A DNA stretch of 64,000 nucleotides, taken from IMG/VR virus record IMGVR_UViG_3300031857_000025. The stretch is one strand, 5' to 3'. The notes beneath the pieces were generated by a model that was not told where the DNA came from, did no database searches, and worked only from the letters and a program-made list of their open reading frames with translations. The DNA comes from a virus. This document shows, piece by piece, positions 1-64,000 of the stretch. Every line of letters begins with the position of its first letter. Positions within the stretch are counted from its first letter, which is position 1. The position numbers were made by a program, and so were the translations under genes.

Positions 1-2
1 GT

Positions 3-278
3 TACGTAAACAAAATACGTTTCAAACCTTCTGGCTCAATTAATGCTACAGTAGTGCGTGTGTTTATTAATAATGGGCAAACTACAACTACAGCTACTAA
101 TAACTCTCTATACGGAGAATTATCATTACCGACTATTACTACTAGTAATACTACTGCACAAAATGACTTTGAAATACCAATGAATATTGCATTACCGGCT
201 AATTATCGTTTGTTTGCAACAACTGCTACTGCATTAGGTGGCGGATTAGATATTACTACAATTGCCGGCGACTATTAA
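3..278 (+). CDS. 5'-truncated virion/tail-associated protein
   Basis: Frame is open from base 3 (YVNKIRFKPSGSINATVVRVFINNG...) to TAA 278. Thr/Asn-rich and directly upstream of the Gly-rich tail genes. Confidence 0.6.
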   Translation, partial: YVNKIRFKPSGSINATVVRVFINNGQTTTTATNNSLYGELSLPTITTSNTTAQNDFEIPMNIALPANYRLFATTATALGGGLDITTIAGDY

Positions 279-297
279 TAAAAATAAATAACTAGTT

Positions 298-1242
298 ATG
301 GACGGCTTTAGTCATTTACCTAATAAAATAGACGCTAATACTTTTGTATTTTATGCAAATGCTACTACAACTACATCTGGAAGCTTCCAAGCCTGGAATG
401 TACCTGAGTATGCTTCATTTCTACATTTCACTGTAATTGGTGGAGGAGGTGGAGGAGGCGGTGGTTGTGGCGGTGTACCAAATGCATCAGGACGGGTAGG
501 AGGTGGCGGCGGAGCTCCAGCTGGACTAGTAGCAGTTTCTATACCTACTATTTTACTTCCTAAAACTTTATATTTACAAGTAGGATATGGAGGTGCGCCT
601 GGTACGGGAAGTAATAACCAAGCTATAGCAGGTCAGTCTGGTAATGCAGGTACTATTTCATATATATGTTTATATCCAGAAATCAATCCAGGATCTGTTT
701 TAATGCAATCAAGCAATACCGCTCCAGGAGGTGGAGTAGGAGGTTCTGTAACAGGAGCAACGGGTACACCTATAACAATTGCAGATACGACTAACTTAAA
801 GTGGTTAGGTATAGTAGGAAATACAGTAGCCCAAACTGCCGGAGGTGCTAGTGCAGTTGGTGGCGGTGCTAGTGTGACGTATGCTGGTTTATTAACTGGC
901 GGTGCAGGAGGTGGATCTAAACCTGCTAGCAACAACAACGGAAATGCAGGAGGTGGTATAACCATGACTAGCATAAGTGCATATGTAACAACGGCTATTA
1001 ATGGTGGAGCAGGAGGAACAAACCCAGCAGCTGGTAGTAATGGCAGTAATGGATATTTTTCATGGCGGCCATTTATAGCTACTGGTGGAGCTGGTGGCGG
1101 TGGAGGATCTGTAAGTGCAAACGGAGGAAATGGAGGGAAAGGAGCTTATGGTTGTGGAGGAGGTGGAGGTGGAGCAGCCGGCACTATCGGTGGAACTGGA
1201 GGATCAGGTGGTGATGGTCTAATAATAATAGCAGTAAGTTAA
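298..1242 (+). CDS. Glycine-rich domain virion protein (paralog 1)
   Basis: W-x-x-P...IGGGGGGGGG near the N-terminus and GGxGGxGGDGLIII at the C-terminus, typical of phage Gly-rich tail domains. Confidence 0.75.
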   Translation: MDGFSHLPNKIDANTFVFYANATTTTSGSFQAWNVPEYASFLHFTVIGGGGGGGGGCGGVPNASGRVGGGGGAPAGLVAVSIPTILLPKTLYLQVGYGGAPGTGSNNQAIAGQSGNAGTISYICLYPEINPGSVLMQSSNTAPGGGVGGSVTGATGTPITIADTTNLKWLGIVGNTVAQTAGGASAVGGGASVTYAGLLTGGAGGGSKPASNNNGNAGGGITMTSISAYVTTAINGGAGGTNPAAGSNGSNGYFSWRPFIATGGAGGGGGSVSANGGNGGKGAYGCGGGGGGAAGTIGGTGGSGGDGLIIIAVS

Positions 1243-1243
1243 T

Positions 1244-2170
1244 ATGAACGGATTTCAACATTTACCTTCACAACAAGATCAACGCTTTTGGGTTTTTAGT
1301 AGTACTAAAAGTCAGCGAATAGATCCTAGTCTTATTAATAGACTTGAAATTTGGACTAAACCGCCAGGTATAAGTTTTGTTCATATTATTTGCGTAGGCG
1401 GCGGCTCGGGTGCAGGTGGTACCGTGGCACGTAATGCCGGAATCCAGGTAGGAGGAGGAGGAGGAGGAGCTTCAGGTGCAATAACTTCGACATTTCTTCC
1501 GGCATATTTAGTTCCTGATACTTTGTATATTAGTGTAGGTACCGGTGGCCCAGGTGGTATTGGTGATATTATAGGCTCCCAAGGCGCGGCTGGCCAGGCT
1601 ACTTGGGTTTCTTTTTGGCCAGATTCAAACCCAGCAACTGCAGTAGGATATACTTTATGTTATGCCAATCAAGCGTTTATTGCCGGCAGCGGCGGCTCAA
1701 TTGGCGGCTTTGGAACAGGCGGTACAGGTCCCGCAGCAGTAACAACTACTTCATTACGATACTCACAAATAGGCTTACGTAATTATTTTGCTGGCCAATC
1801 TGGAGCCAACGGCGGTGTACCTATAGGTACCAGCATTAATGCCGTCTATAGAATTTCTGGTGGCGCTGGTGGCGGTGGGAACAATAATACAGGTGTTGTC
1901 GGTGCCGGTGGTAGTATTAATAGTATAGGGCAATTCGCATTAAGTGCAATTACAGCCTCCCCATCCGGAAGCAACGGAGCACGTGTACAAGATTTTATTA
2001 AATTTATTGCAACCGGCGGTACTGGTGCCAGCTCTGCAGTGACAATCTCTGGTAGTAACGGAGGATTCGGAGGATTCGGATCAGGCGGAGGTGGTGGTTC
2101 AGTAGGTCTTGGCGGCGGTGGCCGTGGTGGCGATGGCGGTGATGGATTAGTAATAATAACATGTGGATAA
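1244..2170 (+). CDS. Glycine-rich domain virion protein (paralog 2)
   Basis: WTKPPG...CVGGGSGAGG and C-terminal GGRGGDGGDGLVII. N-terminus MNGFQHLP matches paralog 1 (MDGFSHLP). Confidence 0.75.
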   Translation: MNGFQHLPSQQDQRFWVFSSTKSQRIDPSLINRLEIWTKPPGISFVHIICVGGGSGAGGTVARNAGIQVGGGGGGASGAITSTFLPAYLVPDTLYISVGTGGPGGIGDIIGSQGAAGQATWVSFWPDSNPATAVGYTLCYANQAFIAGSGGSIGGFGTGGTGPAAVTTTSLRYSQIGLRNYFAGQSGANGGVPIGTSINAVYRISGGAGGGGNNNTGVVGAGGSINSIGQFALSAITASPSGSNGARVQDFIKFIATGGTGASSAVTISGSNGGFGGFGSGGGGGSVGLGGGGRGGDGGDGLVIITCG

Positions 2171-3128
2171 AGTTATGACAGGAAATTTCAATTTACCAAT
2201 AGCAAAAGGAAACGCTAAAACATACGTTTTTACAACCGAAAATACTACTGCAGCATCAACCCCATGGAGAGGAATGACAGTATGGAATAAACCTCCAGGA
2301 ATAAATTTTGTATATGGACTATTAATAGGAGGTGGATCTGGCGGCGCTGGAGGATTTTCATTCGGAGCAGGAACAGCTGGTGGTGGAGGAGGTGGAGGTA
2401 CGCCGGGAGGAGTAATACAATTCATACAACCAGCTTACTTGGTACCAGATAAATTAACAGTTACTGTAGCAAGAGGCGGTAGAGGCGGAGCAGCTGGAAA
2501 CAATGGCGGATATCCTAGTACTACTACTGGATTATGGTATCAAGAGGTAGGACAAACAAGCTTGAATATAAATCGTGTGTATTATGCTTTTCCTAATTCT
2601 TCTCTTACTGGTACGCAAACCGGTCGAGTAGGTTCCGCAGTTGCGGCTGGTCTTGGAGGCGCTGCAGCTACCTTATCAACGACTGCCAACCAGCCTGGAA
2701 TAATGGGATTTTGTAATTTTGCACAGCCAGCCACATTAGGCGGACAAAATGGTGGATTAGCAGCAGGAGGTAACAATGCTCCATTTGTAGGAAGACCACA
2801 GGGTGGAGCTGGAGGTGGAGGAGTATCAAGTGGTGTAACTTTTAATGGTGGTAATGTGTTTGCTCCTACAACATCTGTAAACTCTATATGGAGTCGAAAT
2901 TTATTAGGAGGAGCATCTGCAGGAGCAAATGGAGAAGATGGTATAACACTTTTTGAACCAACATTCTTTTCATTACCAGGAGCTGGAGGTGCTGGAAATG
3001 CTTCTGGTGTTGGAGGTAATGGCGGTAAGGGTGGTATTGGATGTGGTGGTGGTGGTGGTGGAGCTGGAACTACTGGCGGACCAGGTGGCGAAGGAGGAGA
3101 TGGATTAGTTATGCTCGTTTGTTGGTAA
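2163..3128 (+). CDS. Glycine-rich domain virion protein (paralog 3; start may be ATG 2175)
   Basis: WNKPPG...LIGGGSGGAGG and C-terminal GGPGGEGGDGLVMLVCW. ATG 2175 gives MTGNFNLP, in register with the other two paralogs. Confidence 0.75.
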   Translation: MDKVMTGNFNLPIAKGNAKTYVFTTENTTAASTPWRGMTVWNKPPGINFVYGLLIGGGSGGAGGFSFGAGTAGGGGGGGTPGGVIQFIQPAYLVPDKLTVTVARGGRGGAAGNNGGYPSTTTGLWYQEVGQTSLNINRVYYAFPNSSLTGTQTGRVGSAVAAGLGGAAATLSTTANQPGIMGFCNFAQPATLGGQNGGLAAGGNNAPFVGRPQGGAGGGGVSSGVTFNGGNVFAPTTSVNSIWSRNLLGGASAGANGEDGITLFEPTFFSLPGAGGAGNASGVGGNGGKGGIGCGGGGGGAGTTGGPGGEGGDGLVMLVCW

Positions 3129-3131
3129 TCA

Positions 3132-3140
3132 ATATTTATT
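3132..3140 (+). promoter_or_regulatory. Putative late promoter ATATTTAT(A/T), first of about 14 copies
   Basis: Also at 7452, 10323, 12516, 13087, 13364, 14481, 23323, 23352, 25723, 26797, 33408, 48997 and 63858. All sit at gene boundaries, upstream of a + strand start. Confidence 0.65.
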
Positions 3141-3153
3141 AGAAAGAGATATT

Positions 3154-3540
3154 ATGGCAGCAGGAAAATATTCATTTACTATTGAACAAGGAGCTACTTT
3201 AACCTTAGAAGTGCAATACAAGGATCCTAATAATAATCCAATTGATTTGTCAGGACATTCCGGTAGAATGTTAATACGTTCAGATTATGCAGATGCTAAT
3301 CCAACGACATATGCTATATTATCAAGTAGTAAATGGGCCGATGGTACTGGATTAGATTTTTCCGGTAGTAATGGCATAACGCCAACACAGTCCGGAAGTA
3401 TTGGAATTTATATTTCAGCTGCTACGTCATCAGCATTTACATTTGATACCGCGCGATACGACTTAGAAATATATACTGGCGGTACAGTGACACGTTTATT
3501 GGAAGGACAAGTTAAGTTAAGTAAAGAAGTTACTCGATGA
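3154..3540 (+). CDS. Small beta-sandwich tail-fibre adaptor-like protein
   Basis: IEQGAT...PIDLSG...YDLEI...VTRLLEGQV pattern is typical of small adaptors preceding phage fibres. Overlaps the fibre start (ATGA). Confidence 0.6.
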   Translation: MAAGKYSFTIEQGATLTLEVQYKDPNNNPIDLSGHSGRMLIRSDYADANPTTYAILSSSKWADGTGLDFSGSNGITPTQSGSIGIYISAATSSAFTFDTARYDLEIYTGGTVTRLLEGQVKLSKEVTR

Positions 3541-6500
3541 GTCATGATAATAGAGTATATCTTAATACAACTCAAAATAACATTGTAGTACTTGATAGTG
3601 AACATAATCAAATAACAGTTTCACATCCAGTTACTCAAGTTATTGAAATCACACAGGCCACGACTCCTACCATAACTGTTATAGAAGAAACACCTAATAA
3701 CGTTTCGGTTACAGAAGCATTAGGTAATACTGTAATAGTAACATCGCCGGGACCACAAGGTCCAGTTGTCACAGAATCTGACCCAGTGTTTACAGCATGG
3801 ACATCGTCATTTAATTCATATACCGGTTCGGTACAGACTCAAGTTAACAGTCTAAACTCAGCTACTAGTAGTTATGTATTAAATTCTGTAACATCTTCAA
3901 TGTCTGTACTAAGCAGTTCATATGCCGTAACAGCTAGTTATGCAATTAATGTTCCGACAATAGATACATCTGTATTAGTAGGAACAGCTTCATTTAACAT
4001 ATTTACGGGCTCAATACAAACACAAGTTAATAACTTAACTTCGGCTACTGGTAGTTATGTACTGAATTCTGTAACGTCATCAATGATAGTATCAGGCGCA
4101 TTAACTGCGTCATATATAAATGCATTAACACAAAACGTACAATTAACTGGAAATTTAAGTATTACCGGTAATATGAACGTTATTGGTACAGCATCGTATA
4201 CATATGTAACCGCATCACAATTAGACGTAGGTACAAATACTATATCAGTTAACATAGCCGAACCAGCTGAACGTTTTGGTGGATTAGTAGTATATGATTC
4301 TGGTTCATTATCTCATCTAGCAACCGCTAGTTTACTTTGGGACTCGTTACATAATCATTGGGTATATCAAAATGTATCTGGTTCTACATATTCCGGGGGT
4401 ATGTTGCTCGCCGGTCCTAGGAATACAGGGGTATTAGGTGACGAACCTAATTTATCAAAATGGTTTATACCTAGATCTGACGGTGGTGATCATTTGAATG
4501 ATACTCAAATATTTAGTAGTGCTTCTACACATATAATAACAGGTTCATTAACTGTTACGGAGTATATTACCGGTAGTTTATTAGGCACTTCGTCATGGGC
4601 TACAAATGCAGTTACTGCATCATTTGCTCCTAATTATGTTTTAAACTCAATGACATCGAGTTTTATAGTAAATAATCAAACTGGTTCATTTGCTATTACC
4701 GGATCTAATACATTTACCGGTAATCAGATAATAAGTGGTTCATTTATCATAGAAACAGGATCAATAAATACAACTTTACGTGTCACTCAAAACGGTACTG
4801 GTACTATATTAACTATACAAACTGGTTCAACAGATGTACTGACAATTAATAATAATAGAACATCATCATTCACTGGTAATGTGGTATTAAATAATGCATC
4901 AACTCAATTACGTTTAGGTATTGGTAGATTTGATAGTAGTACATTAACAGATCCATTATATCCAATACATGTGATATCACAAGGCGGAAATGATGCGACA
5001 ATGGTATTTGATGGCAAGCAGTACTTAAATAATGCGGCGAATGCTAATATAATACTAGCAGCTGATACAATTGATAAAACACCGCGACTAACGTTTTTTG
5101 ATAGAGGCACCGGACTAACCCCAATAAGTTATAATGGTACTGCTACTTATACTGGCGCTTCTGCGTATTTGTATTTGGAAAGAAGTGGATCTGGTATGAG
5201 TGCTCCAAATGCAGCATTCTCAGGTTCCTTGCCATTAATAACCGGGGCTAACAGAAATAATTTCTATATTGTTAATGAATATACTGATAGAAGTATAGTA
5301 TTCAGATTAAATGCTACCGTTGGTGGACAGCGTAACGTACTTAATATACTTTCTAGTGGAGTAGTAAATGCATTAACATCATTTATTGCTCCTACATTAC
5401 AAGGGAGTACTTTATATCCTCAAAGTGATAATACGTTAAGTATTAGAACAAGAGATGCTGGCCTCGGTAATCAAAATATTATATTTGGTACGGGTAATCC
5501 AGGTGGTATTCCATTTACACGGCTAACCGTCAGTGCATCAGGCGCTGTAATAATTCCTTCTGGTAATTTAGGTATAGGTACGACATCACCTGGAAGTAAT
5601 TTACATGTCGTAAAAGGTTCATCAGGTGTAGCCGTTTTAGCAAGTGACATAGCTACATTTGAAAATAATACTCATGCATATATAACTGTACTATCACCAA
5701 ATGGTCAAAACTCAGGGTTACATTTAGGTAGTGGACCGGATCCGTTAGGTGCCTATGTTAGATGGAATCAAGATAATAATTTAATGAGTATCGGAACAGC
5801 AAATGACGGTGATAATATAAACTTTCTGACAGGTAATGAAGTTAGTTCAATGTATCTAAGAAATAACGTTGGACTAGGTATTAATACTACTGCTCCTCTA
5901 TATAGACTTCATGTCAGAAGTGGGTCAGTAACTAACAGTTCAACCTTCTCCGGAACACTAGCTGTTGTTGAAAATAGCGGGAGTGATTCATACTTATCTA
6001 TTTTAAGTAGTACCGGATTTGAATCAGGCGTAGGATTTGGAAGTGAAGTACATAGATCATCAGCTCGATTAGCTTGGACTCATAACTCATTAAATTTTAG
6101 TTTAGCTACTAATACAGGAAGTGCATTTTTAACTTTCGGTACCGGTCAAGCTACTGAAAGAATGCGTATAACAACAAATGGATTAGTTGGTATCGGTATA
6201 ACTGCTCCGGATTCAAATCTACATATACATAAAGGCTCAGCCGGTACCGTAAGTGCTACTAGCGAAACTGTATTGACTATTGAAAATAGTACTACTAACT
6301 ATCTCTCAATGTTAGCTCCAGATGCAAACTTTAGTGGTATTGTATTCGGATCACCGACTGATAATTTTGGTTCATTTATTAGATGGGGATACACATCGGG
6401 TAAATTAGAAATAGGTACAGCTGAAAGTGGTCAATATATTGAATTGAAAGCTGGTAACGATGTACCAAAAGCTTACGTAGCAACGACAGGTTTTGGTATT

Positions 6501-7133
6501 AATAAATTACCGACAGCTGCATTGGATGTAAGTGGAAGTACTATATTGTCCGGATCATTGATCGTTAGTGGTTCATCGTTAATTGTCAGTGGTACATCAA
6601 ATTTTATAGGTGAAGTAACAGTAACTGGGGCAGTAGTACCAGGAGGCCCGTATACCAATAATATATCTAGTCATAGTTTAGGATCACCTTTAAAGGCTTG
6701 GCAAGATGTATATGTCGGAAGTGGTTCTGTTTATTTCATTAATGCAGGCGGACAGACCAAAATCTCAGCAAATAGTGACGGTGAATTATCATTACCGGCA
6801 ACAACAGTGACAGGTAAGTTATATGGTAATGTATGGTCTGTTACGCCGGCCGGAAAAACTATATTAGATTGTTCTCTCGCAAATTTCTTCACATTAACTC
6901 TAAGCGCTAGCGAAACTACCGAAATTGACCTTAGTAATTTTTCACCAGGGCAAACTGTAAATTTAAAAATTACTATGGGTGGAAGTAATACTATAACTTT
7001 TGCTGGTAAGATAAAACAGTCAAATGAGTCGCCATATATTCCATCATCAGGGCCAAATGAAGTGGACATATTGACATTTATAGCATTTGACGCGTCAACG
7101 GTATACGTAAGTCATATTAATAATCTACTTTAA
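3537..7133 (+). CDS. Long tail fibre / receptor-binding protein
   Basis: 1198 aa, S/T/G/N-rich. Has G(N/L)xGIGTxxP..LH(V/I) shaft repeats and a short GPQGP motif, and lies in the tail region. Confidence 0.75.
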   Translation: MSHDNRVYLNTTQNNIVVLDSEHNQITVSHPVTQVIEITQATTPTITVIEETPNNVSVTEALGNTVIVTSPGPQGPVVTESDPVFTAWTSSFNSYTGSVQTQVNSLNSATSSYVLNSVTSSMSVLSSSYAVTASYAINVPTIDTSVLVGTASFNIFTGSIQTQVNNLTSATGSYVLNSVTSSMIVSGALTASYINALTQNVQLTGNLSITGNMNVIGTASYTYVTASQLDVGTNTISVNIAEPAERFGGLVVYDSGSLSHLATASLLWDSLHNHWVYQNVSGSTYSGGMLLAGPRNTGVLGDEPNLSKWFIPRSDGGDHLNDTQIFSSASTHIITGSLTVTEYITGSLLGTSSWATNAVTASFAPNYVLNSMTSSFIVNNQTGSFAITGSNTFTGNQIISGSFIIETGSINTTLRVTQNGTGTILTIQTGSTDVLTINNNRTSSFTGNVVLNNASTQLRLGIGRFDSSTLTDPLYPIHVISQGGNDATMVFDGKQYLNNAANANIILAADTIDKTPRLTFFDRGTGLTPISYNGTATYTGASAYLYLERSGSGMSAPNAAFSGSLPLITGANRNNFYIVNEYTDRSIVFRLNATVGGQRNVLNILSSGVVNALTSFIAPTLQGSTLYPQSDNTLSIRTRDAGLGNQNIIFGTGNPGGIPFTRLTVSASGAVIIPSGNLGIGTTSPGSNLHVVKGSSGVAVLASDIATFENNTHAYITVLSPNGQNSGLHLGSGPDPLGAYVRWNQDNNLMSIGTANDGDNINFLTGNEVSSMYLRNNVGLGINTTAPLYRLHVRSGSVTNSSTFSGTLAVVENSGSDSYLSILSSTGFESGVGFGSEVHRSSARLAWTHNSLNFSLATNTGSAFLTFGTGQATERMRITTNGLVGIGITAPDSNLHIHKGSAGTVSATSETVLTIENSTTNYLSMLAPDANFSGIVFGSPTDNFGSFIRWGYTSGKLEIGTAESGQYIELKAGNDVPKAYVATTGFGINKLPTAALDVSGSTILSGSLIVSGSSLIVSGTSNFIGEVTVTGAVVPGGPYTNNISSHSLGSPLKAWQDVYVGSGSVYFINAGGQTKISANSDGELSLPATTVTGKLYGNVWSVTPAGKTILDCSLANFFTLTLSASETTEIDLSNFSPGQTVNLKITMGGSNTITFAGKIKQSNESPYIPSSGPNEVDILTFIAFDASTVYVSHINNLL
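3807..4085 (+). repeat. Two diverged ~96-bp coding repeats in the fibre N-terminus (183 bp apart)
   Basis: SFNSYTGSVQTQVNSLNSATSSYVLNSVTSSM (3807-3902) versus SFNIFTGSIQTQVNNLTSATGSYVLNSVTSSM (3990-4085). Confidence 0.8.
5560..6530 (+). repeat. About three ~100-aa coding repeats in the fibre
   Basis: Units start GNLGIGTTSPGSNLHV, NVGLGINTTAPLYRLHV and GLVGIGITAPDSNLHI, with a partial GFGINKLPTAALDV. Each full unit contains EN...Y.S/T.L...SG..(L/F)GS. Confidence 0.7.
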
Positions 7134-7135
7134 AA

Positions 7136-7450
7136 ATGTTTACGCCTTTTGCATTCATACGACCGCCAGATCCTATAATAAACGCTTACACTATATATCT
7201 ATCTGACCCTGCAGCAGACAGGCCTAGTACTGCATGTGCAACGGGGCTGTCACGAACCCCTACCCCGTATTATACTGATGATGTATCATTTCCTATTGCT
7301 TCAATAATATATACACAGCCTACATTGACTATTCCATTTAACGGTGATAATTTATATTATAGTGTATACGATGACACGGAAGCTCCGTACGGTATTTACA
7401 TACAAATAGATAAGGACGGTATTATTATAGATACCGGAATTTGCGAGTAA
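7136..7450 (+). CDS. Hypothetical protein following the fibre
   Basis: 104-aa ORF starting 2 nt after the fibre stop; no recognised motif. Confidence 0.55.
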   Translation: MFTPFAFIRPPDPIINAYTIYLSDPAADRPSTACATGLSRTPTPYYTDDVSFPIASIIYTQPTLTIPFNGDNLYYSVYDDTEAPYGIYIQIDKDGIIIDTGICE

Positions 7451-7474
7451 CATATTTATATAAAAAGGTAATAC

Positions 7475-8638
7475 ATGGCAGTTAATATTCCTATATGGCC
7501 TGGTAGTTCGTCATTTTTTCCCGGTAATACACCATTCGGGTTTTATGATCATGACTATGATTTTCAACAAGATGCTGATAAAATAGCAGATTGGTGTGCT
7601 AAAAGATTAGGATTCCCTCTCAGTGAAGTAGAATTACAAGACCTACATTTTTATACATGTTTCGAAGAAGCTGTTACAGAATACGGTGCCCAACTTAATG
7701 CATATAATATACGAGACAACATGTTAAATTTATACGGTGCTAGTACTGGAAGTAATTTAACTGGTAAAACAGTATCACCAAATTTAGGTGGTATTATATC
7801 ACTGGCAAATGAATATGGTGTCGAAGCTGGATCTGGAGGTAATGTAACGTATCGTACAGGTAGTGTTACATTATCAAGTGGTAAACAAATATACGACCTA
7901 TCCGATCCAAGTGTAGTGTCGTTAGAATCCGGTACACCGGGGACTACGGCAATTGAAATAAAACGTTTATATCATGAAGCACCACCAGCTTTAGTACGGT
8001 TCTTTGACCCATTTATTGGTACTGGTATAGGTACTCAACAAATGTTAGATGCATTCGGATTTGGAAGTTACTCGCCAGGTACATCGTTTATGATGATGCC
8101 GATATATGCCGATCTACTACGTTTACAGGCAATTGAATTCAATGATACAGTACGTCGTTCAGCATATTCATTCGAAATATCAAATAACAGATTACGTATA
8201 TTTCCGGTACCATTAGTTAATACTATTACAAAAGTACACTTTGATTATATTATTAAGTCAGATCGTAGTAATCCACTTAAAGGAAGTACTGGTAATATTT
8301 CTGATTTTTCAAATGTACCGTATGAAAATGTAGTATATGAAAATGTTAATAGTGTAGGTCGTCAATGGATACGTAAATATGCCGCGGCACTATCTAAAGA
8401 AATGCTAGGTAATGTACGTGGTAAGTATTCATCTATTCCAATTCCTAATAGTGAAATAACACTTAACGGCACTGATTTATTAAGTGCTGCCCAGACAGAA
8501 AAAGATGCATTAGTAACTGAACTTAAAGAAATGTTAGATAGCATGTCCCGTCAAGCACAATTAGAACGCAAGCAAGCTGAGGCAGATGCTCTTCAATCTC
8601 AAATGATGAAAATGCCACTTAAAATTTATATAGGATAA
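7475..8638 (+). CDS. Neck protein (T4 gp13-like)
   Basis: RLGFPLSEVELQ...EEAV and KEMLGNVRGKY...IP...LNG..L motifs. Synteny neck-neck-terminator-sheath-tube. Confidence 0.7.
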   Translation: MAVNIPIWPGSSSFFPGNTPFGFYDHDYDFQQDADKIADWCAKRLGFPLSEVELQDLHFYTCFEEAVTEYGAQLNAYNIRDNMLNLYGASTGSNLTGKTVSPNLGGIISLANEYGVEAGSGGNVTYRTGSVTLSSGKQIYDLSDPSVVSLESGTPGTTAIEIKRLYHEAPPALVRFFDPFIGTGIGTQQMLDAFGFGSYSPGTSFMMMPIYADLLRLQAIEFNDTVRRSAYSFEISNNRLRIFPVPLVNTITKVHFDYIIKSDRSNPLKGSTGNISDFSNVPYENVVYENVNSVGRQWIRKYAAALSKEMLGNVRGKYSSIPIPNSEITLNGTDLLSAAQTEKDALVTELKEMLDSMSRQAQLERKQAEADALQSQMMKMPLKIYIG

Positions 8639-8641
8639 CAT

Positions 8642-9181
8642 ATGGCGTTGTTTGGAAGTGCCCGTGATATGAGTTTATTTCGTAGTGTTAATAGAGAACT
8701 AATTAACAAATATATAGATACAGAAGTACTTCTATATAAACTTAATTTACAAAATACCGATACTAACTTATATGGAGAAGCAGATCGTAAAACATATTAT
8801 CGGCCAACACGTATGAATTGTTTAATTTTACGTGATAGTCGTACAAGTTCTGGAGATGACTTTGGTATTGATATACAACGTACTGCTACATTTGCATTCT
8901 TTAAACCAGACCTAGAAAATAAAGACATTGTTATACAAGTCGGTGATATATTACGATGGGACGGTGAATATTATGAATTAGATAATCAAAATAATGCACA
9001 GGATTATGTTGCCGGTAAAGATGAAAAAACTGATCTTGGAGTCACTACTGGCGAACGTGGTAGTTTTGGTATGGATATATCTGTAATTTTTGAAGGTCAT
9101 GTGACACGTATAAATGCAATTAATATTGAACCAGTGCGTACTGGCATCAATAAAACAAATTATAAACCTAGGAATTTATGA
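8642..9181 (+). CDS. Neck / head-closure protein (T4 gp14-like)
   Basis: NLYGE...FG.D...VGDIL pattern; position after the gp13-like gene. Confidence 0.6.
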   Translation: MALFGSARDMSLFRSVNRELINKYIDTEVLLYKLNLQNTDTNLYGEADRKTYYRPTRMNCLILRDSRTSSGDDFGIDIQRTATFAFFKPDLENKDIVIQVGDILRWDGEYYELDNQNNAQDYVAGKDEKTDLGVTTGERGSFGMDISVIFEGHVTRINAINIEPVRTGINKTNYKPRNL

Positions 9182-10005
9182 GTAAACCAAAACTAAATAA
9201 AACATATAGCACATTTACTCGTAATCAGGAGATTGATAGGTCCGCAGAAATCCGTCGTGATAACGATACTATTAAAACACCGAAATGTACAATTTATGAT
9301 GTTGATAATGCTATTATTAGTTATTTATCTGATATTATACAACTACAAATAATAGAAAACAATAATATAATACCAGTACCAGTTATTTATGCTAACGGAG
9401 AAAAATGGGCACAAATACGCGAACGTGGTTATATGTATGACGTAAGTGATAAACTAATGACTCCAGCGGCTGTCATAAAACGTAACAGTATTACAGAACG
9501 TGACATGCTTAAAAAATTAGACGTTAACTGGAATCCAGAGACTGATAATGATTATGCACGTAACACATTGACATTTGAGAATCCTTATACAAAACGTAAT
9601 CGATATGATCGGTTTTCTGTACTACAAGGTACTCGTCCACGTCGGGAATTATATGTATCTTCTATACCAGAATATGTTGAGGTTTCATACGATTTATTAT
9701 TATGGGCAGAGTATACAGAACAACTTAATAGTATGGTAGAACAAATAATGCCAACTGGTGGGTTTGCCTGGGGTACTACTTGGAAGTTTCCAACCTTTAT
9801 ACAAGATTATACATTTGAAACAGCATCAGGACCAGGCGAAGATCGTATTGTAAGAGCCACATTACCATTAACAGTTAAAGCTACTTTGTTAATGCCATAT
9901 GAATTACGTAGGTCAAGTCTACAGAAAAGATATAGTATTAAGCGAATTGTATTTGGTTCAGAAAATGAGTCATTTAATGCAGATGCAGACTGGGACGGTG
10001 CATAA
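9178..10005 (+). CDS. Tail terminator / sheath stabiliser (T4 gp15-like)
   Basis: VPVIYANGEKW...P..V.VSYDL.LW...Q.N.MVEQI pattern; position before the sheath gene. Confidence 0.65.
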   Translation: MSKPKLNKTYSTFTRNQEIDRSAEIRRDNDTIKTPKCTIYDVDNAIISYLSDIIQLQIIENNNIIPVPVIYANGEKWAQIRERGYMYDVSDKLMTPAAVIKRNSITERDMLKKLDVNWNPETDNDYARNTLTFENPYTKRNRYDRFSVLQGTRPRRELYVSSIPEYVEVSYDLLLWAEYTEQLNSMVEQIMPTGGFAWGTTWKFPTFIQDYTFETASGPGEDRIVRATLPLTVKATLLMPYELRRSSLQKRYSIKRIVFGSENESFNADADWDGA

Positions 10006-10026
10006 TTATAATAAAGGAAAAGTTAT

Positions 10027-10302
10027 ATGCAAGATCAAATAAAGTTTACAGAAGAAGAATTAGCTAGTATTAAAACTATACGTGATAAAAATACTACATT
10101 AGTTTTAGATTTAGGTCAAAATGAATTGGAAACATTTACATTGACAAATAGACTTAAAGAACTAGAGTCAGAAAAACACGCATTGCAATCTAATTATATA
10201 CAATTACGTGCCGATGAACAACAGTTAGTACAGGAACTTAATAAAAAATACGGTTCAGGTACAGTTGATATTGAGAGTGGAGTATTTATTCCAAATAAGT
10301 AA
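10027..10302 (+). CDS. Hypothetical coiled-coil protein
   Basis: 91 aa with heptad-like E/L/K content ending KYGSGTVDIESGVF; AAGGA upstream. Confidence 0.6.
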   Translation: MQDQIKFTEEELASIKTIRDKNTTLVLDLGQNELETFTLTNRLKELESEKHALQSNYIQLRADEQQLVQELNKKYGSGTVDIESGVFIPNK

Positions 10303-10363
10303 CGGTTTGACGTTTTACTCTGATATTTATTAATAAACTGTAACATTAATTAAGGAGTAAAAC

Positions 10364-12505
10364 ATGGCAGAAAAAATTGTATCGCCTGGTGTATTTACCA
10401 ATGAAGTCGATCAATCATTTTTACCTTCACGTATTGCCGCAATTGGAGCCGCTGTTATCGGTCCTACACAAAAAGGACCAGCCGGTATTCCTACTACAGT
10501 AAGTAGCTATTCAGAATTTTTACAAACATTTGGTGGCGTATTTACTAGTGGTTCTGGCGCAAGTGAACAATCATATAAATATTTAACAAATTACGCAGCA
10601 CAAGAGTATTTGAAATATGCAGATACATTAACTGTAGTACGTGTATTAGCTGGGGCATTTAGTCCGGCAACATCTACTGCTACTACTGCTGTAGCATCAG
10701 GATTAACTTTTTCATCCGGGTCGTTAACATTAGTTAGTAACATAGAAAATGAAACATTCCGTATTGCACAAGGAACAAATACAATTAAATTTATTGCACA
10801 AACAAGTCCAAATGTTGATGCATCAAACGGTTTAACTAATTTTTTCCAATTAGGTGCAAACATTACAGCTACGGTTGGTAATCTAGTAACTGAAATTAAT
10901 AGTAATACTGTATTATCTGGTATAGTAGCAAGTAACACTGCAGGAACATTAATTTTGTCTGGTTCTAGTGCTGGTACTGGTCCAAATGGTGTTACATTTG
11001 CAACAGCATCAGGATTATCACCTCAGTCATTTGGTAGTACACTTAATACTAATTTCTTTACAATGGGCGGAGGTACTAATACTACTACATCCGAAAACGT
11101 ATTTACATTAACAACATTATCAGACGGGTCTGACCAAAATAGTGGTGGTGGAACTGAGGGCGTAAATAATATATTACCTAATGGTACTTCTAATAATATA
11201 CGTTGGGAAGTTACTAGTAAAAGCAATGCTAAAGGTACATTTAATTTAATTTTACGTCGCGGTGATGATACTAGCAATCGTAAAGTTATTTTAGAACAAT
11301 ATAATAATTTAACATTAGATCCAAATTCACCAAATTATATAGCTCGTGTAATTGGAGATCAGTCATATACAATAGTCGATGGTGGTGGTCTAGATCCATT
11401 CTTGCAATTGTCAGGATCATTTGGTAATCGTTCTAAATATGTTCGTGTAACTGTACATAAAAATACTATTAATTATTTAGATGCAAATGGTAATGTACGT
11501 GTAGGATCTGCAAGTGGTAGTCTTCCAGCAATTGCATCTGGATCATTTACTGGTGGTAGTAATGGTAATGAAACGCATCCAAAAGCATTTTATGAAACTA
11601 TTGAAAACACAAATACTCAAGGATTTAATTTAGCAAATGCTAATGACGGTAAAAATGCTTATATTGATGCTATTCGTTTATTAAAGAATCAAGATGAATA
11701 TGATATCAACTTATTAACATTACCAGGATTAGTTGATAACTTTACAAGTCATGCTACTGTATTAACTGAAGCCGTTAACATGTGTGAAAGTCGTGGAGAT
11801 TGTTTCTTAGTATATGACCCGGTTGAATTTGCTCAAACTATCGGTCAAGCTGTTACTAAAGCAGAATCTCGTGATACTAATTATGCTGCAATGTATTGGC
11901 CATGGATCAAAATTCCAGATGCTGATCTAGGTAAAAATGTTTGGGTTCCAGCATCTACTGTTATCCCAGGCGTATATGCATTTAATGACAGAGTAGCTGC
12001 TCCATGGTTTGCACCAGCAGGTTTAAATCGTGGCGGTATTGATATCGCTGTACAAACTGAACGTAAATTGACTCATGCTAATCGTGATACTTTATATGAA
12101 GCTGCTGTAAACCCAATTGCAACCTTCCCAAATAGTGGAGTAGTTGTATTTGGTCAAAAGACTCTTCAAAAGAAAGCATCTGCATTGGATCGTGTAAATG
12201 TACGTAGATTATTAATCGCTGCTAAGAAGTTTATTGCATCAACTACTAAGTATTTGGTATTTGAAAATAATACGGCAGCAACCCGTAACAGATTCTTAAG
12301 CATTGCAAATCCATATTTTGAAAACATTCAGCAACGTCAAGGATTATATGCATTTAAAGTAGTAATGGATGAAACCACTAATACTCCAGATGTAATTGAC
12401 CGTAATGAAATGCGTGGACAAATATTCTTGCAACCTGCTAAGACTGCTGAATTTATCATTGTAGACTTTAATATTATGCCAACTGGTGCTTCTTTCCCAG
12501 AATAG
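10364..12505 (+). CDS. Contractile tail sheath protein (T4 gp18-like)
   Basis: N-terminal SPGVFTNEVD and IGPTQKGP. C-terminal PWFAPAGLNRG, VNPI, GQKT, DRVNVRRLL and PAKTAEFI. SD AAGGAG. Confidence 0.95.
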   Translation: MAEKIVSPGVFTNEVDQSFLPSRIAAIGAAVIGPTQKGPAGIPTTVSSYSEFLQTFGGVFTSGSGASEQSYKYLTNYAAQEYLKYADTLTVVRVLAGAFSPATSTATTAVASGLTFSSGSLTLVSNIENETFRIAQGTNTIKFIAQTSPNVDASNGLTNFFQLGANITATVGNLVTEINSNTVLSGIVASNTAGTLILSGSSAGTGPNGVTFATASGLSPQSFGSTLNTNFFTMGGGTNTTTSENVFTLTTLSDGSDQNSGGGTEGVNNILPNGTSNNIRWEVTSKSNAKGTFNLILRRGDDTSNRKVILEQYNNLTLDPNSPNYIARVIGDQSYTIVDGGGLDPFLQLSGSFGNRSKYVRVTVHKNTINYLDANGNVRVGSASGSLPAIASGSFTGGSNGNETHPKAFYETIENTNTQGFNLANANDGKNAYIDAIRLLKNQDEYDINLLTLPGLVDNFTSHATVLTEAVNMCESRGDCFLVYDPVEFAQTIGQAVTKAESRDTNYAAMYWPWIKIPDADLGKNVWVPASTVIPGVYAFNDRVAAPWFAPAGLNRGGIDIAVQTERKLTHANRDTLYEAAVNPIATFPNSGVVVFGQKTLQKKASALDRVNVRRLLIAAKKFIASTTKYLVFENNTAATRNRFLSIANPYFENIQQRQGLYAFKVVMDETTNTPDVIDRNEMRGQIFLQPAKTAEFIIVDFNIMPTGASFPE

Positions 12506-12544
12506 TAGTTGAGTAATATTTATTAGAAATAGGAGAATAAAAAA

Positions 12545-13033
12545 ATGGCAGAATTATTATCACCGAATGAGATTTTTTATACAGCATATGAGCCTAAAAT
12601 GGCTAATAGATTTATTATGTATGTGGAAGGTATTCCATCATATTTAATTAAAGCTGCATCTCGACCAAGCATTGACCAAGGTGAAGTCATTTTAGATCAT
12701 ATCAACGTTGAGCGTAAATTGAAAGGAAAGTCAAGATGGCAGGACGTAACTATTACTTTATATGATCCAGTTGTTCCATCAGGAGCACAGGCTGTAATGG
12801 AATGGGTACGTTTACATCATGAATCAGTAACTGGCCGCGATGGTTATTCTGATTTTTATAAGAAAGACATCACTTTCAATAGTTTAGGTCCAGTAGGAGA
12901 TAAAGTTGAAGAATGGACTCTGAAAGGAGCATTTATTAGTTCAGCAACTTTTGGAGACATGGATTGGGCTACTGAAGATCCAGTAACTATTGAGCTTACT
13001 TTGAAATACGATTACGCGATATTGCAATTCTAA
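12545..13033 (+). CDS. Tail tube protein (T4 gp19-like)
   Basis: Follows the sheath gene; W.DVTITLYD...EWV...WTLKGAF...LTLKYD pattern; SD AGGAG. Confidence 0.88.
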   Translation: MAELLSPNEIFYTAYEPKMANRFIMYVEGIPSYLIKAASRPSIDQGEVILDHINVERKLKGKSRWQDVTITLYDPVVPSGAQAVMEWVRLHHESVTGRDGYSDFYKKDITFNSLGPVGDKVEEWTLKGAFISSATFGDMDWATEDPVTIELTLKYDYAILQF

Positions 13034-13050
13034 TTGCATTTATATATTAT

Positions 13051-13079
13051 GTAAAGTCCCACTCCGGTGGGATTTTTAC
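13051..13079 (+). terminator. Rho-independent terminator after the tail tube gene
   Basis: GTAAAGTCCCAC-TCCG-GTGGGATTTTTAC hairpin with T tract. Confidence 0.75.
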
Positions 13080-13099
13080 TATCCGAATATTTATATAAA

Positions 13100-13357
13100 A
13101 TGAAAAAGAACGTAGATCCGATAGAACATTACGGTACTCAAATTAATGAGTCATTAGGAACAATAATAGGTGTTAGTTTAGCAGCTATATTATATGGCAG
13201 AAAATTATTTGATGCAATTAAAGCTGTACGTAAAGAATTTAAAGATGATCCTGAAATAGAAGCTGCTACGGCAGATCTTCTCGCTCAAGCAGAACGCGTT
13301 AAAGATACAGCCGAACGAAAAGCTACAGAAAAGAAGAAACGTCATACAAAAAAATAA
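13100..13357 (+). CDS. Small hypothetical protein (paralog of 14507..14752)
   Basis: ATG 13100 follows the ATATTTATA motif; the track start at 13067 lies inside the terminator. Shares QIN(x2)E(S/G)L and KDDPE with the ORF at 14507. Confidence 0.6.
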   Translation: MKKNVDPIEHYGTQINESLGTIIGVSLAAILYGRKLFDAIKAVRKEFKDDPEIEAATADLLAQAERVKDTAERKATEKKKRHTKK

Positions 13358-13399
13358 GTTTTAATATTTATAATAAATAAAGTTATATAAAAGGAAAAT

Positions 13400-14272
13400 A
13401 TGCCAACAGTTAACGATCAGTATCCAACCAAACCTCAACACCAAATGACAGATGAAGAATTGAAGATGGCCGCAATTGCCCAATATACCAATTCCAATCC
13501 AAGTGTACCAACAGCTGCTAAATCTACATTCCCTACAGAAATAGTAGAACTACCTAGCCGTGGATTAGTATATCCAGAAGGTCATCCATTAGCTGATGGT
13601 AAAATTGAAATGAAATACATGACGGCTAAAGAAGAAGATATTCTTACCAATCAAAGTTATATCAAGCAAGGTGTAGTATTGGATAAACTATTTCAATCGT
13701 TAATTGTAACGCCTGTTGATTATGATGATTTATTAATTGGTGATAAAAATGCCATAATGGTAGCAGCTCGTATTTTAGGTTACGGTAAAGATTATGAAAC
13801 TGAAATAACAACACCTATGGGCGCTACTCAAAAAGTATCAATTGATTTAACTAAATTATCAGATAAAGAAATTGATGAGACATTGTATACCAGAGGTAAT
13901 CCTGAATTTGAATTTGCATTACCAGCTAGTAAGCGTACAGTAGTATTACAGCTAGTAACTAATCGCATACAAAAGAAAATTGAAACGGAACTTAAGGGTT
14001 TAGCTAAACTCAAGCAACAAGATGCCACATTGACTACCATGCTTAAACATGTTATAGTTGCTTTGGATGGTGAACGTGATCAAAGTAAAATACGTAAATT
14101 TGTTGATTCCGAATTATTAGCTATTGATTCTCGTGCCATACGTAACTATCTTAAAACAGTTACTCCTGATATTGACTTGTCATATGATTTTGTTGATGAG
14201 GAGGATGGAGAGCCCTTTCGTCGTACGTTTACCATCGGACTGGACTTTTTTTGGCCTGACACAAAATTATAA
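13400..14272 (+). CDS. Tail/baseplate-hub assembly chaperone (T4 gp26-like)
   Basis: VELPSRGLVY...MTAKEEDIL...DLLIGDKNAIMVAAR...YG; ends DFFWP; lies between tube and tape measure. Confidence 0.75.
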   Translation: MPTVNDQYPTKPQHQMTDEELKMAAIAQYTNSNPSVPTAAKSTFPTEIVELPSRGLVYPEGHPLADGKIEMKYMTAKEEDILTNQSYIKQGVVLDKLFQSLIVTPVDYDDLLIGDKNAIMVAARILGYGKDYETEITTPMGATQKVSIDLTKLSDKEIDETLYTRGNPEFEFALPASKRTVVLQLVTNRIQKKIETELKGLAKLKQQDATLTTMLKHVIVALDGERDQSKIRKFVDSELLAIDSRAIRNYLKTVTPDIDLSYDFVDEEDGEPFRRTFTIGLDFFWPDTKL

Positions 14273-14477
14273 AGTTCATTTACATGATCAAGTATTTGAC
14301 TTGATATATCATGGAAAAGGTTTCACTTATCAAGATGTATATAATATGCCTGTATATCTACGGCATTTCTATGTAAGAAAAATACAACATATATATTCTG
14401 AAGAAAAGAAGGCACATGAAAAGGCCATGCGTGATGCTAAATCTAAACAAAGCAAAAAACCTAACATTAGACGTTAA
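14247..14477 (+). CDS. gp51-like chaperone extension, probably expressed by frameshift from the upstream ORF
   Basis: FFGLTQ...LIYHGKGFTYQDVYNMPVYLRHFY. No credible start of its own; overlaps the upstream ORF at a T7 run (14246-14252). Confidence 0.6.
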   Translation, partial: FFGLTQNYKVHLHDQVFDLIYHGKGFTYQDVYNMPVYLRHFYVRKIQHIYSEEKKAHEKAMRDAKSKQSKKPNIRR

Positions 14478-14506
14478 TAGATATTTATTAGAAATATAGG
14501 ATATCT

Positions 14507-14752
14507 ATGAACAAGTTAGAACAAAAGGCTTTACGACAAATTAATCTCAATGAAGGATTAATATCACTGCTAGCTAAATTTTTTCTTGGTGGTAAGTTTC
14601 GAGATGGAATGCGCGAACTAGAAAAAATGAAAAAAGATGACCCAGAACTAAAAGCTGGACTTGCAAGTTTTTATCAAAACTATAAAATGATAAAAAATGA
14701 TATTGATAATATTTGTGCAAAATATCCAAATTTACCGAACTGTAAAAAATAA
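14507..14752 (+). CDS. Small hypothetical protein (paralog of 13100..13357)
   Basis: LNEGL...KKDDPEL; has its own ATATTTATT motif at 14481. Confidence 0.6.
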   Translation: MNKLEQKALRQINLNEGLISLLAKFFLGGKFRDGMRELEKMKKDDPELKAGLASFYQNYKMIKNDIDNICAKYPNLPNCKK

Positions 14753-14754
14753 GT

Positions 14755-17085
14755 ATGACAAATCAGGGACAGTCAATATCAGATGACCAACGTAAACTAT
14801 TAACAGATTTAGGAAAGCTTAGTAGAGAACTAGGCCTGAATGAAGAAAATGTACGAAAAATACGTAAAGAAATTCTGACACTTACTATACAAAATATAGA
14901 TGCGTTAAAACGAGAAGTTGATCAGTTATATGGTATTCAAGAGATTGAAGCAGATCGTCTAGATGCGATTAACGAAATAGTCGGTTTAGAAAAAGAAATG
15001 ATCAAGCCGTTAACGAAAATAGCAACGCTTACAGATAAGTCATATGAATTAGAAAAAAAGAAATTACAGCAACTTAAAGAACAAGTTCCGGAAATGGAAG
15101 ATGCTGTTAATAATTTATTAAAACAATTAGAAACTGTAAATAAAATTAGTAAAAATCCGATAGCAAAAATTGGTTTTAGTGCAGCTGCGAGTAGTTTAGA
15201 TTCAATGCAAAAAAGTCTAGACGACTTTATGAAATCAGTACCAGGCGGTGAAATGTTATCTGATGCATTGGGTCTAGATACATTATCAGAAAAAATGCAA
15301 AATGCTATTTTATCGGGTGGTAAATTAGGTATGTTAGGCGTAGTAGCTGCTGTTGGTATTTTATATAAAGTACTATCAGATGTAACAAAAGAAGCTGAAG
15401 AGTTTTCAAAAGAAACTGGAGTAACCTTTGGCCAAGCTCGACAAATAGCAGATGCAGCGCGTGATGCTCAAACTAGTTATGGTAATCAATTAGCATTGCA
15501 AAAAGATATTTTAGATGTACAACAAGAAACTATAAAGGCATTTGGTACTACTGCTATGTTAACAGGTCAGCAAGCTGCTAATGTAGCCGACCTAGGAAAG
15601 TCTTTTGGATATGGAGCACAACAAGCAGCTCAAGTTAATAATGCATTTATGACCATGGGGGCATCGGCGGGTGATGCATATGAAGCGCAACAGAGCTTAG
15701 CTGCTGAAGCTCTTAAGGCAGGTGTTAATGTAGGTGCTGTTACAAAAGATATTAGCGAAAATGCCTCTGCTACATCTAAATATTTCGGTGGTAATGTTAC
15801 GGCATTAAAAAATGCTGCTATTGAAGCTGCGAAGATGGGAATGAGTTTAAGTACCATGTCTAAGGTAGCTGATAAACTTTTAGATATAGAATCGAGTTTA
15901 TCAGCACAATTCGAATTTCAGGCATTATCTGGCAGGCAAATTGATTTAGATATGGCCCGTCAGTTAGCATTACAAGGAGATATAGCCGGCGCATCCAAAG
16001 AAGTTTTATCGGCCGTTGGTAGTGCAGCTGAATTTAATCAGTTAAGTGTATTAGAGAAAAAGAAACTAGCTGAAGCAACTGGTATGGAAGTAGATGAACT
16101 TCAAAAGTCATTAGTAATACAGGAAAAGTTAGGCGACTTAACAGATGACCAAAAAGCTGCAATGTCCGGTTTAAATTTATCAGCAGCAGAACTTAATAAT
16201 CTATCAGCTGAACAAATAAAACAAAAATTAGCTGATCAGCAAGCGTTACAGAAAAATGAAGCAGCGTTTGAGTCGATAAAAAATCAATTAATGGCAGCAT
16301 TAATACCATTAGCAGAAATTGTAGGTACTGTACTATCAGTACTAACTCCTGCATTTAAGACTATAGGATTTATAATACAAGCAGCGTTTTGGCCGATTAC
16401 GACAGCTATACAGGGATTTAAAGAAATATATAATTTACTAACAGGCGGCGGTGAAAAGTTATCGTTTTGGGGAACTACTATGGCTACATTAGCAGTTACA
16501 TTAGGCGTAATAAAAGGTTATCAAATTATAATCGCAAATCAAGCTGCACTCGCCGCAGGATATGCTCAGTTAAAAGCATTCTGGGAAAATAATACAGTAA
16601 AGTCAATGATTGCCCAAGGAGCTCAAGCACTTAAAAACGTAGGGTTAGCAATTGCAGAAGCTGTCGCAAAAGTAACTGGTATGTCAGCCGCAACATTAGG
16701 TGTCGCAGCTGGTATCGCGTTAACGGCTGGGGCAGCTGCATATGCATTTTTAAGTCCTAAATCTACTGGTGACTTAGCAATGGGCGCTAATAATGGGCCT
16801 ATTGTAGCTAATCCTCGTGAAGGTACTATATTCCAAGGCACATCAAACGATGAAGTAGCAATGGGGCCTGGTGTTATTGGTATGGCTCAACAATCAGGTA
16901 CTGGTACTCAAACAGTTGTTAATAATGGTGGTAGTACTGATATGACCGAAACTAATAACTTATTACGTCAGTTATTAGGTAAGCAATCTGTCGCAGTTAT
17001 TAATTGGGGTGATCGTGATACAACTCAAGTAGCAAATGCAGTAGCGGCTGATAGAACAACTCGCGCAACTTATAATGGACGATAA
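14755..17085 (+). CDS. Tape measure protein
   Basis: 776 aa, helical and Ala/Leu/Gln-rich, with hydrophobic C-terminal stretches; downstream of tube and chaperones. Confidence 0.85.
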   Translation: MTNQGQSISDDQRKLLTDLGKLSRELGLNEENVRKIRKEILTLTIQNIDALKREVDQLYGIQEIEADRLDAINEIVGLEKEMIKPLTKIATLTDKSYELEKKKLQQLKEQVPEMEDAVNNLLKQLETVNKISKNPIAKIGFSAAASSLDSMQKSLDDFMKSVPGGEMLSDALGLDTLSEKMQNAILSGGKLGMLGVVAAVGILYKVLSDVTKEAEEFSKETGVTFGQARQIADAARDAQTSYGNQLALQKDILDVQQETIKAFGTTAMLTGQQAANVADLGKSFGYGAQQAAQVNNAFMTMGASAGDAYEAQQSLAAEALKAGVNVGAVTKDISENASATSKYFGGNVTALKNAAIEAAKMGMSLSTMSKVADKLLDIESSLSAQFEFQALSGRQIDLDMARQLALQGDIAGASKEVLSAVGSAAEFNQLSVLEKKKLAEATGMEVDELQKSLVIQEKLGDLTDDQKAAMSGLNLSAAELNNLSAEQIKQKLADQQALQKNEAAFESIKNQLMAALIPLAEIVGTVLSVLTPAFKTIGFIIQAAFWPITTAIQGFKEIYNLLTGGGEKLSFWGTTMATLAVTLGVIKGYQIIIANQAALAAGYAQLKAFWENNTVKSMIAQGAQALKNVGLAIAEAVAKVTGMSAATLGVAAGIALTAGAAAYAFLSPKSTGDLAMGANNGPIVANPREGTIFQGTSNDEVAMGPGVIGMAQQSGTGTQTVVNNGGSTDMTETNNLLRQLLGKQSVAVINWGDRDTTQVANAVAADRTTRATYNGR

Positions 17086-17087
17086 TT

Positions 17088-19088
17088 ATGGCATTAAGTG
17101 AATTAACATCTAACTTATCATGGTATGGCACTAATGCCGGATTTCAAGCTCAACAATCAGTTGAACAAACAAGATTTAATTATGATCTGGGTGATTTAAC
17201 TAGTGCTGTTGCTCCTCGAGGATTTGATAATGCTGGATTTCAAAGTAATGCCTTTATACCAAAAGTATCTAGTAATGCATTTAATATATTTGATTATGGT
17301 ACTGCAACTCGACGTAGTCAATTAGGTACAGGTACAAAATTTCCAATTGGACCAAAAGGTGAGACTCATGAGTTTGATATTAAACGTACTGGATTTCATG
17401 ACGGTAATCGGTATGAAACTGTATTTAATGCTAAATCTAATAGTGGATTAGCTAATACATATACTACATCATCTCCTATAGATGACATGTACAATAAATT
17501 CAAAGTACGTGATGAAGCATATGATCCATTCGGATATGCAAAACCGCCGTTCATATTAAGAGGTATTCAGCAAGATGATTCATCTAAACCACAGCGTTGG
17601 GGATTCGGTGATACTACTGCAGGTGTAATATCTTCATTACTAGATATTCCTCGAGGAGGTCCTTTAGTAATGGGCGATCGTATTTTGAATGATGCAGTTC
17701 GTTTAGGTAAAATGTTGATACGACCTCAAGGTCTTGCATTTATAGCTAAACAACAATTACTACATTTAATGTCGCCTAATACAGAAGGTGTTAACGGACT
17801 TATAAATAAAAATGTAGCTACAAATCAAAAATTAAGTAGTCCTGCTAATACATTAGCATCAGCATTAGGAAGTCCATTGGGATTGCGATTTAAAAAACAT
17901 GGACTACTACCAGTCGATGATGAAACATCAAAATATAGTGATATACATAGATTACGTAAAATACGTGCAGCTGCCCAAGCCGATTTTGATGTTGAACAGA
18001 ACCGTTTAGTTTTATTATTAGGTACTCGTAAAGACGGTGTGACACCATACTGGACTCCGTTATCAGGACCATTAGGACCTGACTCTGTCGGAGGTATCGG
18101 AGAAACTAAGTTTAGTAAACGTTTTGAATATGATACATATAAATTAGGAACAGAACTATTTCGCGATACTGATACCAGTCGTGGTCGTACATTTTCTACT
18201 CAGTATGGTTATATTGCTCCGTATACAGATGGCACTGAAAGTCAGACAGATCCTACCATAGTTGATGAACGTGAAGGTGATAACGGTTCGTTGACAAGTC
18301 CATATGGTAAAAATTCATTACGTAAACGTATTGAAACTGATACTAATTTTACTGCAATACCACAACGTGAAATTAAGCAAGCGGCTAGCAATCAAACACG
18401 TCAGCAAGGTGATATCGTTGATACTGCTACTTATAAAACATTGGCATATGGTAATATACCAAAAGCAAAAAATCGTACACATTCAAATACTATAACAAAA
18501 ATTATAGATCCGACTATGGACGGTGCAGGGTATCAAGCAAAAGATACTCCAATTGCTAAAAAGTTGTTAACATATACAACAACGCAGATCTCTGGACAAA
18601 AAGATACAACTCGAATCACTGAAACAAATAAAAATTATATTACTTTAAAAATAGGTAATGTAGTATTGTATGCATATTTAAGTAGTCTAAATTTTAGTAA
18701 TCAGTTTTCAACGAATGAACTTAAAGGGGCTATGGAAGCATATGCAGAAAAAACATATAGTTCCCATGAGCGTGGAATTGGTTTAGGTTTTATGATAGCA
18801 GCAAAATCTCCGACAGAATTAGAAGATAACTGGAAAAAAATAAAAAGATTACAACAGCTATCATCGCCGGTATATACTAATAATGTTATCTTCCCTACAC
18901 GTACAACATTAACAGTAGGCAGTATTGTACGGTCAATGCCAGTATTTATGGATAGTATATCGTTTGATATTGATAATGAATCGCCATGGGAAATAACACC
19001 TAATTATCAGTATCCATATTATATTACAGTGGATTGTGAGTTTTCAATAATACCGTCAAGTGCAACATCATTGCCAGTAATAGGATAA
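17088..19088 (+). CDS. Baseplate / tube-initiator-like protein
   Basis: Follows the tape measure. C-terminal R.I.LGF.IAA.S..EL...P....LTVG...SISF...SPWEI resembles tube-initiator domains. Confidence 0.55.
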   Translation: MALSELTSNLSWYGTNAGFQAQQSVEQTRFNYDLGDLTSAVAPRGFDNAGFQSNAFIPKVSSNAFNIFDYGTATRRSQLGTGTKFPIGPKGETHEFDIKRTGFHDGNRYETVFNAKSNSGLANTYTTSSPIDDMYNKFKVRDEAYDPFGYAKPPFILRGIQQDDSSKPQRWGFGDTTAGVISSLLDIPRGGPLVMGDRILNDAVRLGKMLIRPQGLAFIAKQQLLHLMSPNTEGVNGLINKNVATNQKLSSPANTLASALGSPLGLRFKKHGLLPVDDETSKYSDIHRLRKIRAAAQADFDVEQNRLVLLLGTRKDGVTPYWTPLSGPLGPDSVGGIGETKFSKRFEYDTYKLGTELFRDTDTSRGRTFSTQYGYIAPYTDGTESQTDPTIVDEREGDNGSLTSPYGKNSLRKRIETDTNFTAIPQREIKQAASNQTRQQGDIVDTATYKTLAYGNIPKAKNRTHSNTITKIIDPTMDGAGYQAKDTPIAKKLLTYTTTQISGQKDTTRITETNKNYITLKIGNVVLYAYLSSLNFSNQFSTNELKGAMEAYAEKTYSSHERGIGLGFMIAAKSPTELEDNWKKIKRLQQLSSPVYTNNVIFPTRTTLTVGSIVRSMPVFMDSISFDIDNESPWEITPNYQYPYYITVDCEFSIIPSSATSLPVIG

Positions 19089-19093
19089 TAACT

Positions 19094-19381
19094 ATGGATA
19101 GATATAGATACAGTAAAACAGAGTCAAATAAATTTAAAACTAGCCGATTACCATCATTGCCAGTTACATCAACTGATTTGTATATATTTTCACGTGAAGG
19201 TGATCGTTTGGATTTAATGGCAAATACGTTTTATAACGATCCTCATTTATGGTGGATTATTGCCGATGCGAATAATCTTGGTAAAGGATCACTAATAATA
19301 CCACCAGGTTTACAGATACGTATACCAAACCCAATAACAGATTTACGTGTGTATTTAGAACAAATAGAAGCTGATAGATAA
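19094..19381 (+). CDS. LysM-like baseplate wedge protein (gp53 / tail-X-like)
   Basis: EGDRLDLMANTFYNDPHLWWIIADANN...PPGLQIRIP. Confidence 0.85.
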   Translation: MDRYRYSKTESNKFKTSRLPSLPVTSTDLYIFSREGDRLDLMANTFYNDPHLWWIIADANNLGKGSLIIPPGLQIRIPNPITDLRVYLEQIEADR

Positions 19382-19387
19382 TAAGTT

Positions 19388-21400
19388 ATGGAAAATTTCT
19401 TTTTAAAGTCACCTAATCCATCGATACAGCAGGCGATTAACTATCGTAAACAAAACTGGTCACCTCTGTCTCGGCAAGTAAATGTTACGATTACATGTAA
19501 TGGTACTAAATACTTTCCAAGTACGGATAAACGTATAAAATTAACAAAAGTATCAATTTCAGAGTCTGGCGATTATATGACCGCCAGAAAGTGTCAGATT
19601 GAAATATTATGTATTGGTTGGGATGCTTTTGAAATTGTAGAAAAAGATTTTGGATTTATTGATAAGAATAAAAGATTAACAATACAATTTGAACAAGTAG
19701 CACCTCCAGGTTATTCAGTAGCAGCTGCTGAAATATCACAAACCTGGGAATTTCGTATAATTGATCCAGCATTTACTTTACAAGATGATGGTACAATACT
19801 TTTAGCTGTTAGGGGTATAGGAGCAGGAGCAACGGTAGAATCTGTAAATATAGGTGACGCTGCATTTGCGACAGCTCTTCCAGGTACAACATTCGTATCA
19901 GATTATAACTGGAATAATGACACTAAACAGATACAATCAATAACTGATTATATTCATTGGCGTGTGCAATCTCAGACAAATGCATTAACGTCTATAGATT
20001 TTGATATACAGCATGGATGCCAAGGATCGATTACAGATGATGCTCCTGGTAATGCAATGTTCTTAACTTTAAAAACAGCATCAGAAGTATATGAAGCTCC
20101 AGAACAATCAGTAAATATGCCGTCATTAATATATGTTACATTATCAGGAATTGTACATTTAATAAATACATATTATCAACCTGGCGAAGGTGCACTTAGT
20201 TCAATAAAAATTACATGTGAACCTCGAGGTACTGTAACATATAAAACTTCGGATGGTAGTACATTTGGTTTATATAGTGCAGATCCAATTCGAGTATTCT
20301 TACCATGGTCGGATCCGGCATATTGTAGTTATATACCTAAAGGGGCAGAAAGTCAGCCTGGTCGAAATGCATTTGATTTTGTTAGTAATCCTGGATATGC
20401 TTTACCGGCATTACAAGCATGTAGTGTATCAGGCGGAGAGTTAGGTGGTATTTTTATTAATGTTGATATACTAGAAACTATATTAAAAGAATTAGGTGGC
20501 GAAAATACTGATAGTACATTAGAGAAAAAAAATCCAGCTAAAATATCAATACAAAGTTTTTTCAAAAAGATTTTTGCTACTATTAAAGAATTAACAGGCG
20601 GTGCTATTGATTTAGGATTACGTACTGATAATGATAAAACAACGCCGACACATACCGAATTTGCAATTGTAAATGCTCGTGATCAAACAACCGAAGTAAT
20701 TACACCAGTAGCCTTTTCGCGTCTAGACGGTACTACAATAAGCCTAATCGTTAAAAGTAAAATTACTCAGGAATTAATTGCGGCTTCATTTGGAAGTGCT
20801 CCTGGTACTGACGGGGACGAATCAGGTACGGCAGCTGTTGGTAGACAACAAGCATCAGAAGATGACACTACAGCTGCTAAGAAAGGTTTACCTACATGGA
20901 CAGATTTATCAGATGCACGTACACGATTAGCATATGGGTTTTTTAAAGATGAAGATGTTAATGCGGCTAAAGGTGTATTAACGCGATTAATTACAGAACA
21001 AAATACCAAAGAAAAAGCAGAACAGTCTACTGGTATATATCCGTTAGAATTGACATTAATTATACGTGGCCTAGACGGATTTCGTTTTGGTGATGCTATA
21101 ACAGTTAATGAATTGCCTAGTCGATACAAAACACCAGTAGGTGGAACACGTATAATTTTTACAGTACATGAGGTAGAGCATCAGTATGTAGAAGGCGGTC
21201 GTTGGGAAACATCATTAAAAACATTGTTACGTATGGCACCTGATAATTTATACCAATCAGTTAGTAGTACTGGCAATGGCGTTACATCAGCTGATACCCA
21301 AGAAAGTTTACAGACACAAATGTCAACCCAAATACAGAATGAGAATATTAATTCAAGTACAACTGACCCAAATAATTCGGTATTTGAAAGATTAGAATAG
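19388..21400 (+). CDS. Baseplate hub-like protein
   Basis: Follows the LysM gene. C-terminal PLELTLIIRGLDGFRFGD...LPSRY...F.V.EVEH...WETSL hub-like motif. Confidence 0.6.
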   Translation: MENFFLKSPNPSIQQAINYRKQNWSPLSRQVNVTITCNGTKYFPSTDKRIKLTKVSISESGDYMTARKCQIEILCIGWDAFEIVEKDFGFIDKNKRLTIQFEQVAPPGYSVAAAEISQTWEFRIIDPAFTLQDDGTILLAVRGIGAGATVESVNIGDAAFATALPGTTFVSDYNWNNDTKQIQSITDYIHWRVQSQTNALTSIDFDIQHGCQGSITDDAPGNAMFLTLKTASEVYEAPEQSVNMPSLIYVTLSGIVHLINTYYQPGEGALSSIKITCEPRGTVTYKTSDGSTFGLYSADPIRVFLPWSDPAYCSYIPKGAESQPGRNAFDFVSNPGYALPALQACSVSGGELGGIFINVDILETILKELGGENTDSTLEKKNPAKISIQSFFKKIFATIKELTGGAIDLGLRTDNDKTTPTHTEFAIVNARDQTTEVITPVAFSRLDGTTISLIVKSKITQELIAASFGSAPGTDGDESGTAAVGRQQASEDDTTAAKKGLPTWTDLSDARTRLAYGFFKDEDVNAAKGVLTRLITEQNTKEKAEQSTGIYPLELTLIIRGLDGFRFGDAITVNELPSRYKTPVGGTRIIFTVHEVEHQYVEGGRWETSLKTLLRMAPDNLYQSVSSTGNGVTSADTQESLQTQMSTQIQNENINSSTTDPNNSVFERLE

Positions 21401-21408
21401 GAATAAGA

Positions 21409-21975
21409 ATGTTACCACAATTACATATGCCTCCTAGTCAAATAAAAAAAGCTTATACAGCTGGAGGTGAATATATTATTGCCAATGTAAATGATCGTCG
21501 AGAATATGTTGGATATCTACATATATATCCAAACGGTGCTATATATAGTGGTGATAAGTACACATCGGATAGTATAGAATTATTAATGGTGCCGGCACAA
21601 TACTTTAACTCCCAGTATAATGGTATATATTTTAAACTTACTAGAGCAGCTTTTTATAATCATACAGATCCGCAACATTACGTTTTAGTACCTACAGCAG
21701 ATGATCGTAAAAAAGGTGTAGTTAAACGATATTTTGCCTGTAAACGCAATGAAGATATTGTTATTGAAGTTGATTCCAAACAAGTGCAAGCAGCTAATGT
21801 ATCAAATAAAAAAGGTATTAATGCACGTATTTGGCGTATGATATCATTGGAATGGACAATTGCTGGTAATACAGATGAAGTACAACGAGCGAATAGTAGA
21901 GTTGTATCAGTTGCATCACGTAAAGTTCCTTATATACGTACATACTTATCAGACCTTTTAGAATTTTATCAGTAA
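21409..21975 (+). CDS. Hypothetical protein (tail module)
   Basis: 188-aa ORF (YTAGGEY...YVGY.H...RYF) at the end of the baseplate cluster. Confidence 0.6.
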   Translation: MLPQLHMPPSQIKKAYTAGGEYIIANVNDRREYVGYLHIYPNGAIYSGDKYTSDSIELLMVPAQYFNSQYNGIYFKLTRAAFYNHTDPQHYVLVPTADDRKKGVVKRYFACKRNEDIVIEVDSKQVQAANVSNKKGINARIWRMISLEWTIAGNTDEVQRANSRVVSVASRKVPYIRTYLSDLLEFYQ

Positions 21976-21977
21976 CA

Positions 21978-22010
21978 TTTGGTAAATTAAGATATTGATC
22001 TTATATTTAG
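21978..22010 (+). promoter_or_regulatory. Early/middle promoter TTGGTA-N17-TATATT(TAG)
   Basis: Same geometry recurs at 26846, 29888, 34321, 39913, 47616 and 52284. Confidence 0.65.
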
Positions 22011-22014
22011 CTAA

Positions 22015-23322
22015 ATGATAATCGAATCTGATATTGACTTCCAACGTGTTCAAGCGTCTTTAAGATCTGGTGATAGCTTCTGGATTCCGGTATACTCTGA
22101 CAAGTATCGTCATTATGTAAATAATAGAATTAGTTTTGTTTACATATATAGTATAGCTGATAATGAAGACTACATTGTTCCATTCCATCATATGGATTGT
22201 TTGAACCTCAAATCCGAACAACTACAACACCTTACAAGTCAACATAATATCTTTGTATTAGGTAAAAAGCGATTCCAATATACGTACGGTAATACATGTT
22301 ATGACGCCGATCTGTTTGCCTGGTGGCATACCAATAAAATGTTACCGTTAGATGAAACTAATACTGCTGCTCATGACATGTGGAGCAAGTGGTGGCATAA
22401 TGAAACCAATACAAACGATTGGTTACCAATAACTCGTCATCTGGAACGATGTGTTAACATGCGTATAGAGTTTCTAAAACTATATAATACAGTTGAGATA
22501 TCTGATGAGTATAAGACATATGATATATCCGTATGTAAAGCATTTGGTGATATTGAACAGTATGGATTATATCAGTCAACAAAACAACTAGCTCATACCG
22601 AATATAATTTATATACAAGTACAGGTCGTCCTAGTAATAAGTTTGGTGGTATTAACTATGCAGCTATGAATAAGGAAGATGGTAGTCGTAAAATATACTC
22701 GAGTAGATTTGCAAAAGGTATGTTAGTTGAATATGATTATGATGCATATCATGTACGGTTGATTGCCAGTTTAATTGAATATACATTACCGACTGGTTCA
22801 GTTCATACTTATTTTGGTAAACAGTATTTTGATACGGATGATTTATCAGAAGAACAGTATGACCAAAGCAAACAAATAACATTCCGATTGTTGTACGGAG
22901 GTATTGATGATGACTTTGCTCAGATACCATTCTTTAACAAAGTACGTCAGTTCATTAACAAGTTATGGAAAGAATTCAAAGTATCAGGTTACATAACTAC
23001 TCCTATATATAAACGGAGAATGTTTAAAAATAATCTGCATGATATGAATGCCAATAAATTGTTTAACTATTTGTTACAGGCAACTGAAACAGAACATAAT
23101 ATCAAACAAGTTTTAGCTGTAAATAACTTACTAATAAACTATCAAAGCCGATTAGTATTGTATACATACGATTCATTTTTATTTGATTTTGATATGACCG
23201 ATGGTAAACATGTATTATGTGATATCAAGAACACATTATCAGATAATGGTCAATATCCAGTTAAACTAAAAGCTGGAGTAGACTATGACAGTATGCATGA
23301 TATGACTAACCGACTTAGTTAA
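22015..23322 (+). CDS. Short family-A DNA polymerase
   Basis: TSTGRPSN, motif A VEYDYDAYHVRL, motif B SKQITFRLLYG, NYLLQATE, motif C LYTYDSFLFD. Confidence 0.85.
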   Translation: MIIESDIDFQRVQASLRSGDSFWIPVYSDKYRHYVNNRISFVYIYSIADNEDYIVPFHHMDCLNLKSEQLQHLTSQHNIFVLGKKRFQYTYGNTCYDADLFAWWHTNKMLPLDETNTAAHDMWSKWWHNETNTNDWLPITRHLERCVNMRIEFLKLYNTVEISDEYKTYDISVCKAFGDIEQYGLYQSTKQLAHTEYNLYTSTGRPSNKFGGINYAAMNKEDGSRKIYSSRFAKGMLVEYDYDAYHVRLIASLIEYTLPTGSVHTYFGKQYFDTDDLSEEQYDQSKQITFRLLYGGIDDDFAQIPFFNKVRQFINKLWKEFKVSGYITTPIYKRRMFKNNLHDMNANKLFNYLLQATETEHNIKQVLAVNNLLINYQSRLVLYTYDSFLFDFDMTDGKHVLCDIKNTLSDNGQYPVKLKAGVDYDSMHDMTNRLS

Positions 23323-23372
23323 ATATTTATAACTATAAAAAGTTTTGTTGGATATTTATTAAAAAAAGAATT

Positions 23373-23921
23373 ATGACCGAATTACCAAAATCAACAGTAC
23401 AAACAGTAGTATCGTCACAAGATAGTGTTATGTTACCAAAAACATTGACACCAGAAATTGTGAACGTACTTAACTCTGCAATTGCAGAAGAATATGCCGC
23501 TCATTATTTTTATAGAGGAGCTGCTAACTGGTGCCAAGGAGTTGGATATACTAAAGCGGCAGCGTTTTTTGCTAGTGAAGCAATTGCAGAATTAGAGCAT
23601 GCTGAGAAGTTACAAAAGTATATAGTAGATTGGAATGCTACTCCGTTACTGCCATCTATAAAATTTAACGGTGAGTTTGCTCATTTAATTGATGTTGTTA
23701 ACAAATCATATGCTATTGAATACCAATTAGGTAACAAGTATATGACCTGGACACGTCAAATGTTTGATACTCATTTAATGACATTTAATTTCCTTCAAGG
23801 ATATGTAGATATTCAGAATGGGTCTATTGCAGAAATGTCAGATCTATTAAATGCTGCGCAGCTAGTTGATACATCAAATAAATTAGATTTATTACATTAT
23901 GAAGAAAGATACTTTGGTTAA
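23373..23921 (+). CDS. Ferritin-like protein
   Basis: LNSAIAEEYAAHYFY...AAFF...ELEHAEKL...IE...TFNFLQ.Y...Q four-helix ferritin pattern. Confidence 0.85.
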   Translation: MTELPKSTVQTVVSSQDSVMLPKTLTPEIVNVLNSAIAEEYAAHYFYRGAANWCQGVGYTKAAAFFASEAIAELEHAEKLQKYIVDWNATPLLPSIKFNGEFAHLIDVVNKSYAIEYQLGNKYMTWTRQMFDTHLMTFNFLQGYVDIQNGSIAEMSDLLNAAQLVDTSNKLDLLHYEERYFG

Positions 23922-25317
23922 TTTACTTGATTTAGATAATATTCTGAATCCGGAGCCTATACAAGCACAGGCAGATATAATTTCTGAATCGGTTAATAAT
24001 ACTGTTACGGAAACACCTAAGCCAGTTAATATTGATTGGGATGAAGTAATTACTGAATGGTTTTATCGTTTACCAAAAGGATATGCCGAACAGCCATATA
24101 CTGAAAAAGAACTTAAAGTCTTAGATCAAGTAATTAATGAATATCAAAGTGGTGGGTTTAAACCAGTTATTAACGAAGCAAAAGCATTAACACCTGCTTT
24201 AACACCAGCTGGTAAAGAATTCATGCAAAAGGTTTATGATAATGGTAGTATACGTGATGAGGCATATCGAAAAATAGAATCAATCGTAGCAACAGCTAGT
24301 AAAGATCAGCAGATACAATGGAATGATTTGTTTCAGACATATACATTAAAACAATATATTAATGGTGGCTGGGAAAATTTTAAAGAATTTTTTGATATTG
24401 CACCACAGGGAATGGGTCGTGGTGAAATGATGGCTGTGTTAGCAATTAAAGGAGCTGCTTCCGGAGGTACCGAGCAGAAGGATTTACTATTACCTAGTGC
24501 TACTTGGGAAGTAAAAGAAGACCCGGATAACATCCGTATGGCCAAATCTGGCTTCGGTGGCAAGTTTAAATATGTCAAAGAAACTAAAAAATTCTATGAA
24601 TTACTAGAAGGTATTGGTTTAAATGGCGGAGAGGATGCTACGATTATAGAAAATCTTAATAAAGTATTTAATTCTGAATCGTTATCAAATGAATTCATGA
24701 AAGTATTAACAGTTAACTTCCGTGGTGATGGTTTTAAAGCAAAAAAGAAAAAAGGTGAAGAAGACGTTACATCTGAAAATTTCTTTGATCGTGTATCAAA
24801 AGCAGCTGAATTACCATCTGGCGTAATTGAATTACATTACCTAGGGTTTAAAGAACTAAACAGATTAGGTAAAACAATAAGTAAAAATAAAGATTTAGTA
24901 AATACAGCTAAATTAATTGTACAAACATCGAAAGCAGAAGGTCAGTTTTTTATTAGTACTGATGATGCTACAAAGATACAAAAAGCAAAATCGGACCAAT
25001 CAGTAAGTATTAAAGTATCTACTCCGGCAAAAAAAGATATTCGTGTATTTTTATATAACATTCTTAAAATTATAAAATCGCCAATGGTACAAGACCCTGA
25101 GTTATTACCAAAAGATTTTAATGATCGTAAACATGCATACTTTATTGATGATGGATTGCCAGGCTTTGTTTATTATTTATCAGGTAATCCGAAACCATAT
25201 TTAGGTTTTCCGAAAGATTTTATCATATATGGTATATCACAAAATATGGGAAAGATGATGATTGGGCGTCTAGCCAGTAAATATGAATTTATTAAAGCGC
25301 AAATGGCGTTAGGTTAA
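23899..25317 (+). CDS. Hypothetical protein with a restriction-endonuclease-like PD-(D/E)xK motif
   Basis: GMGRGEM...GG...KDL...WEVKE. N-terminal region has ITEWFYRLPKGY and (I/V)-x-x-E sites. Confidence 0.5.
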   Translation: MKKDTLVNLLDLDNILNPEPIQAQADIISESVNNTVTETPKPVNIDWDEVITEWFYRLPKGYAEQPYTEKELKVLDQVINEYQSGGFKPVINEAKALTPALTPAGKEFMQKVYDNGSIRDEAYRKIESIVATASKDQQIQWNDLFQTYTLKQYINGGWENFKEFFDIAPQGMGRGEMMAVLAIKGAASGGTEQKDLLLPSATWEVKEDPDNIRMAKSGFGGKFKYVKETKKFYELLEGIGLNGGEDATIIENLNKVFNSESLSNEFMKVLTVNFRGDGFKAKKKKGEEDVTSENFFDRVSKAAELPSGVIELHYLGFKELNRLGKTISKNKDLVNTAKLIVQTSKAEGQFFISTDDATKIQKAKSDQSVSIKVSTPAKKDIRVFLYNILKIIKSPMVQDPELLPKDFNDRKHAYFIDDGLPGFVYYLSGNPKPYLGFPKDFIIYGISQNMGKMMIGRLASKYEFIKAQMALG

Positions 25318-25334
25318 GTAAGAGAGGTTGATTA

Positions 25335-25721
25335 GTGAAGCCACAACTATTATGTACATTTGCACATCGTAAAGATTTAGATTTAATACTTGATTATATC
25401 ATATCATCTTATACTATATCTGAACGTCGGTTATTTGTATTTGCTGATGATAATGTTTACAATGACATGTACATAACATTCAATGTGGAAACTGCGGATA
25501 CCAAGCGTATACCAAATACAATATTGGTACACCGTAAAAAAGAAACCAATACCATGTATACAGTTAATGCTTTAAATGTAATCATACGTGAAGCTAATAA
25601 CGGTATACTGGATAAGACATTTATTATTAACTGGAATGCTTATCGCAATTCTATACTATTAACTTCAGATGATGCATTAAGGCATGTGCAATTGAAAATG
25701 CATAAGCGAATTGATTTGTAA
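25335..25721 (+). CDS. Hypothetical phage protein
   Basis: GTG start after GAGG; QLLCTF...LVHRKKETNTMYTVNALN. Confidence 0.65.
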   Translation: MKPQLLCTFAHRKDLDLILDYIISSYTISERRLFVFADDNVYNDMYITFNVETADTKRIPNTILVHRKKETNTMYTVNALNVIIREANNGILDKTFIINWNAYRNSILLTSDDALRHVQLKMHKRIDL

Positions 25722-25750
25722 TATATTTATTTAAAACATAAAAGGAAAAC

Positions 25751-26488
25751 ATGAAAAAAATACAACTTAAAAATTTAATCCGTGAAGAGATTCGCAGAGT
25801 ATTAAAAGAAGCTGCTACCGGTACATTACGCAATGTAAAGGCAAACGTTTCTATATTTAGTGGTAAAGACGGTGAAGAAATGCAGTTGGCAGATAAATTT
25901 TTCGGAAAATTTATTACCGTAAAACAAGCTCCAAATGAAGACGGAGATGCTATAGTAGACGTTAACGTTGGCAACTTAATTAACTTGCTGCAAACAGATG
26001 CAAAATATAGTGCAGGGACAGCTGAGTATAGTAAGAAGCCAGGTGACGTTAGGGTTTATTACGGCGGAAATGATTCTATAGAGCTTTATGGATTACCAAC
26101 TGATGCATCAGATGCAATTTTATCAACTGGTACATCAAAAAAACAATCTCGTATGTATTCTGTAACAGTACAGATAGGTGCAGATCCGTATGCTAACTTT
26201 GATGATTTTGAAGATTATATGATACCAACTGTAGCAGAAAAGATAATCGGACGTCCGAAAATTACAGCCCAGCCAGAAACTGATGCTGAGGGAAGGCAAA
26301 TTGACCAGTATGTTAGCAAGTTAGAAAAAACTTTATTGGCAGCTGCTAAACGAGTTGTTCCGGGAATAAAGAGTATGGCAACTGAAGAAGGTGGATTTGT
26401 ATTTCAACTACCGGGACAGCCAGATAGTCAAATGAAGTCTAAACTAAAGTCTTTGTTTGCAGGCGCTAGAAAAGTAACTTTTAAATAA
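25751..26488 (+). CDS. Hypothetical protein with LIREE...LKEA leader (putative internal head protein)
   Basis: MKKIQLKNLIREEIRRVLKEA; preceded by ATATTTATT and AAGGA. Confidence 0.6.
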   Translation: MKKIQLKNLIREEIRRVLKEAATGTLRNVKANVSIFSGKDGEEMQLADKFFGKFITVKQAPNEDGDAIVDVNVGNLINLLQTDAKYSAGTAEYSKKPGDVRVYYGGNDSIELYGLPTDASDAILSTGTSKKQSRMYSVTVQIGADPYANFDDFEDYMIPTVAEKIIGRPKITAQPETDAEGRQIDQYVSKLEKTLLAAAKRVVPGIKSMATEEGGFVFQLPGQPDSQMKSKLKSLFAGARKVTFK

Positions 26489-26508
26489 AATATATATAAA
26501 GTAATAAC

Positions 26509-26733
26509 ATGAAAGCATCAGAGTTTAAAAAACTAATCCGTGAAGAGGTTAAAAACGTCTTAAAGGAAGCTACAGTTAAACTTGGGCCTGACAAAAATTT
26601 TATTTTAAAAAACTATAAAGGAGGTGTACTACTTCAAAAATTAGACCCTAACGGAGGTCAAGTACATAGCGAAATGCTTATCCTTAAAAATGAAATACCA
26701 GATGTAATTGCTTTCTTAAATAAGAATAAATAA
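26509..26733 (+). CDS. Small protein with LIREE...LKEA leader (putative internal head protein)
   Basis: MKASEFKKLIREEVKNVLKEA. Confidence 0.6.
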   Translation: MKASEFKKLIREEVKNVLKEATVKLGPDKNFILKNYKGGVLLQKLDPNGGQVHSEMLILKNEIPDVIAFLNKNK

Positions 26734-26759
26734 TAAAACTACACGCCCCCAGAATATTA

Positions 26760-26785
26760 GAGCCGGTTTCATCCGGCTTTTTTAT
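26760..26785 (+). terminator. Rho-independent terminator
   Basis: GAGCCGG-TTTCAT-CCGGCTT followed by a T tract. Confidence 0.75.
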
Positions 26786-26917
26786 TGGCTAAGGATATAT
26801 TTATATAAAATAACAAATGATAAATAAAAATATTTCACTTTTTTCTTGTTTAATGAAAAGTAAGTACTTATATTTAAAGCAAATTAATAATAATCAATAA
26901 TAAAAAAGGAGTAACAA

Positions 26918-27688
26918 ATGGCTATTAATTTAGATGCTATTAAAGCAAAACTTAACAAATTACAAACACAGACTACACGTCAGAACAATCTTTGGAAGCC
27001 TGAACCGGGCAAGCAGCAAATTCGTATTGTACCTTATCAATACAACAAAGAGAATCCATTTCAAGAACTTTATTTCCATTATGATCTAGGTAAGAAGAAT
27101 TTCTTATCTCCGATCACTCATGGCAATCCAGATCCAGTAGTGGAATTTGCTGACAAGCTTAAATCTTCAGGTAATTCAGATGAATGGAAATTAGGTAAGA
27201 AACTAGAACCAAAAATGCGTTGCTATGTTCCTATCATTGTTCGTGGTAAAGAGTCCGAAGGTGTTAAATTCTGGGGTTTTGGTAAGACAGTCTATGCTGA
27301 ATTATTAGGGTTCATTGCTGACCCAGATTACGGTGATCTAACCGATCCAATGAATGGTCGTGATATTGTAATTGAATTTACACCAGCCGAAGGTGGTGCA
27401 TATCCAAAGACAACTTTACGTATTAAACCAAATACAACACCATTGACTACGGATCGTAATATTGCTGAAAAGATCGCTCAACAGCAACCAAATCTCGGAG
27501 AAATTTTCAAAGAACCGACTTACAATGAACTTAAAGAAGCATTGGAGCAATGGTTGAATCCTAGTGATGATGATGCTGATACATCTGTATCGACTGCATC
27601 TCATGATGAAGATGAAGCACCATTTTCACCTAATGTAAGTAAAGTTGATGACGTAAGTGCAGCGTTTGATGAATTGTTTAACGAATAA
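26918..27688 (+). CDS. Single-stranded DNA-binding protein (T4 gp32-like)
   Basis: WKP..GKQQIRIVP...VKFWGFGKTVY...D.TDP..GRDI; acidic tail ending AAFDELFNE; SD AAGGAG. Confidence 0.85.
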   Translation: MAINLDAIKAKLNKLQTQTTRQNNLWKPEPGKQQIRIVPYQYNKENPFQELYFHYDLGKKNFLSPITHGNPDPVVEFADKLKSSGNSDEWKLGKKLEPKMRCYVPIIVRGKESEGVKFWGFGKTVYAELLGFIADPDYGDLTDPMNGRDIVIEFTPAEGGAYPKTTLRIKPNTTPLTTDRNIAEKIAQQQPNLGEIFKEPTYNELKEALEQWLNPSDDDADTSVSTASHDEDEAPFSPNVSKVDDVSAAFDELFNE

Positions 27689-27708
27689 TATTTTAAAGGA
27701 GTTACAAA

Positions 27709-28848
27709 ATGGCAGTATCTAAAAGTGATCTGTCGGATGAATTAGCCGGTGAATTGGCTAGTAATCTGAACAAAAAATTTAAAGGATCTGGATACAAGAC
27801 CGCATACTTTTTAGAGGGAGATGTTGATTCTCCTTCTAATGTATCCGGTTGGGTAGGAACAGGTTCAAGTATGCTTGATTTAGCTATATCAAATCGTCCA
27901 GGAGGTGGTTTTCCGATTGGTCGTATCGCTGAGATAACTGGTCTAGAAGCTTCTGGTAAGTCGTTATTGGCTACTCATGCATTAGCTGATACACAGAGAC
28001 AAGGAGGATTGGCAGTTTACATTGATACCGAGAGTGCAGTTAGCAGTGAGTTTCTTGAAGCTATCGGTATTGATTTAACTAAAATGTTATATGTTCCATT
28101 GGAAACTATGGAAGATATCTTTGAAGCTATTGAATCTATTGTTGAATCAGTACGTAAATCGAACAAGGATCGATTGGTTACTATAGTAGTCGATTCGGTC
28201 ATGGGCGCATCTACAAAGGTAGAAATGGCAGCCGAATTTGATAAAGATGGTTGGGCAACTAGCAAAGCCATTATCTTATCAAAAGGTATGCGTAAAATTA
28301 CCAATATGATTGCTCGTGAGAAGATATGTCTACTATTTACCAATCAGTTACGATCTCGACTAGGAGTTAGTTTTGGTGATCCATGGACTACCTCTGGTGG
28401 TAAGGCTATTCCATTTCATGCTTCTGTACGTCTTCGTCTTAAGTCTATAGGTCAAATCAAGGCTAAGGATGCTAAAGGTGTTGAGCAGATCATTGGAATC
28501 AAGACCCGAGCTCAAGTAATTAAGAATCGTATGGGACCTCCTTTGAAGTCTATTGATTATGATATTTACTTTGAGTCTGGTATTGATAATTACGGTGGAT
28601 GGTTGGAAGTGATGAAAGAGTATAAGTTAGTTAGTCAGGCAGGTGCTTGGTATACTTATACAAGAGAGAATGGTACGGCTGTTAAGTTCTTATCAAAAGA
28701 TTTTCAAGGAGCGTTGGAAAAGGATAAGACCCTAATGGATGAAATATACAAAGCTATTTGTGATGCATATATCTTCCGTTACCAAGCAGGCTCTATTGGA
28801 ATTGATGACATTGAAATTGACGAGGACTTTATTAGTGAAGAATCATGA
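27709..28848 (+). CDS. recA: RecA/UvsX recombinase
   Basis: GRIAEITGLEASGKS (Walker A), YIDTE, IVVDSV, FTNQLR, TSGGKAIPFHASVRL, KNRMGPP. Confidence 0.93.
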   Translation: MAVSKSDLSDELAGELASNLNKKFKGSGYKTAYFLEGDVDSPSNVSGWVGTGSSMLDLAISNRPGGGFPIGRIAEITGLEASGKSLLATHALADTQRQGGLAVYIDTESAVSSEFLEAIGIDLTKMLYVPLETMEDIFEAIESIVESVRKSNKDRLVTIVVDSVMGASTKVEMAAEFDKDGWATSKAIILSKGMRKITNMIAREKICLLFTNQLRSRLGVSFGDPWTTSGGKAIPFHASVRLRLKSIGQIKAKDAKGVEQIIGIKTRAQVIKNRMGPPLKSIDYDIYFESGIDNYGGWLEVMKEYKLVSQAGAWYTYTRENGTAVKFLSKDFQGALEKDKTLMDEIYKAICDAYIFRYQAGSIGIDDIEIDEDFISEES

Positions 28849-29891
28849 AGACTAGATATCTTGAAATCTTAAAACAAGTTGAACAGGAACATACCAGTGA
28901 TAAGACTACTGATCGAAACAGTAGAATACTTATTATTGACGGATTGAATACGTTCATCAGAGTATTTTCTGCAGTACCTGCATTAAACGATGACGGTGAA
29001 CATATTGGCGGAGTAACGGGCTTTTTAAGGTCCGTTGCTTCGGTCATCCGTGACTATAAGCCAACTAGATGTATTGTAGTATTTGACGGTAAGGGTGGTT
29101 CTGCGAGACGTAAGAAAGTTTACTCTCAATACAAAGCTAACCGAGCCGTTAAGACCCAATTCAACCGATACCAAGAATTTGCAAATCTTGAAGACGAATC
29201 ATTATCAATGAAACGCCAATTTGGTCGTATTATTGAATATCTACAAGTATTGCCAGTAACTACATTAGCAGTTGATAATGTTGAAGCTGATGATATTATA
29301 GCATATATTGCCAATGAAATTTATACTAAAGATGAACAAAAGGTAACTATTGTATCTACAGATAGAGATTTCTTACAACTAGTTAATCATCGTATCAATG
29401 TATGGAGTCCGGTTAAGAAGATTCTATATAATCCAGTACGATTAGAAGAAGAACTAGGTATTCCGTCAAAGAACTATTTAATGTATCGAACATTTATAGG
29501 TGATAAGTCAGATAACATACCTGGCATTAACGGCGTAGCATTAAAAACAATGCTCAAGCATTTTCCAATCATGACAGAAGATCGTCAAATAAGTATTGAT
29601 GATATAATGGACTATGCTAAGGGACAAGATAAACCGACTCGTATACATGAAGCAGTATTAAACAGCAAAGAAACATTAGAACTCAATTACAACCTAATGC
29701 AACTTAAGAATGTTGATATTCCAGGTAATGCCAAGATGCTAGCCATTAATACTGTTAATGATCCAGTATCAAAGACCAATGTATATGAATTCAAGAAAAT
29801 GTTCATGATGGATAAAATGTATACCATTATTAAAGATGTGGATACTTGGTTAACAGCATTTAATACCTTAAATGCTTATGCAAATATTTGA
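28845..29891 (+). CDS. 5'-3' exonuclease / flap endonuclease (T4 RNase H-like)
   Basis: LIIDGLN, VFDG, YKANR, EADDII, STDRDFLQL, GDKSDNIPGI. Confidence 0.92.
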   Translation: MKTRYLEILKQVEQEHTSDKTTDRNSRILIIDGLNTFIRVFSAVPALNDDGEHIGGVTGFLRSVASVIRDYKPTRCIVVFDGKGGSARRKKVYSQYKANRAVKTQFNRYQEFANLEDESLSMKRQFGRIIEYLQVLPVTTLAVDNVEADDIIAYIANEIYTKDEQKVTIVSTDRDFLQLVNHRINVWSPVKKILYNPVRLEEELGIPSKNYLMYRTFIGDKSDNIPGINGVALKTMLKHFPIMTEDRQISIDDIMDYAKGQDKPTRIHEAVLNSKETLELNYNLMQLKNVDIPGNAKMLAINTVNDPVSKTNVYEFKKMFMMDKMYTIIKDVDTWLTAFNTLNAYANI

Positions 29892-29921
29892 TTTATTAAA
29901 AAATTGTTTATATAATAAAGT

Positions 29922-31277
29922 ATGACAGATAGATTAAGTGCCTACGGTTATGCTTTTCAGATAAAAGTTATTACCGCTTTATTTACAGATAAAGCATTTT
30001 TACAACAAATTGCTGATATATTATCAGCCTCGTATTTTGAGAGTGAAGCTAACGAGTGGATTGTAAATACAATTTTAGAGTATCATTTGCAATACAAGAC
30101 AAGTGCAACATTAGAAGTTATGAAAGTAAAACTTCATGAAGTATCTAATGAAGTGCTTGCAACCCAAATTAAAGAACATCTTAAAGATGCATTCCGATAT
30201 ACTCAAGCAGATGACCTAGAGTTTATTAAACAGCAAGCGTTAGATTTTTGTAAGAATCAAGAAATCAAAAAAGCTATCTTATCGGCAGTCGACTTACTTA
30301 AGGTAGGTAGATATGATGACATCAAAGTGCAAATTGATAATGCTTTGAAAGCTGGTGGCGATAAAGAGATAGGTCATGATTACATGACTAGTATAGATGA
30401 ACGATATACAGAGTCTGTTCGTGATACAAAAGAAACGCCATGGGAAATAGTTAATGAATTGACTTCAGGTGGATTAGGTAAAGGTGAGTTAGGAGTATTT
30501 GTAGCTCCTGCAGGTATTGGTAAGTCTTGGGGACTTATTAATATAGGAGCGCATGCGCTTAGGAAAGGAATGACAGTTGTTCATTATACATTGGAGTTGA
30601 ATGAAGCATATGTAGGTTTACGTTATGACTCTGTAGTAACTGGTATTGCTAATCAGAACTTGAAACATTATCAAGATCAAGTTAAGTCTGACTTAAGTAA
30701 ACTAAACGGCGAACTTATTATCAAATATTATCCGACCAAGACAATATCAGTATTAGGATTGAAAGCTCATATTGAAAAATGTATAATGCAAGGAAAGAAG
30801 CCAGATGTCATTATAGTTGACTATGCTGATTTGTTAAGAGGTCATGGTCAAGAGAAACGACATGAGTTGGAAGGTATATATGAAGACCTCCGAGGATTAG
30901 CAGGAGAGTATGAAGTACCGGTATGGACAGCATCTCAAGCAAATAGATCGGCATTGGAAGAGGATGTTATCGGGGCAGAGAAGATTGCCGAGTCTTATGG
31001 TAAGGTAATGGTAGCTGACTTTGTTATATCATTATCTCGTAAGGTGCAAGACAAGTTAGCCGGTACTGGTAGATGGCATGTCATTAAGAATCGTTTCGGT
31101 CCTGATGGTATTACATTGCCAAGTAAAATGAATACTAGTAATGGACAGATTAACATATACGCTGATACATCAGTGCAAGGTAAGGATGCTCAGAAGCAAA
31201 TGGATAATGGAAATGAGTTAGCTCGTAAGATGTTAGCCCGCAAATTCCAAGAAATTCAGAATAATGACTTTGAATAA
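29922..31277 (+). CDS. Replicative DnaB-like helicase (T4 gp41-like)
   Basis: GGLGKGELGVFVAPAGIGKS, YTLEL, IIVDYADL, WTASQANR, KNRFG. Confidence 0.92.
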   Translation: MTDRLSAYGYAFQIKVITALFTDKAFLQQIADILSASYFESEANEWIVNTILEYHLQYKTSATLEVMKVKLHEVSNEVLATQIKEHLKDAFRYTQADDLEFIKQQALDFCKNQEIKKAILSAVDLLKVGRYDDIKVQIDNALKAGGDKEIGHDYMTSIDERYTESVRDTKETPWEIVNELTSGGLGKGELGVFVAPAGIGKSWGLINIGAHALRKGMTVVHYTLELNEAYVGLRYDSVVTGIANQNLKHYQDQVKSDLSKLNGELIIKYYPTKTISVLGLKAHIEKCIMQGKKPDVIIVDYADLLRGHGQEKRHELEGIYEDLRGLAGEYEVPVWTASQANRSALEEDVIGAEKIAESYGKVMVADFVISLSRKVQDKLAGTGRWHVIKNRFGPDGITLPSKMNTSNGQINIYADTSVQGKDAQKQMDNGNELARKMLARKFQEIQNNDFE

Positions 31278-31400
31278 AAAAGTTAAGAAAAAGTTACAAA
31301 AAGCAAACAGATAGCAATGACGACGGCATATTTATGTATAAAATTACGTAGTTTTAAAACAATTTATAACAAAAGATTAATTAAACTTTAAGGGAACATT

Positions 31401-33257
31401 ATGAACGTATCTAATGAAATACTCTCTGATATTACTGTGCATATGAAGTATGCTAAGTATATTCCAGAGTTACATCGCAGAGAGACCTGGGAAGAGCTAG
31501 TGACCAGAAATAAAAACATGCATCAAAAGAAATATCCAAATTTAAGCAATGAAATTGAAGAAGTATATAAGTACGTTTATGATAAAAAGATTTTACCGTC
31601 CATGCGTAGTTTGCAATTTGGTGGTAAGCCAATTGAAATATCACCTAATCGTATATATAATTGTGCTTATCTTCCTATTGATGACTGGAGGGCTTTCGGT
31701 GAAGTAATGTTCCTATTGTTAGGCGGTACGGGTGTAGGGTATTCAGTACAACGTCACCATACTGAGCAATTACCAGAGATACGTAAACCGAATATGGATA
31801 GAGAACGTCGATTCCTTATTGCTGATAGTATCGAAGGTTGGGCAGATGCTGTTAAGGCATTAATGAAATCATATTACCAAGGTGGTTCAAAAATTAAATT
31901 TGATTTTTCTGATATCCGTGCAAAAGGAGCCCGTTTGGTTACGTCAGGCGGTAAAGCACCAGGACCACAACCACTTAAAGAATGTTTAATTAAAATTCAA
32001 GGTATTTTAGATTCAAAAGAAGATGGAGAAAAATTATCACCTATTGAAGTGCACGATGTGGTATGTCACATTGCAGACGCTGTTTTGGCTGGGGGTATAC
32101 GTCGCGCAGCTCTCATATCATTGTTTAGTGCAGATGATGATGAGATGATTGCTTGTAAGTCTGGAGCTTGGTGGGAACTTAATCCACAAAGAGGACGTGC
32201 TAATAATTCGGCAGTATTGATACGCCATAAAGTTACTAAAGAGTTCTTTATGGATCTTTGGAAGCGTGTTGAATTGAGTGGTGCTGGAGAGCCTGGTATT
32301 TATTTATCCAATGATAAAGATTGGGGAACTAATCCATGTTGTGAAATTGCACTTCGTCCTTATCAGTTCTGTAACTTATGTGAAGTAAATGTATCAGATA
32401 TTGAATCTCAAGAAGATTTGAATAACAGAGTTAAGGCAGCTGCGTTTATTGGAACACTTCAAGCAGGTTATACAGACTTCCATTATCTTCGTCCGGTATG
32501 GAGACGTACTACTGAAAAGGATGCATTGATTGGAGTATCAATGACTGGTATTGGATCTGGTACAGTGTTAGGATATAATATGAAAGAAGCTGCTAAGGCA
32601 GTTAAAGAAGAAAATGCTCGTGTAGCATCAATCTTAGGTATTAATTCCGCTGCAAGATCAACTACCGTTAAACCGGCCGGTACTACATCATTAACATTAG
32701 GTACTAGCTCTGGTATTCATGCATGGCATAATGATTATTATATTCGTCGAATTAGAGTAGGTAAGAATGAAGCTATTTATTCATATCTATCAATTTATCA
32801 TCCAGAGTTAATTGAAGATGAATACTTCCGTCCTCATGACACTGCAGTTATTTCAATACCACAGAAAGCACCGGATGGGGCTATCTTAAGAACAGAATCG
32901 CCATTCCAATTATTAGATCGTATTAAACGTATTACTACAGAATGGGTAAGACCTGGACATCGTACTGGTAACAATACTCATAATGTATCAGCGACAGTTT
33001 CATTACGTGAACATGAATGGGACGCGGCCGGTCAATGGATGTGGGATAATCGTGATTACTATAATGGTTTGTCAGTACTTCCTTATGATGGCGGTACATA
33101 TAAACAAGCACCATTCGAAGATATTACAGAGGAACAATTCCATTCTATGATGAAGTCACTTCATAATATTGATTTGTCGAAGGTAATTGAATTAGATGAC
33201 AATACAGATTTGTCGGGTGAGTTAGCATGTGCCGGTGGAGCTTGTGAGATAAAGTAA
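31401..33257 (+). CDS. nrdJ: Class II (adenosylcobalamin-dependent) ribonucleotide reductase
   Basis: NCAY, GGTGVGYSV, GGIRRAALISL, TNPCCEI...FCNLCEVN, TTVKPAGT and C-terminal CAGGAC. No small-subunit gene adjacent. Confidence 0.9.
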   Translation: MNVSNEILSDITVHMKYAKYIPELHRRETWEELVTRNKNMHQKKYPNLSNEIEEVYKYVYDKKILPSMRSLQFGGKPIEISPNRIYNCAYLPIDDWRAFGEVMFLLLGGTGVGYSVQRHHTEQLPEIRKPNMDRERRFLIADSIEGWADAVKALMKSYYQGGSKIKFDFSDIRAKGARLVTSGGKAPGPQPLKECLIKIQGILDSKEDGEKLSPIEVHDVVCHIADAVLAGGIRRAALISLFSADDDEMIACKSGAWWELNPQRGRANNSAVLIRHKVTKEFFMDLWKRVELSGAGEPGIYLSNDKDWGTNPCCEIALRPYQFCNLCEVNVSDIESQEDLNNRVKAAAFIGTLQAGYTDFHYLRPVWRRTTEKDALIGVSMTGIGSGTVLGYNMKEAAKAVKEENARVASILGINSAARSTTVKPAGTTSLTLGTSSGIHAWHNDYYIRRIRVGKNEAIYSYLSIYHPELIEDEYFRPHDTAVISIPQKAPDGAILRTESPFQLLDRIKRITTEWVRPGHRTGNNTHNVSATVSLREHEWDAAGQWMWDNRDYYNGLSVLPYDGGTYKQAPFEDITEEQFHSMMKSLHNIDLSKVIELDDNTDLSGELACAGGACEIK

Positions 33258-33427
33258 TGAGACCTGATGATTGGATAAGTCAACTCCATATGGAAGAGAC
33301 AATGCAAGATTATTACAAGGAAAATGGGCGTGTAGTTTTTACCGCCCACTTTCTGCGTAAACGGGGATATTGTTGCAGTAACGGATGTCGTCATTGCCCA
33401 TATACTGATATTTATAATAAAGGATAA
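33257..33427 (+). CDS. Small Cys-rich protein (DUF5522-like), not in the ORF track
   Basis: 56 aa: MRPDDWISQLHMEETMQDYYKENGRVVFTAHFLRKRGYCCSNGCRHCPYTDIYNKG. TAATG-coupled to nrdJ. Confidence 0.75.
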   Translation: MRPDDWISQLHMEETMQDYYKENGRVVFTAHFLRKRGYCCSNGCRHCPYTDIYNKG

Positions 33428-33428
33428 C

Positions 33429-33857
33429 ATGATTAAATTAACAACTTTAATTCGTGAAAATGAAGCAGCAAAATGTCCTATTGCTACCCAAGATATCAAT
33501 GTAAACTTACAAAACAGACAAAAGGGTATCAATGAATATGGTTACGGTCCGTTGAACCCAAATGAACCAAATGAATCATTTTGGGCTGATAAGCAAGAGA
33601 AATGGAAACTAGATTCGCCAGAAGATGCTAAAAAATCATTATGTGGTAATTGTGCTGCATTTGATATTACTAGTAAAACATTGAATTGTATTGCTATTGG
33701 TATCGGTGACGATCAAGGAACTGAAGATCCTCATGATGTTATTGAAGCTGGCGAGTTAGGATATTGTAGATTCTTAAAATTCAAATGTGCTGCTAAACGT
33801 ACCTGTGATGCATGGGTAGTCGGTGGACCAATTACTGATGATAAACAAGCTAAATGA
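33429..33857 (+). CDS. Cys-rich protein with MIKLTTLIRE leader (possibly metal or Fe-S binding)
   Basis: CGNCAAF...GYC...KC...TCDAW; preceded by ATATTTATA (33408) and AAGGA. Confidence 0.6.
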   Translation: MIKLTTLIRENEAAKCPIATQDINVNLQNRQKGINEYGYGPLNPNEPNESFWADKQEKWKLDSPEDAKKSLCGNCAAFDITSKTLNCIAIGIGDDQGTEDPHDVIEAGELGYCRFLKFKCAAKRTCDAWVVGGPITDDKQAK

Positions 33858-34311
33858 GTGGATGGCATTTATACAAATGCCTAGAACAGAACTTGGTGGG
33901 TTTGCTATATGTCCATATGCAAGACAAGCTATCATACAAAAGTCATATGATATACAGTATACAAATGTAAATAGTGTTACTAGTATATTAGATGATATTG
34001 ATATCACTAAAAATGATGTTACTATACTTGTAATAGATGATTATATGAACTATGATATGGAGTATTTAGTTAATCATACTATGGAATTAAATCAAAAATA
34101 TAAAATGCAGGATATTGTTATACTTGATAATGACCCTAGATCACCTATGGATATTAATGGTGTAGTATCAACATTTGAACATGCATATCTTTGGATTATA
34201 CAATCACTCAGTGATCTAACAAGTAAAAGTCGACAATTAAGTAAAACAAATTATTATAGCTTTTGGACTCAACAGCAAATTGATGAAGTTGTTACATGGA
34301 GAAAAAAATAG
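33838..34311 (+). CDS. Hypothetical protein (DUF1415-like CPYA motif)
   Basis: EW..F...P..ELGGFAICPYAR...Q.LS.L...S..L.K..YY..W; ATG 33838 is in frame with the track ORF. Confidence 0.55.
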   Translation: MINKLNEWMAFIQMPRTELGGFAICPYARQAIIQKSYDIQYTNVNSVTSILDDIDITKNDVTILVIDDYMNYDMEYLVNHTMELNQKYKMQDIVILDNDPRSPMDINGVVSTFEHAYLWIIQSLSDLTSKSRQLSKTNYYSFWTQQQIDEVVTWRKK

Positions 34312-34320
34312 AAAATAAAT

Positions 34321-34352
34321 TTGGAATAATAAAAGAAAGTATTTATATTTAG
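34321..34352 (+). promoter_or_regulatory. Early/middle promoter of the que/polB operon
   Basis: TTGGAA-N17-TATATTTAG. Confidence 0.6.
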
Positions 34353-34373
34353 ATAAATTAAAAATAATAAGTT

Positions 34374-34661
34374 ATGTTTAAATTCAAAGATGTAGAAGTA
34401 ACCTTCGATATGAAGCAGTTACCGTTTTATGATCAAGAGTATCTTAAAACAATGTGTTATGAAACAGTGAATGCAAAGTCTTATATGCATTCCGGAAAGA
34501 GTTTTAATGAATTGTATAAGAGTGCTAACAACTTTACTATCTTCAGTGATGACAGTACTATGCATAGCTATATGTCAGAATTTGCAGGTAAAGTTGCTAA
34601 TACAGCTTCGCATTTGTTACATGGTAAAAAATACTATTTCGCTTGGACTTATAAAAAATAA
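34374..34661 (+). CDS. Hypothetical protein, first gene of the que operon
   Basis: 95 aa, downstream of the promoter TTGGAA-N17-TATATT (34321-34349). Confidence 0.6.
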   Translation: MFKFKDVEVTFDMKQLPFYDQEYLKTMCYETVNAKSYMHSGKSFNELYKSANNFTIFSDDSTMHSYMSEFAGKVANTASHLLHGKKYYFAWTYKK

Positions 34662-34663
34662 AG

Positions 34664-35149
34664 GTGTATATGACAAGATATGTCTCAACAAAGCTATTCG
34701 AAAACTACTCTGTCGCTATTCGTCAATGGAAAGCACAACATTCTCATTGCCAACTATTACATGGTTATGCTTTGAAGTTCAAAGTATGGTTTGCTAGTAA
34801 TGAGCCAGATATTGATAACCAATTAGATGATATGAATTGGATTGTTGATTATGGTGGATTTAAAACTCCGCCTCAGGGTAATGGACTAAAAGATTGGATG
34901 AATCATATGTGGGATCATACAACATTAATTCAAAAGGATGATCCTTACCGTGATTTGTTTGAATCTATGCAAATGGAAGGTATATGTAAAGTGCACTTCC
35001 TAGATAAAATGGGAGCGGAGAGTTGTGCTCGTTTAGTATATGAACATTTCAATAAGGTATTATCTAATACTGATGCTGGTAGATGTAAATGTATTAAAGT
35101 AGAATGTTTTGAAAATGATAGTAACAGTTCAATTTACGAAGAAATATGA
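34664..35149 (+). CDS. queD: 6-carboxy-5,6,7,8-tetrahydropterin synthase
   Basis: HCQLLHGY, IVDYG, WDHTTL, GAES.AR and C-terminal FEND.NS (T-fold); adjacent to queE. Confidence 0.88.
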   Translation: MYMTRYVSTKLFENYSVAIRQWKAQHSHCQLLHGYALKFKVWFASNEPDIDNQLDDMNWIVDYGGFKTPPQGNGLKDWMNHMWDHTTLIQKDDPYRDLFESMQMEGICKVHFLDKMGAESCARLVYEHFNKVLSNTDAGRCKCIKVECFENDSNSSIYEEI

Positions 35150-35928
35150 AACCAGGTAGAATAACAGATTATAATAAACAGTTACCAATAGTAGAATTAT
35201 ATTATTGTGTACAGTCAGAGGGTAGCCGTTCTGGTATGCCAACCGTATGTGTACGTACTACCGGATGTACTCATAGATGCTGGTTCGGAGAAGGCGGATG
35301 GTGTGATTCATGGTATACTAGTATTCATCCAGAGAAAGGAGGATTTAGTTTTAATGATATCAAAAAGATGTATGATGATCGTCCAGATATCAAAGAAATG
35401 ATGTTAACAGGTGGTTCACCTACTATGCATCCTGATCTAGTAAATGAATTAACTCATTTTGCTAATGAACGTGGTATTTTAATTACAATGGAAACGGAAG
35501 GTAGTCATTTCATTGAAACAGATTATCCAATTGGATTGATTTCATTGTCACCTAAGTTTAGTAATAGCGTACCTAAGGTCGGCGTTGCAACTCCTAAAGG
35601 AGCTACTACTGATCAGCGTATGATAGATCAACATAATAAGTTTCGTCTTAAGTATGATGTGATGAAACAGATGATTGCTTATCATTCTGATTATCATTTC
35701 AAGCCAGTATGTAATCCTACGGAAATGCCTGAGGTATGGGAAGAAATAGAAAAAGCTAGAGAAACATTAGGAATTCCAAAAAATAAAACTTATATTATGC
35801 CTCCAGGTGATAATAGAGATGAACTTATCAGAGTATATCCAATGGTAATGGACTTCTGTAGAGATAATGGATTTAATTTTACAGGTCGAGAGCATATCAT
35901 TGCTTTTGATACTAAACGATGTGTATAA
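35146..35928 (+). CDS. queE: 7-carboxy-7-deazaguanine synthase (radical SAM)
   Basis: ELYYCVQSEG, VRTTGCTHRC-x7-CDS, LTGGSP, METEG, SLSPK, REH. Confidence 0.9.
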   Translation: MKPGRITDYNKQLPIVELYYCVQSEGSRSGMPTVCVRTTGCTHRCWFGEGGWCDSWYTSIHPEKGGFSFNDIKKMYDDRPDIKEMMLTGGSPTMHPDLVNELTHFANERGILITMETEGSHFIETDYPIGLISLSPKFSNSVPKVGVATPKGATTDQRMIDQHNKFRLKYDVMKQMIAYHSDYHFKPVCNPTEMPEVWEEIEKARETLGIPKNKTYIMPPGDNRDELIRVYPMVMDFCRDNGFNFTGREHIIAFDTKRCV

Positions 35929-35942
35929 AAAGGAGAATAGTT

Positions 35943-36239
35943 ATGAACATGAAACCAATGGGCGACCAGGTGTTGCTGAAAGAAAGAGAAAAGAAAGAAA
36001 AAACGACTTCAGGTATTATTCTTATGAATGGAGCTGAAGGTTACTATGTAACGGCAGATGTTATTGCAGTAGGTGATGGTTTGTTTACTCAAACCGGAGA
36101 TCGTATTCCAATGACAGTCAAGCCAGGTGACATTGTTATGATACATAAGAATGACACTACAGATAATAAAAAAGTAAAAATTGATGATCAGGAGTATGTA
36201 CTAGTACGTGAATCTGATATCGCAATGTATCAACAATAA
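35943..36239 (+). CDS. groES: Co-chaperonin GroES
   Basis: MKPMGDQVL...TTSGII...VIAVGDG...VKPGD.V...YVLVRESDI; SD AGGAG before ATG 35943. Confidence 0.9.
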   Translation: MNMKPMGDQVLLKEREKKEKTTSGIILMNGAEGYYVTADVIAVGDGLFTQTGDRIPMTVKPGDIVMIHKNDTTDNKKVKIDDQEYVLVRESDIAMYQQ

Positions 36240-36240
36240 T

Positions 36241-36960
36241 ATGGCAGAAAAGAAACAATTAGGTAACTCGTTAGAAACTGTACAATCAGGATTTGCTAAC
36301 GGTGTATCAAGTCATTTGGCAAAGAAACAAGCTCTCGAAGGTCCAAATGCTAAACTATCACAAGACGAAAAGCAACAAATTATCGATGAAGCTGCATATT
36401 ACTTTGCAAAGTTTTTATCGGCATTAGGTGTTGATTGGGAGAATGATCCTAATTCAAATGATACACCTCGACGTGTTGCAAAGGCATATGTAAATGATTT
36501 ATGGGCAGGTCGATTCAATTCGGCTCCGGAGATTACAGCATTTCCTAGTGACGGATATGATGGTATAGTATTTGAGGGGGGTATTCCATTGACTTCAATG
36601 TGTTCGCATCATCATCAGACTATTATGGGTAGAATCCATGTAGCATATATTCCAGGTGAGAATGGTAAGGTTGTAGGTTTAAGTAAACTTAATCGTATTG
36701 TTGAGCATTTTGGAAGACGTGGTGCAATACAAGAACAGTTAACAGTTGCCATTCATAATGCAGTTAATACTATTATTGAAGACAATAAAGGTGTAGCTGT
36801 TATGGTAGAGGCTACTCATAACTGTGTACAATGTCGTGGTGTTAAACATGGCGGAGCTAGTATGAAGACATCTAAACTAACTGGTGCATTCAAAGAAGAT
36901 CCAGCTACAAGAAATGAGTTTTATGAATTTATAAGAGGTTATGGAAATACTAATTCCTGA
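36241..36960 (+). CDS. folE: GTP cyclohydrolase I
   Basis: DTPRRVAK, SMCSHHH, VAYIP, VGLSKLNR, IQEQLT, HNCVQCRGV. Confidence 0.93.
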   Translation: MAEKKQLGNSLETVQSGFANGVSSHLAKKQALEGPNAKLSQDEKQQIIDEAAYYFAKFLSALGVDWENDPNSNDTPRRVAKAYVNDLWAGRFNSAPEITAFPSDGYDGIVFEGGIPLTSMCSHHHQTIMGRIHVAYIPGENGKVVGLSKLNRIVEHFGRRGAIQEQLTVAIHNAVNTIIEDNKGVAVMVEATHNCVQCRGVKHGGASMKTSKLTGAFKEDPATRNEFYEFIRGYGNTNS

Positions 36961-37444
36961 ATATAAAATTGAGCGTAGAGTAAGAGCTCTAGCTCATAAG
37001 ATTACAGAAGATCATAGGAACAGTGGTAATTCATTGCCACCTGTACTAGTCTGTGTATTAAACGGTGCGTTCATGTTCTTTTCTGATTTAGTTAAGGACA
37101 TGGGTACGGATTGTGAAATCGATTTTATTAGACCTAAGTCATACCATGGCCAAGATAATTCCGGTGGTGTTAAATTTTATAAGGAATTAGAATTGGATCT
37201 TAAAGGTAAGCGGGTTTATATTATTGAGGATATTGTCGATACTGGTTCTACTATGTTAGAGATTTTACAAAAGGTAGATGATCGCCGACCCGCCGAAATA
37301 CGAGTTGTTACATTGGTACATCGTAAAGGAAGTAAGCATCATGTTGACTTTAATGCCTTTGAAATTGAAGATGAGTGGGTAGTTGGATATGGACTCGATG
37401 ATAACGGATTAAAAAGAAACTATAGAAACATTTATAAGAAATAA
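36941..37444 (+). CDS. hpt: Hypoxanthine/guanine phosphoribosyltransferase
   Basis: VCVLNGAFMFFSDL, KSY, PRPP-binding motif VYIIEDIVDTGST, WVVGYGLD, RN. Confidence 0.9.
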   Translation: MEILIPEYKIERRVRALAHKITEDHRNSGNSLPPVLVCVLNGAFMFFSDLVKDMGTDCEIDFIRPKSYHGQDNSGGVKFYKELELDLKGKRVYIIEDIVDTGSTMLEILQKVDDRRPAEIRVVTLVHRKGSKHHVDFNAFEIEDEWVVGYGLDDNGLKRNYRNIYKK

Positions 37445-39915
37445 TGTACCAAGCAGTAGCATATCAACAAAGGACTAATACTGTCCATATTTGGGATGAC
37501 CAGAAAGGTCATTTGCAGATCAAGTATAAACCATATGCATATCGTAAATCAAGTTACGGTAAGTATGTAGCATTAGATGGTAATACTGTCGATAAAGTAT
37601 TTCAGTTTGACAAAGAAGAAGAAGGACTATACGAGGCAGATATTAATCCGGAGACAAGAACATTAATTGATATGTATACAGATTCAGATGATTTATCTAT
37701 AGGTCATAGTACCATGTTTATAGATATTGAGGTTGATATTGAAAACGGATTTCCTACTCCAGAAGAAGCTCAGAATGAAGTAACATCAATTGCAATTTAT
37801 GACCAGGCCGGCGATAATCGAAAGGTATGGGTGCTAGATAAGGCAGGAGTAGTGACATCCACCAACTTAATTACATCATGTCGTACAGAGTATGAATTGT
37901 TACAACAGTTCTTATTAAGTTACTATGAGATCAAGCCAACTATTATTACTGGATGGAATATTGATTTCTTTGATATTCCGTATTTGTATAATCGTATGTG
38001 TAAGATATTAGGTGAGAATATTGCCCGTACATTATCTCCTATTAAAGATGTCATATGGCTGAAACATCGTAACAGATATCGAATCTCCGGAGTTAGTTGT
38101 TTAGATTACTTAGCATTATATAAAAACTTTACTTATTCAGAAGAGTCTAGTTATTCTTTAGAAGCTATATCTCAAAAAGAATTAGGCAGAGGTAAGCTTA
38201 AGTATGATGGTAACCTTAATGATTTAATGCGTACGGATATCAATAAGTATGTAGAGTATAACTTAAATGACGTTGAGCTGGTACTTGAGATTGATAACAA
38301 GATGAAATTGTTAGACTTGGCTCGAGGTATTTGTCATAAAGGGCATGTACCATATGAGGATGTATATTTCTCTACTAGATACTTAGATGGCGCATCATTA
38401 ACTTATCTTAAACGCTTAGATATTGTCGCTCCAAGTAAAAGACCTAGAGAAGAAGGACAAGGTGTTGATCTGTTAGGAGCATACGTTAAGGTACCTGTAC
38501 CGGGGCGTTATAAATGGATATACGACCTTGACTTAACCTCGCTATATCCTAGTATCATTATGACACTTAACATTTCACCTGAAACGAAATTGTTTAAGTT
38601 AGATAAATTTGATGGTAAGGAATATGTAAAGAATACTGGTACTCATTATTCATATCGTGATACTGGTTGGGCTACAAGTGAAGAATTACGTAATCATCTA
38701 GAGACGAACAAGTATTCAATTGCAGCTAATGGAGTTGTATATAAGACAGATGAAAAAGGATTCATACCATCTATTCTTGAGAAGTGGTTTAAAGAACGTG
38801 TTGATTATAAGAATCTTAAGAAGAAGTATGAAAAGGAAGGAGATAAAGCCAAGGCAGAATACTTTGATAGATTACAGTTAGTGACGAAGATCTTGCTTAA
38901 CTCATTCTATGGAGCGTTAGGTAATGCCGGATTCCGATTCTTTGATCCTGATAATGCAGTGGCTGTAACAAGTACGGGTCAGCAGTTAATTAAGTTTACG
39001 GCTGATATTGGTAATATGTTTTATAAGAAAGAGTTAGGAGTTGAAAAAGATTATTGTATTTATACAGATACAGATTCAACTTTCTTTTCATCATTACCTA
39101 TCATACAGAAACGATATCCAGATGGTAATATAACAGATGAACAATGGATGGCAGAAAAGACTATTGAAGTAGCTAATGAAGTACAAGCATTTATCAATAA
39201 GTCATATGATATGTACGCCAGTAAGTTCCATAATGTTAATACTCATAGATTTGATATTAAGCAAGAGTTTGTAGCCAAGGCAGGTATTTGGATTGCCAAG
39301 AAACGATATGCCCAATGGCTAATCAATCAGGAAGGTCATACTATATCTCGTTTGGATGTTAAAGGTATGGACGTTGTTAGATCAAGTTTCCCAGTAGCGT
39401 TCCGTAAGTTCATGTCTGAGGTATTGAAAGATATCTTAAATGATATTGATAAGACTGCATTGGATACCAAGATCTTAAATTTCAAAGATAACCTAAAGAC
39501 ATTACCGATATTAGATATCATGGCACCTACTGGTGTTAAAGAGATAAGCAAGTATACTACTAAGCATGCTAAGCCATTTGCAATGCGACCAAAAGGTACT
39601 CCGGTCCATGTTAAATCAGCATTAAACTATAATGATCTTCTTAAGCATCATAGTATTACAAATATTCGTGAGATCATGGACGGTGAAAAGATTAAATGGT
39701 GTTACATAAAAACAAATCCATTGAACTTGGATTCATGTGCATTGAAAGGATATGATGATCCAGAACCTATATGGAATTTTGTAGAACAGTATATAGACCA
39801 TGATAAAATCTTTAAGTCAGCATTTCAAAATAAACTAAATGACTTCTATCAGGCACTTAATTGGGGTAGTGTTCCTGAGAATAACAATATGGCAAAATTC
39901 TTTAGTTTTTCTTAG
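37444..39915 (+). CDS. Family-B DNA polymerase (T4 gp43-like)
   Basis: Exonuclease motifs DIE, TGWNIDFFD and YNLNDV; polymerase motifs DLTSLYPS, KILLNSFYG, YTDTDS and KKRY. Confidence 0.95.
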   Translation: MYQAVAYQQRTNTVHIWDDQKGHLQIKYKPYAYRKSSYGKYVALDGNTVDKVFQFDKEEEGLYEADINPETRTLIDMYTDSDDLSIGHSTMFIDIEVDIENGFPTPEEAQNEVTSIAIYDQAGDNRKVWVLDKAGVVTSTNLITSCRTEYELLQQFLLSYYEIKPTIITGWNIDFFDIPYLYNRMCKILGENIARTLSPIKDVIWLKHRNRYRISGVSCLDYLALYKNFTYSEESSYSLEAISQKELGRGKLKYDGNLNDLMRTDINKYVEYNLNDVELVLEIDNKMKLLDLARGICHKGHVPYEDVYFSTRYLDGASLTYLKRLDIVAPSKRPREEGQGVDLLGAYVKVPVPGRYKWIYDLDLTSLYPSIIMTLNISPETKLFKLDKFDGKEYVKNTGTHYSYRDTGWATSEELRNHLETNKYSIAANGVVYKTDEKGFIPSILEKWFKERVDYKNLKKKYEKEGDKAKAEYFDRLQLVTKILLNSFYGALGNAGFRFFDPDNAVAVTSTGQQLIKFTADIGNMFYKKELGVEKDYCIYTDTDSTFFSSLPIIQKRYPDGNITDEQWMAEKTIEVANEVQAFINKSYDMYASKFHNVNTHRFDIKQEFVAKAGIWIAKKRYAQWLINQEGHTISRLDVKGMDVVRSSFPVAFRKFMSEVLKDILNDIDKTALDTKILNFKDNLKTLPILDIMAPTGVKEISKYTTKHAKPFAMRPKGTPVHVKSALNYNDLLKHHSITNIREIMDGEKIKWCYIKTNPLNLDSCALKGYDDPEPIWNFVEQYIDHDKIFKSAFQNKLNDFYQALNWGSVPENNNMAKFFSFS

Positions 39916-39944
39916 GTTTTTTAAGAGTTTGTATTTATATTTAG
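39913..39944 (+). promoter_or_regulatory. Early/middle promoter of the ORF-GT-dpdA-clamp operon
   Basis: TAGGTT-N17-TATATTTAG. Confidence 0.5.
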
Positions 39945-39966
39945 TCAAATTAAAAAATAATAAGTT

Positions 39967-40383
39967 ATGTACGGTGAGCAGTATTGGTATGGTAAAGAGG
40001 TCGAAGGTCGATACTCTGATGTTGAAACAGTTTTTGTAAGAAGTGGTATTCCTACGGATATTTTAGAGTATCCTCATGCATACTTTACAATTGAGTATGT
40101 GCGAGAAATGATTAAAAAGAATGATTGGTCAATTGTACATATGATTCTTAAGACTCGTCAAATTGTAACGGTCGAAGCTACTGCTGATACATTAGATCAT
40201 ATTCCAATGTCAGTATTTAATAGAGCACATATTATCTATCGTATTCCTGATAGTCATTTGGCTAAACTAAAGAAAACTGATACATTGTCAATTGATGCTG
40301 GTTGGTACCGAGTTCATCAGATTATGAAATGCAACTTAATGGAAATCAATCCAGATGATTATAAATTCGATAGATTAAAGTAA
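39967..40383 (+). CDS. Hypothetical protein coupled to the GT-DpdA genes
   Basis: 138 aa (YWYGKEVEGR...TVFV...Y.FD); TAATG overlap with the next gene. Confidence 0.65.
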   Translation: MYGEQYWYGKEVEGRYSDVETVFVRSGIPTDILEYPHAYFTIEYVREMIKKNDWSIVHMILKTRQIVTVEATADTLDHIPMSVFNRAHIIYRIPDSHLAKLKKTDTLSIDAGWYRVHQIMKCNLMEINPDDYKFDRLK

Positions 40384-41573
40384 TGAAAAGAAATATATTT
40401 TATTTTGGCCTAGAGCCATTAAAAGCTAGATATACTTATCAGCTATGCGAAGAATGGATGCCTAAAACTTTTGAGGCATACAAAGATCGTTTAAACTTTA
40501 TTCCGATGCCAGGAGAGTTCGATCCCGATCAAGAAATCAAAGTAGGTGCCGTGTTAGATGCAATTGGTAGAGGCAAGTATAGTTTGACTCAATGTCAAAA
40601 CTTCTTGAAAATGATCTATGATGGTACGGTTAAAGACGGTGACGTTATTTTCTTGCAAGACTATTGGACTCCAGGTTTAGATGCTATTTGGTATGCTTTG
40701 GATTTATATAATATCAAAGTTAAGGTATATGCAATGTTACATGCTCAATCAGTTGATGAATATGACTTTACATATCCGATGGCATATTGGATGCGTCATT
40801 ATGAGTTAGGATTGGATCAACGCATGACCAGTATCTTTGTAGGAAGTACTATCCATAAAGAACAATTGAGAGCGGCTGGGTTCAAAGCTCCTATACATGT
40901 TGTATCGTTACCGATTCATAAACAAGCTACATTAGATGTATTACCTGAATGGAATACATTGGATAAGAAAAATGTAATTGTATACTCAAGTCGATTTGAT
41001 AAGGAAAAGAATCCATTCTTCATGATGGAAGTAGCTGAACAGTTCTTGAAAAAGAATCCGCGATATGAATGGCACGTAACTACATCCGGCAAAGAGTTCC
41101 GTAGTATGTTACCAGGTGTTATCGATGCTATGAATGCATTAGCAAAACGTCAGCCTAGATTTAAAATGTTGAAAGGTTTAACTAAGCAAGAATATTATAC
41201 AGAGTTAGCTACATGTAAGGTACAGTTTAATACATCATTACAAGATTATGTATCATGGACTGTTATCGAGTCAACTGCATTTGGAGCTGATATCGTGTTT
41301 CCTAATTTCAGATCATTCCCAGAGTTTATTGATGCATCTCGATTGTATAAACCGTTTGATGTTCAAGATGCGTTAACGGTATTAAATAATGTACTAGGTA
41401 ATACTAAAACTCATTATGATATTGTTGATCGTTCTGACTTGGGTAGACAAATGGAAGGATATATCATTGCCAATGATTTTGATAAGGAGATATGTATTTG
41501 GCATGAAACAGAATATTGTAAAGCACTTATCAATAGTGAAGTAAAAAATAATCAATTGGAGTTAGAACTATAA
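40383..41573 (+). CDS. GT-B (GT4-like) glycosyltransferase
   Basis: SSRFDKEKNP...LTKQEYY.EL...FNTSLQD...IES.AFG...P.FRSFPE donor-binding half; TAATG-coupled on both sides. Confidence 0.75.
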   Translation: MKRNIFYFGLEPLKARYTYQLCEEWMPKTFEAYKDRLNFIPMPGEFDPDQEIKVGAVLDAIGRGKYSLTQCQNFLKMIYDGTVKDGDVIFLQDYWTPGLDAIWYALDLYNIKVKVYAMLHAQSVDEYDFTYPMAYWMRHYELGLDQRMTSIFVGSTIHKEQLRAAGFKAPIHVVSLPIHKQATLDVLPEWNTLDKKNVIVYSSRFDKEKNPFFMMEVAEQFLKKNPRYEWHVTTSGKEFRSMLPGVIDAMNALAKRQPRFKMLKGLTKQEYYTELATCKVQFNTSLQDYVSWTVIESTAFGADIVFPNFRSFPEFIDASRLYKPFDVQDALTVLNNVLGNTKTHYDIVDRSDLGRQMEGYIIANDFDKEICIWHETEYCKALINSEVKNNQLELEL

Positions 41574-42760
41574 TGAAAAATCTAATATACTACCCGTCAT
41601 TATCAGCAGGAGGCTGTGCTGGCGACTTTAAAAATAACAAAGAAGTAAAGCCAGGATTAACTAGCCGCTTCTATTCAAAGGAGTTTCCGGAACCATGGAG
41701 ACATCCTTATTTTCTAATTACAGCTGGTCACCATTATAAATGGATGGATGCTCGTCAAAGATATGGTTTAGAAGAAGATGTAAAGGTATTGGGCGATTCG
41801 GGTGGTTTCCAGTTAGCGACTGGTGCTATCAAATGGGATCCGAAGTTCAAAGAAACTATCTTTCAATGGTTAGAGCAAAATTGTGATATCGGAGTTAATC
41901 TTGATATTCCGCCTCGCGTGAAGTATGATGGTAAGTTCTATGAGTGTTTAGATATTAGCTATGATAACTTTAAATACTTTGCTGAGAACCAAACGGGTAA
42001 GTGTAAGTTCTTAAATGTTGTACAAGGTAACAATGTTAATGAATATGATATCTGGTATAACCGTGTCAAGGACTTTGATTTCAATGGTTGGTCGATCGGA
42101 GGTACACAGAAAGGTATAGCGTTGTTTATGGCCGCTTTGGTACCAATGTTAAGACATAAAGAATTTGAAAAAGAACGTAATATGTATGTACACGTATTAG
42201 GTATTTCAAAGATATCAGATTTCTTTATGTTGAGCTTCTTTCAAAAGATGCTAAATAAGTATCATGGAGGTCGTATACAAGTATCAACTGACTCTAGTTC
42301 ACCGGGTCAATATCCTGTATATGGTACATACTTGCATTCACCACAGTTAACTAAAATGACATTCACTCATTTGTATTTTCCTAAAGGTGATAATCTTCCT
42401 TATAATCCAACTGACCTAGTACCTAATCCATATGGTCATCCAGTAAGTGAAGGATTTACTTTTGGCGAGGTAGCTAACTATAAAGGTGATGTTACAATGA
42501 AGATGACCTTGAATAACTTGTTTGTATATAATGAAACGGTTAAGCAGGTAGAACAAATTGTACATTGTCATAACGAATTACTACAAACGGTTGTACCTAC
42601 GGATTTATATAATATATTAATGAGTATGGAAGAAATGTTTCAGAACCCAGACCAGGCTTTACATATCTATGAAAAGAATATTCAATTGTATAGTAAGTAT
42701 GGTGGAACAACTAATGACATGGTAAATAATAACGTAATAACTCAATTCTTCGAGATATAA
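41573..42760 (+). CDS. dpdA: DpdA / TGT-family guanine transglycosylase
   Basis: LGDSGGFQ, NLDIPP, NVVQG, GWSIGG, HVLG and STDSSS TGT-barrel motifs; in the folE/queD/queE neighbourhood. Confidence 0.82.
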   Translation: MKNLIYYPSLSAGGCAGDFKNNKEVKPGLTSRFYSKEFPEPWRHPYFLITAGHHYKWMDARQRYGLEEDVKVLGDSGGFQLATGAIKWDPKFKETIFQWLEQNCDIGVNLDIPPRVKYDGKFYECLDISYDNFKYFAENQTGKCKFLNVVQGNNVNEYDIWYNRVKDFDFNGWSIGGTQKGIALFMAALVPMLRHKEFEKERNMYVHVLGISKISDFFMLSFFQKMLNKYHGGRIQVSTDSSSPGQYPVYGTYLHSPQLTKMTFTHLYFPKGDNLPYNPTDLVPNPYGHPVSEGFTFGEVANYKGDVTMKMTLNNLFVYNETVKQVEQIVHCHNELLQTVVPTDLYNILMSMEEMFQNPDQALHIYEKNIQLYSKYGGTTNDMVNNNVITQFFEI

Positions 42761-42761
42761 T

Positions 42762-43481
42762 ATGAAAAAGACAGAACTATTAAATTACATCAGCCGTTAT
42801 CACCTAGCCGGCGCAACTACTTCAGTTAAGTGGAATGCAAGTGGTGGATCATTACAAAGTAGTTTTATTACTGATGACCAGAACGTAATTGGTTCTGTAT
42901 CAGCTAATATTGACTTAGGTAATCAGACATTAGGCGTTTATGCAACACCTCAATTGGTAAAAATGTTATCTGCAGTAGGAGATGATGTTGAGATTGATGT
43001 CAAGGATATTGACGGCAAAGCTGTTAGTATGGATATTTCAGATAAAGAAGTTAACATGACATTTATGTTAGCAGACTTATCAGTTATTCGTCAGGTACCT
43101 GAATTAAAGCAATTGCCAGATTGGAATGTTATGGTACCATTGGACAAGGAATTTGTAAGTAGATTTATCAAGGCAAAGAATGCATTACCTGAGTCTGAAA
43201 ACTTTGGTGTTAATTGCAAGAACGGTAAAACTGAGTTTATTGTAAATTATTCTTCTATTAATACTAGTCGTATTAAATTTGAAGTTACATGCCAAGCAGA
43301 TACTTGTAAGAATATGGATACGGTATGTTTTTCTAGTAACCTATTCAAAGAAATTCTCCAGGCAAATAAAGATGCAGAGACTGCAAAACTAGAAGTATCT
43401 CAGGCAGGTTTAGCTCGTGTAACATTTGCATCTCAAAACTATACATCAACTTATTATTTGGTTCAATTACAAACTGCATAA
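42762..43481 (+). CDS. Sliding clamp (gp45 / PCNA-like)
   Basis: 239 aa, a size consistent with a two-domain clamp; C-terminal L.VS.AGLARVTF....Y.STYYLV; lies between PolB and the clamp loader. Confidence 0.7.
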   Translation: MKKTELLNYISRYHLAGATTSVKWNASGGSLQSSFITDDQNVIGSVSANIDLGNQTLGVYATPQLVKMLSAVGDDVEIDVKDIDGKAVSMDISDKEVNMTFMLADLSVIRQVPELKQLPDWNVMVPLDKEFVSRFIKAKNALPESENFGVNCKNGKTEFIVNYSSINTSRIKFEVTCQADTCKNMDTVCFSSNLFKEILQANKDAETAKLEVSQAGLARVTFASQNYTSTYYLVQLQTA

Positions 43482-43482
43482 T

Positions 43483-43920
43483 ATGAAAGTACGTTTTAAG
43501 AAATTATCCGAAAAGGCAGTAACTCCTAGCTATGCAAAGCCGGGAGATGCTGGCCTGGATATGACGGCTATACAATACACCGTTGATCCAGATTACAACT
43601 TCCTAGAATACCATACTGGCATTGCTGTTGAAATACCTGAGGGATATGTAGGATTATTATTTCCTAGGTCATCAGTATCTAAAACAGATCTAGTACTAGC
43701 TAATTGTGTAGGGGTTGTTGATAGCGGTTATCGTGGAGAAATTAGATTCCGATACAAGTTTGCTCGTAAGGAGTACTTTGCTAATGTACGTAGATTCCAA
43801 GAGGGAGAGCGTGTAGGTCAATTAGTAATAATACCTTATCCGGCAATTGAATTAGAACAAGTAGAACATTTAAGTGATACAGAACGCGGTGAGGGTGGTT
43901 ACGGTAGTACGGGGAAATAA
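43483..43920 (+). CDS. dut: Trimeric dUTPase
   Basis: GDAGLD, PRSS, GVVDSGYRGEI, ERVGQL, RGEGGYGSTG. Confidence 0.95.
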   Translation: MKVRFKKLSEKAVTPSYAKPGDAGLDMTAIQYTVDPDYNFLEYHTGIAVEIPEGYVGLLFPRSSVSKTDLVLANCVGVVDSGYRGEIRFRYKFARKEYFANVRRFQEGERVGQLVIIPYPAIELEQVEHLSDTERGEGGYGSTGK

Positions 43921-43921
43921 T

Positions 43922-44099
43922 ATGGCAAAGAAAAAAATAGTAGAACCTATTGTAGAAAATCCTTGGAAAAAGATTGGAGATATGGTTGAAAGTTTATATA
44001 TTAGCATAGATGAACAATATAAGGTATTACCTAAAAATGAATTGTCATCAATGTTAGTAATGTTATCGTTAGTAAATAAAACAATTAAACAAGAACATA

Positions 44100-44122
<23 letters not shown>
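43922..44122 (+). CDS. Small hypothetical protein
   Basis: MAKKKIVEP..., 66 aa, fills the gap between dut and the clamp loader. Confidence 0.5.
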
Positions 44123-46665
<2,543 letters not shown>

Positions 46666-46677
46666 TTAAAGAAAATT

Positions 46678-46905
46678 ATGGCAAAGAAAAATATCAATGA
46701 AACAGTAGGACAAAAGCGCATCAGCGCAGAAGACCTTCCAAATATTGTATGTGAAAATTGTGGTGGTAGATTTTTTAGACAGGTGCATGCTTTTAAGCGT
46801 GTGCCTGCTATTTTATCTCAATCTAGCAAAGAAGAAATTGTTCCAATTCCAACTTTTCGTTGTGACGACTGTGGTCATATCAATGAAGAATTTATGCCTA
46901 TATGA
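46678..46905 (+). CDS. Zinc-ribbon protein
   Basis: CENCG...CDDCGH. Confidence 0.65.
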   Translation: MAKKNINETVGQKRISAEDLPNIVCENCGGRFFRQVHAFKRVPAILSQSSKEEIVPIPTFRCDDCGHINEEFMPI

Positions 46906-47363
46906 GTGATAAACCTGTAACAAAAGCAGCTACTATATTTGATCATTTATCTAATATTACGGATAAGAAAAAGGACTGGAGTTCTCTATCAGAAGCAGAT
47001 CGTAAGTCCTTTAGTCCTTATCTAATTAATAGATGGCTATCAATGGATCCGGATCTTATTGAGATAGTAAATGAGTTTCAACATTATACAATAGGTGTTT
47101 TAGATACTAAACATGTATACCAGTTATATCATGATCTGTTACCTAAACGTAAATTCTTTACAAAGTATATTAAAGGTAAGTCAGAGGATAAGTATAATAA
47201 GGATCTGATTGAGTTTATTGCTGATCATTATGCTGTATCTAAGCGAGAAGCTACAGAATATATTAGTATGATGATAGATTTGGATTCTACAGAGTTAGTC
47301 GGTATATTAAGCAAGTACGGTAAAACGGAAAAAGAAATTAAGAACTTATTAAAAACAAAATAA
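46902..47363 (+). CDS. Clamp loader small subunit (T4 gp62-like)
   Basis: IFD.L..I...K...FSPYLINRWLS...NE.Q...Y...LPKRK.F.KYIK...A.HY.VS.REA.EY. Confidence 0.7.
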   Translation: MSDKPVTKAATIFDHLSNITDKKKDWSSLSEADRKSFSPYLINRWLSMDPDLIEIVNEFQHYTIGVLDTKHVYQLYHDLLPKRKFFTKYIKGKSEDKYNKDLIEFIADHYAVSKREATEYISMMIDLDSTELVGILSKYGKTEKEIKNLLKTK

Positions 47364-47364
47364 C

Positions 47365-47613
47365 ATGGAACAAGAGTTATTACAGCATCTAAAAACTAAA
47401 ATGGAAATGGTTAATCATCCACAGCATTATGGTGGAGAAAATAATACCTATGAAGCTATCAAAGTAATTGAAGCTTGGAATTTAGATTTTTGTTTAGGTA
47501 ATGCTGTTAAATATATTTCTAGAGCTGGTAAAAAAGACGTATCCAAAGAGCTAGAAGATCTAAATAAAGCTGTTTGGTATTTGAATCGTCGTATAGAACA
47601 AATTTCAAAATAA
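47365..47613 (+). CDS. DUF3310 protein (T7 gp1.7-like putative nucleotide kinase)
   Basis: VNHPQHY...EAI.VI...FCLGNAVKYISRAGKK...EDL.KA.WYL.R.I. Confidence 0.85.
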   Translation: MEQELLQHLKTKMEMVNHPQHYGGENNTYEAIKVIEAWNLDFCLGNAVKYISRAGKKDVSKELEDLNKAVWYLNRRIEQISK

Positions 47614-47615
47614 AT

Positions 47616-47647
47616 TTGGTAATCTGAAATATTGTACTTATATTTAG
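47616..47647 (+). promoter_or_regulatory. Early/middle promoter, predicted leaderless transcript
   Basis: TTGGTA-N17-TATATTTAG; ATG 47651 falls at the predicted +1. Confidence 0.6.
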
Positions 47648-47650
47648 AGT

Positions 47651-48589
47651 ATGCAAAAATTCCTACAGTTTAATATACGAGAGCCTAAGGAGGGCGAGCG
47701 TAAAGTATCTTATTCCCAATTTTCAATGTATTCGACTTGTCCTAAACAATGGCATCTAGCATATGTTAAAGGACTACGTACTTTTAGTCAGAGTATACAT
47801 ACTTTGTTCGGTACATGTTTACATGAGACATTACAAGAATATCTAACTGTAATGTATACTGAATCCATTAAGAAAGCTGATAGTATTGATTTTAGAACGG
47901 TATTGAAAGACAAGATGTTCAACCAATACAAAGAAGCTGTAGCGCAAATGGATAATAAACATTTCTCTAACAAGTTCCAGCTTAATGAGTTTTATGATGA
48001 CGGCATTGCTATTTTAGAATGGATACGTAAACGTCGTACTGAATACTTTTCGTCCAAGTATGAAGAGTTGGTAGGTATTGAAGTTCCGATATATCATCCC
48101 GTAGGAGCAGACCGTCCAGTGTTCATGATGGGATTCTTGGACGTAGTTATACGTAATACTAAGACTAATAAGATTACAATATTAGATATCAAGACAAGTA
48201 CTAACGGTTGGAATAAGTATCAGAAGGCAGATAAACTCAAGGCATCTCAATTAGTTTTATACAAAGAATACTTTGGTGAGCAGTTCGGTGTTGATAAGGA
48301 GAGTATTGATATCAAGTACTTTATCGTGAAACGTAAACTAATTGATGGTGCAATGTTTCCTCAGAAACGAGTACAAGAGTTTGTTCCGGCAAGCGGTAAG
48401 CCTACTCGTAACAAGTTATTGAAAGAAATTTATACTTGGGTTGAGAGTAGTTTTAACGCTGATGGTAGTTATAATGAAGAAAGAGAATATCCTGCTATTG
48501 CTGGTAAGAATTATAAAAATTGCAAGTATTGTGAATTTGCAGAAGATGATGAATTATGTCCAATGAAAAACAGAATAAAATTAAAATAG
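47651..48589 (+). CDS. PD-(D/E)xK exonuclease (RecB/AddB/Cas4-like, with Fe-S cysteines)
   Basis: SYSQ...CP, FGT.LHE, GFLDVV, LDIKTS, QL.LY, CKYCEF...C. Confidence 0.85.
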   Translation: MQKFLQFNIREPKEGERKVSYSQFSMYSTCPKQWHLAYVKGLRTFSQSIHTLFGTCLHETLQEYLTVMYTESIKKADSIDFRTVLKDKMFNQYKEAVAQMDNKHFSNKFQLNEFYDDGIAILEWIRKRRTEYFSSKYEELVGIEVPIYHPVGADRPVFMMGFLDVVIRNTKTNKITILDIKTSTNGWNKYQKADKLKASQLVLYKEYFGEQFGVDKESIDIKYFIVKRKLIDGAMFPQKRVQEFVPASGKPTRNKLLKEIYTWVESSFNADGSYNEEREYPAIAGKNYKNCKYCEFAEDDELCPMKNRIKLK

Positions 48590-48591
48590 GT

Positions 48592-48993
48592 ATGAAGGTT
48601 GCTGTTATCGGAAGTCGCCAGTATGAAAACGTACGTAAGATTAAAGATACATTAACTAACTTACGTCAGAAGTTCGGAGATGAATTAGTTATTATCTCAG
48701 GCGGAGCTAAGGATGGGGCTGATAAGTATGCTAGGAAGTATGCATTAGAGTTTGGTATACGATATAAAGAGTTTAATCCAGCTCATACTCCTAGAAATTT
48801 ATATAGTGCCATGTCAGATGAGTATTATGGTAAGCCATATCATGTCAGTCAATTTCATCATAGGAATCAGTTATTAGCTCGAGACTGTGATGTTATGATA
48901 GCATTTATACCTCAGGGAGTTAAATCAGATGGCAGTTTGAGTGCCATTAAAAGTGCTGAAAAATATAACAAGAAGGTTGTTATCATTTCATAA
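48592..48993 (+). CDS. SLOG-superfamily (YspA / DprA-like) protein
   Basis: VAVIGSR, IISGGA.DGAD, RN..L...CD.MIAF, SDGS. Confidence 0.75.
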   Translation: MKVAVIGSRQYENVRKIKDTLTNLRQKFGDELVIISGGAKDGADKYARKYALEFGIRYKEFNPAHTPRNLYSAMSDEYYGKPYHVSQFHHRNQLLARDCDVMIAFIPQGVKSDGSLSAIKSAEKYNKKVVIIS

Positions 48994-49036
48994 AGCATAT
49001 TTATATTAAATAAAAAGAACGGTTACAAGGAGTTAA

Positions 49037-50491
49037 ATGAATCAGTTACAATTACCAAAATTACGTAAAATTGATCCTAACAAGCCAAAGAAAAAGAAAA
49101 TTCTTTTACTATCTGATGACCTGCGTATGCATTCTGGTATAGCCACAATGTCACGTGAGTTTGTATTAGGTACAGTAAAAGAGTTTGATTGGATCCAGTT
49201 AGGAGCTGCTATTAAGCATCCGGATGCAGGACAAATGCTAGATCTAAGCGCAGATGTGGCTAGAGAAACCGGTGTAGAGGATGCATCGGTTAAACTTATG
49301 CCATATAATGGTTATGGCGACGCTCATGTATTAAATTATCTAATTAATACAGAAAAGCCAGATGCAATATTACATTTCACTGATCCTAGATTCTGGGGGT
49401 GGTTATATCAGTTAGAACATACTATTCGTCAGCATATACCAATCATGTATTATAATATATGGGATGATTTACCATATCCACATTGGAACGAACCATTTTA
49501 TGAGTCATGTGATTTAATTATGAACATTTCACGTCAAACTCAGAATATCGTAAAAAATGTATTGCAGAAGTTTCCTAAAGAGGAATGGGCAGTTCAGTAT
49601 GTACCTCATGGTATTAATGAAAACAGGTTTTTCCCGATCACAGCTGATCATGATCAATATAAAGAATTTGACATGTTTCAGTCTGACTTTAAAATTAAAA
49701 ACGAAGTCGATTTTATAGTATTCTGGAATAATCGTAATATACGTCGTAAACAGCCAGGTGATTTAATTTTAGCATATAAAACATTTTGTGATAGTTTACC
49801 AAAAGAAAAGTCTAGTCGTTGTGCGTTATTAATGCATACTCAACCTATAGACGAAAATGGTACAGATCTATTTGCCGTTAAAAACGCTGTGTGTCCAGAA
49901 TATAAAGTATTATTTAGTGATCGAAATATTGATACTAAAATGCTGAACTTCTATTATAACATGGCAGATGTAACTGTTAATATCGGTTCTAATGAAGGCT
50001 TTGGGTTATCAGGTGCTGAATCATTAATGGCAGGCACACCTATTATTAATAATGTAACAGGTGGATTACAAGATCATTGCCGATTTGAAGATGAATCTGG
50101 TAAATGGATTGAATTTACGACTGAGTTTCCTAGTAACCATACTGGTAAATATACTAAATGTGGTAAATGGGCTAAACCTGTAATACCGACGAATAGGTCA
50201 CTTCAAGGTTCTATACCTACACCATATATCTTTGATGACCGTGTACGATTTGAAGATGTAGCGGATGCAATTATGTATTGGTATTCAATGTCTAATGAAG
50301 ATAGAACCGCATGCGGTTTAGCTGGACGTGAATGGGTTACATCAGAAGAGTCGATGATGTCGGCTCGTAGAATGAGTGAACGATTTATTGAGTGTATTAA
50401 TTCATGTTTAACTAATTGGACTAAACGCAAAAAATTTACATTATTTAAAGTAGAACAAGAACCAAAATTTGATAAAATAGGTGTAATATGA
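49037..50491 (+). CDS. GT-B (GT4-like) glycosyltransferase
   Basis: SDD...SG, PHGI, NRNIRRK, YYN.AD, SNEGFGLS.AESL.AGTP. Confidence 0.85.
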   Translation: MNQLQLPKLRKIDPNKPKKKKILLLSDDLRMHSGIATMSREFVLGTVKEFDWIQLGAAIKHPDAGQMLDLSADVARETGVEDASVKLMPYNGYGDAHVLNYLINTEKPDAILHFTDPRFWGWLYQLEHTIRQHIPIMYYNIWDDLPYPHWNEPFYESCDLIMNISRQTQNIVKNVLQKFPKEEWAVQYVPHGINENRFFPITADHDQYKEFDMFQSDFKIKNEVDFIVFWNNRNIRRKQPGDLILAYKTFCDSLPKEKSSRCALLMHTQPIDENGTDLFAVKNAVCPEYKVLFSDRNIDTKMLNFYYNMADVTVNIGSNEGFGLSGAESLMAGTPIINNVTGGLQDHCRFEDESGKWIEFTTEFPSNHTGKYTKCGKWAKPVIPTNRSLQGSIPTPYIFDDRVRFEDVADAIMYWYSMSNEDRTACGLAGREWVTSEESMMSARRMSERFIECINSCLTNWTKRKKFTLFKVEQEPKFDKIGVI

Positions 50492-51816
50492 AACCATTCG
50501 TTGTAATACAGGGACCGGTAGCTACCCGGTCAGGCTATGGAAGCCATACTAGAGATTTAGTTACAAGTTTAATTAACTCAGATAAATATGATATACAGAT
50601 AATATCATTACCATGGGGCGTAACTCCAATGGATGCATTGGATCCAAACAATATAGATCATCAAGAAATTGTTAAACGTATTGCAGTGCAAAACATAACA
50701 CGCCAGCCAGATATTTTTATACAGGTGTCAATTCCAAATGAGTTCCAACCACATGGTAAATATAATATTGGAATAACAGCTGGAATAGAAACTGATACAG
50801 TGTCAGCTGAGTTTATTGAGGGATGTAATCGTATGAATTTAATTCTTACTACATCGGAACATTCTAAACAAGGCTTTATTAATACTAAGTATGACAAGCT
50901 AGATAAAAATACTAATCAAAAAATTGGTGAATTACGTTTAGAAAAACCGATTGAAGTATTATTCGAAGGCGTAGATTTAGACGTATATAAAAAGACCAAT
51001 GACATTAATGAACTAGTGTTAAATGAACTCAATTCAATAAAAGAAGGGTTCAATTTTCTATTTGTAGGACATTGGTTAAAGGGAGAGTTAGGTGCTGATC
51101 GAAAGGATGTCGGAATGCTCATTAAAACATTTTGTGAAGCATTTAAAAATAAATCAGCACAGAATAAACCAGGATTAATTCTTAAGACTAGTCATGCTAC
51201 TTTTAGTATTATCGATCGTGAAGAACTCATGAAAAAGATTAATATGATAACGGCGCCATATGGTAAATCGGCACCTAGTATTTATTTACTGCATGGTGAC
51301 TTAACTGATGAACAGATGAACAGTCTATATAATCATCCTAAGATTAAAGCTATGATATCATTTACTCATGGTGAGGGATATGGACGTCCATTATTAGAAT
51401 TTACATTATCAGAAAAACCTGTTATAACCAGTAACTGGTCGGGTCATATAGATTTCTTAAAACATGCAACTTTATTACCGGGAGATGTTAAGGAAGTACA
51501 TCAATCGGCTACAGATAACTGGATACTTACTGGCAGTAAATGGTTTACGGTGAATTATGGTTATGCAGCTAGTATAATGCGTGATATACCAGATAACTAT
51601 AAAAATTATCTTACTTTAGCAAAACGACAGGCATATATATCACGTACTGATTTTAGTTTAACTAAAATGGCTGAAAAATTCTGTGAAATTGTAGATACTG
51701 CGGCAGATAGTATACCTAAACAAATACAACTTCAATTACCTAAATTGAAAAAAATATCCAATGCATCTGAAACATCTAAGATTACATTACCTAAATTAAA
51801 AAAGATTGAAGCATGA
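50488..51816 (+). CDS. GT-B glycosyltransferase
   Basis: SGYG, FLFVGHW...RK, GEGYGRP.LE...KPVI.SNWSGH.DF. Confidence 0.82.
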   Translation: MKPFVVIQGPVATRSGYGSHTRDLVTSLINSDKYDIQIISLPWGVTPMDALDPNNIDHQEIVKRIAVQNITRQPDIFIQVSIPNEFQPHGKYNIGITAGIETDTVSAEFIEGCNRMNLILTTSEHSKQGFINTKYDKLDKNTNQKIGELRLEKPIEVLFEGVDLDVYKKTNDINELVLNELNSIKEGFNFLFVGHWLKGELGADRKDVGMLIKTFCEAFKNKSAQNKPGLILKTSHATFSIIDREELMKKINMITAPYGKSAPSIYLLHGDLTDEQMNSLYNHPKIKAMISFTHGEGYGRPLLEFTLSEKPVITSNWSGHIDFLKHATLLPGDVKEVHQSATDNWILTGSKWFTVNYGYAASIMRDIPDNYKNYLTLAKRQAYISRTDFSLTKMAEKFCEIVDTAADSIPKQIQLQLPKLKKISNASETSKITLPKLKKIEA

Positions 51817-52301
51817 AACTAGATTATGATGAACTATCGCCTATTACTAATAACCTATGTGTACTAGTTGAGGCATTAGATAATGGCATGAATTCATATA
51901 TGTGTATGGAATCGGGTTTTGTTACTAATGATATGTTACGTATTGAGAGTGATATGGTAACTCAATATGAACAGCATATGTCGCAACTAATGCGTGATGT
52001 AAAGCATATAGATGAGTCGCGTGGGTTAGTTTGGTATCCGACGTATATGCAAGTAGGAAATTTTGCATTATATTGTACCGGCACTTCTGCTAAAGATTTA
52101 GGATGGGAAATTGCTGCTATAGTACCGTTATCTGAGGAAGATAGTAAAAACTATCCAATTCCAGGACAAGAAGGTCAGTATTTCACATCACGTATTGATA
52201 CTGATAATAGTCAATTCTTTATCGATTTTACATCAGCAATGAATGCAATGTACAGTTCAGTTGCGAAATTATATCATGAAAATTTGGAAACGGAGTCATA
52301 A
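51813..52301 (+). CDS. Hypothetical protein
   Basis: 162-aa ORF overlapping the upstream GT by ATGA; no recognised motif. Confidence 0.6.
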   Translation: MKLDYDELSPITNNLCVLVEALDNGMNSYMCMESGFVTNDMLRIESDMVTQYEQHMSQLMRDVKHIDESRGLVWYPTYMQVGNFALYCTGTSAKDLGWEIAAIVPLSEEDSKNYPIPGQEGQYFTSRIDTDNSQFFIDFTSAMNAMYSSVAKLYHENLETES

Positions 52302-52318
52302 TTTAATATATTCAGTGT

Positions 52319-52942
52319 ATGAAAATTAGTTATGCAATAACAGTTTGTAATGAGTTGAAGGAGATTAGCAGATTAGTTAATCTCCTTCACCAAAACAAAC
52401 GCATGGAAGATGAGATTTGTGTTTTATTAGATAAACCAAAAGCATCACAAGAATTATTAGATGAACTTTATTATTGGTCATCCAAAGATATAATCACTTT
52501 AAAGGAAAGCGTATTTCAAGGTCATTTTGCAGACTGGAAAAACGAACTAACCAAAATGTGTTCGGGAGATTATATTTTTCAAATTGATGCCGATGAATAT
52601 CCTCATGAATATCTAATCGAAACATTACCTGAAATATTAGAAACTAATTCTGACGTAGAGGTATATGTTGTTCCAAGAGTTAATACAGTGGACGGTTTAA
52701 CAACACAACATATACAAAAATGGGGATGGCATGTAAATCAAGATGGATGGGTGAACTGGCCAGATCGTCAATGGAGATTATATAAAAATTCTCCGAACAT
52801 TAAATGGAAAAACAAAGTGCATGAAGTGATTGAAGGTTATAAAATAATGGCCCAATTACCGGCATATGAAGATTTTTCTTTATATCATCCAAAAACAATA
52901 GAAAGACAGGAACGTCAAAATAACTACTATGAATCAATCTAG
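52319..52942 (+). CDS. GT2 glycosyltransferase
   Basis: ISYAITVCNE, GDYIFQIDADE, WPDRQWRL, W...VHE. Confidence 0.85.
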   Translation: MKISYAITVCNELKEISRLVNLLHQNKRMEDEICVLLDKPKASQELLDELYYWSSKDIITLKESVFQGHFADWKNELTKMCSGDYIFQIDADEYPHEYLIETLPEILETNSDVEVYVVPRVNTVDGLTTQHIQKWGWHVNQDGWVNWPDRQWRLYKNSPNIKWKNKVHEVIEGYKIMAQLPAYEDFSLYHPKTIERQERQNNYYESI

Positions 52943-53783
52943 CCCGCTCACTTTTTGTATATCAACATATAATAATCTGCCTTATCTTAAGATAGCAATA
53001 GATTCGGTTAGAAAAAATAGTTATTTTAAAGAAGCGCCATTTATAGTTCATTCGGAAAATTGTACAGATGGTACTAACGAATGGTTATTTGAAAACAAAG
53101 AAAGATATAATTTAACATTAGTTATCGAGCCTCAAACTATCGAAGTTAGGGGTATAGGTGGCGGTATGAATGTTTGCGCAGATCATGTCGAAACAGAATA
53201 TATAATGTTTCTGCATTCAGATTTTTATGTTACTAAAAACTGGGATATTGAATTGTTAAAAATACATGAACGATATCCTAATGAAAAGTTATGGGTGAAC
53301 TCTTATAGGATTGAGCCTAATACATTTAATTCCCCAGACCGTCATGGTACAACATTTGTTCCTTTAGATATGTTTGGTGCATATCATTATAATTTCAATT
53401 CAGAAGAATTTGAACAATGGGCTGATGAATTTAAAGTTATGAATCAGTCATATGAAGTCCCAAAAGGTGAAGGTGTTTCGGGTCTAGTTAAAAAAATGGT
53501 ATGGGATGAAGTAGGTGGTAATGATCCAATATTTGCTCCGGCTAGTTGGGATGATATGGATTTATTTTTACGTATGTTACAACATGAAGTTAGATTCGTA
53601 TTACCTGCTACTTCAATAGTATGGCATTTTGGTGCCAGGGGTAGTCATCGATTAGAAGAGAATAATGGGCAAACATCACAACGACAGCGAGATTCAGAAC
53701 AAAAAAATATACAAAAATGGTTGTATAAATGGAAAAGATTACCTATATTTAACGAATATGGTATGATAGAAAAGTTTAATTAA
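52929..53783 (+). CDS. GT2 glycosyltransferase
   Basis: TFCISTYNN, CTDGT, EYIMFLHSD, VGG.D..F...DD.DLF.R, VWHF. Confidence 0.82.
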   Translation: MNQSSPLTFCISTYNNLPYLKIAIDSVRKNSYFKEAPFIVHSENCTDGTNEWLFENKERYNLTLVIEPQTIEVRGIGGGMNVCADHVETEYIMFLHSDFYVTKNWDIELLKIHERYPNEKLWVNSYRIEPNTFNSPDRHGTTFVPLDMFGAYHYNFNSEEFEQWADEFKVMNQSYEVPKGEGVSGLVKKMVWDEVGGNDPIFAPASWDDMDLFLRMLQHEVRFVLPATSIVWHFGARGSHRLEENNGQTSQRQRDSEQKNIQKWLYKWKRLPIFNEYGMIEKFN

Positions 53784-53798
53784 ATAAAAAGGAGACAG

Positions 53799-54371
53799 AT
53801 GTCATTTATGATTAATGAAAAATATGGATTTTGGGAAGGTGGCGGTCATGCAAATCACGTGTTTGATCATCCATTGGCTAATGCACTATTAAATATATTT
53901 AATACGTTAAATATTAAAAGTGTTGTAGACTTTGGTTGTGGAACAGGTGATTATACTAAATTTTTTATTGATAATGGTATAAATTGTGAAGGATATGATG
54001 GAAATCCTAATACTACTGAAGTATCAGGGGGCGTATGCGGAGTATTAAACTTAGCTAATTCCGTAAATTTAGGTAAAACGTTTGATTGTGTACTTAGTTT
54101 AGAAGTAGGTGAACATTTACCTAAAGAGTATGAAGATATTTTTATACAAAATTTAGAAACTCACTCAAAAGGATTAATTATATTATCTTGGGCACTTCCC
54201 GGTCAGGGAGGAGGAGGACATTTTAATGAACAAAGTAATGAATATATCACTGAAAAATTCTTAAAGTTTGGATATAAAAGGCAGGAACATTTAGAATTAC
54301 AACTTAGACAATCACCAGCAAATTGGTGGTTTAGGAATACGATAATGGTGTTTACAACTAAAGACATATGA
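53799..54371 (+). CDS. Class I SAM methyltransferase
   Basis: VVDFGCGTG, GYDGN, FDCVLSLEVGEH, PGQGG.GH.NEQ. Confidence 0.85.
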   Translation: MSFMINEKYGFWEGGGHANHVFDHPLANALLNIFNTLNIKSVVDFGCGTGDYTKFFIDNGINCEGYDGNPNTTEVSGGVCGVLNLANSVNLGKTFDCVLSLEVGEHLPKEYEDIFIQNLETHSKGLIILSWALPGQGGGGHFNEQSNEYITEKFLKFGYKRQEHLELQLRQSPANWWFRNTIMVFTTKDI

Positions 54372-55108
54372 TACACGCAGTTATATTATATTCTACTAAT
54401 GATTATAGATTTTTTGATACTTGTATATCAAATCTAATTAAATCTAACATTCACTGTCATATTGTTACATATTCTCATATGTGGAATGGTTCGGTAGAAA
54501 ATTATGAATTACTTGAAAATAGTATATCACAATTTAAAGGTAATAAGTTAGTTAATTTGTATAACATTGATTGGACAGAAGGACAGTCTCCATGGTATTG
54601 GGAAGCATTGGGTCGATATTTAGCTACGCAGGAAGTATCTGATGATAGTGAATATATACTGTACATTGATATTGATGAAATTATTGATATTGATGATTTT
54701 AATATTTGGAAAAGTAATAATTTCTTAAATTATCAATCATATGATTTGATTAGGTTACCTAACTATTGGTATTTTAGAGAACCAATATACCAAGCTACAT
54801 GTATTGAACATAGTCCAATACTCGTAAACTCACAAATAGCTAAAGTATTACCATTTTATCCAGGCGGCAGAAATGTATACATTGATAGAATTTATAACAA
54901 ACTAACAGATAATTCACAACCATTTATACATCATTATTCATGGGTACGTACTAAAGAAGAAATGTTACGTAAGGTAAATAACTGGGGACATGATAAAGAT
55001 AAAAATTGGTCTGAATTAGTCGAAGAAGAATTTCTTAGACCATTTAATGGTACTGATTTTGTACATAAGTATTCATATACTATAGTAGATAACAAATTTA
55101 ATTTATAA
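54368..55108 (+). CDS. GT2-like glycosyltransferase
   Basis: YILYIDIDE (DxD), HHYSWVR...K..NWGH. Confidence 0.7.
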   Translation: MIHAVILYSTNDYRFFDTCISNLIKSNIHCHIVTYSHMWNGSVENYELLENSISQFKGNKLVNLYNIDWTEGQSPWYWEALGRYLATQEVSDDSEYILYIDIDEIIDIDDFNIWKSNNFLNYQSYDLIRLPNYWYFREPIYQATCIEHSPILVNSQIAKVLPFYPGGRNVYIDRIYNKLTDNSQPFIHHYSWVRTKEEMLRKVNNWGHDKDKNWSELVEEEFLRPFNGTDFVHKYSYTIVDNKFNL

Positions 55109-55113
55109 AAATA

Positions 55114-55737
55114 ATGAAACAGTTAACAACAATAGGGTTACAGACTAACACTGATAAAGCAACGTACCATAGATTTACGGAAATTTATGATGATATATTC
55201 TCACAATACACATCGCCTAGAATTTTGGAAATTGGTGTATATAATTTTGCTTCGATAGCAATGTATCAACAATACTTTAATAATCCATATATAGTAGCTA
55301 TGGATATAGATGATAAGTCGCAATATGTTAATGATAGTTGGAAATTTGTACATGGTGATCAAACTAAAATTGAGGATTTAGCTAAATGTGTATGTGATGA
55401 GAGTGAAAAATTTGATATTATTCTAGATGACGGTGGACATACTATGAAACAGCAGCAAATAACTTTTGGGTTTTTAATAGATTATGTGAAACCTGGAGGG
55501 TATTATATACTAGAAGATCTTCATACTTCATTCAGACGTGATTATATTGACAGTGATTGTAAAGTAACTACGTATGATATGTTAATTTATATATACAACA
55601 ATGAGTTAAATTTTAGTAATTATATAGATATGACCCAACAAAATAATATACTAAATAAAATCGACGATATAACAATATGGGCTAAAGATACTGATAATTT
55701 ATATGACAGTGTCACTGCTATAATAAAGATAAAGTAA
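55114..55737 (+). CDS. SAM-dependent (sugar) O-methyltransferase
   Basis: TDK...H.F..IY, LEIGV, GDQ, DIILDDGGH, PGGYYILEDLHTS. Confidence 0.82.
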   Translation: MKQLTTIGLQTNTDKATYHRFTEIYDDIFSQYTSPRILEIGVYNFASIAMYQQYFNNPYIVAMDIDDKSQYVNDSWKFVHGDQTKIEDLAKCVCDESEKFDIILDDGGHTMKQQQITFGFLIDYVKPGGYYILEDLHTSFRRDYIDSDCKVTTYDMLIYIYNNELNFSNYIDMTQQNNILNKIDDITIWAKDTDNLYDSVTAIIKIK

Positions 55738-55743
55738 TTTAAT

Positions 55744-56469
55744 ATGTTAATAGCAACACTTAACCATAACCTACCTGAGTTAACAGATAATCTTGTTAAT
55801 CAACTTAAACGTGATCCATTATTTACGTCATGTGAATTAATGGTCATTGATAATGGTTCAAAAACTCAATTAGCTAAATCAACCACTCATCAGTTACAAG
55901 AAAATATTTTCTTCGGAGGCGGACTAAATGCAGCTATTGAGTATTTTTTATCTACAGACCATGACTATCTATATTTTCTAAATAATGATTTAATATTTCA
56001 TGGACCTGCATTTTTAACAGTGTCACTTAAAGAAGCAAAAGAATCGGCTGCTGCAGTATATTCACCGTCTATTATCAATGCATCAACTGATCAGTGTCAT
56101 TGGCGTCAGATGTGGAACTGGGGTCAAGGTCTACGTGATGTTAAGTGGATTGATTTTCAATGTCCATTATTACGTAGAGATGTTTTAGAAATTATACGAC
56201 AATATCCAGAAGAATTAATATATGGATGGGGAAATGATTTTTATACAGGATGTATTTCTGAACAATATAATTTAAAAACAGTTGTATCAGATACTAATAC
56301 TATTTGTCATTTGAATTCACAAACATTTGCTCAAAATAAAATTGATATTGGCGTTTCTGAGTTTTGTCGAAGAGCCGAAACAAATATGAATAACTTTTTT
56401 AGGAATTCTGAAATGAATTCATTATACTTAAGTTTAAGAACTTATAGCGAAACTTATGACCCTAGATAA
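55744..56469 (+). CDS. GT2 glycosyltransferase
   Basis: LNHN, VIDNGS, FGGG.N, YFLNND, GWG.D. Confidence 0.78.
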   Translation: MLIATLNHNLPELTDNLVNQLKRDPLFTSCELMVIDNGSKTQLAKSTTHQLQENIFFGGGLNAAIEYFLSTDHDYLYFLNNDLIFHGPAFLTVSLKEAKESAAAVYSPSIINASTDQCHWRQMWNWGQGLRDVKWIDFQCPLLRRDVLEIIRQYPEELIYGWGNDFYTGCISEQYNLKTVVSDTNTICHLNSQTFAQNKIDIGVSEFCRRAETNMNNFFRNSEMNSLYLSLRTYSETYDPR

Positions 56470-57088
56470 TTTAGCGAACAAATATGACACGGATAAAGGC
56501 CCGGAAGGTCATATGTACACTTCTAAGTATAGCATTTACTTAGAAGCTTATAGAGATATAGAATTTAATCTTTTAGAAATTGGCGTATATAACGGAGCAT
56601 CTGTTAAAATGTGGAAAGAGTACTTTCCAAAAGCGAATATAGTAGCTATAGACATTGATCCTAGATGTAAAGAATATGAAGAAGACAGAATTACTATCCA
56701 TATAGGAGATCAGACAGATGTGAATTTTTTAAATGAAGTGTTTGATAAACATGGTCATTTTGAAGTGATATTAGATGATGGTGGGCATTCATTTAAACAG
56801 CAAATCATTTCATTTGAAACTTTATTTCCTAGATTGACGTCAGGCGGATTGTATTTTCTAGAAGATATGCATACATCATACAGACCTAAAAGTATATGGG
56901 ATGATTATTATATTACGGGAGTAAACTATTTTAAAAATTTAATTGACGCCGTAAATCTAAATGGCAAAAGCTTTTGTGGTTATAAAGAAATTAATAACCA
57001 GCCATTAACCTATTTAGAAAGAAATGTAGACTATATACATTTTTACAAAAGTATGTTAACAATCGGAAAAAAAGAAACTAGTCTATGA
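56456..57088 (+). CDS. SAM-dependent (sugar) O-methyltransferase (paralog of 55114)
   Basis: TDK...H.Y..KY, LLEIGV, AIDID, GDQ, ILDDGGH, GGLYFLEDMHTS. Confidence 0.82.
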   Translation: MTLDNLANKYDTDKGPEGHMYTSKYSIYLEAYRDIEFNLLEIGVYNGASVKMWKEYFPKANIVAIDIDPRCKEYEEDRITIHIGDQTDVNFLNEVFDKHGHFEVILDDGGHSFKQQIISFETLFPRLTSGGLYFLEDMHTSYRPKSIWDDYYITGVNYFKNLIDAVNLNGKSFCGYKEINNQPLTYLERNVDYIHFYKSMLTIGKKETSL

Positions 57089-57894
57089 TATCATGCGATT
57101 TTAACGGCCGATTAGGAAATAATTTATTTCAAATAGCTACTGTAGTATCATTGGCTAATCAAATCGGCATTGATTTTATTTTACCAGAGTTAACGCATGC
57201 GGGTCATAGAGGTGACATACCAGTCGATTTAAGTATGTTTGCCTATCCTTTTAATCGAGGTAAGAATGAAATTGATCATGAATATCATGAATCTTCTTTT
57301 GAATACGGTTATATCGAGCCTAAAGATAAATTAAATTTAGGAGGATTTTTTCAATCATGGAAGTATTTTGAAAATATCAAAGAGCTACTATTAAATAAAT
57401 ACTTTATTCCATCGTCTAATGTTTTAGAAGGATTGAGTAAGTATATAATATCTGATAATAGCTTAGGAATTAGTGTTAGACGCGGTGACTATTTAATGTT
57501 ACAAGATAACCATTGTGTTTTAGATGTTACATATTATCAAGAAGTACTTGATACATATTTTCAAGATAATATTGACCAAATATTTGTATTTTCAGATGAT
57601 CTGGATTGGTGTAAATCAATTTTTGGGCCTGAAGTAAATTATGTTCAAGACTCAATAGGAGTGCAATTATTCTTGATGACTAAGATGAAACATTTAATTT
57701 TATCTAATAGTACTTTTGCATGGTGGGGTGGATATTTAAACCAGAATAGTGGAATTATAGTTGCTCCGAACCCATGGTTCGGACCCAATAACGCTAATAT
57801 AAACACATATGATTTATATTATAAAAATTGGGTACTACACAATCATAATATTATATCACATGACTATCAGTTAACACTAAATATGTTTAATTAA
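57085..57894 (+). CDS. GT11 alpha-1,2-fucosyltransferase-like enzyme
   Basis: GRLGNNLFQ, GFFQSWKYF, SVRRGDY, FSDD..WC, SNSTFAWWG, P.PWF. Confidence 0.88.
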   Translation: MISCDFNGRLGNNLFQIATVVSLANQIGIDFILPELTHAGHRGDIPVDLSMFAYPFNRGKNEIDHEYHESSFEYGYIEPKDKLNLGGFFQSWKYFENIKELLLNKYFIPSSNVLEGLSKYIISDNSLGISVRRGDYLMLQDNHCVLDVTYYQEVLDTYFQDNIDQIFVFSDDLDWCKSIFGPEVNYVQDSIGVQLFLMTKMKHLILSNSTFAWWGGYLNQNSGIIVAPNPWFGPNNANINTYDLYYKNWVLHNHNIISHDYQLTLNMFN

Positions 57895-57895
57895 T

Positions 57896-58771
57896 ATGAA
57901 AATAATGCACATAATATACCAGATGCATGTAACGTGGTTTGAAACTGAAATGGCTCTTGAAACTATGCAATCCGTTAAAGAAGCTATTACGTATACAAAT
58001 CTACCAGTTAAAATTAAATTATGCTTTAATAAGCAAACAAAATTTGACACACCGATTAATAAGACTATTGATGATATGTTTATTGAATTACTGGAACATG
58101 ATTTAGTTAAACAATCTGAAATAACTTGGAAGACGGATGATGATGAATTTTATAATGTCGGCGATTGGCGTCGTGATTGTTATGACGCCAATAATATTAC
58201 TATCTGGGGCGAGTCTGATTGCTTAGTACCTACTACATATTTTGGATATATTGAAAACATATTTACATCTAATATATCATATCCGTTTATAGTTACAATT
58301 AAGCAAAAGAAAATGTGGGATGAATCATGGGGACCTACCGAACATGAAGCGTTTCAAAATTTTAATTTAGATCAAGTACGTTCCATAAATAATAAATTTG
58401 TTACAGGTGAAGGATTATTAAATTTAGATGAATTAAATACATTTAATAATGCATTTAGTGAATTTCATGATCTTAAGTCTATAGATTATTATAAAGGCGA
58501 TGGCGCATTAGTTTGTTTGAGTCCAAATATGCCAGTACCATTTATATCACCTAAACTACATATGTGCGGCGAGGATACATACTTTTTTAATTACTGTCGT
58601 ATAAAACAAATACCTATGTATACTATTGCATATTATATGAAAGGTCATAATACAGCACATCCTAAAAAACGTACTAATCATACTCGGAGCCAATCACAAC
58701 ATCATGAATTTTCATTATTTGATAATAATATGAGAATAGTCGCATCAACTAGTTTAAATGAATTATTATGA
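57896..58771 (+). CDS. Putative GT-A glycosyltransferase
   Basis: IWGESD (ExD), GED..F and HN..HP; lies inside the glycan cluster. Confidence 0.5.
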   Translation: MKIMHIIYQMHVTWFETEMALETMQSVKEAITYTNLPVKIKLCFNKQTKFDTPINKTIDDMFIELLEHDLVKQSEITWKTDDDEFYNVGDWRRDCYDANNITIWGESDCLVPTTYFGYIENIFTSNISYPFIVTIKQKKMWDESWGPTEHEAFQNFNLDQVRSINNKFVTGEGLLNLDELNTFNNAFSEFHDLKSIDYYKGDGALVCLSPNMPVPFISPKLHMCGEDTYFFNYCRIKQIPMYTIAYYMKGHNTAHPKKRTNHTRSQSQHHEFSLFDNNMRIVASTSLNELL

Positions 58772-59736
58772 TAATAACATCATGTCCGTTACGAATATCA
58801 TTAGTAGGTGGTTCTACAGACAACCCACGTTTCTTAGAAAAGTATGGCAGTGGTTCTGTGATTAGTTTTGCATCCAACTTACATGTATATATTACTCTGC
58901 ATCAGGATATATTTGGTGCTACTTCATTGGATAAGAAATATATTATCAATTATTCAAAACGTGAATCTGTAAATAATATAAAGCAAATCGAAAATGAGCT
59001 AGTACGTAGTTGTTTTGAATATCTTGATGTAGAACATCTGAATTGTTTTATGACATCTGATGTATTTTCAGTAGGATCTGGATTGGCATCTTCATCTGCA
59101 TATTTACTTGCATTAATTAAATCTATATATGCATTACGTAAACAGTATGTTACTGAATTTGAGGTATGTAAAATAGCGGAACGTATTGAAAGGACATTTA
59201 ATCCGTTAGTCGGTCAACAAGACTTTTATGGATCCATGGGTGGATTAAAAAAAATTAAATTTTATAATAAGTATGATCCTGAAATTAGATATCTAGATAC
59301 GACTATTTTTAGTGATATGGATATGTATTTAGTATATACAGGTATAACACGTAGCTCTACAACAGTATTAGAGAGTTTAAATGTTGATAAGTCGGTTACA
59401 TTACTAAATGATGTTAATGACTTAGAAATAGCAATCAATACAAATGATTTAGATCTATTTCATAGCGTTATTAATAGAACATGGTCAAATAAAAAACAGA
59501 CGTCTAGTGTTATTTGCGAAAATACTACATTAATTGAACTTGATAAGCGACTAACGCAAGATAATAATGTGTTATCTCATAAACTACTAGGCGCTGGTAA
59601 TGGAGGGTATTTTTTATTGTTTACCCGTAAGGGTATCGAATCTATTATACAAGGTTCTTATAATAACGTGAATAAAATTTATATATCCGATATTGGATTA
59701 AATACAACTAACTTATATGATACTACAAGACTATAA
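58768..59736 (+). CDS. hddA: GHMP kinase, D-glycero-alpha-D-manno-heptose-7-phosphate kinase-like
   Basis: PLRISLVGGSTD, GSGLASSSA, GQQD.Y...GG, KLLGAGNGGY; adjacent to gmhA. Confidence 0.82.
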   Translation: MIITSCPLRISLVGGSTDNPRFLEKYGSGSVISFASNLHVYITLHQDIFGATSLDKKYIINYSKRESVNNIKQIENELVRSCFEYLDVEHLNCFMTSDVFSVGSGLASSSAYLLALIKSIYALRKQYVTEFEVCKIAERIERTFNPLVGQQDFYGSMGGLKKIKFYNKYDPEIRYLDTTIFSDMDMYLVYTGITRSSTTVLESLNVDKSVTLLNDVNDLEIAINTNDLDLFHSVINRTWSNKKQTSSVICENTTLIELDKRLTQDNNVLSHKLLGAGNGGYFLLFTRKGIESIIQGSYNNVNKIYISDIGLNTTNLYDTTRL

Positions 59737-60217
59737 ACAATGCGTATCTGATATATCAGAACGTCAATTGGCAGAACTCAAGACTATTATTAATAATTAC
59801 CATGACATTATCATTTTAGGAAATGGCGGTAGTAATGCAATTAGTAGCCATATCGCAGAAGATTATACAAAGACGTTAGGAAAACGTGCATTATCCTTTA
59901 GTGACTCAGCACGTATGAGTTGTTATGCAAACGACTACGGATGGGAAAGGGCATATTCAATGTTTATAAAACATTTTGCAATAGACACTACGTTAGTAAT
60001 TTTAATATCATCATCTGGTAATTCAGATAATATATTACAGGCAGCAGAGTATTGTGTAGTACACAGTATACCATTTATAACATTATCAGGTTTTTTAGTT
60101 TCAAACAAATTAAATAACTGTTATGGTAGTAAGTCTTTAATTAACTTCCATATTAATAGTAATGACTATGGTATTGTAGAATGTATTCATGAATTAATAT
60201 TACATTCAGTGCTATGA
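59717..60217 (+). CDS. gmhA: Phosphoheptose isomerase (SIS domain)
   Basis: GNGGSNAISSH, ANDYG, ISSSGNS.NI, LSG, YG.VE..H..ILH. Confidence 0.88.
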   Translation: MILQDYKQCVSDISERQLAELKTIINNYHDIIILGNGGSNAISSHIAEDYTKTLGKRALSFSDSARMSCYANDYGWERAYSMFIKHFAIDTTLVILISSSGNSDNILQAAEYCVVHSIPFITLSGFLVSNKLNNCYGSKSLINFHINSNDYGIVECIHELILHSVL

Positions 60218-60930
60218 TATATTGTTTTGATCTAGATAATACAATTTGTAAAACTATTGATAAAGATTATAGTAATGCATTACCGGATCTTTATGTTATT
60301 AATTCTATTAACCAATTATACGATAGTGGTAATCAAATAAAAATATTTACGGCCCGTGGCATGGGTCAGTTTAATGGTAATATTCATAAAGTGTATGATT
60401 ACCATTATATGGCTACTAAAATGCAATTAGAGGCATGGAACGTAAAACATCATGAATTAATATTAGGTAAACCGTCATATGATATTTTCGTTGATGATAA
60501 AAATATGACAGTTGAACTATTTAAGAAGTATGCAATACGAGGTGTAATTGCAGGAGCTTTCGATGTGATACATCCAGGGTATATACATATGTTTCAGGAA
60601 ATGTCTAAATTATGTACACATTTAACAGTATTACTACATACCGATCCTACATTGGAACGACCATCTAAATTAAAACCTATATTAACAATTGACGAACGTT
60701 GTAGTATATTATCGTCTATTCGTTATGTGGATGATGTTATAGTATATAATACTGAAGATGAATTATATGAGATACTTAAAAATAGTGAGTTTAATATTAG
60801 GTTTTTAGGTAAAGATTATTTATATTCAGACTATACCGGAAAAGATTTACCTATTAATATACATTTTATCAATAGGGATCATGGATGGTCATCGACAAAA
60901 TTTAAAAAACTAATTGCATCTAACATTTAA
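60214..60930 (+). CDS. Fusion of a HAD phosphatase and a cytidylyltransferase-family nucleotidyltransferase
   Basis: N-terminal half FDLDNTIC, FTARG, GKP..D.FVDDK; C-terminal half GAFDVIHPGY, ER...L...RYVD.V, G.DY, SSTK. Confidence 0.82.
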   Translation: MIYCFDLDNTICKTIDKDYSNALPDLYVINSINQLYDSGNQIKIFTARGMGQFNGNIHKVYDYHYMATKMQLEAWNVKHHELILGKPSYDIFVDDKNMTVELFKKYAIRGVIAGAFDVIHPGYIHMFQEMSKLCTHLTVLLHTDPTLERPSKLKPILTIDERCSILSSIRYVDDVIVYNTEDELYEILKNSEFNIRFLGKDYLYSDYTGKDLPINIHFINRDHGWSSTKFKKLIASNI

Positions 60931-60941
60931 AGGATAATTAT

Positions 60942-61793
60942 ATGAATAGTAGTTTTGAAAAAAATATACATTATGTATGGCTAGGAAATGAGCCACATGA
61001 AATGATGTTTGTAGAGTATCTAAGTATAGTATCTTCTATAATGTATTGTCAACCGAAGTCTATAAACATATGGTCTGAAGTAGATTTTTATGGTAAGTAT
61101 TATGAAGCACTAAAAGACGTGTTAACGATACATAAAATAAAAAAGGATCTGGAGATATATGGTAATAAAATTATTCATACACCTATACACGGATGGTCTG
61201 ATATATATAGAAACTTGATTATTTATGAATATGGCGGCATTTACTGTGATTTTGATATATTATGGTGTAAAGATATCTCACCTTTATTAGAAAGTATAGA
61301 TTCATTTGCTATAGCCGAACAGGGAATCCATGGCCGTGAAGGGTGTAATATGGGTGTTATGATCGGTGAAAAGAATCATAAATTCTGTGAAATGTATCTG
61401 CAACTATATCAAAAATACGATGAATATGAACAAAAAAATCATATAGGTTTATTCTCAACACAATATCCTCAACAGATTGCATTATCAATTAAAGATGAAA
61501 TGACAATTTTACCATATACAACATTCCATTGGCCGTTATATCATACAAATTCTATACGATGGTTTTATTTTAATCGACCCGATGATAAAAATACATTAGT
61601 AGATAATCTAAGTGGTCAGTTATCATCGGATACGTTACTTGATAATTATGCACATCATTGTTTTGGAATTAAACACCCTGGAATAAATGAGTATATTACA
61701 GAGGAATTTATACTTAATGAAGACACATCATTTACACGAAAAGCAAAGGCAGTATTAAATTATGGAAAAAATAACTTTTTGCATTCCAAGTAA
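60942..61793 (+). CDS. GT32-like DxD glycosyltransferase
   Basis: IHYVWLG, SDIYR, YGGIYCDFD. Confidence 0.8.
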   Translation: MNSSFEKNIHYVWLGNEPHEMMFVEYLSIVSSIMYCQPKSINIWSEVDFYGKYYEALKDVLTIHKIKKDLEIYGNKIIHTPIHGWSDIYRNLIIYEYGGIYCDFDILWCKDISPLLESIDSFAIAEQGIHGREGCNMGVMIGEKNHKFCEMYLQLYQKYDEYEQKNHIGLFSTQYPQQIALSIKDEMTILPYTTFHWPLYHTNSIRWFYFNRPDDKNTLVDNLSGQLSSDTLLDNYAHHCFGIKHPGINEYITEEFILNEDTSFTRKAKAVLNYGKNNFLHSK

Positions 61794-62949
61794 ATCTAAT
61801 TTGCGATATCTTAAAACATGTATTCCATCTATACGCAAAAACGCATACAGAGAGGATCATGATATCATTGTATTTGTTGATAGCGACGAGGATGGTACAA
61901 TAGAATGGCTAGATTCCATTAAAGACGAATATAACGTAAAATATTTTGTCAACCCAGAATTAGGTAAACGACTTTATGGCATCGGTAAGGCCTATGATTT
62001 TTGTATTGAGCAATCTATAACAGATGTCTTTATGATATTTCATGCTGATATGATGTTAGGTAAAAATGCAGACTATCTAGCATTCAAGCATCTCAAAGAA
62101 AAAACCGTAGTTTGTTCAACACGTGTTGAGCCGCCAATACATCCTAATAACGGTGAAAAAATCTTAATGGATTTTGGTATGTGGCCAGAAGAGTTTGATG
62201 CAAAAGAGTTTGACGAATTTACGGAACTGCATAAACATAACAATAAAACTACTGACGGTATATTTGCACCATGGATGATGTATAAAACAGATTTCATATC
62301 GCTAGGCGGCCATGATGCAATACTAAAGTCATGCAGAGAAGACTCAGATGTATTTAATAGAATGAAACTTGCTGGATATACATTTATTCAGCCATGGAAT
62401 TCTTTAGTGTATCATTTAACGGGACGCGGAGCTGGTAGTTTTGATGGTGATACGACTAGGCATGAAGCTTGGAAAAAGGAAATGAATAATTCAACTAAGG
62501 AATTTATACGTAAATGGGGATCTAATGTAAATCATACACCATTAATGCATCCTATAGTATCTAAAAAACGTAATATTGCATTTGTAATGAAAAATGGTAA
62601 TTTGCCATTATTAGAGGCATTAGAACCATGGTGTGATAGGATTTATGTAGATGAGCGATTTGCTATTGGCAAAGCCTATGACTATATTGAAATGGGACAA
62701 GAAAATACATCCTATGATTTACGTAAACGAGTATTAATGATAAATGAAAATGATCCAGAAGGAGAGAATGATGTAGTTGTAGTGTTTGACGGTAATCATG
62801 TTACCCAGCAAACATTCGAACTGCTGCAGCGTATGTCAGATATTATAACAGGTACAAATGATACCGGAGAATTTGAAATTGACTGTTTAACTATAATAGT
62901 CAATAGTTTAGAAACATATGAACATAATTTAATTAAAGTAGAAAAATGA
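61762..62949 (+). CDS. GT2 glycosyltransferase with extra C-terminal domain (paralog of 52929)
   Basis: ITFCIPS..NL.YLK, DGT.EWL, IFHADM, GG.D, EDSD.F.R, VYH, F.RKWG. Confidence 0.82.
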   Translation: MEKITFCIPSKSNLRYLKTCIPSIRKNAYREDHDIIVFVDSDEDGTIEWLDSIKDEYNVKYFVNPELGKRLYGIGKAYDFCIEQSITDVFMIFHADMMLGKNADYLAFKHLKEKTVVCSTRVEPPIHPNNGEKILMDFGMWPEEFDAKEFDEFTELHKHNNKTTDGIFAPWMMYKTDFISLGGHDAILKSCREDSDVFNRMKLAGYTFIQPWNSLVYHLTGRGAGSFDGDTTRHEAWKKEMNNSTKEFIRKWGSNVNHTPLMHPIVSKKRNIAFVMKNGNLPLLEALEPWCDRIYVDERFAIGKAYDYIEMGQENTSYDLRKRVLMINENDPEGENDVVVVFDGNHVTQQTFELLQRMSDIITGTNDTGEFEIDCLTIIVNSLETYEHNLIKVEK

Positions 62950-63854
62950 AACATGCAGTAATTGGCGGTGCAGGATTTATCGGACACCACATTGTTAACA
63001 AATTAATCGAACGAGGTGATGAGGTTATCGTAATTGATAATTTATCAACTGGATATTTAGCGAATGTACATGAAAAGGCACGTTTTCATCAATTTGATAT
63101 TATCGACGAAGTAGCAGTAAAAGTTATATCAGATCTGCTGTATGGAGTAGATACTGTTTACTTAACTGCTGCATTAGCTCGAGTACAACCATCTATAGAA
63201 CAGCCTATATTATTCAATGAAACTAACGTAACTGGCATGTTACGTGTATTAGAAGCATGTCGTACGGCACAAGTACGTCGTGTAGTCTTTTCATCGTCTA
63301 GTAGCGTTTATGGTGAAACGATAGTATATCCAACGCCGGAACATACTCCGGTTAATCCACTTAGTCCATATGCATTGCAAAAGTTTATTGGAGAACATTA
63401 TTGTAGACTATATAGTCAAATATATAATCTAGATACAGTATCATTACGCTATTTTAATGTATATGGTAATGGCATGCCATTAGAAGGGGCATATCGCTCC
63501 GTATTAAGTATCTTTGGTAATCAATATAAGAATGATCAGCCATTAACGTATACAAACGACGGATGTCAGTCTCGAGATTTTGTGCATGTGCATGATGTAG
63601 CTGATATTAATATACTTCTAGGAGATTATCATGAACCAATAATGGGGGACGTATATAATGTTGGTACTGGATATGATTATTCAGTAAATCAGATCATGGA
63701 TATGTTTGGTAGCCCTCGACAGTTCCTAGAAAATCGAATAGAACCTATACGTACATTAGCTGATATAAGTAAATTACAAGCAAAGTTCGGATGGGAACCT
63801 ACTGGTAGTTTAGCCGCCTTTATCGAACAGTATAAGAAAGATCTTAAATCATAA
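62946..63854 (+). CDS. NAD-dependent NDP-sugar epimerase/dehydratase
   Basis: GGAGFIG, IDNLSTG, SSSSVYG, SPYALQK (YxxxK), LRYFNVYG, RDFVHV.D. Confidence 0.92.
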   Translation: MKHAVIGGAGFIGHHIVNKLIERGDEVIVIDNLSTGYLANVHEKARFHQFDIIDEVAVKVISDLLYGVDTVYLTAALARVQPSIEQPILFNETNVTGMLRVLEACRTAQVRRVVFSSSSSVYGETIVYPTPEHTPVNPLSPYALQKFIGEHYCRLYSQIYNLDTVSLRYFNVYGNGMPLEGAYRSVLSIFGNQYKNDQPLTYTNDGCQSRDFVHVHDVADINILLGDYHEPIMGDVYNVGTGYDYSVNQIMDMFGSPRQFLENRIEPIRTLADISKLQAKFGWEPTGSLAAFIEQYKKDLKS

Positions 63855-63871
63855 GTAATATTTATTATAGA

Positions 63872-64000
63872 ATGAACTACTATATTTTATTCCCGGATGA
63901 CGCTCCGGAAGATGTTATAAAAGACACTAACCAGTTAGGTGAAGATAATGGTTTCGGAGTGTTCTGGGCAGGAACAGGTTTTCGTATACTACAAAAGCTA
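63872..64000 (+). CDS. 3'-truncated hypothetical protein
   Basis: ATG after ATATTTATT (63858); MNYYILFPDDAPEDVIKDTNQLGEDNGFGVFWAG... stays open to the window end. Confidence 0.6.
   Translation, partial: MNYYILFPDDAPEDVIKDTNQLGEDNGFGVFWAGTGFRILQKL

Follow-up and report, generated by a model that had tools for sequence, protein, structure and literature searches.

To our knowledge, every known case of DNA glycosylation involves a pyrimidine (base J, glucosyl-hmC or a related base); for example, the T4 alpha- and beta-glucosyltransferases, enzymes with a GT-B fold, transfer a sugar onto a modified DNA base after replication. FolE, QueD and QueE together convert GTP to 7-carboxy-7-deazaguanine (CDG). 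The 7-deazaguanine DNA modifications that we found described in the literature all carry a small 7-substituent, and our search returned no report of a glycosylated deazaguanine in DNA, in agreement with an earlier, sequence-only reading of the locus studied here, whose author knew of no characterised example. Among the described systems, phage phiST makes dDG via FolE, QueD, QueE, DpdL and DpdA3, without QueC (Hutinet, Cui et al. 2023, PMC10516641), and the DpdA2 enzymes assayed to date give low-level insertion of preQ0 or preQ1 (PMC10516641).

The locus analysed here lies within a 64-kb stretch of viral DNA (64,000 nucleotides, the window), and the phage that hosts the cluster is T4-like and aquatic. 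We consider the chances evenly balanced that it directs the formation of a glycosylated 7-deazaguanine in DNA. Its genes are as follows.

34664..35149, + strand: QueD-like CPH4 synthase (PF01242 (PTPS), E 6e-11; phrog_2389, E 6e-32)
35146..35928, + strand: QueE, 7-carboxy-7-deazaguanine synthase, radical SAM (PF04055 (Radical_SAM); phrog_2076, E 2e-45)
35919..36239, + strand: GroES co-chaperonin, interleaved within the cluster (PF00166, E 1e-21)
36208..36960, + strand: FolE, GTP cyclohydrolase I (PF01227, E 1e-47)
36941..37444, + strand: hypoxanthine-guanine phosphoribosyltransferase, HGPRT (TIGR01203, 152.3 bits, cutoff 150)
37444..39915, + strand: family B DNA polymerase, PolB (PF00136/PF03104; phrog_262, E 2e-191)
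39967..40383, + strand: ORF138, small conserved protein (91 cluster representatives; AlphaFold pLDDT 97)
40383..41573, + strand: GT4-type (GT-B) glycosyltransferase, GT (PF00534 at 24.5 bits, just under the gathering score of 26.4; most homologs at 73-90% identity carry PF00534)
41573..42760, + strand: predicted DpdA-like DNA guanine transglycosylase with a TGT fold (PF01702 matches of homologs, AlphaFold/Foldseek, catalytic loops)
42762..43481, + strand: sliding clamp, gp45-like (NF002222 sliding clamp; weak PCNA-type match, E 1.5e-5)
44100-45029 and 46902-47363: clamp-loader genes

The genes for QueD, QueE and FolE lie upstream of that for PolB, and ORF138, the GT and the DpdA-like gene follow it, ahead of the clamp gene, downstream of which come a dUTPase gene and the clamp-loader genes. 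Read directly in the sequence, TAATG overlaps join ORF138 to the GT (40381-40385) and the GT to the DpdA-like gene (41571-41575), and a TAA-T-ATG junction at 42758-42764 leads into the clamp gene, which confirms the earlier description of a TAATG-coupled triplet running into the clamp. ORF positions and profile matches bore out every gene that this description had named, at its coordinates, and also showed that its list had overlooked HGPRT (36941-37444) and GroES (35919-36239). The position of GroES within the cluster is conserved among relatives, and HGPRT is present in most, not all, of them. Upstream of the cluster a class II-like RNR is encoded. Elsewhere in the window lies a separate large GT island, so glycosyltransferases are common in this genome.

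The QueD-like protein carries the motif C-Q-L-L-H-G-Y and retains the catalytic Cys, and is not a DpdL; the SHCxxxHGY form is also found in the QueD of ACP17, BUCT-ZZ01, BCSR5 and PhiXhv. The PP-loop motif of QueC was not found in a six-frame translation of the window, and none of 66 window ORFs scanned with Pfam belonged to a que family beyond QueD, QueE and FolE. The DpdL motif LxxxHRHxF, from a QueD paralog, is present in ACP17, X1, BCSR5 and BUCT-ZZ01 and was not found in the window. Moreover, QueC was not found in ten related contigs, two of them 95-100% complete, nor were QueF and DpdL in the three longest, each of which has a single PTPS gene. Since QueC is missing from the window and these ten relatives, and QueF and DpdL from the three longest, the encoded pathway ends at CDG. 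The FolE, QueD and QueE matches and the lack of a PP-loop in six frames thus support the earlier claim of a 7-deazaguanine DNA system without queC, and the wider search for queC and queF that it had called for agrees. As to the proposal that the system is a new one, a glycosylated deazaguanine in DNA appeared in no paper that we found, but the absence of QueC is in itself not new (phiST, PMC10516641).

We infer that HGPRT salvages the guanine freed by DpdA. Alternatively, it could phosphoribosylate a deazapurine in the manner of ToyH, which acts on preQ0 in toyocamycin synthesis; phosphoribosyltransferases (PRTases) are also encoded in the BUCT-ZZ01 cluster and in phiST. A pre-replicative route could be considered on this basis, in which HGPRT phosphoribosylates CDG, the phage RNR reduces the product and PolB incorporates it, DpdA having a minor or repair-like role. 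The placement of HGPRT inside the cluster, the class II-like RNR upstream and the PRTases of BUCT-ZZ01 and phiST are compatible with such a route. We nevertheless regard it as very unlikely: many relatives with an otherwise intact cluster lack HGPRT, DpdA is universally kept, with intact catalytic loops and a clamp tail, and a published study concluded that every known insertion takes place after replication (PMC10516641).

For the DpdA-like protein itself, Pfam gave no match and the NCBIfam DpdA model NF041059 only 16.9 bits, far below its cutoff of 200. Thirteen of its 27 homologs match PF01702 weakly, its AlphaFold model (pLDDT 82) is a TGT-type TIM-barrel, and the top Foldseek matches were archaeosine TGT (1j2b, E 1e-8), bacterial TGT and DpdA (7ui4, E 1.5e-6). 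Two loops, GDSGGFQ and TDSSSP, which we take to be the TGT catalytic Asp loops (DSGGFQ-type, nucleophile Asp), are invariant in 27 DpdA-like sequences, and the Zn-binding cysteines of TGT are lost in the window clade (NPYGHPVS, versus CxxxCxxC in relatives at ~50% identity). Assignment to DpdA3 was rejected, the hhalign probability against phiST CGPG_00065 being 0.2% in a comparison with a single reference sequence, which could miss a very remote link. By sequence the window enzyme is nearer to the DpdA2-like group: its family matches the ACP17 enzyme (hhalign 95.8%, E 7e-9, 145 columns, catalytic half), which groups with those of VH7D and nt-1.

At its extreme C-terminus this protein ends in ...NNNVITQFFEI, and PolB ends in ...ENNNMAKFFSFS, a clamp-docking-like tail. 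The pattern N-x-x-[MILV]-x-x-FF occurs at the C-terminus of only 2 of 191 window ORFs, PolB and DpdA. The tail, which resembles a PIP-like clamp-interacting peptide, is kept in 26 of 27 DpdA family members and co-varies with that of the cognate polymerase in ACP17, X1 and BUCT-ZZ01; in PA5oct the two tails differ. Furthermore, the second GT4 of BUCT-ZZ01, beside DpdA, carries a polymerase-type tail. The sliding clamp is presumably the docking platform for the DpdA-like enzyme. A tail common to DpdA and PolB, and co-varying across lineages, argues for DNA and not tRNA as the substrate. The best structural match is an archaeosine tRNA transglycosylase, as expected of a TGT-like enzyme that modifies tRNA, but the alignment brought out no PUA or tRNA-binding domain at the C-terminus, polB and the clamp gene flank the gene, the tail of its product matches that of the polymerase in four lineages, and PA5oct, where a homolog is encoded, contains modified G in DNA that resists enzymes cutting at G-containing sites (PMC12191111). 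Action on tRNA is thus extremely improbable. Docking on the clamp, if true, would account for very high replacement by an enzyme that exchanges bases after replication, and would suggest that some phage DpdA enzymes failed on heterologous expression because partner proteins were missing.

The GT has invariant residues R204, E208, K209 and E296, which cover donor binding and the [D/E]x7E motif (D-x7-E in the window, E-x7-E in X1 and ACP17). Its family profile matches the solved GT4 enzymes WbaZ, Gtf1 and WlaC (E up to 3e-4) and, more weakly, MshA (7qsg, E 0.076). Related contigs that extend far enough upstream all retain the triplet. Each of 44 divergent loci has the GT, at 63-76% identity, and it is better conserved there than DpdA, PolB or the clamp. 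ORF138 is kept in 42 of the 44, and in BCSR5 (hhalign 98.8%) and X1 (97.5%) a homolog of it immediately precedes the GT; none was found in ACP17 or PA5oct, and phiST CGPG_00066 was rejected as a homolog on comparison. The top three VIA matches of ORF138 are QueE structures (Z 5.3-5.7, 110-120 residues aligned), and its N-terminal motif aligns weakly with QueE (hhalign E 4e-4, probability 35%, 25 columns only). With one Cys, and with the CxxxCxxC of QueE missing after the FVR motif, ORF138 is possibly a QueE-derived ligand-binding domain without Fe-S cysteines.

Among 50,697 phage records we found 17 GT homologs, and every group inspected (all but BUDD) has TGT-like or que genes. At least five cultured phage groups, unrelated to one another, have the GT within their deazaguanine clusters; it adjoins or lies near DpdA in PA5oct, ACP17, X1, BCSR5 and BUCT-ZZ01, and travels with DpdL in ACP17, X1, BCSR5, BUCT-ZZ01, PA5oct-type phages and Phosso. 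Phages with DpdL only have no GT nearby, and the DpdA-like genes of Peetri, GR7B and PhiXhv have no adjoining GT. The co-occurrence of the triplet across phages, which the sequence-only reading had proposed to check, therefore holds in divergent loci and in distant cultured phages, the link to DpdA being firm for the GT (44/44 loci, at least five cultured groups) and less strict for the small ORF (42/44).

Related clusters also hold sugar-processing genes: a PIG-L deacetylase in BCSR5 and X1, GlmS and PIG-L in PhiXhv-12, and an epimerase-like ORF in PA5oct; no PIG-L gene was found in the window. Bacillithiol and mycothiol synthesis pair a GT4 with a PIG-L deacetylase (BshA/BshB, MshA/MshB), with malate and inositol phosphate as acceptors. 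By analogy, the phage pairing suggests GlcNAc transfer followed by de-N-acetylation.

These associations bear on whether the base is glycosylated at all. It could be a plain deazaguanine, namely dCDG, dPreQ0 or dADG with host QueC completing the synthesis, or dDG with ORF138 in place of DpdL, the GT serving a protein, a small molecule or counter-defence. The known DpdA systems checked, including phiST, function without this GT (PMC10516641; absent from the GT matches), and the characterised complete-replacement phages are not among the matches in the 50,697 records; base exchange can therefore proceed without the GT. Moreover, the GT is acidic (pI 5.7) and its tail QLELEL is retained in only ~25 of 144 homologs, which leaves no firm sign of contact with DNA; the genome has many other GTs, and host QueC could complete the pathway. 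On the other hand, the constant proximity of the GT to DpdA or DpdL, seen in five or more unrelated phage groups and in 44/44 divergent loci, its conservation above that of its neighbours, the sugar-processing genes embedded in related clusters and the clamp-tailed GT4 beside DpdA in BUCT-ZZ01 all argue for a role in the modification, and an unglycosylated base seems to us rather unlikely. It is highly improbable that the GT acts like the T4 enzymes, on a hydroxymethylated pyrimidine, with the adjacency of dpdA incidental: the T4-like replication module does contain a GT-B enzyme and complete relatives have a ThyA-family gene, but this ThyA, at 274-295 bits, scores as a canonical thymidylate synthase and is encoded a long way from the GT, which across distant phages co-occurs with deazaguanine genes, not hydroxymethylases.

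For a glycosylated deazaguanine, the sugar had earlier been placed on the 7-substituent. This is not favoured, because most cultured GT carriers encode DpdL, a proposed CDG decarboxylase that would remove that substituent. If the GT has one function throughout, it needs a site that CDG and DG both possess, unless DpdL acts otherwise in these phages. The 7-carboxyl is a possible attachment site in the DpdL-less window clade; relatives with DpdL would have to use another, e.g. N2 or a ring carbon.

FolE, QueD and QueE supply CDG from GTP, and we hypothesise that the DpdA-like enzyme would dock on the phage sliding clamp via its polymerase-type tail and swap guanine for the deazaguanine base in newly made duplex DNA, while HGPRT would turn the guanine set free back into GMP and GTP, feeding FolE again. 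The GT4, aided by ORF138 as a QueE-like ligand binder without an Fe-S cluster, would attach a sugar, possibly a hexosamine or hexose from a UDP-sugar, either on DNA or just before base insertion, and the resulting glycosylated 7-deazaguanine would block restriction. More specifically, and tentatively, with chances somewhat short of even, we propose that virion DNA of the window clade and of PA5oct, ACP17, X1, BCSR5 and BUCT-ZZ01 holds a sugar-bearing 7-deazaguanine installed just behind the fork by a clamp-docked transglycosylase and, in some phages, also a clamp-docked GT. As several GT-DpdA carriers are already in culture, the prediction is directly testable. A glycosylated deazapurine, if true, would represent a class of DNA base not seen before. 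It would matter for defences based on restriction, CRISPR or glycosylases, for work on phage DNA with nanopores or enzymes, and for the nature of the G modification in PA5oct-type therapeutic phages.

Set against known systems, the T4 glucosyltransferases come from other GT families and have hydroxymethylcytosine as their substrate, and no similarity of the window GT to them was detected in Pfam and GT-profile searches. The BshA/BshB and MshA/MshB pairs recall BCSR5, X1 and PhiXhv-12, which pair a GT homolog with a PIG-L-type deacetylase, but in the window, without PIG-L, the acceptor would be a deazapurine or DNA. The Cellulophaga phage phiST resembles the window phage in its QueC-less GTP-to-CDG route beside a polymerase gene (FolE 67% and QueE 61% identical), in encoding a PRTase and in the shared purpose of replacing G in DNA; it differs in its short DpdA3 (259 aa), which has no detectable similarity to the window enzyme, in having DpdL, which the window does not, and in its absence from the GT matches. 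The Pseudomonas jumbo phage PA5oct (Wroclawvirus) has a DpdA-like gene (26% identity), GT and DpdL in order, with QueE close by, but is unrelated, has no ORF138 and has a DpdA tail unlike that of its polymerase. The Acidovorax phage ACP17 has DpdL and no ORF138, and its DpdA shares only ~23% identity with that of the window; through ACP17 the window enzyme has DpdA2-like relatives in the Vibrio phages VH7D and nt-1, and ACP17 carries the same GT directly after dpdA.

The window covers part of a T4-like myophage genome: tail genes are followed by a replication module encoding a gp32-like SSB, RecA/UvsX, a flap nuclease, a DnaB-type helicase, an RNR and PolB as well as the clamp and its loader. 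Its PolB is 44% identical to the polymerase of Microcystis phage Mel-JY01 and ~33% to cyanomyophage gp43, and neither the region nor the window has a nucleotide-level match in the phage collection. The run at 34664-42760 reads QueD, QueE, GroES, FolE, HGPRT, PolB, ORF138, a GT4-type glycosyltransferase (GT) and a DpdA-like gene, followed by the clamp and dUTPase genes.

Genes of the window
10364-12505, tail sheath
34664-35149, QueD
35919-36239, GroES
39967-40383, + strand, ORF138
40383-41573, + strand, GT
41573-42760, + strand, DpdA-like gene with a TGT-type fold
42762-43481, clamp gene
45040-46665, GroEL

Read directly from the sequence, TAATG overlaps join ORF138 to GT and GT to the DpdA-like gene, and a one-base gap precedes the clamp gene, which agrees with the coupled triplet running into the clamp gene described in the sequence-only reading. 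The genes which that reading named in the run are all present, and its list was incomplete in that HGPRT (above the curated TIGR01203 cutoff) and GroES also lie inside. Scanning for promoters and terminators gave sites no more numerous than in shuffled sequence.

Several other genes of the window can be described alongside. GroES, wedged between queE and folE with the same placement in relatives, and GroEL (Cpn60, E 5e-78) are both phage-encoded. A 435-aa ORF (22015-23322) has a weak and partial match to family A DNA polymerases, and a ferritin-like protein (23373-23921) lies upstream of the replication genes. After a PD-(D/E)XK nuclease comes a SLOG-family protein (YspA/DprA-like, 48556-48993). 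Enzymes of the SLOG and LOG type act by binding or cleaving nucleotides, so the protein could conceivably help to supply bases or nucleotides. Finally, glycan genes form an island of low GC (29-30%) at 49037-63854, which carries two GT4-like genes (one a weak 'GT4-conflict' match), four GT2 genes, a GT11 fucosyltransferase-like gene, a DXD-type glycosyltransferase, two methyltransferases and a probable NDP-heptose-type set (GHMP kinase, SIS isomerase, cytidylyltransferase-like protein and GDP-mannose-dehydratase-like epimerase). Its products may glycosylate the virion or the host surface, or supply sugar donors.

The encoded pathway ends at 7-carboxy-7-deazaguanine (CDG), because we found no QueC or QueF, a single PTPS-family gene, and a QueD that is not of the type of DpdL, the proposed CDG decarboxylase and QueD paralog. 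The absence of queC noted from the sequence was borne out: no PP-loop motif occurs in any frame of the window, and QueC (PF06508) was missing from all ten related viral contigs, among them one that CheckV rates 95% complete and one rated 100%. Pfam searches of 66 window ORFs (most, not all, of those of at least 90 aa) returned no que families besides QueD, QueE and FolE, and the three longest related contigs, two of them near-complete, have exactly one PTPS-family gene each and no QueF. The QueD of the window retains the catalytic cysteine (C-Q-L-L-H-G-Y), as against the LxxxHRHxF of DpdL. In five phage deazaguanine clusters (the window, BUCT-ZZ01 at L078, BCSR5 at L080, and loci L077 and L083) QueD reads SHCxxxHGY where the quoted QueD motif is CxxxHGH, so that a tyrosine replaces the third histidine, which binds Zn in the E. 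coli enzyme. In two phages DpdL makes up the C-terminal portion of a larger protein, one of 383 aa in Vibrio phage Bakedbeans (gp176, L165 6212-7363) and one of 293 aa in Chryseobacterium phage MA9V-3 (L166 6428-7309).

The DpdA-like protein has no Pfam match of its own and only trace NCBIfam matches, to TgtA and DpdA; direct and profile sequence searches of the PDB gave nothing useful, and the fold search alone worked. The top Foldseek matches of its AlphaFold model (pLDDT 82) are archaeosine TGT, bacterial TGT and DpdA (7ui4), the DNA preQ0 insertase. The family comprises at least 492 clusters of metagenomic phage proteins, PF01702 is matched by 13 of 27 sampled members, and the family has two invariant loops, GDSGGFQ and TDSSSP, counterparts of the pair of catalytic aspartate loops in TGTs. 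Relatives at ~50% identity have a Zn-binding CxxxCxxC that reads NPYGHPVS in the window's clade (residues ~280-295), the low-confidence part of the model. Assignment to DpdA3 was rejected, since similarity to DpdA3 of Cellulophaga phage phiST is undetectable; the family matches the enzyme of phage ACP17 (hhalign 95.8%), itself grouped with DpdA2 of Vibrio phages VH7D and nt-1. On these grounds the gene is a candidate TGT-superfamily DNA transglycosylase, in a separate clade nearest to DpdA2.

A possible link to replication comes from the C-terminal tails. PolB of the window ends in ...ENNNMAKFFSFS and the DpdA-like protein in ...NNNVITQFFEI; among the 191 window ORFs, no others carry N-x-x-[MILV]-x-x-FF right at the C-terminus. 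The terminal aromatic pair is kept by 26 of 27 family members, and the motif changes together in both proteins of three distant phages; in PA5oct and BCSR5 the DpdA tails are unlike those of their own polymerases.

C-terminal tails in distant phages
ACP17: PolB ...SLDDLFE; DpdA ...TLDELFE
X1: PolB ...SLESLFG; DpdA ...SLEELFG
BUCT-ZZ01: PolB ...TLDDFFS; DpdA ...SLDSFFD; second GT4 ...SLEDFFND

The shared tail argues that DpdA would work on DNA at the replisome, and that of BUCT-ZZ01, a Synechococcus phage, points to a glycosyltransferase acting there as well. Adjoining DpdA in this cultured cyanophage, the second GT4-like protein (UTS52035, L078 6007-7350) is a candidate DNA glycosyltransferase docked on the clamp. 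We found no paper in the searchable literature linking DpdA to the sliding clamp. The window GT ends in ...NNQLELEL, the sole window ORF with QLE[LIVM] near its end, a tail that resembles the bacterial beta-clamp motif, QL[SD]LF; a clamp tail as a feature of the GT family was rejected, as only ~25 of 144 homologs share QLELEL.

We surveyed how GT and DpdA are linked, at loci with enough upstream sequence, among 75 close relatives and within a divergent clade whose DpdA is only 47-51% identical. The co-occurrence of the triplet held: GT is kept at every such locus (44/44 in the divergent clade) and ORF138 at nearly all (42/44), and in distant phages GT accompanies TGT-like or que genes. GT is 63-76% identical across the divergent loci, a conservation above that of DpdA, PolB and the clamp. 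It keeps the donor-binding Arg and Lys and the [D/E]x7E motif, its profile matches solved GT4 enzymes, and nearly all of its closest Atlas clusters are viral. The distant phages are the more telling evidence for coupling. A tblastn search of 50,697 phage records with GT gave 17 matches, phiST and the Campylobacter and Flavobacterium phages not among them, and TGT-like or que genes occur in every GT-carrying group inspected (BUDD not opened).

GT loci in distant phages
PA5oct: DpdA-like, GT, DpdL, epimerase-like ORF, QueE
ACP17: QueD, FolE, DpdA, GT, DpdL, QueE
X1 and BCSR5: PP-loop protein, PIG-L-like deacetylase, ORF138 homolog, GT, DpdA, QueE; DpdL also in the locus
BUCT-ZZ01: QueE, XGPRT, QueD, FolE, second GT4, DpdA, DpdL, GT
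Phosso: GT abutted by DpdL
PhiXhv-12: GlmS, BshB-like deacetylase, then GT homolog

The linkage is not universal, since DpdL-only phages have no GT nearby and some DpdA-like genes have no adjoining GT; no fused GT forms were found, which is weak evidence. In X1 (L079 6341-7529) and BCSR5 (L080 6161-7528) the PP-loop protein that, with the deacetylase, precedes the triplet is PAPS-reductase-like; these clusters suggest a chemistry of carboxylate activation and GlcNAc de-N-acetylation, and the window has no PIG-L or PP-loop partner gene.

ORF138, whose family has 91 cluster representatives, has no sequence match in Pfam, PHROG, NCBIfam or the PDB and no usable match in the ESM Atlas, and its longer members carry no informative fusion domains. 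Foldseek with its AlphaFold model (pLDDT 97) gave nothing below E 0.1 and no convincing PDB match; in a wider structural search the best three matches were QueE structures (Z 5.3-5.7, with alignments covering 110-120 of its 138 residues). An invariant N-terminal motif, G-x-E-V-E-G-R-x-x-G-x-x-T-x-F-V-R, aligns to the N-terminus of the window QueE (hhalign probability 35%), and the radical-SAM cysteines are missing, with a single Cys in the protein. These Z-scores and the hhalign value fall short of proof, and we consider it moderately probable that ORF138 is a QueE-derived ligand-binding or accessory protein. That it might be DpdL was rejected: the motif is missing, and X1 and BCSR5 carry both genes. 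No homolog was detected in the ACP17, PA5oct and BUCT-ZZ01 loci, nor as phiST CGPG_00066.

FolE, QueD and QueE convert GTP to CDG by the established route. We hypothesise that a clamp-docked DpdA would probably swap G in DNA for the deazaguanine, that HGPRT might recycle the released guanine, and that GT would plausibly add a sugar to the deazaguanine. HGPRT is optional in relatives, so an accessory role fits better than an essential ToyH-like step. The proposal that the sugar sits on the 7-substituent fits the DpdL-less clade, but should DpdL truly be a CDG decarboxylase it does not fit relatives that carry DpdL. No glycosylated deazaguanine in DNA came up in the literature searches, and the prediction is directly testable in cultured phages. 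DNA of PA5oct resists enzymes cutting at G-containing sites (PMC12191111), experimental support for the modification of G by such clusters.

A QueC-less pathway is in itself already known from phiST, which reaches its deazaguanine DNA base, dDG, using DpdL and DpdA3 (PMC10516641). The window resembles phiST in FolE (67% identical) and QueE (61%), whereas it differs in having no DpdL and in carrying ORF138 and GT.

Follow-up and report, generated by a model that had tools for sequence, protein, structure and literature searches.

A DpdA-like transglycosylase encoded next to a phage sliding clamp carries a tail resembling the presumed clamp-binding tail of its polymerase

The window, by which we mean the whole 64,000-nt stretch of viral DNA that was analysed (IMG/VR record IMGVR_UViG_3300031857_000025, from an uncultured T4-like phage), encodes a T4/RB69-type family B DNA polymerase (PolB), a glycosyltransferase, a putative DpdA-like DNA transglycosylase, a sliding clamp subunit and two clamp loader subunits (Table 1). 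Genes for gp32, UvsX and gp41 are also nearby, and those for FolE, QueD and QueE lie upstream of dpdA in conserved synteny. The window cluster has no QueC, and neither do three complete relatives; phages described as going no further than CDG lack it too (PMC10516641). The GC content of the window is 34%, and an AT-rich genome of this kind favours Asn, Lys, Phe and Ile codons.

Table 1. Features of the polymerase-dpdA-clamp region, in coordinates of the window
Feature	Coordinates	Strand	Size	Basis or remark
T4/RB69-type family B DNA polymerase (PolB)	37444..39915	+	823 aa	Pfam DNA_pol_B, exo1; phrog_262 E 1.9e-191
PolB C-terminal tail N-N-N-M-A-K-F-F-S-F-S, presumed clamp-binding peptide	39880..39912	+		
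GT-B glycosyltransferase	40383..41573	+		Weak Glycos_transf_1 match; coupled to dpdA via TAATG overlap
Putative DpdA-like DNA transglycosylase, divergent, TGT superfamily	41573..42760	+	395 aa	Fold, invariant motifs, synteny
DpdA linker, variable and disordered	42707..42727	+	Residues 379-385	After last fold helix and G-G hinge
DpdA C-terminal motif N-N-V-I-T-Q-F-F-E-I, presumed clamp-docking peptide	42728..42757	+		
gp45/PCNA-type sliding clamp subunit	42762..43481	+	239 aa	AF2, Foldseek, NCBIfam
Clamp loader large subunit (gp44-like AAA+)	44100..45029	+		phrog_168 E 7e-83; Pfam AAA, DNA_pol3_delta2
Clamp loader small subunit (gp62-like)	46902..47363	+		Pfam Phage_clamp_A E 6e-6

The AF2 model of the DpdA-like protein (pLDDT 91.3) has the TGT (beta/alpha)8-barrel fold, and Foldseek matched it to ArcTGT (1j2b/1iq8) and Z. 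mobilis TGT with a probability of 1.0 and E about 5e-10. Across 46 sequences, G-D-S-G-G-F-Q (D75) and T-D-S-S-S-P (D240) are invariant, and we take these two aspartates to be the TGT catalytic residues. The window protein had no Pfam match and scored 16.9 bits with the NCBIfam DpdA model (NF041059), against a cut-off of 200 bits; Pfam TGT (PF01702) is matched by 21 of the 46 relatives (E<=0.01). Since the protein lies below the curated cut-offs for Pfam TGT and NCBIfam DpdA, we regard it as belonging to a divergent subfamily and not as a bDpdA equivalog. In the alignment, neither the window protein nor its close clade has a Cys at the structural Zn site, where relatives of about 50% identity have C-x3-C-P-x-C. 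Like bDpdA and DpdA1-4 (PMC10516641), the protein combines the TGT fold and the D-S-G-G-F-Q catalytic motif with a link to FolE, QueD and QueE; unlike the known DpdA enzymes, it falls far short of the NCBIfam cut-off and has no Zn-site Cys cluster. The gene product would presumably be a DNA transglycosylase that inserts a base of the 7-deazaguanine type. At 50%-identity clustering the family comprises 1206 members, from uncultured and jumbo phages.

Two observations of the first-pass annotation, that dpdA ends 1 nt upstream of a clamp gene and that PolB and DpdA end alike, were borne out. The last base of the dpdA stop codon is 42760, and the next gene begins with an ATG at 42762; the AF2 monomer model of the latter's product (pLDDT 94.4, pTM 0.90) has the two-domain processivity fold, for which Foldseek returned human PCNA, T4 gp45 (6drt, 1czd) and 3u61 (probability 1.0, TM about 0.7), and the ORF also matches the NCBIfam archaeal sliding clamp (E 1.5e-5). 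The clamp gene is directly downstream of dpdA in most of 62 related clamp-holding loci. On translation, 39880-39903 encode N-N-N-M-A-K-F-F in PolB, and 42728-42751 encode N-N-V-I-T-Q-F-F within the DpdA end N-N-N-V-I-T-Q-F-F-E-I, such that both ends, aligned on F-F, fit N-x-x-h-x-x-F-F.

The alignment of RB69 gp43 with PolB (phmmer 1.8e-76) ends 19 residues short of the PolB C-end, and therefore the PolB tail occupies the position of the gp45-binding tail of RB69 and T4. Relatives keep it as E-N-N-N-h-x-K-F-F-[SA]-F. The PolB of the cultured Schizotequatrovirus phi-ST2 ends in L-E-S-F-F-G, and T4 gp43 in S-L-D-F-L-F-G (PMC6212786). The Gln at position 1 of the canonical PIP-box is absent from both window tails, which have Asn there; the position is variable among relatives (entropy 2.6 bits), and T4-type clamp-binding tails also lack this Gln (PMC6212786).

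The body of the modelled DpdA fold extends to residue 377, after which residues 379-392 have pLDDT <50, with a short helix predicted over the motif (residues 386-392). The clamp-binding peptide of T4 ligase is helical on gp45 (PMC6212786), and in the AF2 model the disordered DpdA tail with its short helix looks like such clamp-binding peptides.

Conservation of the F-F motif among DpdA homologues, which the first-pass annotation had named beforehand as a test of its proposal, proved strong. The dipeptide [FY]F occurs within the last 12 residues of 113 of the 117 full-length homologues, at identities down to 47%, and h-x-x-[FY]-F in 112 of them, I-T-Q-F-F being the window version. F392 and F393 have entropies of 0.41 and 0.45 bits, compared with 2.5-3 bits at their neighbours and 2.6-2.9 bits in the linker columns, which makes the two Phe the most conserved positions of an otherwise variable tail. 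Among 128 diverse representatives of the family as a whole, 33 had no obvious aromatic end.

Taken by itself, the window has 18 instances of h-x-x-F-F over 20,962 residues, a frequency at which one more C-terminal instance in about 70 proteins would carry no significance of its own. The significance of the tail motif comes from its conservation, from its co-variation with PolB and from its enrichment over other ORFs: across 80 related loci, 56 of 72 DpdA and 35 of 51 PolB proteins carry it C-terminally, as do 11 of 1255 other ORFs, an enrichment of more than 50-fold. For example, in a complete relative of 159.6 kb, PolB and DpdA are the only two among 213 ORFs to end in K-F-F-x-F.

The two tails also vary together. 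In all 29 distinct PolB tails, the type of the core dipeptide agrees with that of DpdA: F-F is paired with F-F in 23 cases, with a single Y-F and a single H-F case in addition, and all four L-F tails pair with L-F. A permutation test on the 29 tails gave z 3.8 and p about 3e-4 (p 0.009 without the core columns), statistics that ignore phylogeny, with the four L-F lineages representing perhaps only two or three independent changes. Co-variation within the clade alone is weak (p 0.02) and becomes convincing only once the L-F lineages are added. Two of these lineages had been picked beforehand by their DpdA tails, and their PolB tails are also L-F; in one, DpdA and PolB share an identical L-F-N-F end. 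The cultured jumbo phage PA5oct has a PolB ending in F-D-S-L-F-G-W and a homologous TGT-like protein with F-N-S-L-F-D. At the level of sequence, then, the DpdA tail resembles the presumed clamp-binding tail of its cognate polymerase and co-varies with it. At one locus with an L-F-type DpdA, a clamp and loader are present but the polymerase is of the DnaE type, which favours the clamp over PolB as the partner of the DpdA tail.

Because the PolB and DpdA peptides change together across lineages, the enzyme probably rides on the sliding clamp of the replication machinery. We favour the explanation, with reasonable though not full confidence, that the DpdA tail copies the polymerase peptide and serves to dock the enzyme on the clamp, in the manner of T4 DNA ligase, with binding predicted from the sequence comparisons. 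At the end of its flexible tail the DpdA-like enzyme would bear a short linear motif for docking, in which a hydrophobic residue is followed by two variable ones and F-F, copied from the peptide by which the phage's own T4-type PolB would bind the gp45-like clamp. Clamps would be placed on the phage DNA during replication by the gp44/62-like loader, and the transglycosylase tail would insert into the hydrophobic pocket that the PolB tail uses on a clamp subunit. The docked enzyme could then be held on freshly made duplex DNA, able to slide along it while swapping guanine for the 7-deazaguanine base made by the products of the adjacent FolE-QueD-QueE genes. In this scheme the clamp is the presumed partner, and docking may raise the rate or density of modification. 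The earlier proposal that the modification enzymes ride the clamp is hence upheld for the DpdA tail, through conservation, disorder, specificity, PolB co-variation and outgroups, with binding as the predicted step, and not for the glycosyltransferase. Processive modification and the sparing of host DNA, which that proposal also foresaw, would be further predictions of it.

A different role for the tail, serving DpdA itself in oligomerisation, autoinhibition, as a base-flipping wedge or in docking to the glycosyltransferase, with the likeness to PolB a convergence on a generic hydrophobic peptide, appears unlikely. It would fit the distant members L061-L064 and L073, which keep the motif in loci where neither PolB nor a clamp is seen within 10 kb, and Vibrio phage phi-ST2, a T4-like phage with DNA known to carry dCDG, whose DpdA-like protein (a weak match, E 0.004) ends in A-E-F-P-A-F-K-E-Q-E with no clear copy of the phi-ST2 PolB tail. 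The phi-ST2 case indicates that a clamp tether is not universal among the DpdA enzymes of T4-like phages. However, the AF2 model does not pack the tail against the fold, and a role internal to DpdA predicts neither the joint switch from F-F to L-F nor the flanking residues shared with PolB. Nor does it predict the basic tails of the outgroup phages: the TGT-like homologues of Vibrio GR7B, Pseudomonas Peetri and Xanthomonas PhiXhv-12 have Lys/Arg-rich ends, and a clamp was not detected in any of the three, nor a T4-type PolB in GR7B and Peetri, the two covered by the PolB search.

It is also possible, at a distinctly low probability, that PolB and DpdA both dock through the shared tail on some other component of the replisome, such as the clamp loader, a gp32-like SSB or the helicase. 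The comparative data show a common partner for both tails and not which one it is, and the genes for gp32, UvsX, gp41 and the loader are close by; on the other hand, the clamp gene adjoins dpdA in most loci, and the homologous tail of the T4 and RB69 polymerases binds gp45, as do all known carriers of a copy of it (gp33, gp55 and ligase) (PMC6212786, PMC9690074). A chance or compositional likeness, for which the background frequency of h-x-x-F-F and the residues favoured at this GC content might speak, is very improbable given the conserved core of an otherwise variable tail, the enrichment over other ORFs and the co-variation with PolB.

Docking on the clamp by a copied polymerase tail has a precedent in T4, where DNA ligase binds gp45 via a copy of the gp43-tail motif, as do gp33 and gp55 (PMC6212786, PMC9690074). 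As in these T4/RB69 clients (the gp43 tail, gp33, gp55 and the internal ligase loop L-D-F-L-F; PMC6212786, PMC9690074), the DpdA motif is a short hydrophobic/aromatic peptide on a flexible segment, and presumably a polymerase tail copied within one phage onto a DNA enzyme not related to the polymerase; the window clamp is likewise of the gp45/PCNA fold and its loader of the gp44/62 type. The motif itself reads h-x-x-F-F(-x-F) here and x-x-L-F-x-F in sister lineages, versus L-D-F-L-F in the T4 gp45 clients. Unlike those clients, the predicted one in the window is a base-exchanging transglycosylase, a class that to our knowledge has not been found to bind any clamp. A clamp-tethered DpdA would be the first sliding-clamp client to carry out base exchange, and a viral counterpart of PCNA-bound DNMT1.

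UNG2 is one of the eukaryotic DNA-base enzymes tethered to PCNA. Others are DNMT1, which acts in maintenance methylation, and the glycosylase MUTYH (cited in PMC9690074). As with these three, a base enzyme would be brought to new DNA by a PIP-type peptide, coupling its chemistry to replication, here as a prediction; unlike them, the window enzyme is of unrelated fold and chemistry and lacks the canonical PIP Gln. The purpose would be bulk hypermodification of the viral genome against restriction, as opposed to epigenetic maintenance or repair in eukaryotes.

Our literature search found no paper linking DpdA to a clamp, and a 2023 survey, which connects no DpdA with a clamp or polymerase, describes phage DpdA insertion as post-replicative, with efficiencies from <0.1% to 100% of G between subfamilies and the cause unexplained (PMC10516641). 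How phage DpdA enzymes find their own DNA and modify it densely and quickly is a question to which a clamp tether offers a concrete mechanism. bDpdA requires the DpdB ATPase, for which such a tether could functionally substitute. We give an even chance to a broader proposal, in which the DpdA-like family are true clamp clients, 7-deazaguanine hypermodification is co-replicative and processive, the tether replaces the ATPase partner and explains the very high G replacement in some phages, and the tail is a portable address tag able to recruit any DNA-modifying enzyme to the phage fork. In the case of CP220 (DpdA3, 100% G replacement), whose PolB ends in E-T-L-E-E-W, no DpdA3 gene was found by the family profile or Pfam TGT, and the window protein has no similarity to CP220 detectable by profile. 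The sequence rule, a tail copying that of the polymerase, can be used to look for other replisome-tethered DNA-modification enzymes in phage genomes.

As further clamp clients in the window we rejected RNase H, gp32, UvsX, the loader subunits and a 188-aa ORF with the end L-L-E-F-Y-Q, which either lack a tail of this kind or are unannotated. The glycosyltransferase ends in Q-L-E-L-E-L, which had been likened to QLxLF-type clamp motifs. QLxLF is the motif of the bacterial beta-clamp, not of gp45/PCNA, and among glycosyltransferase orthologues Q-L-E-L-E-L or Q-L-E-L-F is limited to the window and two close relatives. We rejected this reading as well, because the tail is not conserved and overlaps the GGAG before dpdA, which is carried by the TTG GAG codons of the glycosyltransferase end, 12 nt upstream of the dpdA start.

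The first-pass annotation had noted that the PolB polymerase and the DpdA-like transglycosylase end in the same motif, N-x-x-h-x-x-F-F, and the letters it gave for these two ends and for that of the GT-B glycosyltransferase (GT), like its coordinates, match the translations exactly. By sequence similarity, PolB is a polymerase of the T4/RB69 type (phmmer 1.8e-76 against RB69 gp43), and since that alignment stops 19 residues short of the C-terminus, the F-F tail falls at the position of the gp45-binding tail of the RB69/T4 enzymes. The 239-aa ORF has no Pfam match; its AF2 model (pLDDT 94.4) is placed by Foldseek, at probability 1.0, with PCNA and T4 gp45, including gp45 with the ligase peptide bound. 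The 395-aa TGT-like protein itself has no Pfam match either, and Pfam TGT is matched by 21 of its 46 relatives. It carries G-D-S-G-G-F-Q and T-D-S-S-S-P, both invariant in these 46, its model (pLDDT 91.3) is a structural match to archaeosine TGT and bacterial TGT, and its score is far under the NCBIfam DpdA cut-off. On the basis of the motifs, the modelled TGT fold and this low score, it is therefore named DpdA-like, as one of a divergent subfamily and not as a bDpdA member. Relatives of ~50% identity have C-x3-C-P-x-C at the TGT zinc-binding place (about columns 310-330 of their alignment). Cysteines are absent from this place (residues about 285-295) in the window protein and its close clade, so that the zinc site seems to have been lost in this clade.

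Features of the window and of the genomes compared with it
Feature	Location	Strand	Remarks
gp32-like SSB, UvsX/RecA, RNase H, gp41-like helicase, class II RNR	upstream of QueD	+	gene order
QueD	34664	+	gene order
QueE	35146	+	followed by GroES
GroES	between QueE and FolE	+	gene order
FolE	36208	+	gene order
HPRT-like phosphoribosyltransferase	36941-37444	+	between FolE and PolB
PolB	37444-39915	+	T4/RB69-type
Conserved 138-aa ORF	39967-40383	+	between PolB and GT
GT-B glycosyltransferase	40383-41573	+	
TGT-like gene (dpdA)	41573-42760	+	395-aa product
239-aa ORF (clamp)	42762-43481	+	
dUTPase, gp44-like clamp loader, GroEL, gp62-like loader subunit	downstream of clamp ORF, in this order	+	
188-aa ORF	21409-21975		
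TGT-like protein, Vibrio phage GR7B	L086:3617-5233		distant; longer (three such, 456-568 aa)
TGT-like protein, Pseudomonas phage Peetri	L087:3872-5242		distant; longer
TGT-like protein, Xanthomonas phage PhiXhv-12	L090:2093-3799		distant; longer
EST35_0314, phage PA5oct	L089:1235-1981		probable clamp
160-aa endonuclease, complete relative G002	L127:9979-10461	-	phrog_945

The window comes from an uncultured T4-like phage; it has a GC content of 34% and all its genes on the + strand. Across 80 related viral loci, the order FolE-QueD-QueE-PRT-PolB-orf138-GT-DpdA-clamp-dUTPase-gp44-gp62 is mostly preserved; in one sub-lineage (L052, L053, P0114 and P0117), an inserted GroEL gene separates dpdA from the clamp gene.

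Taken on the window alone, the DpdA tail match is not beyond chance, as 18 copies of h-x-x-F-F are present in the roughly 21,000 residues of window proteins, and it is the comparative data that decide. Conservation of the F-F motif among DpdA homologues, which had been proposed as a check, is borne out: [FY]F lies within the last 12 residues in 113 of 117 full-length homologues of 47-99% identity. In the 46-sequence alignment, entropy at the two Phe positions is 0.41 and 0.45 bits, against 2.5-3 bits in the surrounding tail, and such a conserved pair amid variable residues is what marks out a short linear motif. The tail can be placed outside the fold, because in the AF2 model the fold ends at residue 377 (a helix, then G-G) and pLDDT stays under 50 from residue 379 to 392; a short helix covers the motif. 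Within the 80 related loci, the C-terminal motif was found in 56/72 DpdA and 35/51 PolB proteins, versus 11 of 1255 other ORFs, several of them spurious. One complete relative, 159.6 kb long and with terminal repeats, has 213 ORFs, of which PolB and DpdA are the only two to end in K-F-F-x-F. In L052, P0114 and P0117, F-F-D-F is kept but lies internally, ahead of a Lys-rich extension of 20 residues; in L053, no F-F was seen within the 20 residues inspected.

The DpdA tail also follows that of the polymerase. Within the close clade, tails from the same genome are weakly more similar than shuffled pairs (p 0.02). Searching 1.84 billion cluster representatives with a family profile gave 1206 members. 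The 128 top representatives of full length comprise 55 with an [FY]F end, 36 with an [LIM]-F end and 33, about a quarter, with no obvious aromatic end. L-F-type representatives were chosen by their DpdA first and the contigs fetched afterwards. On one such contig (L145) PolB ends I-D-T-L-F-D-F and DpdA I-T-D-L-F-E-F; on the other (L146) the ends are K-T-L-F-N-F and K-S-L-F-N-F, respectively. Two cultured jumbo phages give a similar picture. The C-part of the PA5oct PolB has the end F-D-S-L-F-G-W, and the TGT-like homologue (hhalign probability 99.8) has F-N-S-L-F-D on its tail. The gene after the PolB C-part, EST35_0314, is annotated as a structural protein; its full-length clamp-profile alignment (hhalign E 4e-4) and its place before the TGT-like gene suggest that it is probably the sliding clamp. 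In Sinorhizobium phage Phosso, PolB ends F-N-D-L-F-T-F with a gp45-like gene after it, and the TGT-like protein ends E-G-L-F. The core dipeptide type agrees in all of 29 distinct PolB tails, for which a permutation test ignoring kinship gave z 3.8 and p 3e-4 (p 0.009 without the core columns).

On the favoured reading, the DpdA tail would be a clamp-docking peptide, a copy of the polymerase's own. By docking on clamps that stay behind on newly made DNA, a distributive base-exchange enzyme would be enriched on phage DNA in replication and could scan this DNA in one dimension. Comparative support for the tether is good, and binding of this candidate peptide to the clamp is quite probable. The proposed benefit of sparing host DNA would carry little weight should the phage degrade that DNA as T4 does. 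An exact precedent for a polymerase-tail copy on another enzyme is T4 DNA ligase, recognised as a gp45 client because its flexible loop resembles the gp43 tail, with binding then shown by ITC and crystal structure (PMC6212786). The same gp45-binding motif is used by gp33 and gp55 (PMC6212786, PMC9690074). No paper that ties DpdA to the replisome or to a sliding clamp came up in full-text literature searches, and such a link goes unmentioned in the main survey of the DpdA families of phages (PMC10516641). A DpdA-like transglycosylase is predicted, with partial support, as a new client class for the clamp-binding peptide.

Phage phi-ST2 (Schizotequatrovirus) has a PolB ending L-E-S-F-F-G, and inspection of its DpdA-like tail revealed no clear copy; this case and the representatives without an obvious aromatic end speak against the generality of the tether. 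The TGT-like proteins of GR7B, Peetri and PhiXhv-12 have long Lys/Arg-rich ends, which may provide an alternative, clamp-independent hold on DNA. No clamp was detected in these three phages and no T4-type PolB in the two searched for it, GR7B and Peetri, an empty search being no proof of absence. Locus L142 combines an L-F-type DpdA, a clamp and its loader with a DnaE-type polymerase that has a different end, an arrangement that fits the clamp, and not PolB, as the partner of the tail.

While the DpdA part of the first-pass proposal, a polymerase-like clamp-binding peptide, gained from tail conservation and co-variation with PolB, its extension to the GT was rejected. The Q-L-E-L-E-L end had been likened to QLxLF, a motif of the bacterial beta-clamp and not of gp45/PCNA clamps. 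Only two close relatives share it, as Q-L-E-L-F or Q-M-E-L-F, and other GT orthologues end differently. The codons TTG GAG at this end supply a GGAG that lies 12 nt ahead of the dpdA ATG; this ATG and the stop codon of the GT overlap in TAATG.

The resolvase-like endonuclease of G002 ends P-K-R-F-F-S, reminiscent of archaeal Hjc binding PCNA, and is a possible further clamp client. The 188-aa window ORF, which has no family match, ends L-S-D-L-L-E-F-Y-Q, a hydrophobic/aromatic stretch loosely like T4-type L-D-F-L tails; it is near T4 gp55 in size alone, and identity with gp55 is unsupported.

FolE, QueD and QueE are present in the window (33257-36960) and in three complete relatives (G001-G003), and QueC was found neither in the window cluster nor in those genomes, so CDG seems to be the end point of the modification pathway. 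Because GT and dpdA are translationally coupled, either CDG or an unknown derivative of it may be what is inserted. The 138-aa ORF keeps its place in most related loci, at 30-70% identity, and matches nothing in Pfam, PHROG or NCBIfam; it is a candidate for an additional component of the modification module. The HPRT-like phosphoribosyltransferase, whose position between FolE and PolB is conserved in many related loci, may salvage the guanine freed by base exchange.

Follow-up and report, generated by a model that had tools for sequence, protein, structure and literature searches.

Does a marine phage encode a complete route from sedoheptulose 7-phosphate to a nucleotide-activated heptose, and, if so, by which enzymes? 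The question is raised by three genes of an uncultured virus, IMG/VR record IMGVR_UViG_3300031857_000025, whose 64,000-nt stretch of DNA is called the window below. Two pathways serve for comparison. The GDP-D-glycero-alpha-D-manno-heptose pathway consists of GmhA, HddA, GmhB and HddC and serves the Aneurinibacillus S-layer glycan and the capsules of Campylobacter and Burkholderia. The ADP-L-glycero-beta-D-manno-heptose pathway consists of GmhA, either HldE or HldA plus HldC, GmhB and HldD. A first-pass annotation had read the phage locus as a hybrid of the two that covers all four steps. We lean toward the view that the three genes, together with a nearby short-chain dehydrogenase/reductase (SDR) gene, form a self-contained NDP-heptose pathway that feeds the glycosyltransferases of a phage glycan island.

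A conserved cassette in a T4-like marine phage

As first annotated, an HddA-like GHMP kinase, a GmhA-like isomerase and a fusion of a HAD phosphatase to a nucleotidyltransferase (NT) form an overlapping run; their three plus-strand ORFs, each overlapping the next, occupy exactly 58768–60930 (Table 1). The window carries, all on one strand, a tail sheath, a T4-type DNA polymerase, RNR, GroEL, a RecA/UvsX-like protein, a DnaB-like helicase and a clamp loader, which supports its assignment to an uncultured T4-like marine phage. Searches by blastn with the cassette and the structural block gave almost no matches among isolated phages. In the surrounding glycan island, Pfam places GT4-like glycosyltransferases at 49037 and 50488, GT2 enzymes at 52319, 52929, 55744 and 61762, a DXD glycosyltransferase at 60942, and methyltransferases at 53799, 55114 and 56456.

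Table 1. Predicted features of the cassette and its surroundings in the window
Feature	Coordinates	Strand	Basis
HddA-like GHMP sugar-phosphate kinase, 322 aa (P0001, ORF1)	58768..59736	+	NCBIfam, PDB matches, GHMP motifs
GmhA-like SIS sugar-phosphate isomerase, 166 aa (P0002, ORF2)	59717..60217	+	NCBIfam, PDB matches, residues
Fusion (P0003, 238 aa), whole ORF	60214..60930	+	
HAD-IIIC phosphatase domain, N-terminal part of P0003, residues 1-105	60214..60528	+	TIGR01689, PDB
Cytidylyltransferase-fold NT domain, C-terminal part of P0003, residues 108-238	60535..60930	+	PF01467
HPGY replacing the HxGH nucleotide-binding motif, P0003 residues 120-123	60571..60582	+	Direct reading
GalE-like extended SDR, probable fifth cassette member	62946..63854	+	PF01370, NCBIfam, synteny
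GT11-family glycosyltransferase, frequent cassette neighbour	57085..57894	+	PF01531, 91 bits
Glycan island, about ten glycosyltransferases and three methyltransferases	49037..63854	+	Pfam

The cassette is not unique to this phage. We counted 39 loci that carry the full fusion, with neighbourhoods taken from IMG/VR, GTDB genomes and GenBank phages. Within four genes of the fusion lie an HddA-like gene (38 of 39 loci), a GmhA-like gene (37 of 39) and an SDR of the same cluster as that of the window (37 of 39), the last usually directly after the fusion; in the window, two glycosyltransferase genes stand between them. A homologue of the GT11 gene is equally near in 19 of the 39. Among the 39 are the cultured phage SynMITS9220M01 and Prochlorococcus contigs with cellular neighbours, where the cassette stands in glycan loci that hold GT2, GT4 and a sugar-transferase-cluster gene. 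The parts can be joined in other ways: in locus L135 the GmhA-like isomerase is fused to the NT, and on a SAR11 contig another ORF assigned to that protein cluster comes after the NT. Because the synteny holds in 37–38 of 39 loci and alternative fusions occur, the view that the four predicted activities form a conserved, coupled cassette is strongly backed. One arrangement speaks against the NDP-heptose reading, since locus L041, the closest relative, has the HAD domain and lacks the NT domain.

The cultured Synechococcus phage SynMITS9220M01 (MT408532) carries the four-gene cassette in the same order as gp204-207, with a fusion 46.6% identical to ours. It differs in that its fusion is annotated as a "hypothetical protein" and in what lies upstream, namely a 4,6-dehydratase, a reductase and, 5 kb from the cassette, a weakly HddC-like NT; this last gene also counts against the NDP-heptose reading. 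We considered whether such an HddC-like NT (gp198 in SynMITS9220M01) could be the true heptose NT and rejected it, as neither the window nor any of the 39 loci has one. The paper describing this genome gave heptose names to three of the four cassette genes, leaving out the fusion (PMC7378029).

The isomerase and kinase are nearest to heptose enzymes

For ORF2, the top three NCBIfam models are all GmhA (56.1, 53.2 and 47 bits, E 3.5e-15), with DiaA below them at 26.8, and the top PDB matches are phosphoheptose isomerases throughout. The scores are low for the family: the cut-offs of the GmhA models are 209–276 bits, and the 53.2 and 56.1 bits of ORF2 lie below the equivalog range of 209–265 for TIGR00441/NF001628 and amount to 21–27% of the GmhA-family cut-off scores. 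Compared with E. coli GmhA, ORF2 retains GNGGS, S55, H61, D94, S119, S121, S124 and H180 and has conservative substitutions at three positions: S for T120, D for E65 and E for Q172. In GmhA, H61, E65, Q172 and H180 form the catalytic and metal set, and GNGGS and S119-S124 bind phosphate. The Asp for E65 and the Glu for Q172, which may bear on substrate choice, are found throughout the cassette isomerase family. In 37 cassette homologues, GmhA-site residues are at least 89% conserved, with S119 (89%) and S121 (66% consensus) as exceptions.

The kinase gives a similar picture. The top NCBIfam model of ORF1 is HddA (NF049969, E 3e-22), followed by fucokinase (43 bits) and galactokinase (40 bits). 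Its four top PDB relatives are all heptose-7-phosphate kinases: HddA 4n3o (E 6.6e-19), 3k85 and WcbL (4usk/4usm). The GHMP motifs P.R....GG..D, GSGLASSSA and GAGNGG with G.QD are present, and at least 95% of 37 cassette homologues keep them. By score, ORF1 falls outside HddA, with 79.5 bits against a cut-off of 600, or 13%.

The phosphatase is homologous to AfhF

The HAD domain has the motif DLDNT and scores 51.3 bits against TIGR01689 (EcbF/BcbF), under the subfamily cut-off of 162. Its PDB matches are 1xpj and 9iqw, the latter at E 3.6e-14 alone and 4.8e-25 with the family profile (35% identity). The 9iqw structure is AfhF, the D-arabinose-1,5-diphosphate phosphatase of phage HY126, which strips the terminal phosphate from a sugar 1,5-bisphosphate ahead of nucleotide activation (PMC13326640). 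In a 47-member alignment, D6, D8, T10, K86 and D95 are invariant, with conservation of 90% or more at T46 and D94. Homology to AfhF and 1xpj, with HAD motifs I–IV, places the domain in the HAD-IIIC EcbF/BcbF/AfhF group. The HAD-IIIA model, which would indicate GmhB, gives only 16.3 bits, and an E. coli GmhB query found no ORF in 154 loci or the window. By homology, then, the predicted phosphatase of the fusion is a HAD-IIIC enzyme related to AfhF, not of GmhB type. On viral contigs, stand-alone HAD-IIIC genes lie in clusters for nonulosonic acids that also hold NeuB and a CMP-sugar synthetase; the domain is therefore not specific to heptose.

This relationship makes room for another sugar. The same logic, applied to another ketose phosphate, could yield an NDP-pentose, NDP-hexose or other NDP-sugar in place of NDP-heptose. 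Indeed, phages apply identical logic to ribulose 5-phosphate: in HY126, RB69 and DLP3, a UDP-D-arabinose pathway with an arabinose-5-phosphate isomerase, AfhE and AfhF, the closest solved relative of our HAD domain, leads to arabinosylated cytosine (PMC13326640). The small fractions of the family cut-offs reached by isomerase and kinase, the E65 and Q172 changes in the isomerase active site and the stand-alone HAD-IIIC genes point the same way. We nonetheless judge a sugar other than heptose unlikely. The isomerase matches GmhA models; among NCBIfam models it matched no KdsD/API, and phosphoglucose and phosphomannose isomerases gave only 16–18 bits (E 0.0008–0.003). The four top solved relatives of the kinase are all heptokinases. 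Moreover, although the arabinose pathway shares with the cassette a phage setting and the sequence of isomerase, kinase, terminal phosphatase and NT, it employs a KdsD-type isomerase, a non-GHMP kinase and an NT of MurU/LicC fold fused to the kinase, and its product goes onto DNA (PMC13326640). We infer that heptose is the best, though unproven, candidate sugar.

An unusual nucleotidyltransferase

The NT domain matches PF01467 (42.6 bits, E 8.7e-11). Its NCBIfam scores are nearly equal for TagD (48.5 bits; cut-off 165.4) and rfaE_dom_II (47.2 bits; cut-off 181.5). It thus falls short of HldC/HldE domain II (TIGR02199, at least 181.5 bits), with motifs that read HPGY and RDHGWSST, and shares 25% identity with domain II of E. 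coli HldE. It also scores below TagD (TIGR01518), retaining the R, G, S and T of the C-terminal motif. The first-pass annotation had held that a TagD-like transferase would overturn its reading, and the transferase is in part TagD-like. The family profile scores 86.7 bits against ECT (two domains), 80.5 against TagD and 45.7 against HldC in the PDB, and an AF2 model (mean pLDDT 89.6) has TagD (2b7l/1coz) as top Foldseek matches, with TM 0.83–0.85 compared with 0.62 for HldC; the TagD cut-off itself is missed. In profile and modelled fold, the domain therefore appears at least as close to TagD and ECT as to HldC.

The HPGY motif reported earlier is read directly and proves to be a family signature. 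H120, G122 and Y123 are invariant in the 47-member alignment, and HxGY occurs in 99 of 105 NT domains of the family, fused and free. The second His of HxGH is catalytic, and Tyr at this position weighs against the NDP-heptose reading. The closest NT relatives, 50–62% identical, likewise have HPGY and are free-standing in marine Flavobacteriaceae and Gammaproteobacteria. Five genomes with a free HPGY NT, four of them incomplete assemblies, yielded no GmhA, HddA-like, HAD-IIIC or HldD gene. In marine Gammaproteobacteria, free HPGY NTs lie beside lapB, where we considered them as the missing HldC of an ADP-heptose pathway, a role that would have linked the subfamily to heptose; we rejected this, as in those genomes, mostly incomplete assemblies, GT9 is present but no GmhA, HldA, HldD, HddA-like or HAD-IIIC gene was found. 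In the NT tree, free forms interleave with fused forms at short distances, also against the NDP-heptose reading; the main fused clade has a support of 80, and the NT of the window lies within a polytomy. Since fused and free NTs are not cleanly separated, the tree gives no argument for a change of function.

These likenesses bear on a second alternative, in which a TagD-like NT would act on a primary phosphate ester (glycerol 3-phosphate, for example, or heptose 7-phosphate at its 7-phosphate) and give a CDP-alcohol for phosphodiester-linked glycans rather than an anomeric NDP-sugar. TagD (1coz, 2b7l) and ECT are the top solved relatives, TagD sharing the R-x-x-G-x-S-T-T-K motif and the FD..H.G core. 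The C-terminal motif begins with R, as in RTEGISTT of TagD, and not with the F/L of heptose NTs (PMC11573728). Close relatives stand free in genomes without heptose genes, and databases name many family members glycerol-3-phosphate cytidylyltransferase. Against this, identity to TagD is only about 24–28%, Tyr replaces the second His, and the TagD model fits no better than rfaE_dom_II. A CDP-alcohol would leave the near-obligatory kinase and fused phosphatase without a role. In addition, the fusion partner of the NT is an AfhF-like sugar-bisphosphate phosphatase, or the isomerase in L135, and Pfam finds no TagF/LicD-type transferase in the island. We consider this explanation improbable.

A proposed hybrid route to an activated heptose

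The mix of enzymes is hybrid, as first proposed: a GHMP kinase of the alpha route stands with a PF01467 NT of the beta-route fold. Across the window and all cassette loci, queries for HddC-like, RmlA-like and GmhB genes gave no hit, and Pfam detects no protein of PF00483, the fold of HddC, among the island ORFs. By these searches the cassette has no second NT or phosphatase, which favours the NDP-heptose reading. The cassette shares with the GDP-heptose pathway a GmhA-type SIS isomerase, an HddA-type GHMP kinase, the four-step logic and a product for glycans other than the LPS core. It departs from it in having a HAD-IIIC domain fused to a PF01467 NT, whereas the GDP-heptose pathway uses HAD-IIIA GmhB and HddC of the NTP_transferase fold. 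With the ADP-heptose pathway it shares an NT of the HldC/HldE-domain-II fold (PDB 5x9q, 3glv) and an extended SDR after the NT. There, however, the kinase is PfkB rather than GHMP, and the NT has HxGH and F..G(C/R)STT in place of HPGY and R..GWSST. The SDR, too, is nearer to GalE than to HldD: it scores 199 bits against PF01370, 165 against NCBIfam GalE and 116.7 against HldD (TIGR02197, cut-off 274.6), and its top PDB matches are UDP-hexose and UDP-GlcNAc 4-epimerases.

Cyanophages P-TIM68, S-CAM1 and S-CAM3 have a related arrangement in a phage glycan region, with HAD-IIIC beside a PF01467 NT that has the GWSST motif. In these phages, unlike the cassette, the kinase is PfkB/HldA-like, the NT keeps HPGH, the domains are separate genes and there is no SIS isomerase. 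In P-TIM68 and S-CAM3, the neighbours of the HAD-IIIC gene are an HldA-like kinase and an NT that is HldC-like (rfaE_dom_II 124.8 bits) and 34% identical to ours, an association that speaks for the NDP-heptose reading.

The logic ketose phosphate to aldose phosphate to 1,omega-bisphosphate to 1-phosphate to NDP-sugar is well supported by the predicted activities. The GmhA-like isomerase would convert sedoheptulose 7-phosphate to D-glycero-D-manno-heptose 7-phosphate. The HddA-like kinase would then phosphorylate O1; since GHMP anomeric kinases yield the alpha product, this step presumably leads to the alpha-1,7-bisphosphate. The AfhF-like domain would take off the terminal 7-phosphate, the fused PF01467 domain would join heptose 1-phosphate to an NTP, and the SDR would epimerise the NDP-heptose. 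Both the glycan target and the placing of the phosphatase step before the NT step are our proposal.

Of the four steps claimed at first, then, the isomerase, kinase, phosphatase and NT activities stand as predictions, and the substrates do not follow. All four domains score far below curated equivalog cut-offs, so homology does not establish substrate identity. Given the low scores, the AfhF-like phosphatase, the TagD-like NT and the free relatives without GmhA, the sugar, anomer and nucleotide are what we infer. CTP is suggested as the nucleotide because the R-x-x-G-x-S-T-T motif is common to the NT, TagD, CCT and ECT. A more specific version, in which the cassette makes CDP-activated alpha-heptose or its SDR epimer, with phosphatase and NT both non-orthologous replacements and the NT working with Tyr where the second catalytic His would stand, is tentative and less likely than not. 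Our searches found no instance of this nucleotide and anomer combination. To our knowledge, the PF01467 enzymes that act on sugar 1-phosphates take the beta anomer and the GHMP kinase should give alpha, which counts against the NDP-heptose reading.

That the NDP-sugar is made as proposed and then spent on hypermodification of the phage DNA, as in arabinosyl- and glucosyl-cytosines, rather than on a protein- or lipid-linked glycan, is very improbable: the phage is T4-like, the closest characterised relative of the HAD domain acts in phage DNA arabinosylation, and Escherichia phages account for 173 of the 398 phage records that the fusion query matched (from this enterobacterial group, Serratia phage 4S matches through the HAD part only), but about ten glycosyltransferases and three methyltransferases make a setting typical of oligosaccharide assembly, cellular glycan loci of Prochlorococcus hold the cassette too, and the part of the window's ORFs that was scanned holds no cytosine-modifying enzyme.

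Implications for marine phages and their hosts

Nucleotide-heptoses are building blocks of the bacterial envelope, and in the form of ADP-, CDP- and UDP-heptose they act as agonists of innate immunity (PMC11573728). When phages carry gmhA, it is routinely classed among auxiliary metabolic genes (PMC9238414, PMC7029224); we found no paper reporting every heptose step in many marine phages. Heptose NTs have been described in three architectures (single-domain, kinase-NT and isomerase-kinase-NT), to which the cassette would add another. The AfhF-type phosphatase would gain a second use, and HxGY would be a naturally occurring variant of a motif for which both histidines are considered necessary.

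The finding exposes annotation errors, including the fusion left as "hypothetical" in SynMITS9220M01. In several reference cyanophage genomes, HAD phosphatases are labelled "phosphoheptose isomerase".

Finally, since the cassette is present in a cultured pair, SynMITS9220M01 and Synechococcus MIT S9220, its product and target are directly determinable. Marine phages and the surface-glycan islands of Prochlorococcus commonly carry the cassette, so that, if the CDP-alpha-heptose reading is true, the glycans of ocean microbes and viruses would widely contain a sugar not recognised in them before.

Results

The window is phage DNA. It encodes a tail sheath, RNR, GroEL, a RecA/UvsX-like protein, a DnaB-like helicase, a clamp loader and a T4-type DNA polymerase with 44% identity to Microcystis phage Mel-JY01; these genes all lie on the plus strand, and G+C is about 29–35% across most of the window. 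The GroEL is full length, and a GT4-like glycosyltransferase gene lies shortly 3′ of the polymerase gene, one small ORF between them, distant from the glycan island.

Within that island, the first-pass annotation had placed three overlapping genes at 58768–60930, and they are present as described. P0001 is a GHMP kinase whose top family is HddA (79.5 bits), followed by fucokinase and galactokinase, and whose top four solved relatives are heptose-7-phosphate kinases, WcbL among them; its GHMP motifs I–III and G.QD element show conservation of at least 95% across 37 homologues. P0002 is a SIS-fold protein with good matches only to GmhA models and structures. Relative to E. coli GmhA it retains GNGGS, H61, D94, S119, S121, S124 and H180, and carries Ser for T120, Asp for E65 and Glu for Q172, the last two being fixed across the family.

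P0003 is a two-domain fusion (AF2 model, mean pLDDT 89.6). Residues 1–105 form a HAD-IIIC phosphatase domain with the full set of HAD motifs, homologous to AfhF of phage HY126 (PDB 9iqw; 35% identity, profile E 4.8e-25), a Mg-dependent enzyme that takes the terminal phosphate off arabinose 1,5-bisphosphate ahead of nucleotide activation (PMC13326640). Residues 108–238 adopt a cytidylyltransferase fold, where HPGY, claimed at first pass to replace HxGH, is read directly; HPGY and R-x-H-G-W-S-T-T are signatures of the family. The protein encoded upstream of the kinase has counterparts with 64–74% identity at the same position in L001 and L041, which are the two closest relatives, and may be a pathway member or an unrecognised transferase.

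The fusion family is large, with 1915 database matches of similar length, the best 120 of which align over at least 87% of the query, and its Atlas clusters are mostly viral. Among 39 loci with the full fusion, sampled from IMG/VR and GTDB genomes, an HddA-like gene lies within four genes of the fusion in 38, a GmhA-like gene in 37, a GalE-like SDR in 37 and a GT11 gene in 19. A cultured Synechococcus phage, SynMITS9220M01, has the cassette as gp204–207, and so do Prochlorococcus contigs on which the neighbours are cellular. On a contig labelled Pacearchaeota (L135), one protein combines a GmhA-like domain with an HPGY nucleotidyltransferase (NT), 2 kb downstream of an HddA-like gene, and on a SAR11 contig the ORF after the NT belongs to the NT's own protein cluster (assigned by cluster alone). 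The same parts are linked in these other architectures. No HddC/RmlA-like NT or GmhB-like phosphatase was found in the window or any cassette locus.

In the reference cyanophage genomes P-TIM68 and S-CAM3, gp195 and gp150, respectively, are annotated "phosphoheptose isomerase." Their sole match is TIGR01689, a model of HAD-IIIC capsule phosphatases, and SIS/GmhA models give no hit. Both genes look wrongly named, which would leave both cassettes without an isomerase; the match in S-CAM1 and S-SSM7 carries the same annotation, the model scan having covered P-TIM68 and S-CAM3. On about 20 viral contigs, a stand-alone HAD-IIIC gene sits in a nonulosonic-acid cluster with NeuB, CMP-sugar synthetase, DegT aminotransferase and UDP-GlcNAc 2-epimerase, which suggests a sugar-9-phosphate phosphatase. 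Finally, SynMITS9220M01 gp198–200, 5 kb upstream of its cassette, encode a weakly HddC-like sugar-1-phosphate NT, an RmlD-like reductase and a GMD-like 4,6-dehydratase, and could be a 6-deoxy-sugar branch, with or without use of heptose.

Coordinates of features in the window and in comparison loci (L-numbers)
Location	Feature	Remark
Window 40383-41573, 45040-46665	GT4-like gene and GroEL entry	
Window 49037 to end	Glycan island	About ten glycosyltransferases, three methyltransferases
Window 57896-58771	291-aa protein, no family match	Directly upstream of kinase gene, overlapping it
Window 58768-59736, 59717-60217, 60214-60930	P0001, P0002, P0003	Overlaps of 4 to 20 bases
Window 62946-63854	GalE-like SDR	
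L041:6001-6318	HAD domain only, 105 aa	At the fusion's place
L135:5910-6842	GmhA-like–NT fusion	310 aa
L113:7013-7417, L093:7025-7447, L094:6998-7405	Free HPGY NTs	Examples
L157:5730-6068	P-TIM68 gp195	
L156:6074-6394	S-CAM3 gp150	
L155:294-2790	SynMITS9220M01 gp198–200	
L050:4204-5040, L049:1911-2564, L055:6579-7727, L049:5003-6004	Nonulosonic-acid cluster entries	

Discussion

Features of the NT weaken a heptose reading. By family model it lies as near to TagD as to HldC (48.5 and 47.2 bits), but it is nearer TagD by profile-to-PDB score (80.5 versus 45.7 bits for HldC) and by Foldseek (TM 0.83–0.85 versus 0.62). Identity to E. coli HldE domain II is 25%. At the first position of its motif it has Arg, like the cytidylyltransferases, where the heptose NT motif has F/L (PMC11573728); this residue hints at CTP as the nucleotide. 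Free-standing HPGY NTs, 50–62% identical to that of the window, occur in marine Gammaproteobacteria (directly after lapB, about 14 genomes) and marine Flavobacteriaceae (between otsAB and a GH15 gene, about 13, or closing an rml operon); a free-standing HPGY NT also follows rmlACDB in other Bacteroidota. Five genomes with free forms, one a complete chromosome, contain no GmhA, HddA-like, HAD-IIIC, HldA or HldD gene, and free forms interleave with fused ones in the NT tree. Thus, the NT subfamily is not heptose-specific in cells, and we infer its substrate within the fusion from context alone. The closest relative of the island (L041; neighbouring genes 66–81% identical), which has the HAD domain but no NT domain in the 12 kb covered at this locus, also weakens the reading.

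Other observations support heptose. A joint need for isomerase, anomeric-type kinase and phosphatase implies a route from a ketose phosphate through an aldose phosphate and a 1,omega-bisphosphate to a 1-phosphate; the isomerase and kinase point to sedoheptulose 7-phosphate as the substrate. In cyanophages P-TIM68 and S-CAM3, the same kind of HAD-IIIC phosphatase adjoins a PfkB kinase resembling HldA and an NT resembling HldC (rfaE_dom_II, 124.8 bits); this NT is 34% identical to the window NT, has GWSST and keeps HPGH.

Parts of this system have been noted before. In the SynMITS9220M01 genome note (PMC7378029), kinase, isomerase and "epimerase" are named as LPS genes related to heptose, and the fusion gene between the heptose-named genes is annotated hypothetical. 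Marine phage surveys treat phage gmhA and rfaE as auxiliary genes (gmhA: PMC9238414, PMC7029224), and none of the three NT architectures described in cross-kingdom work on NDP-heptose enzymes includes a phosphatase (PMC11573728). In the literature we found no description of the cassette as complete, of the HAD-IIIC/NT fusion or of an HxGY motif.

Overall, the first-pass proposal of a complete, hybrid NDP-heptose pathway is well supported in its logic and gene linkage; any anomer or nucleotide named for it is tentative, and the reading is weakened because all cassette proteins score far under the curated NCBIfam equivalog cut-offs. Heptose is the likeliest sugar of this phage cassette.
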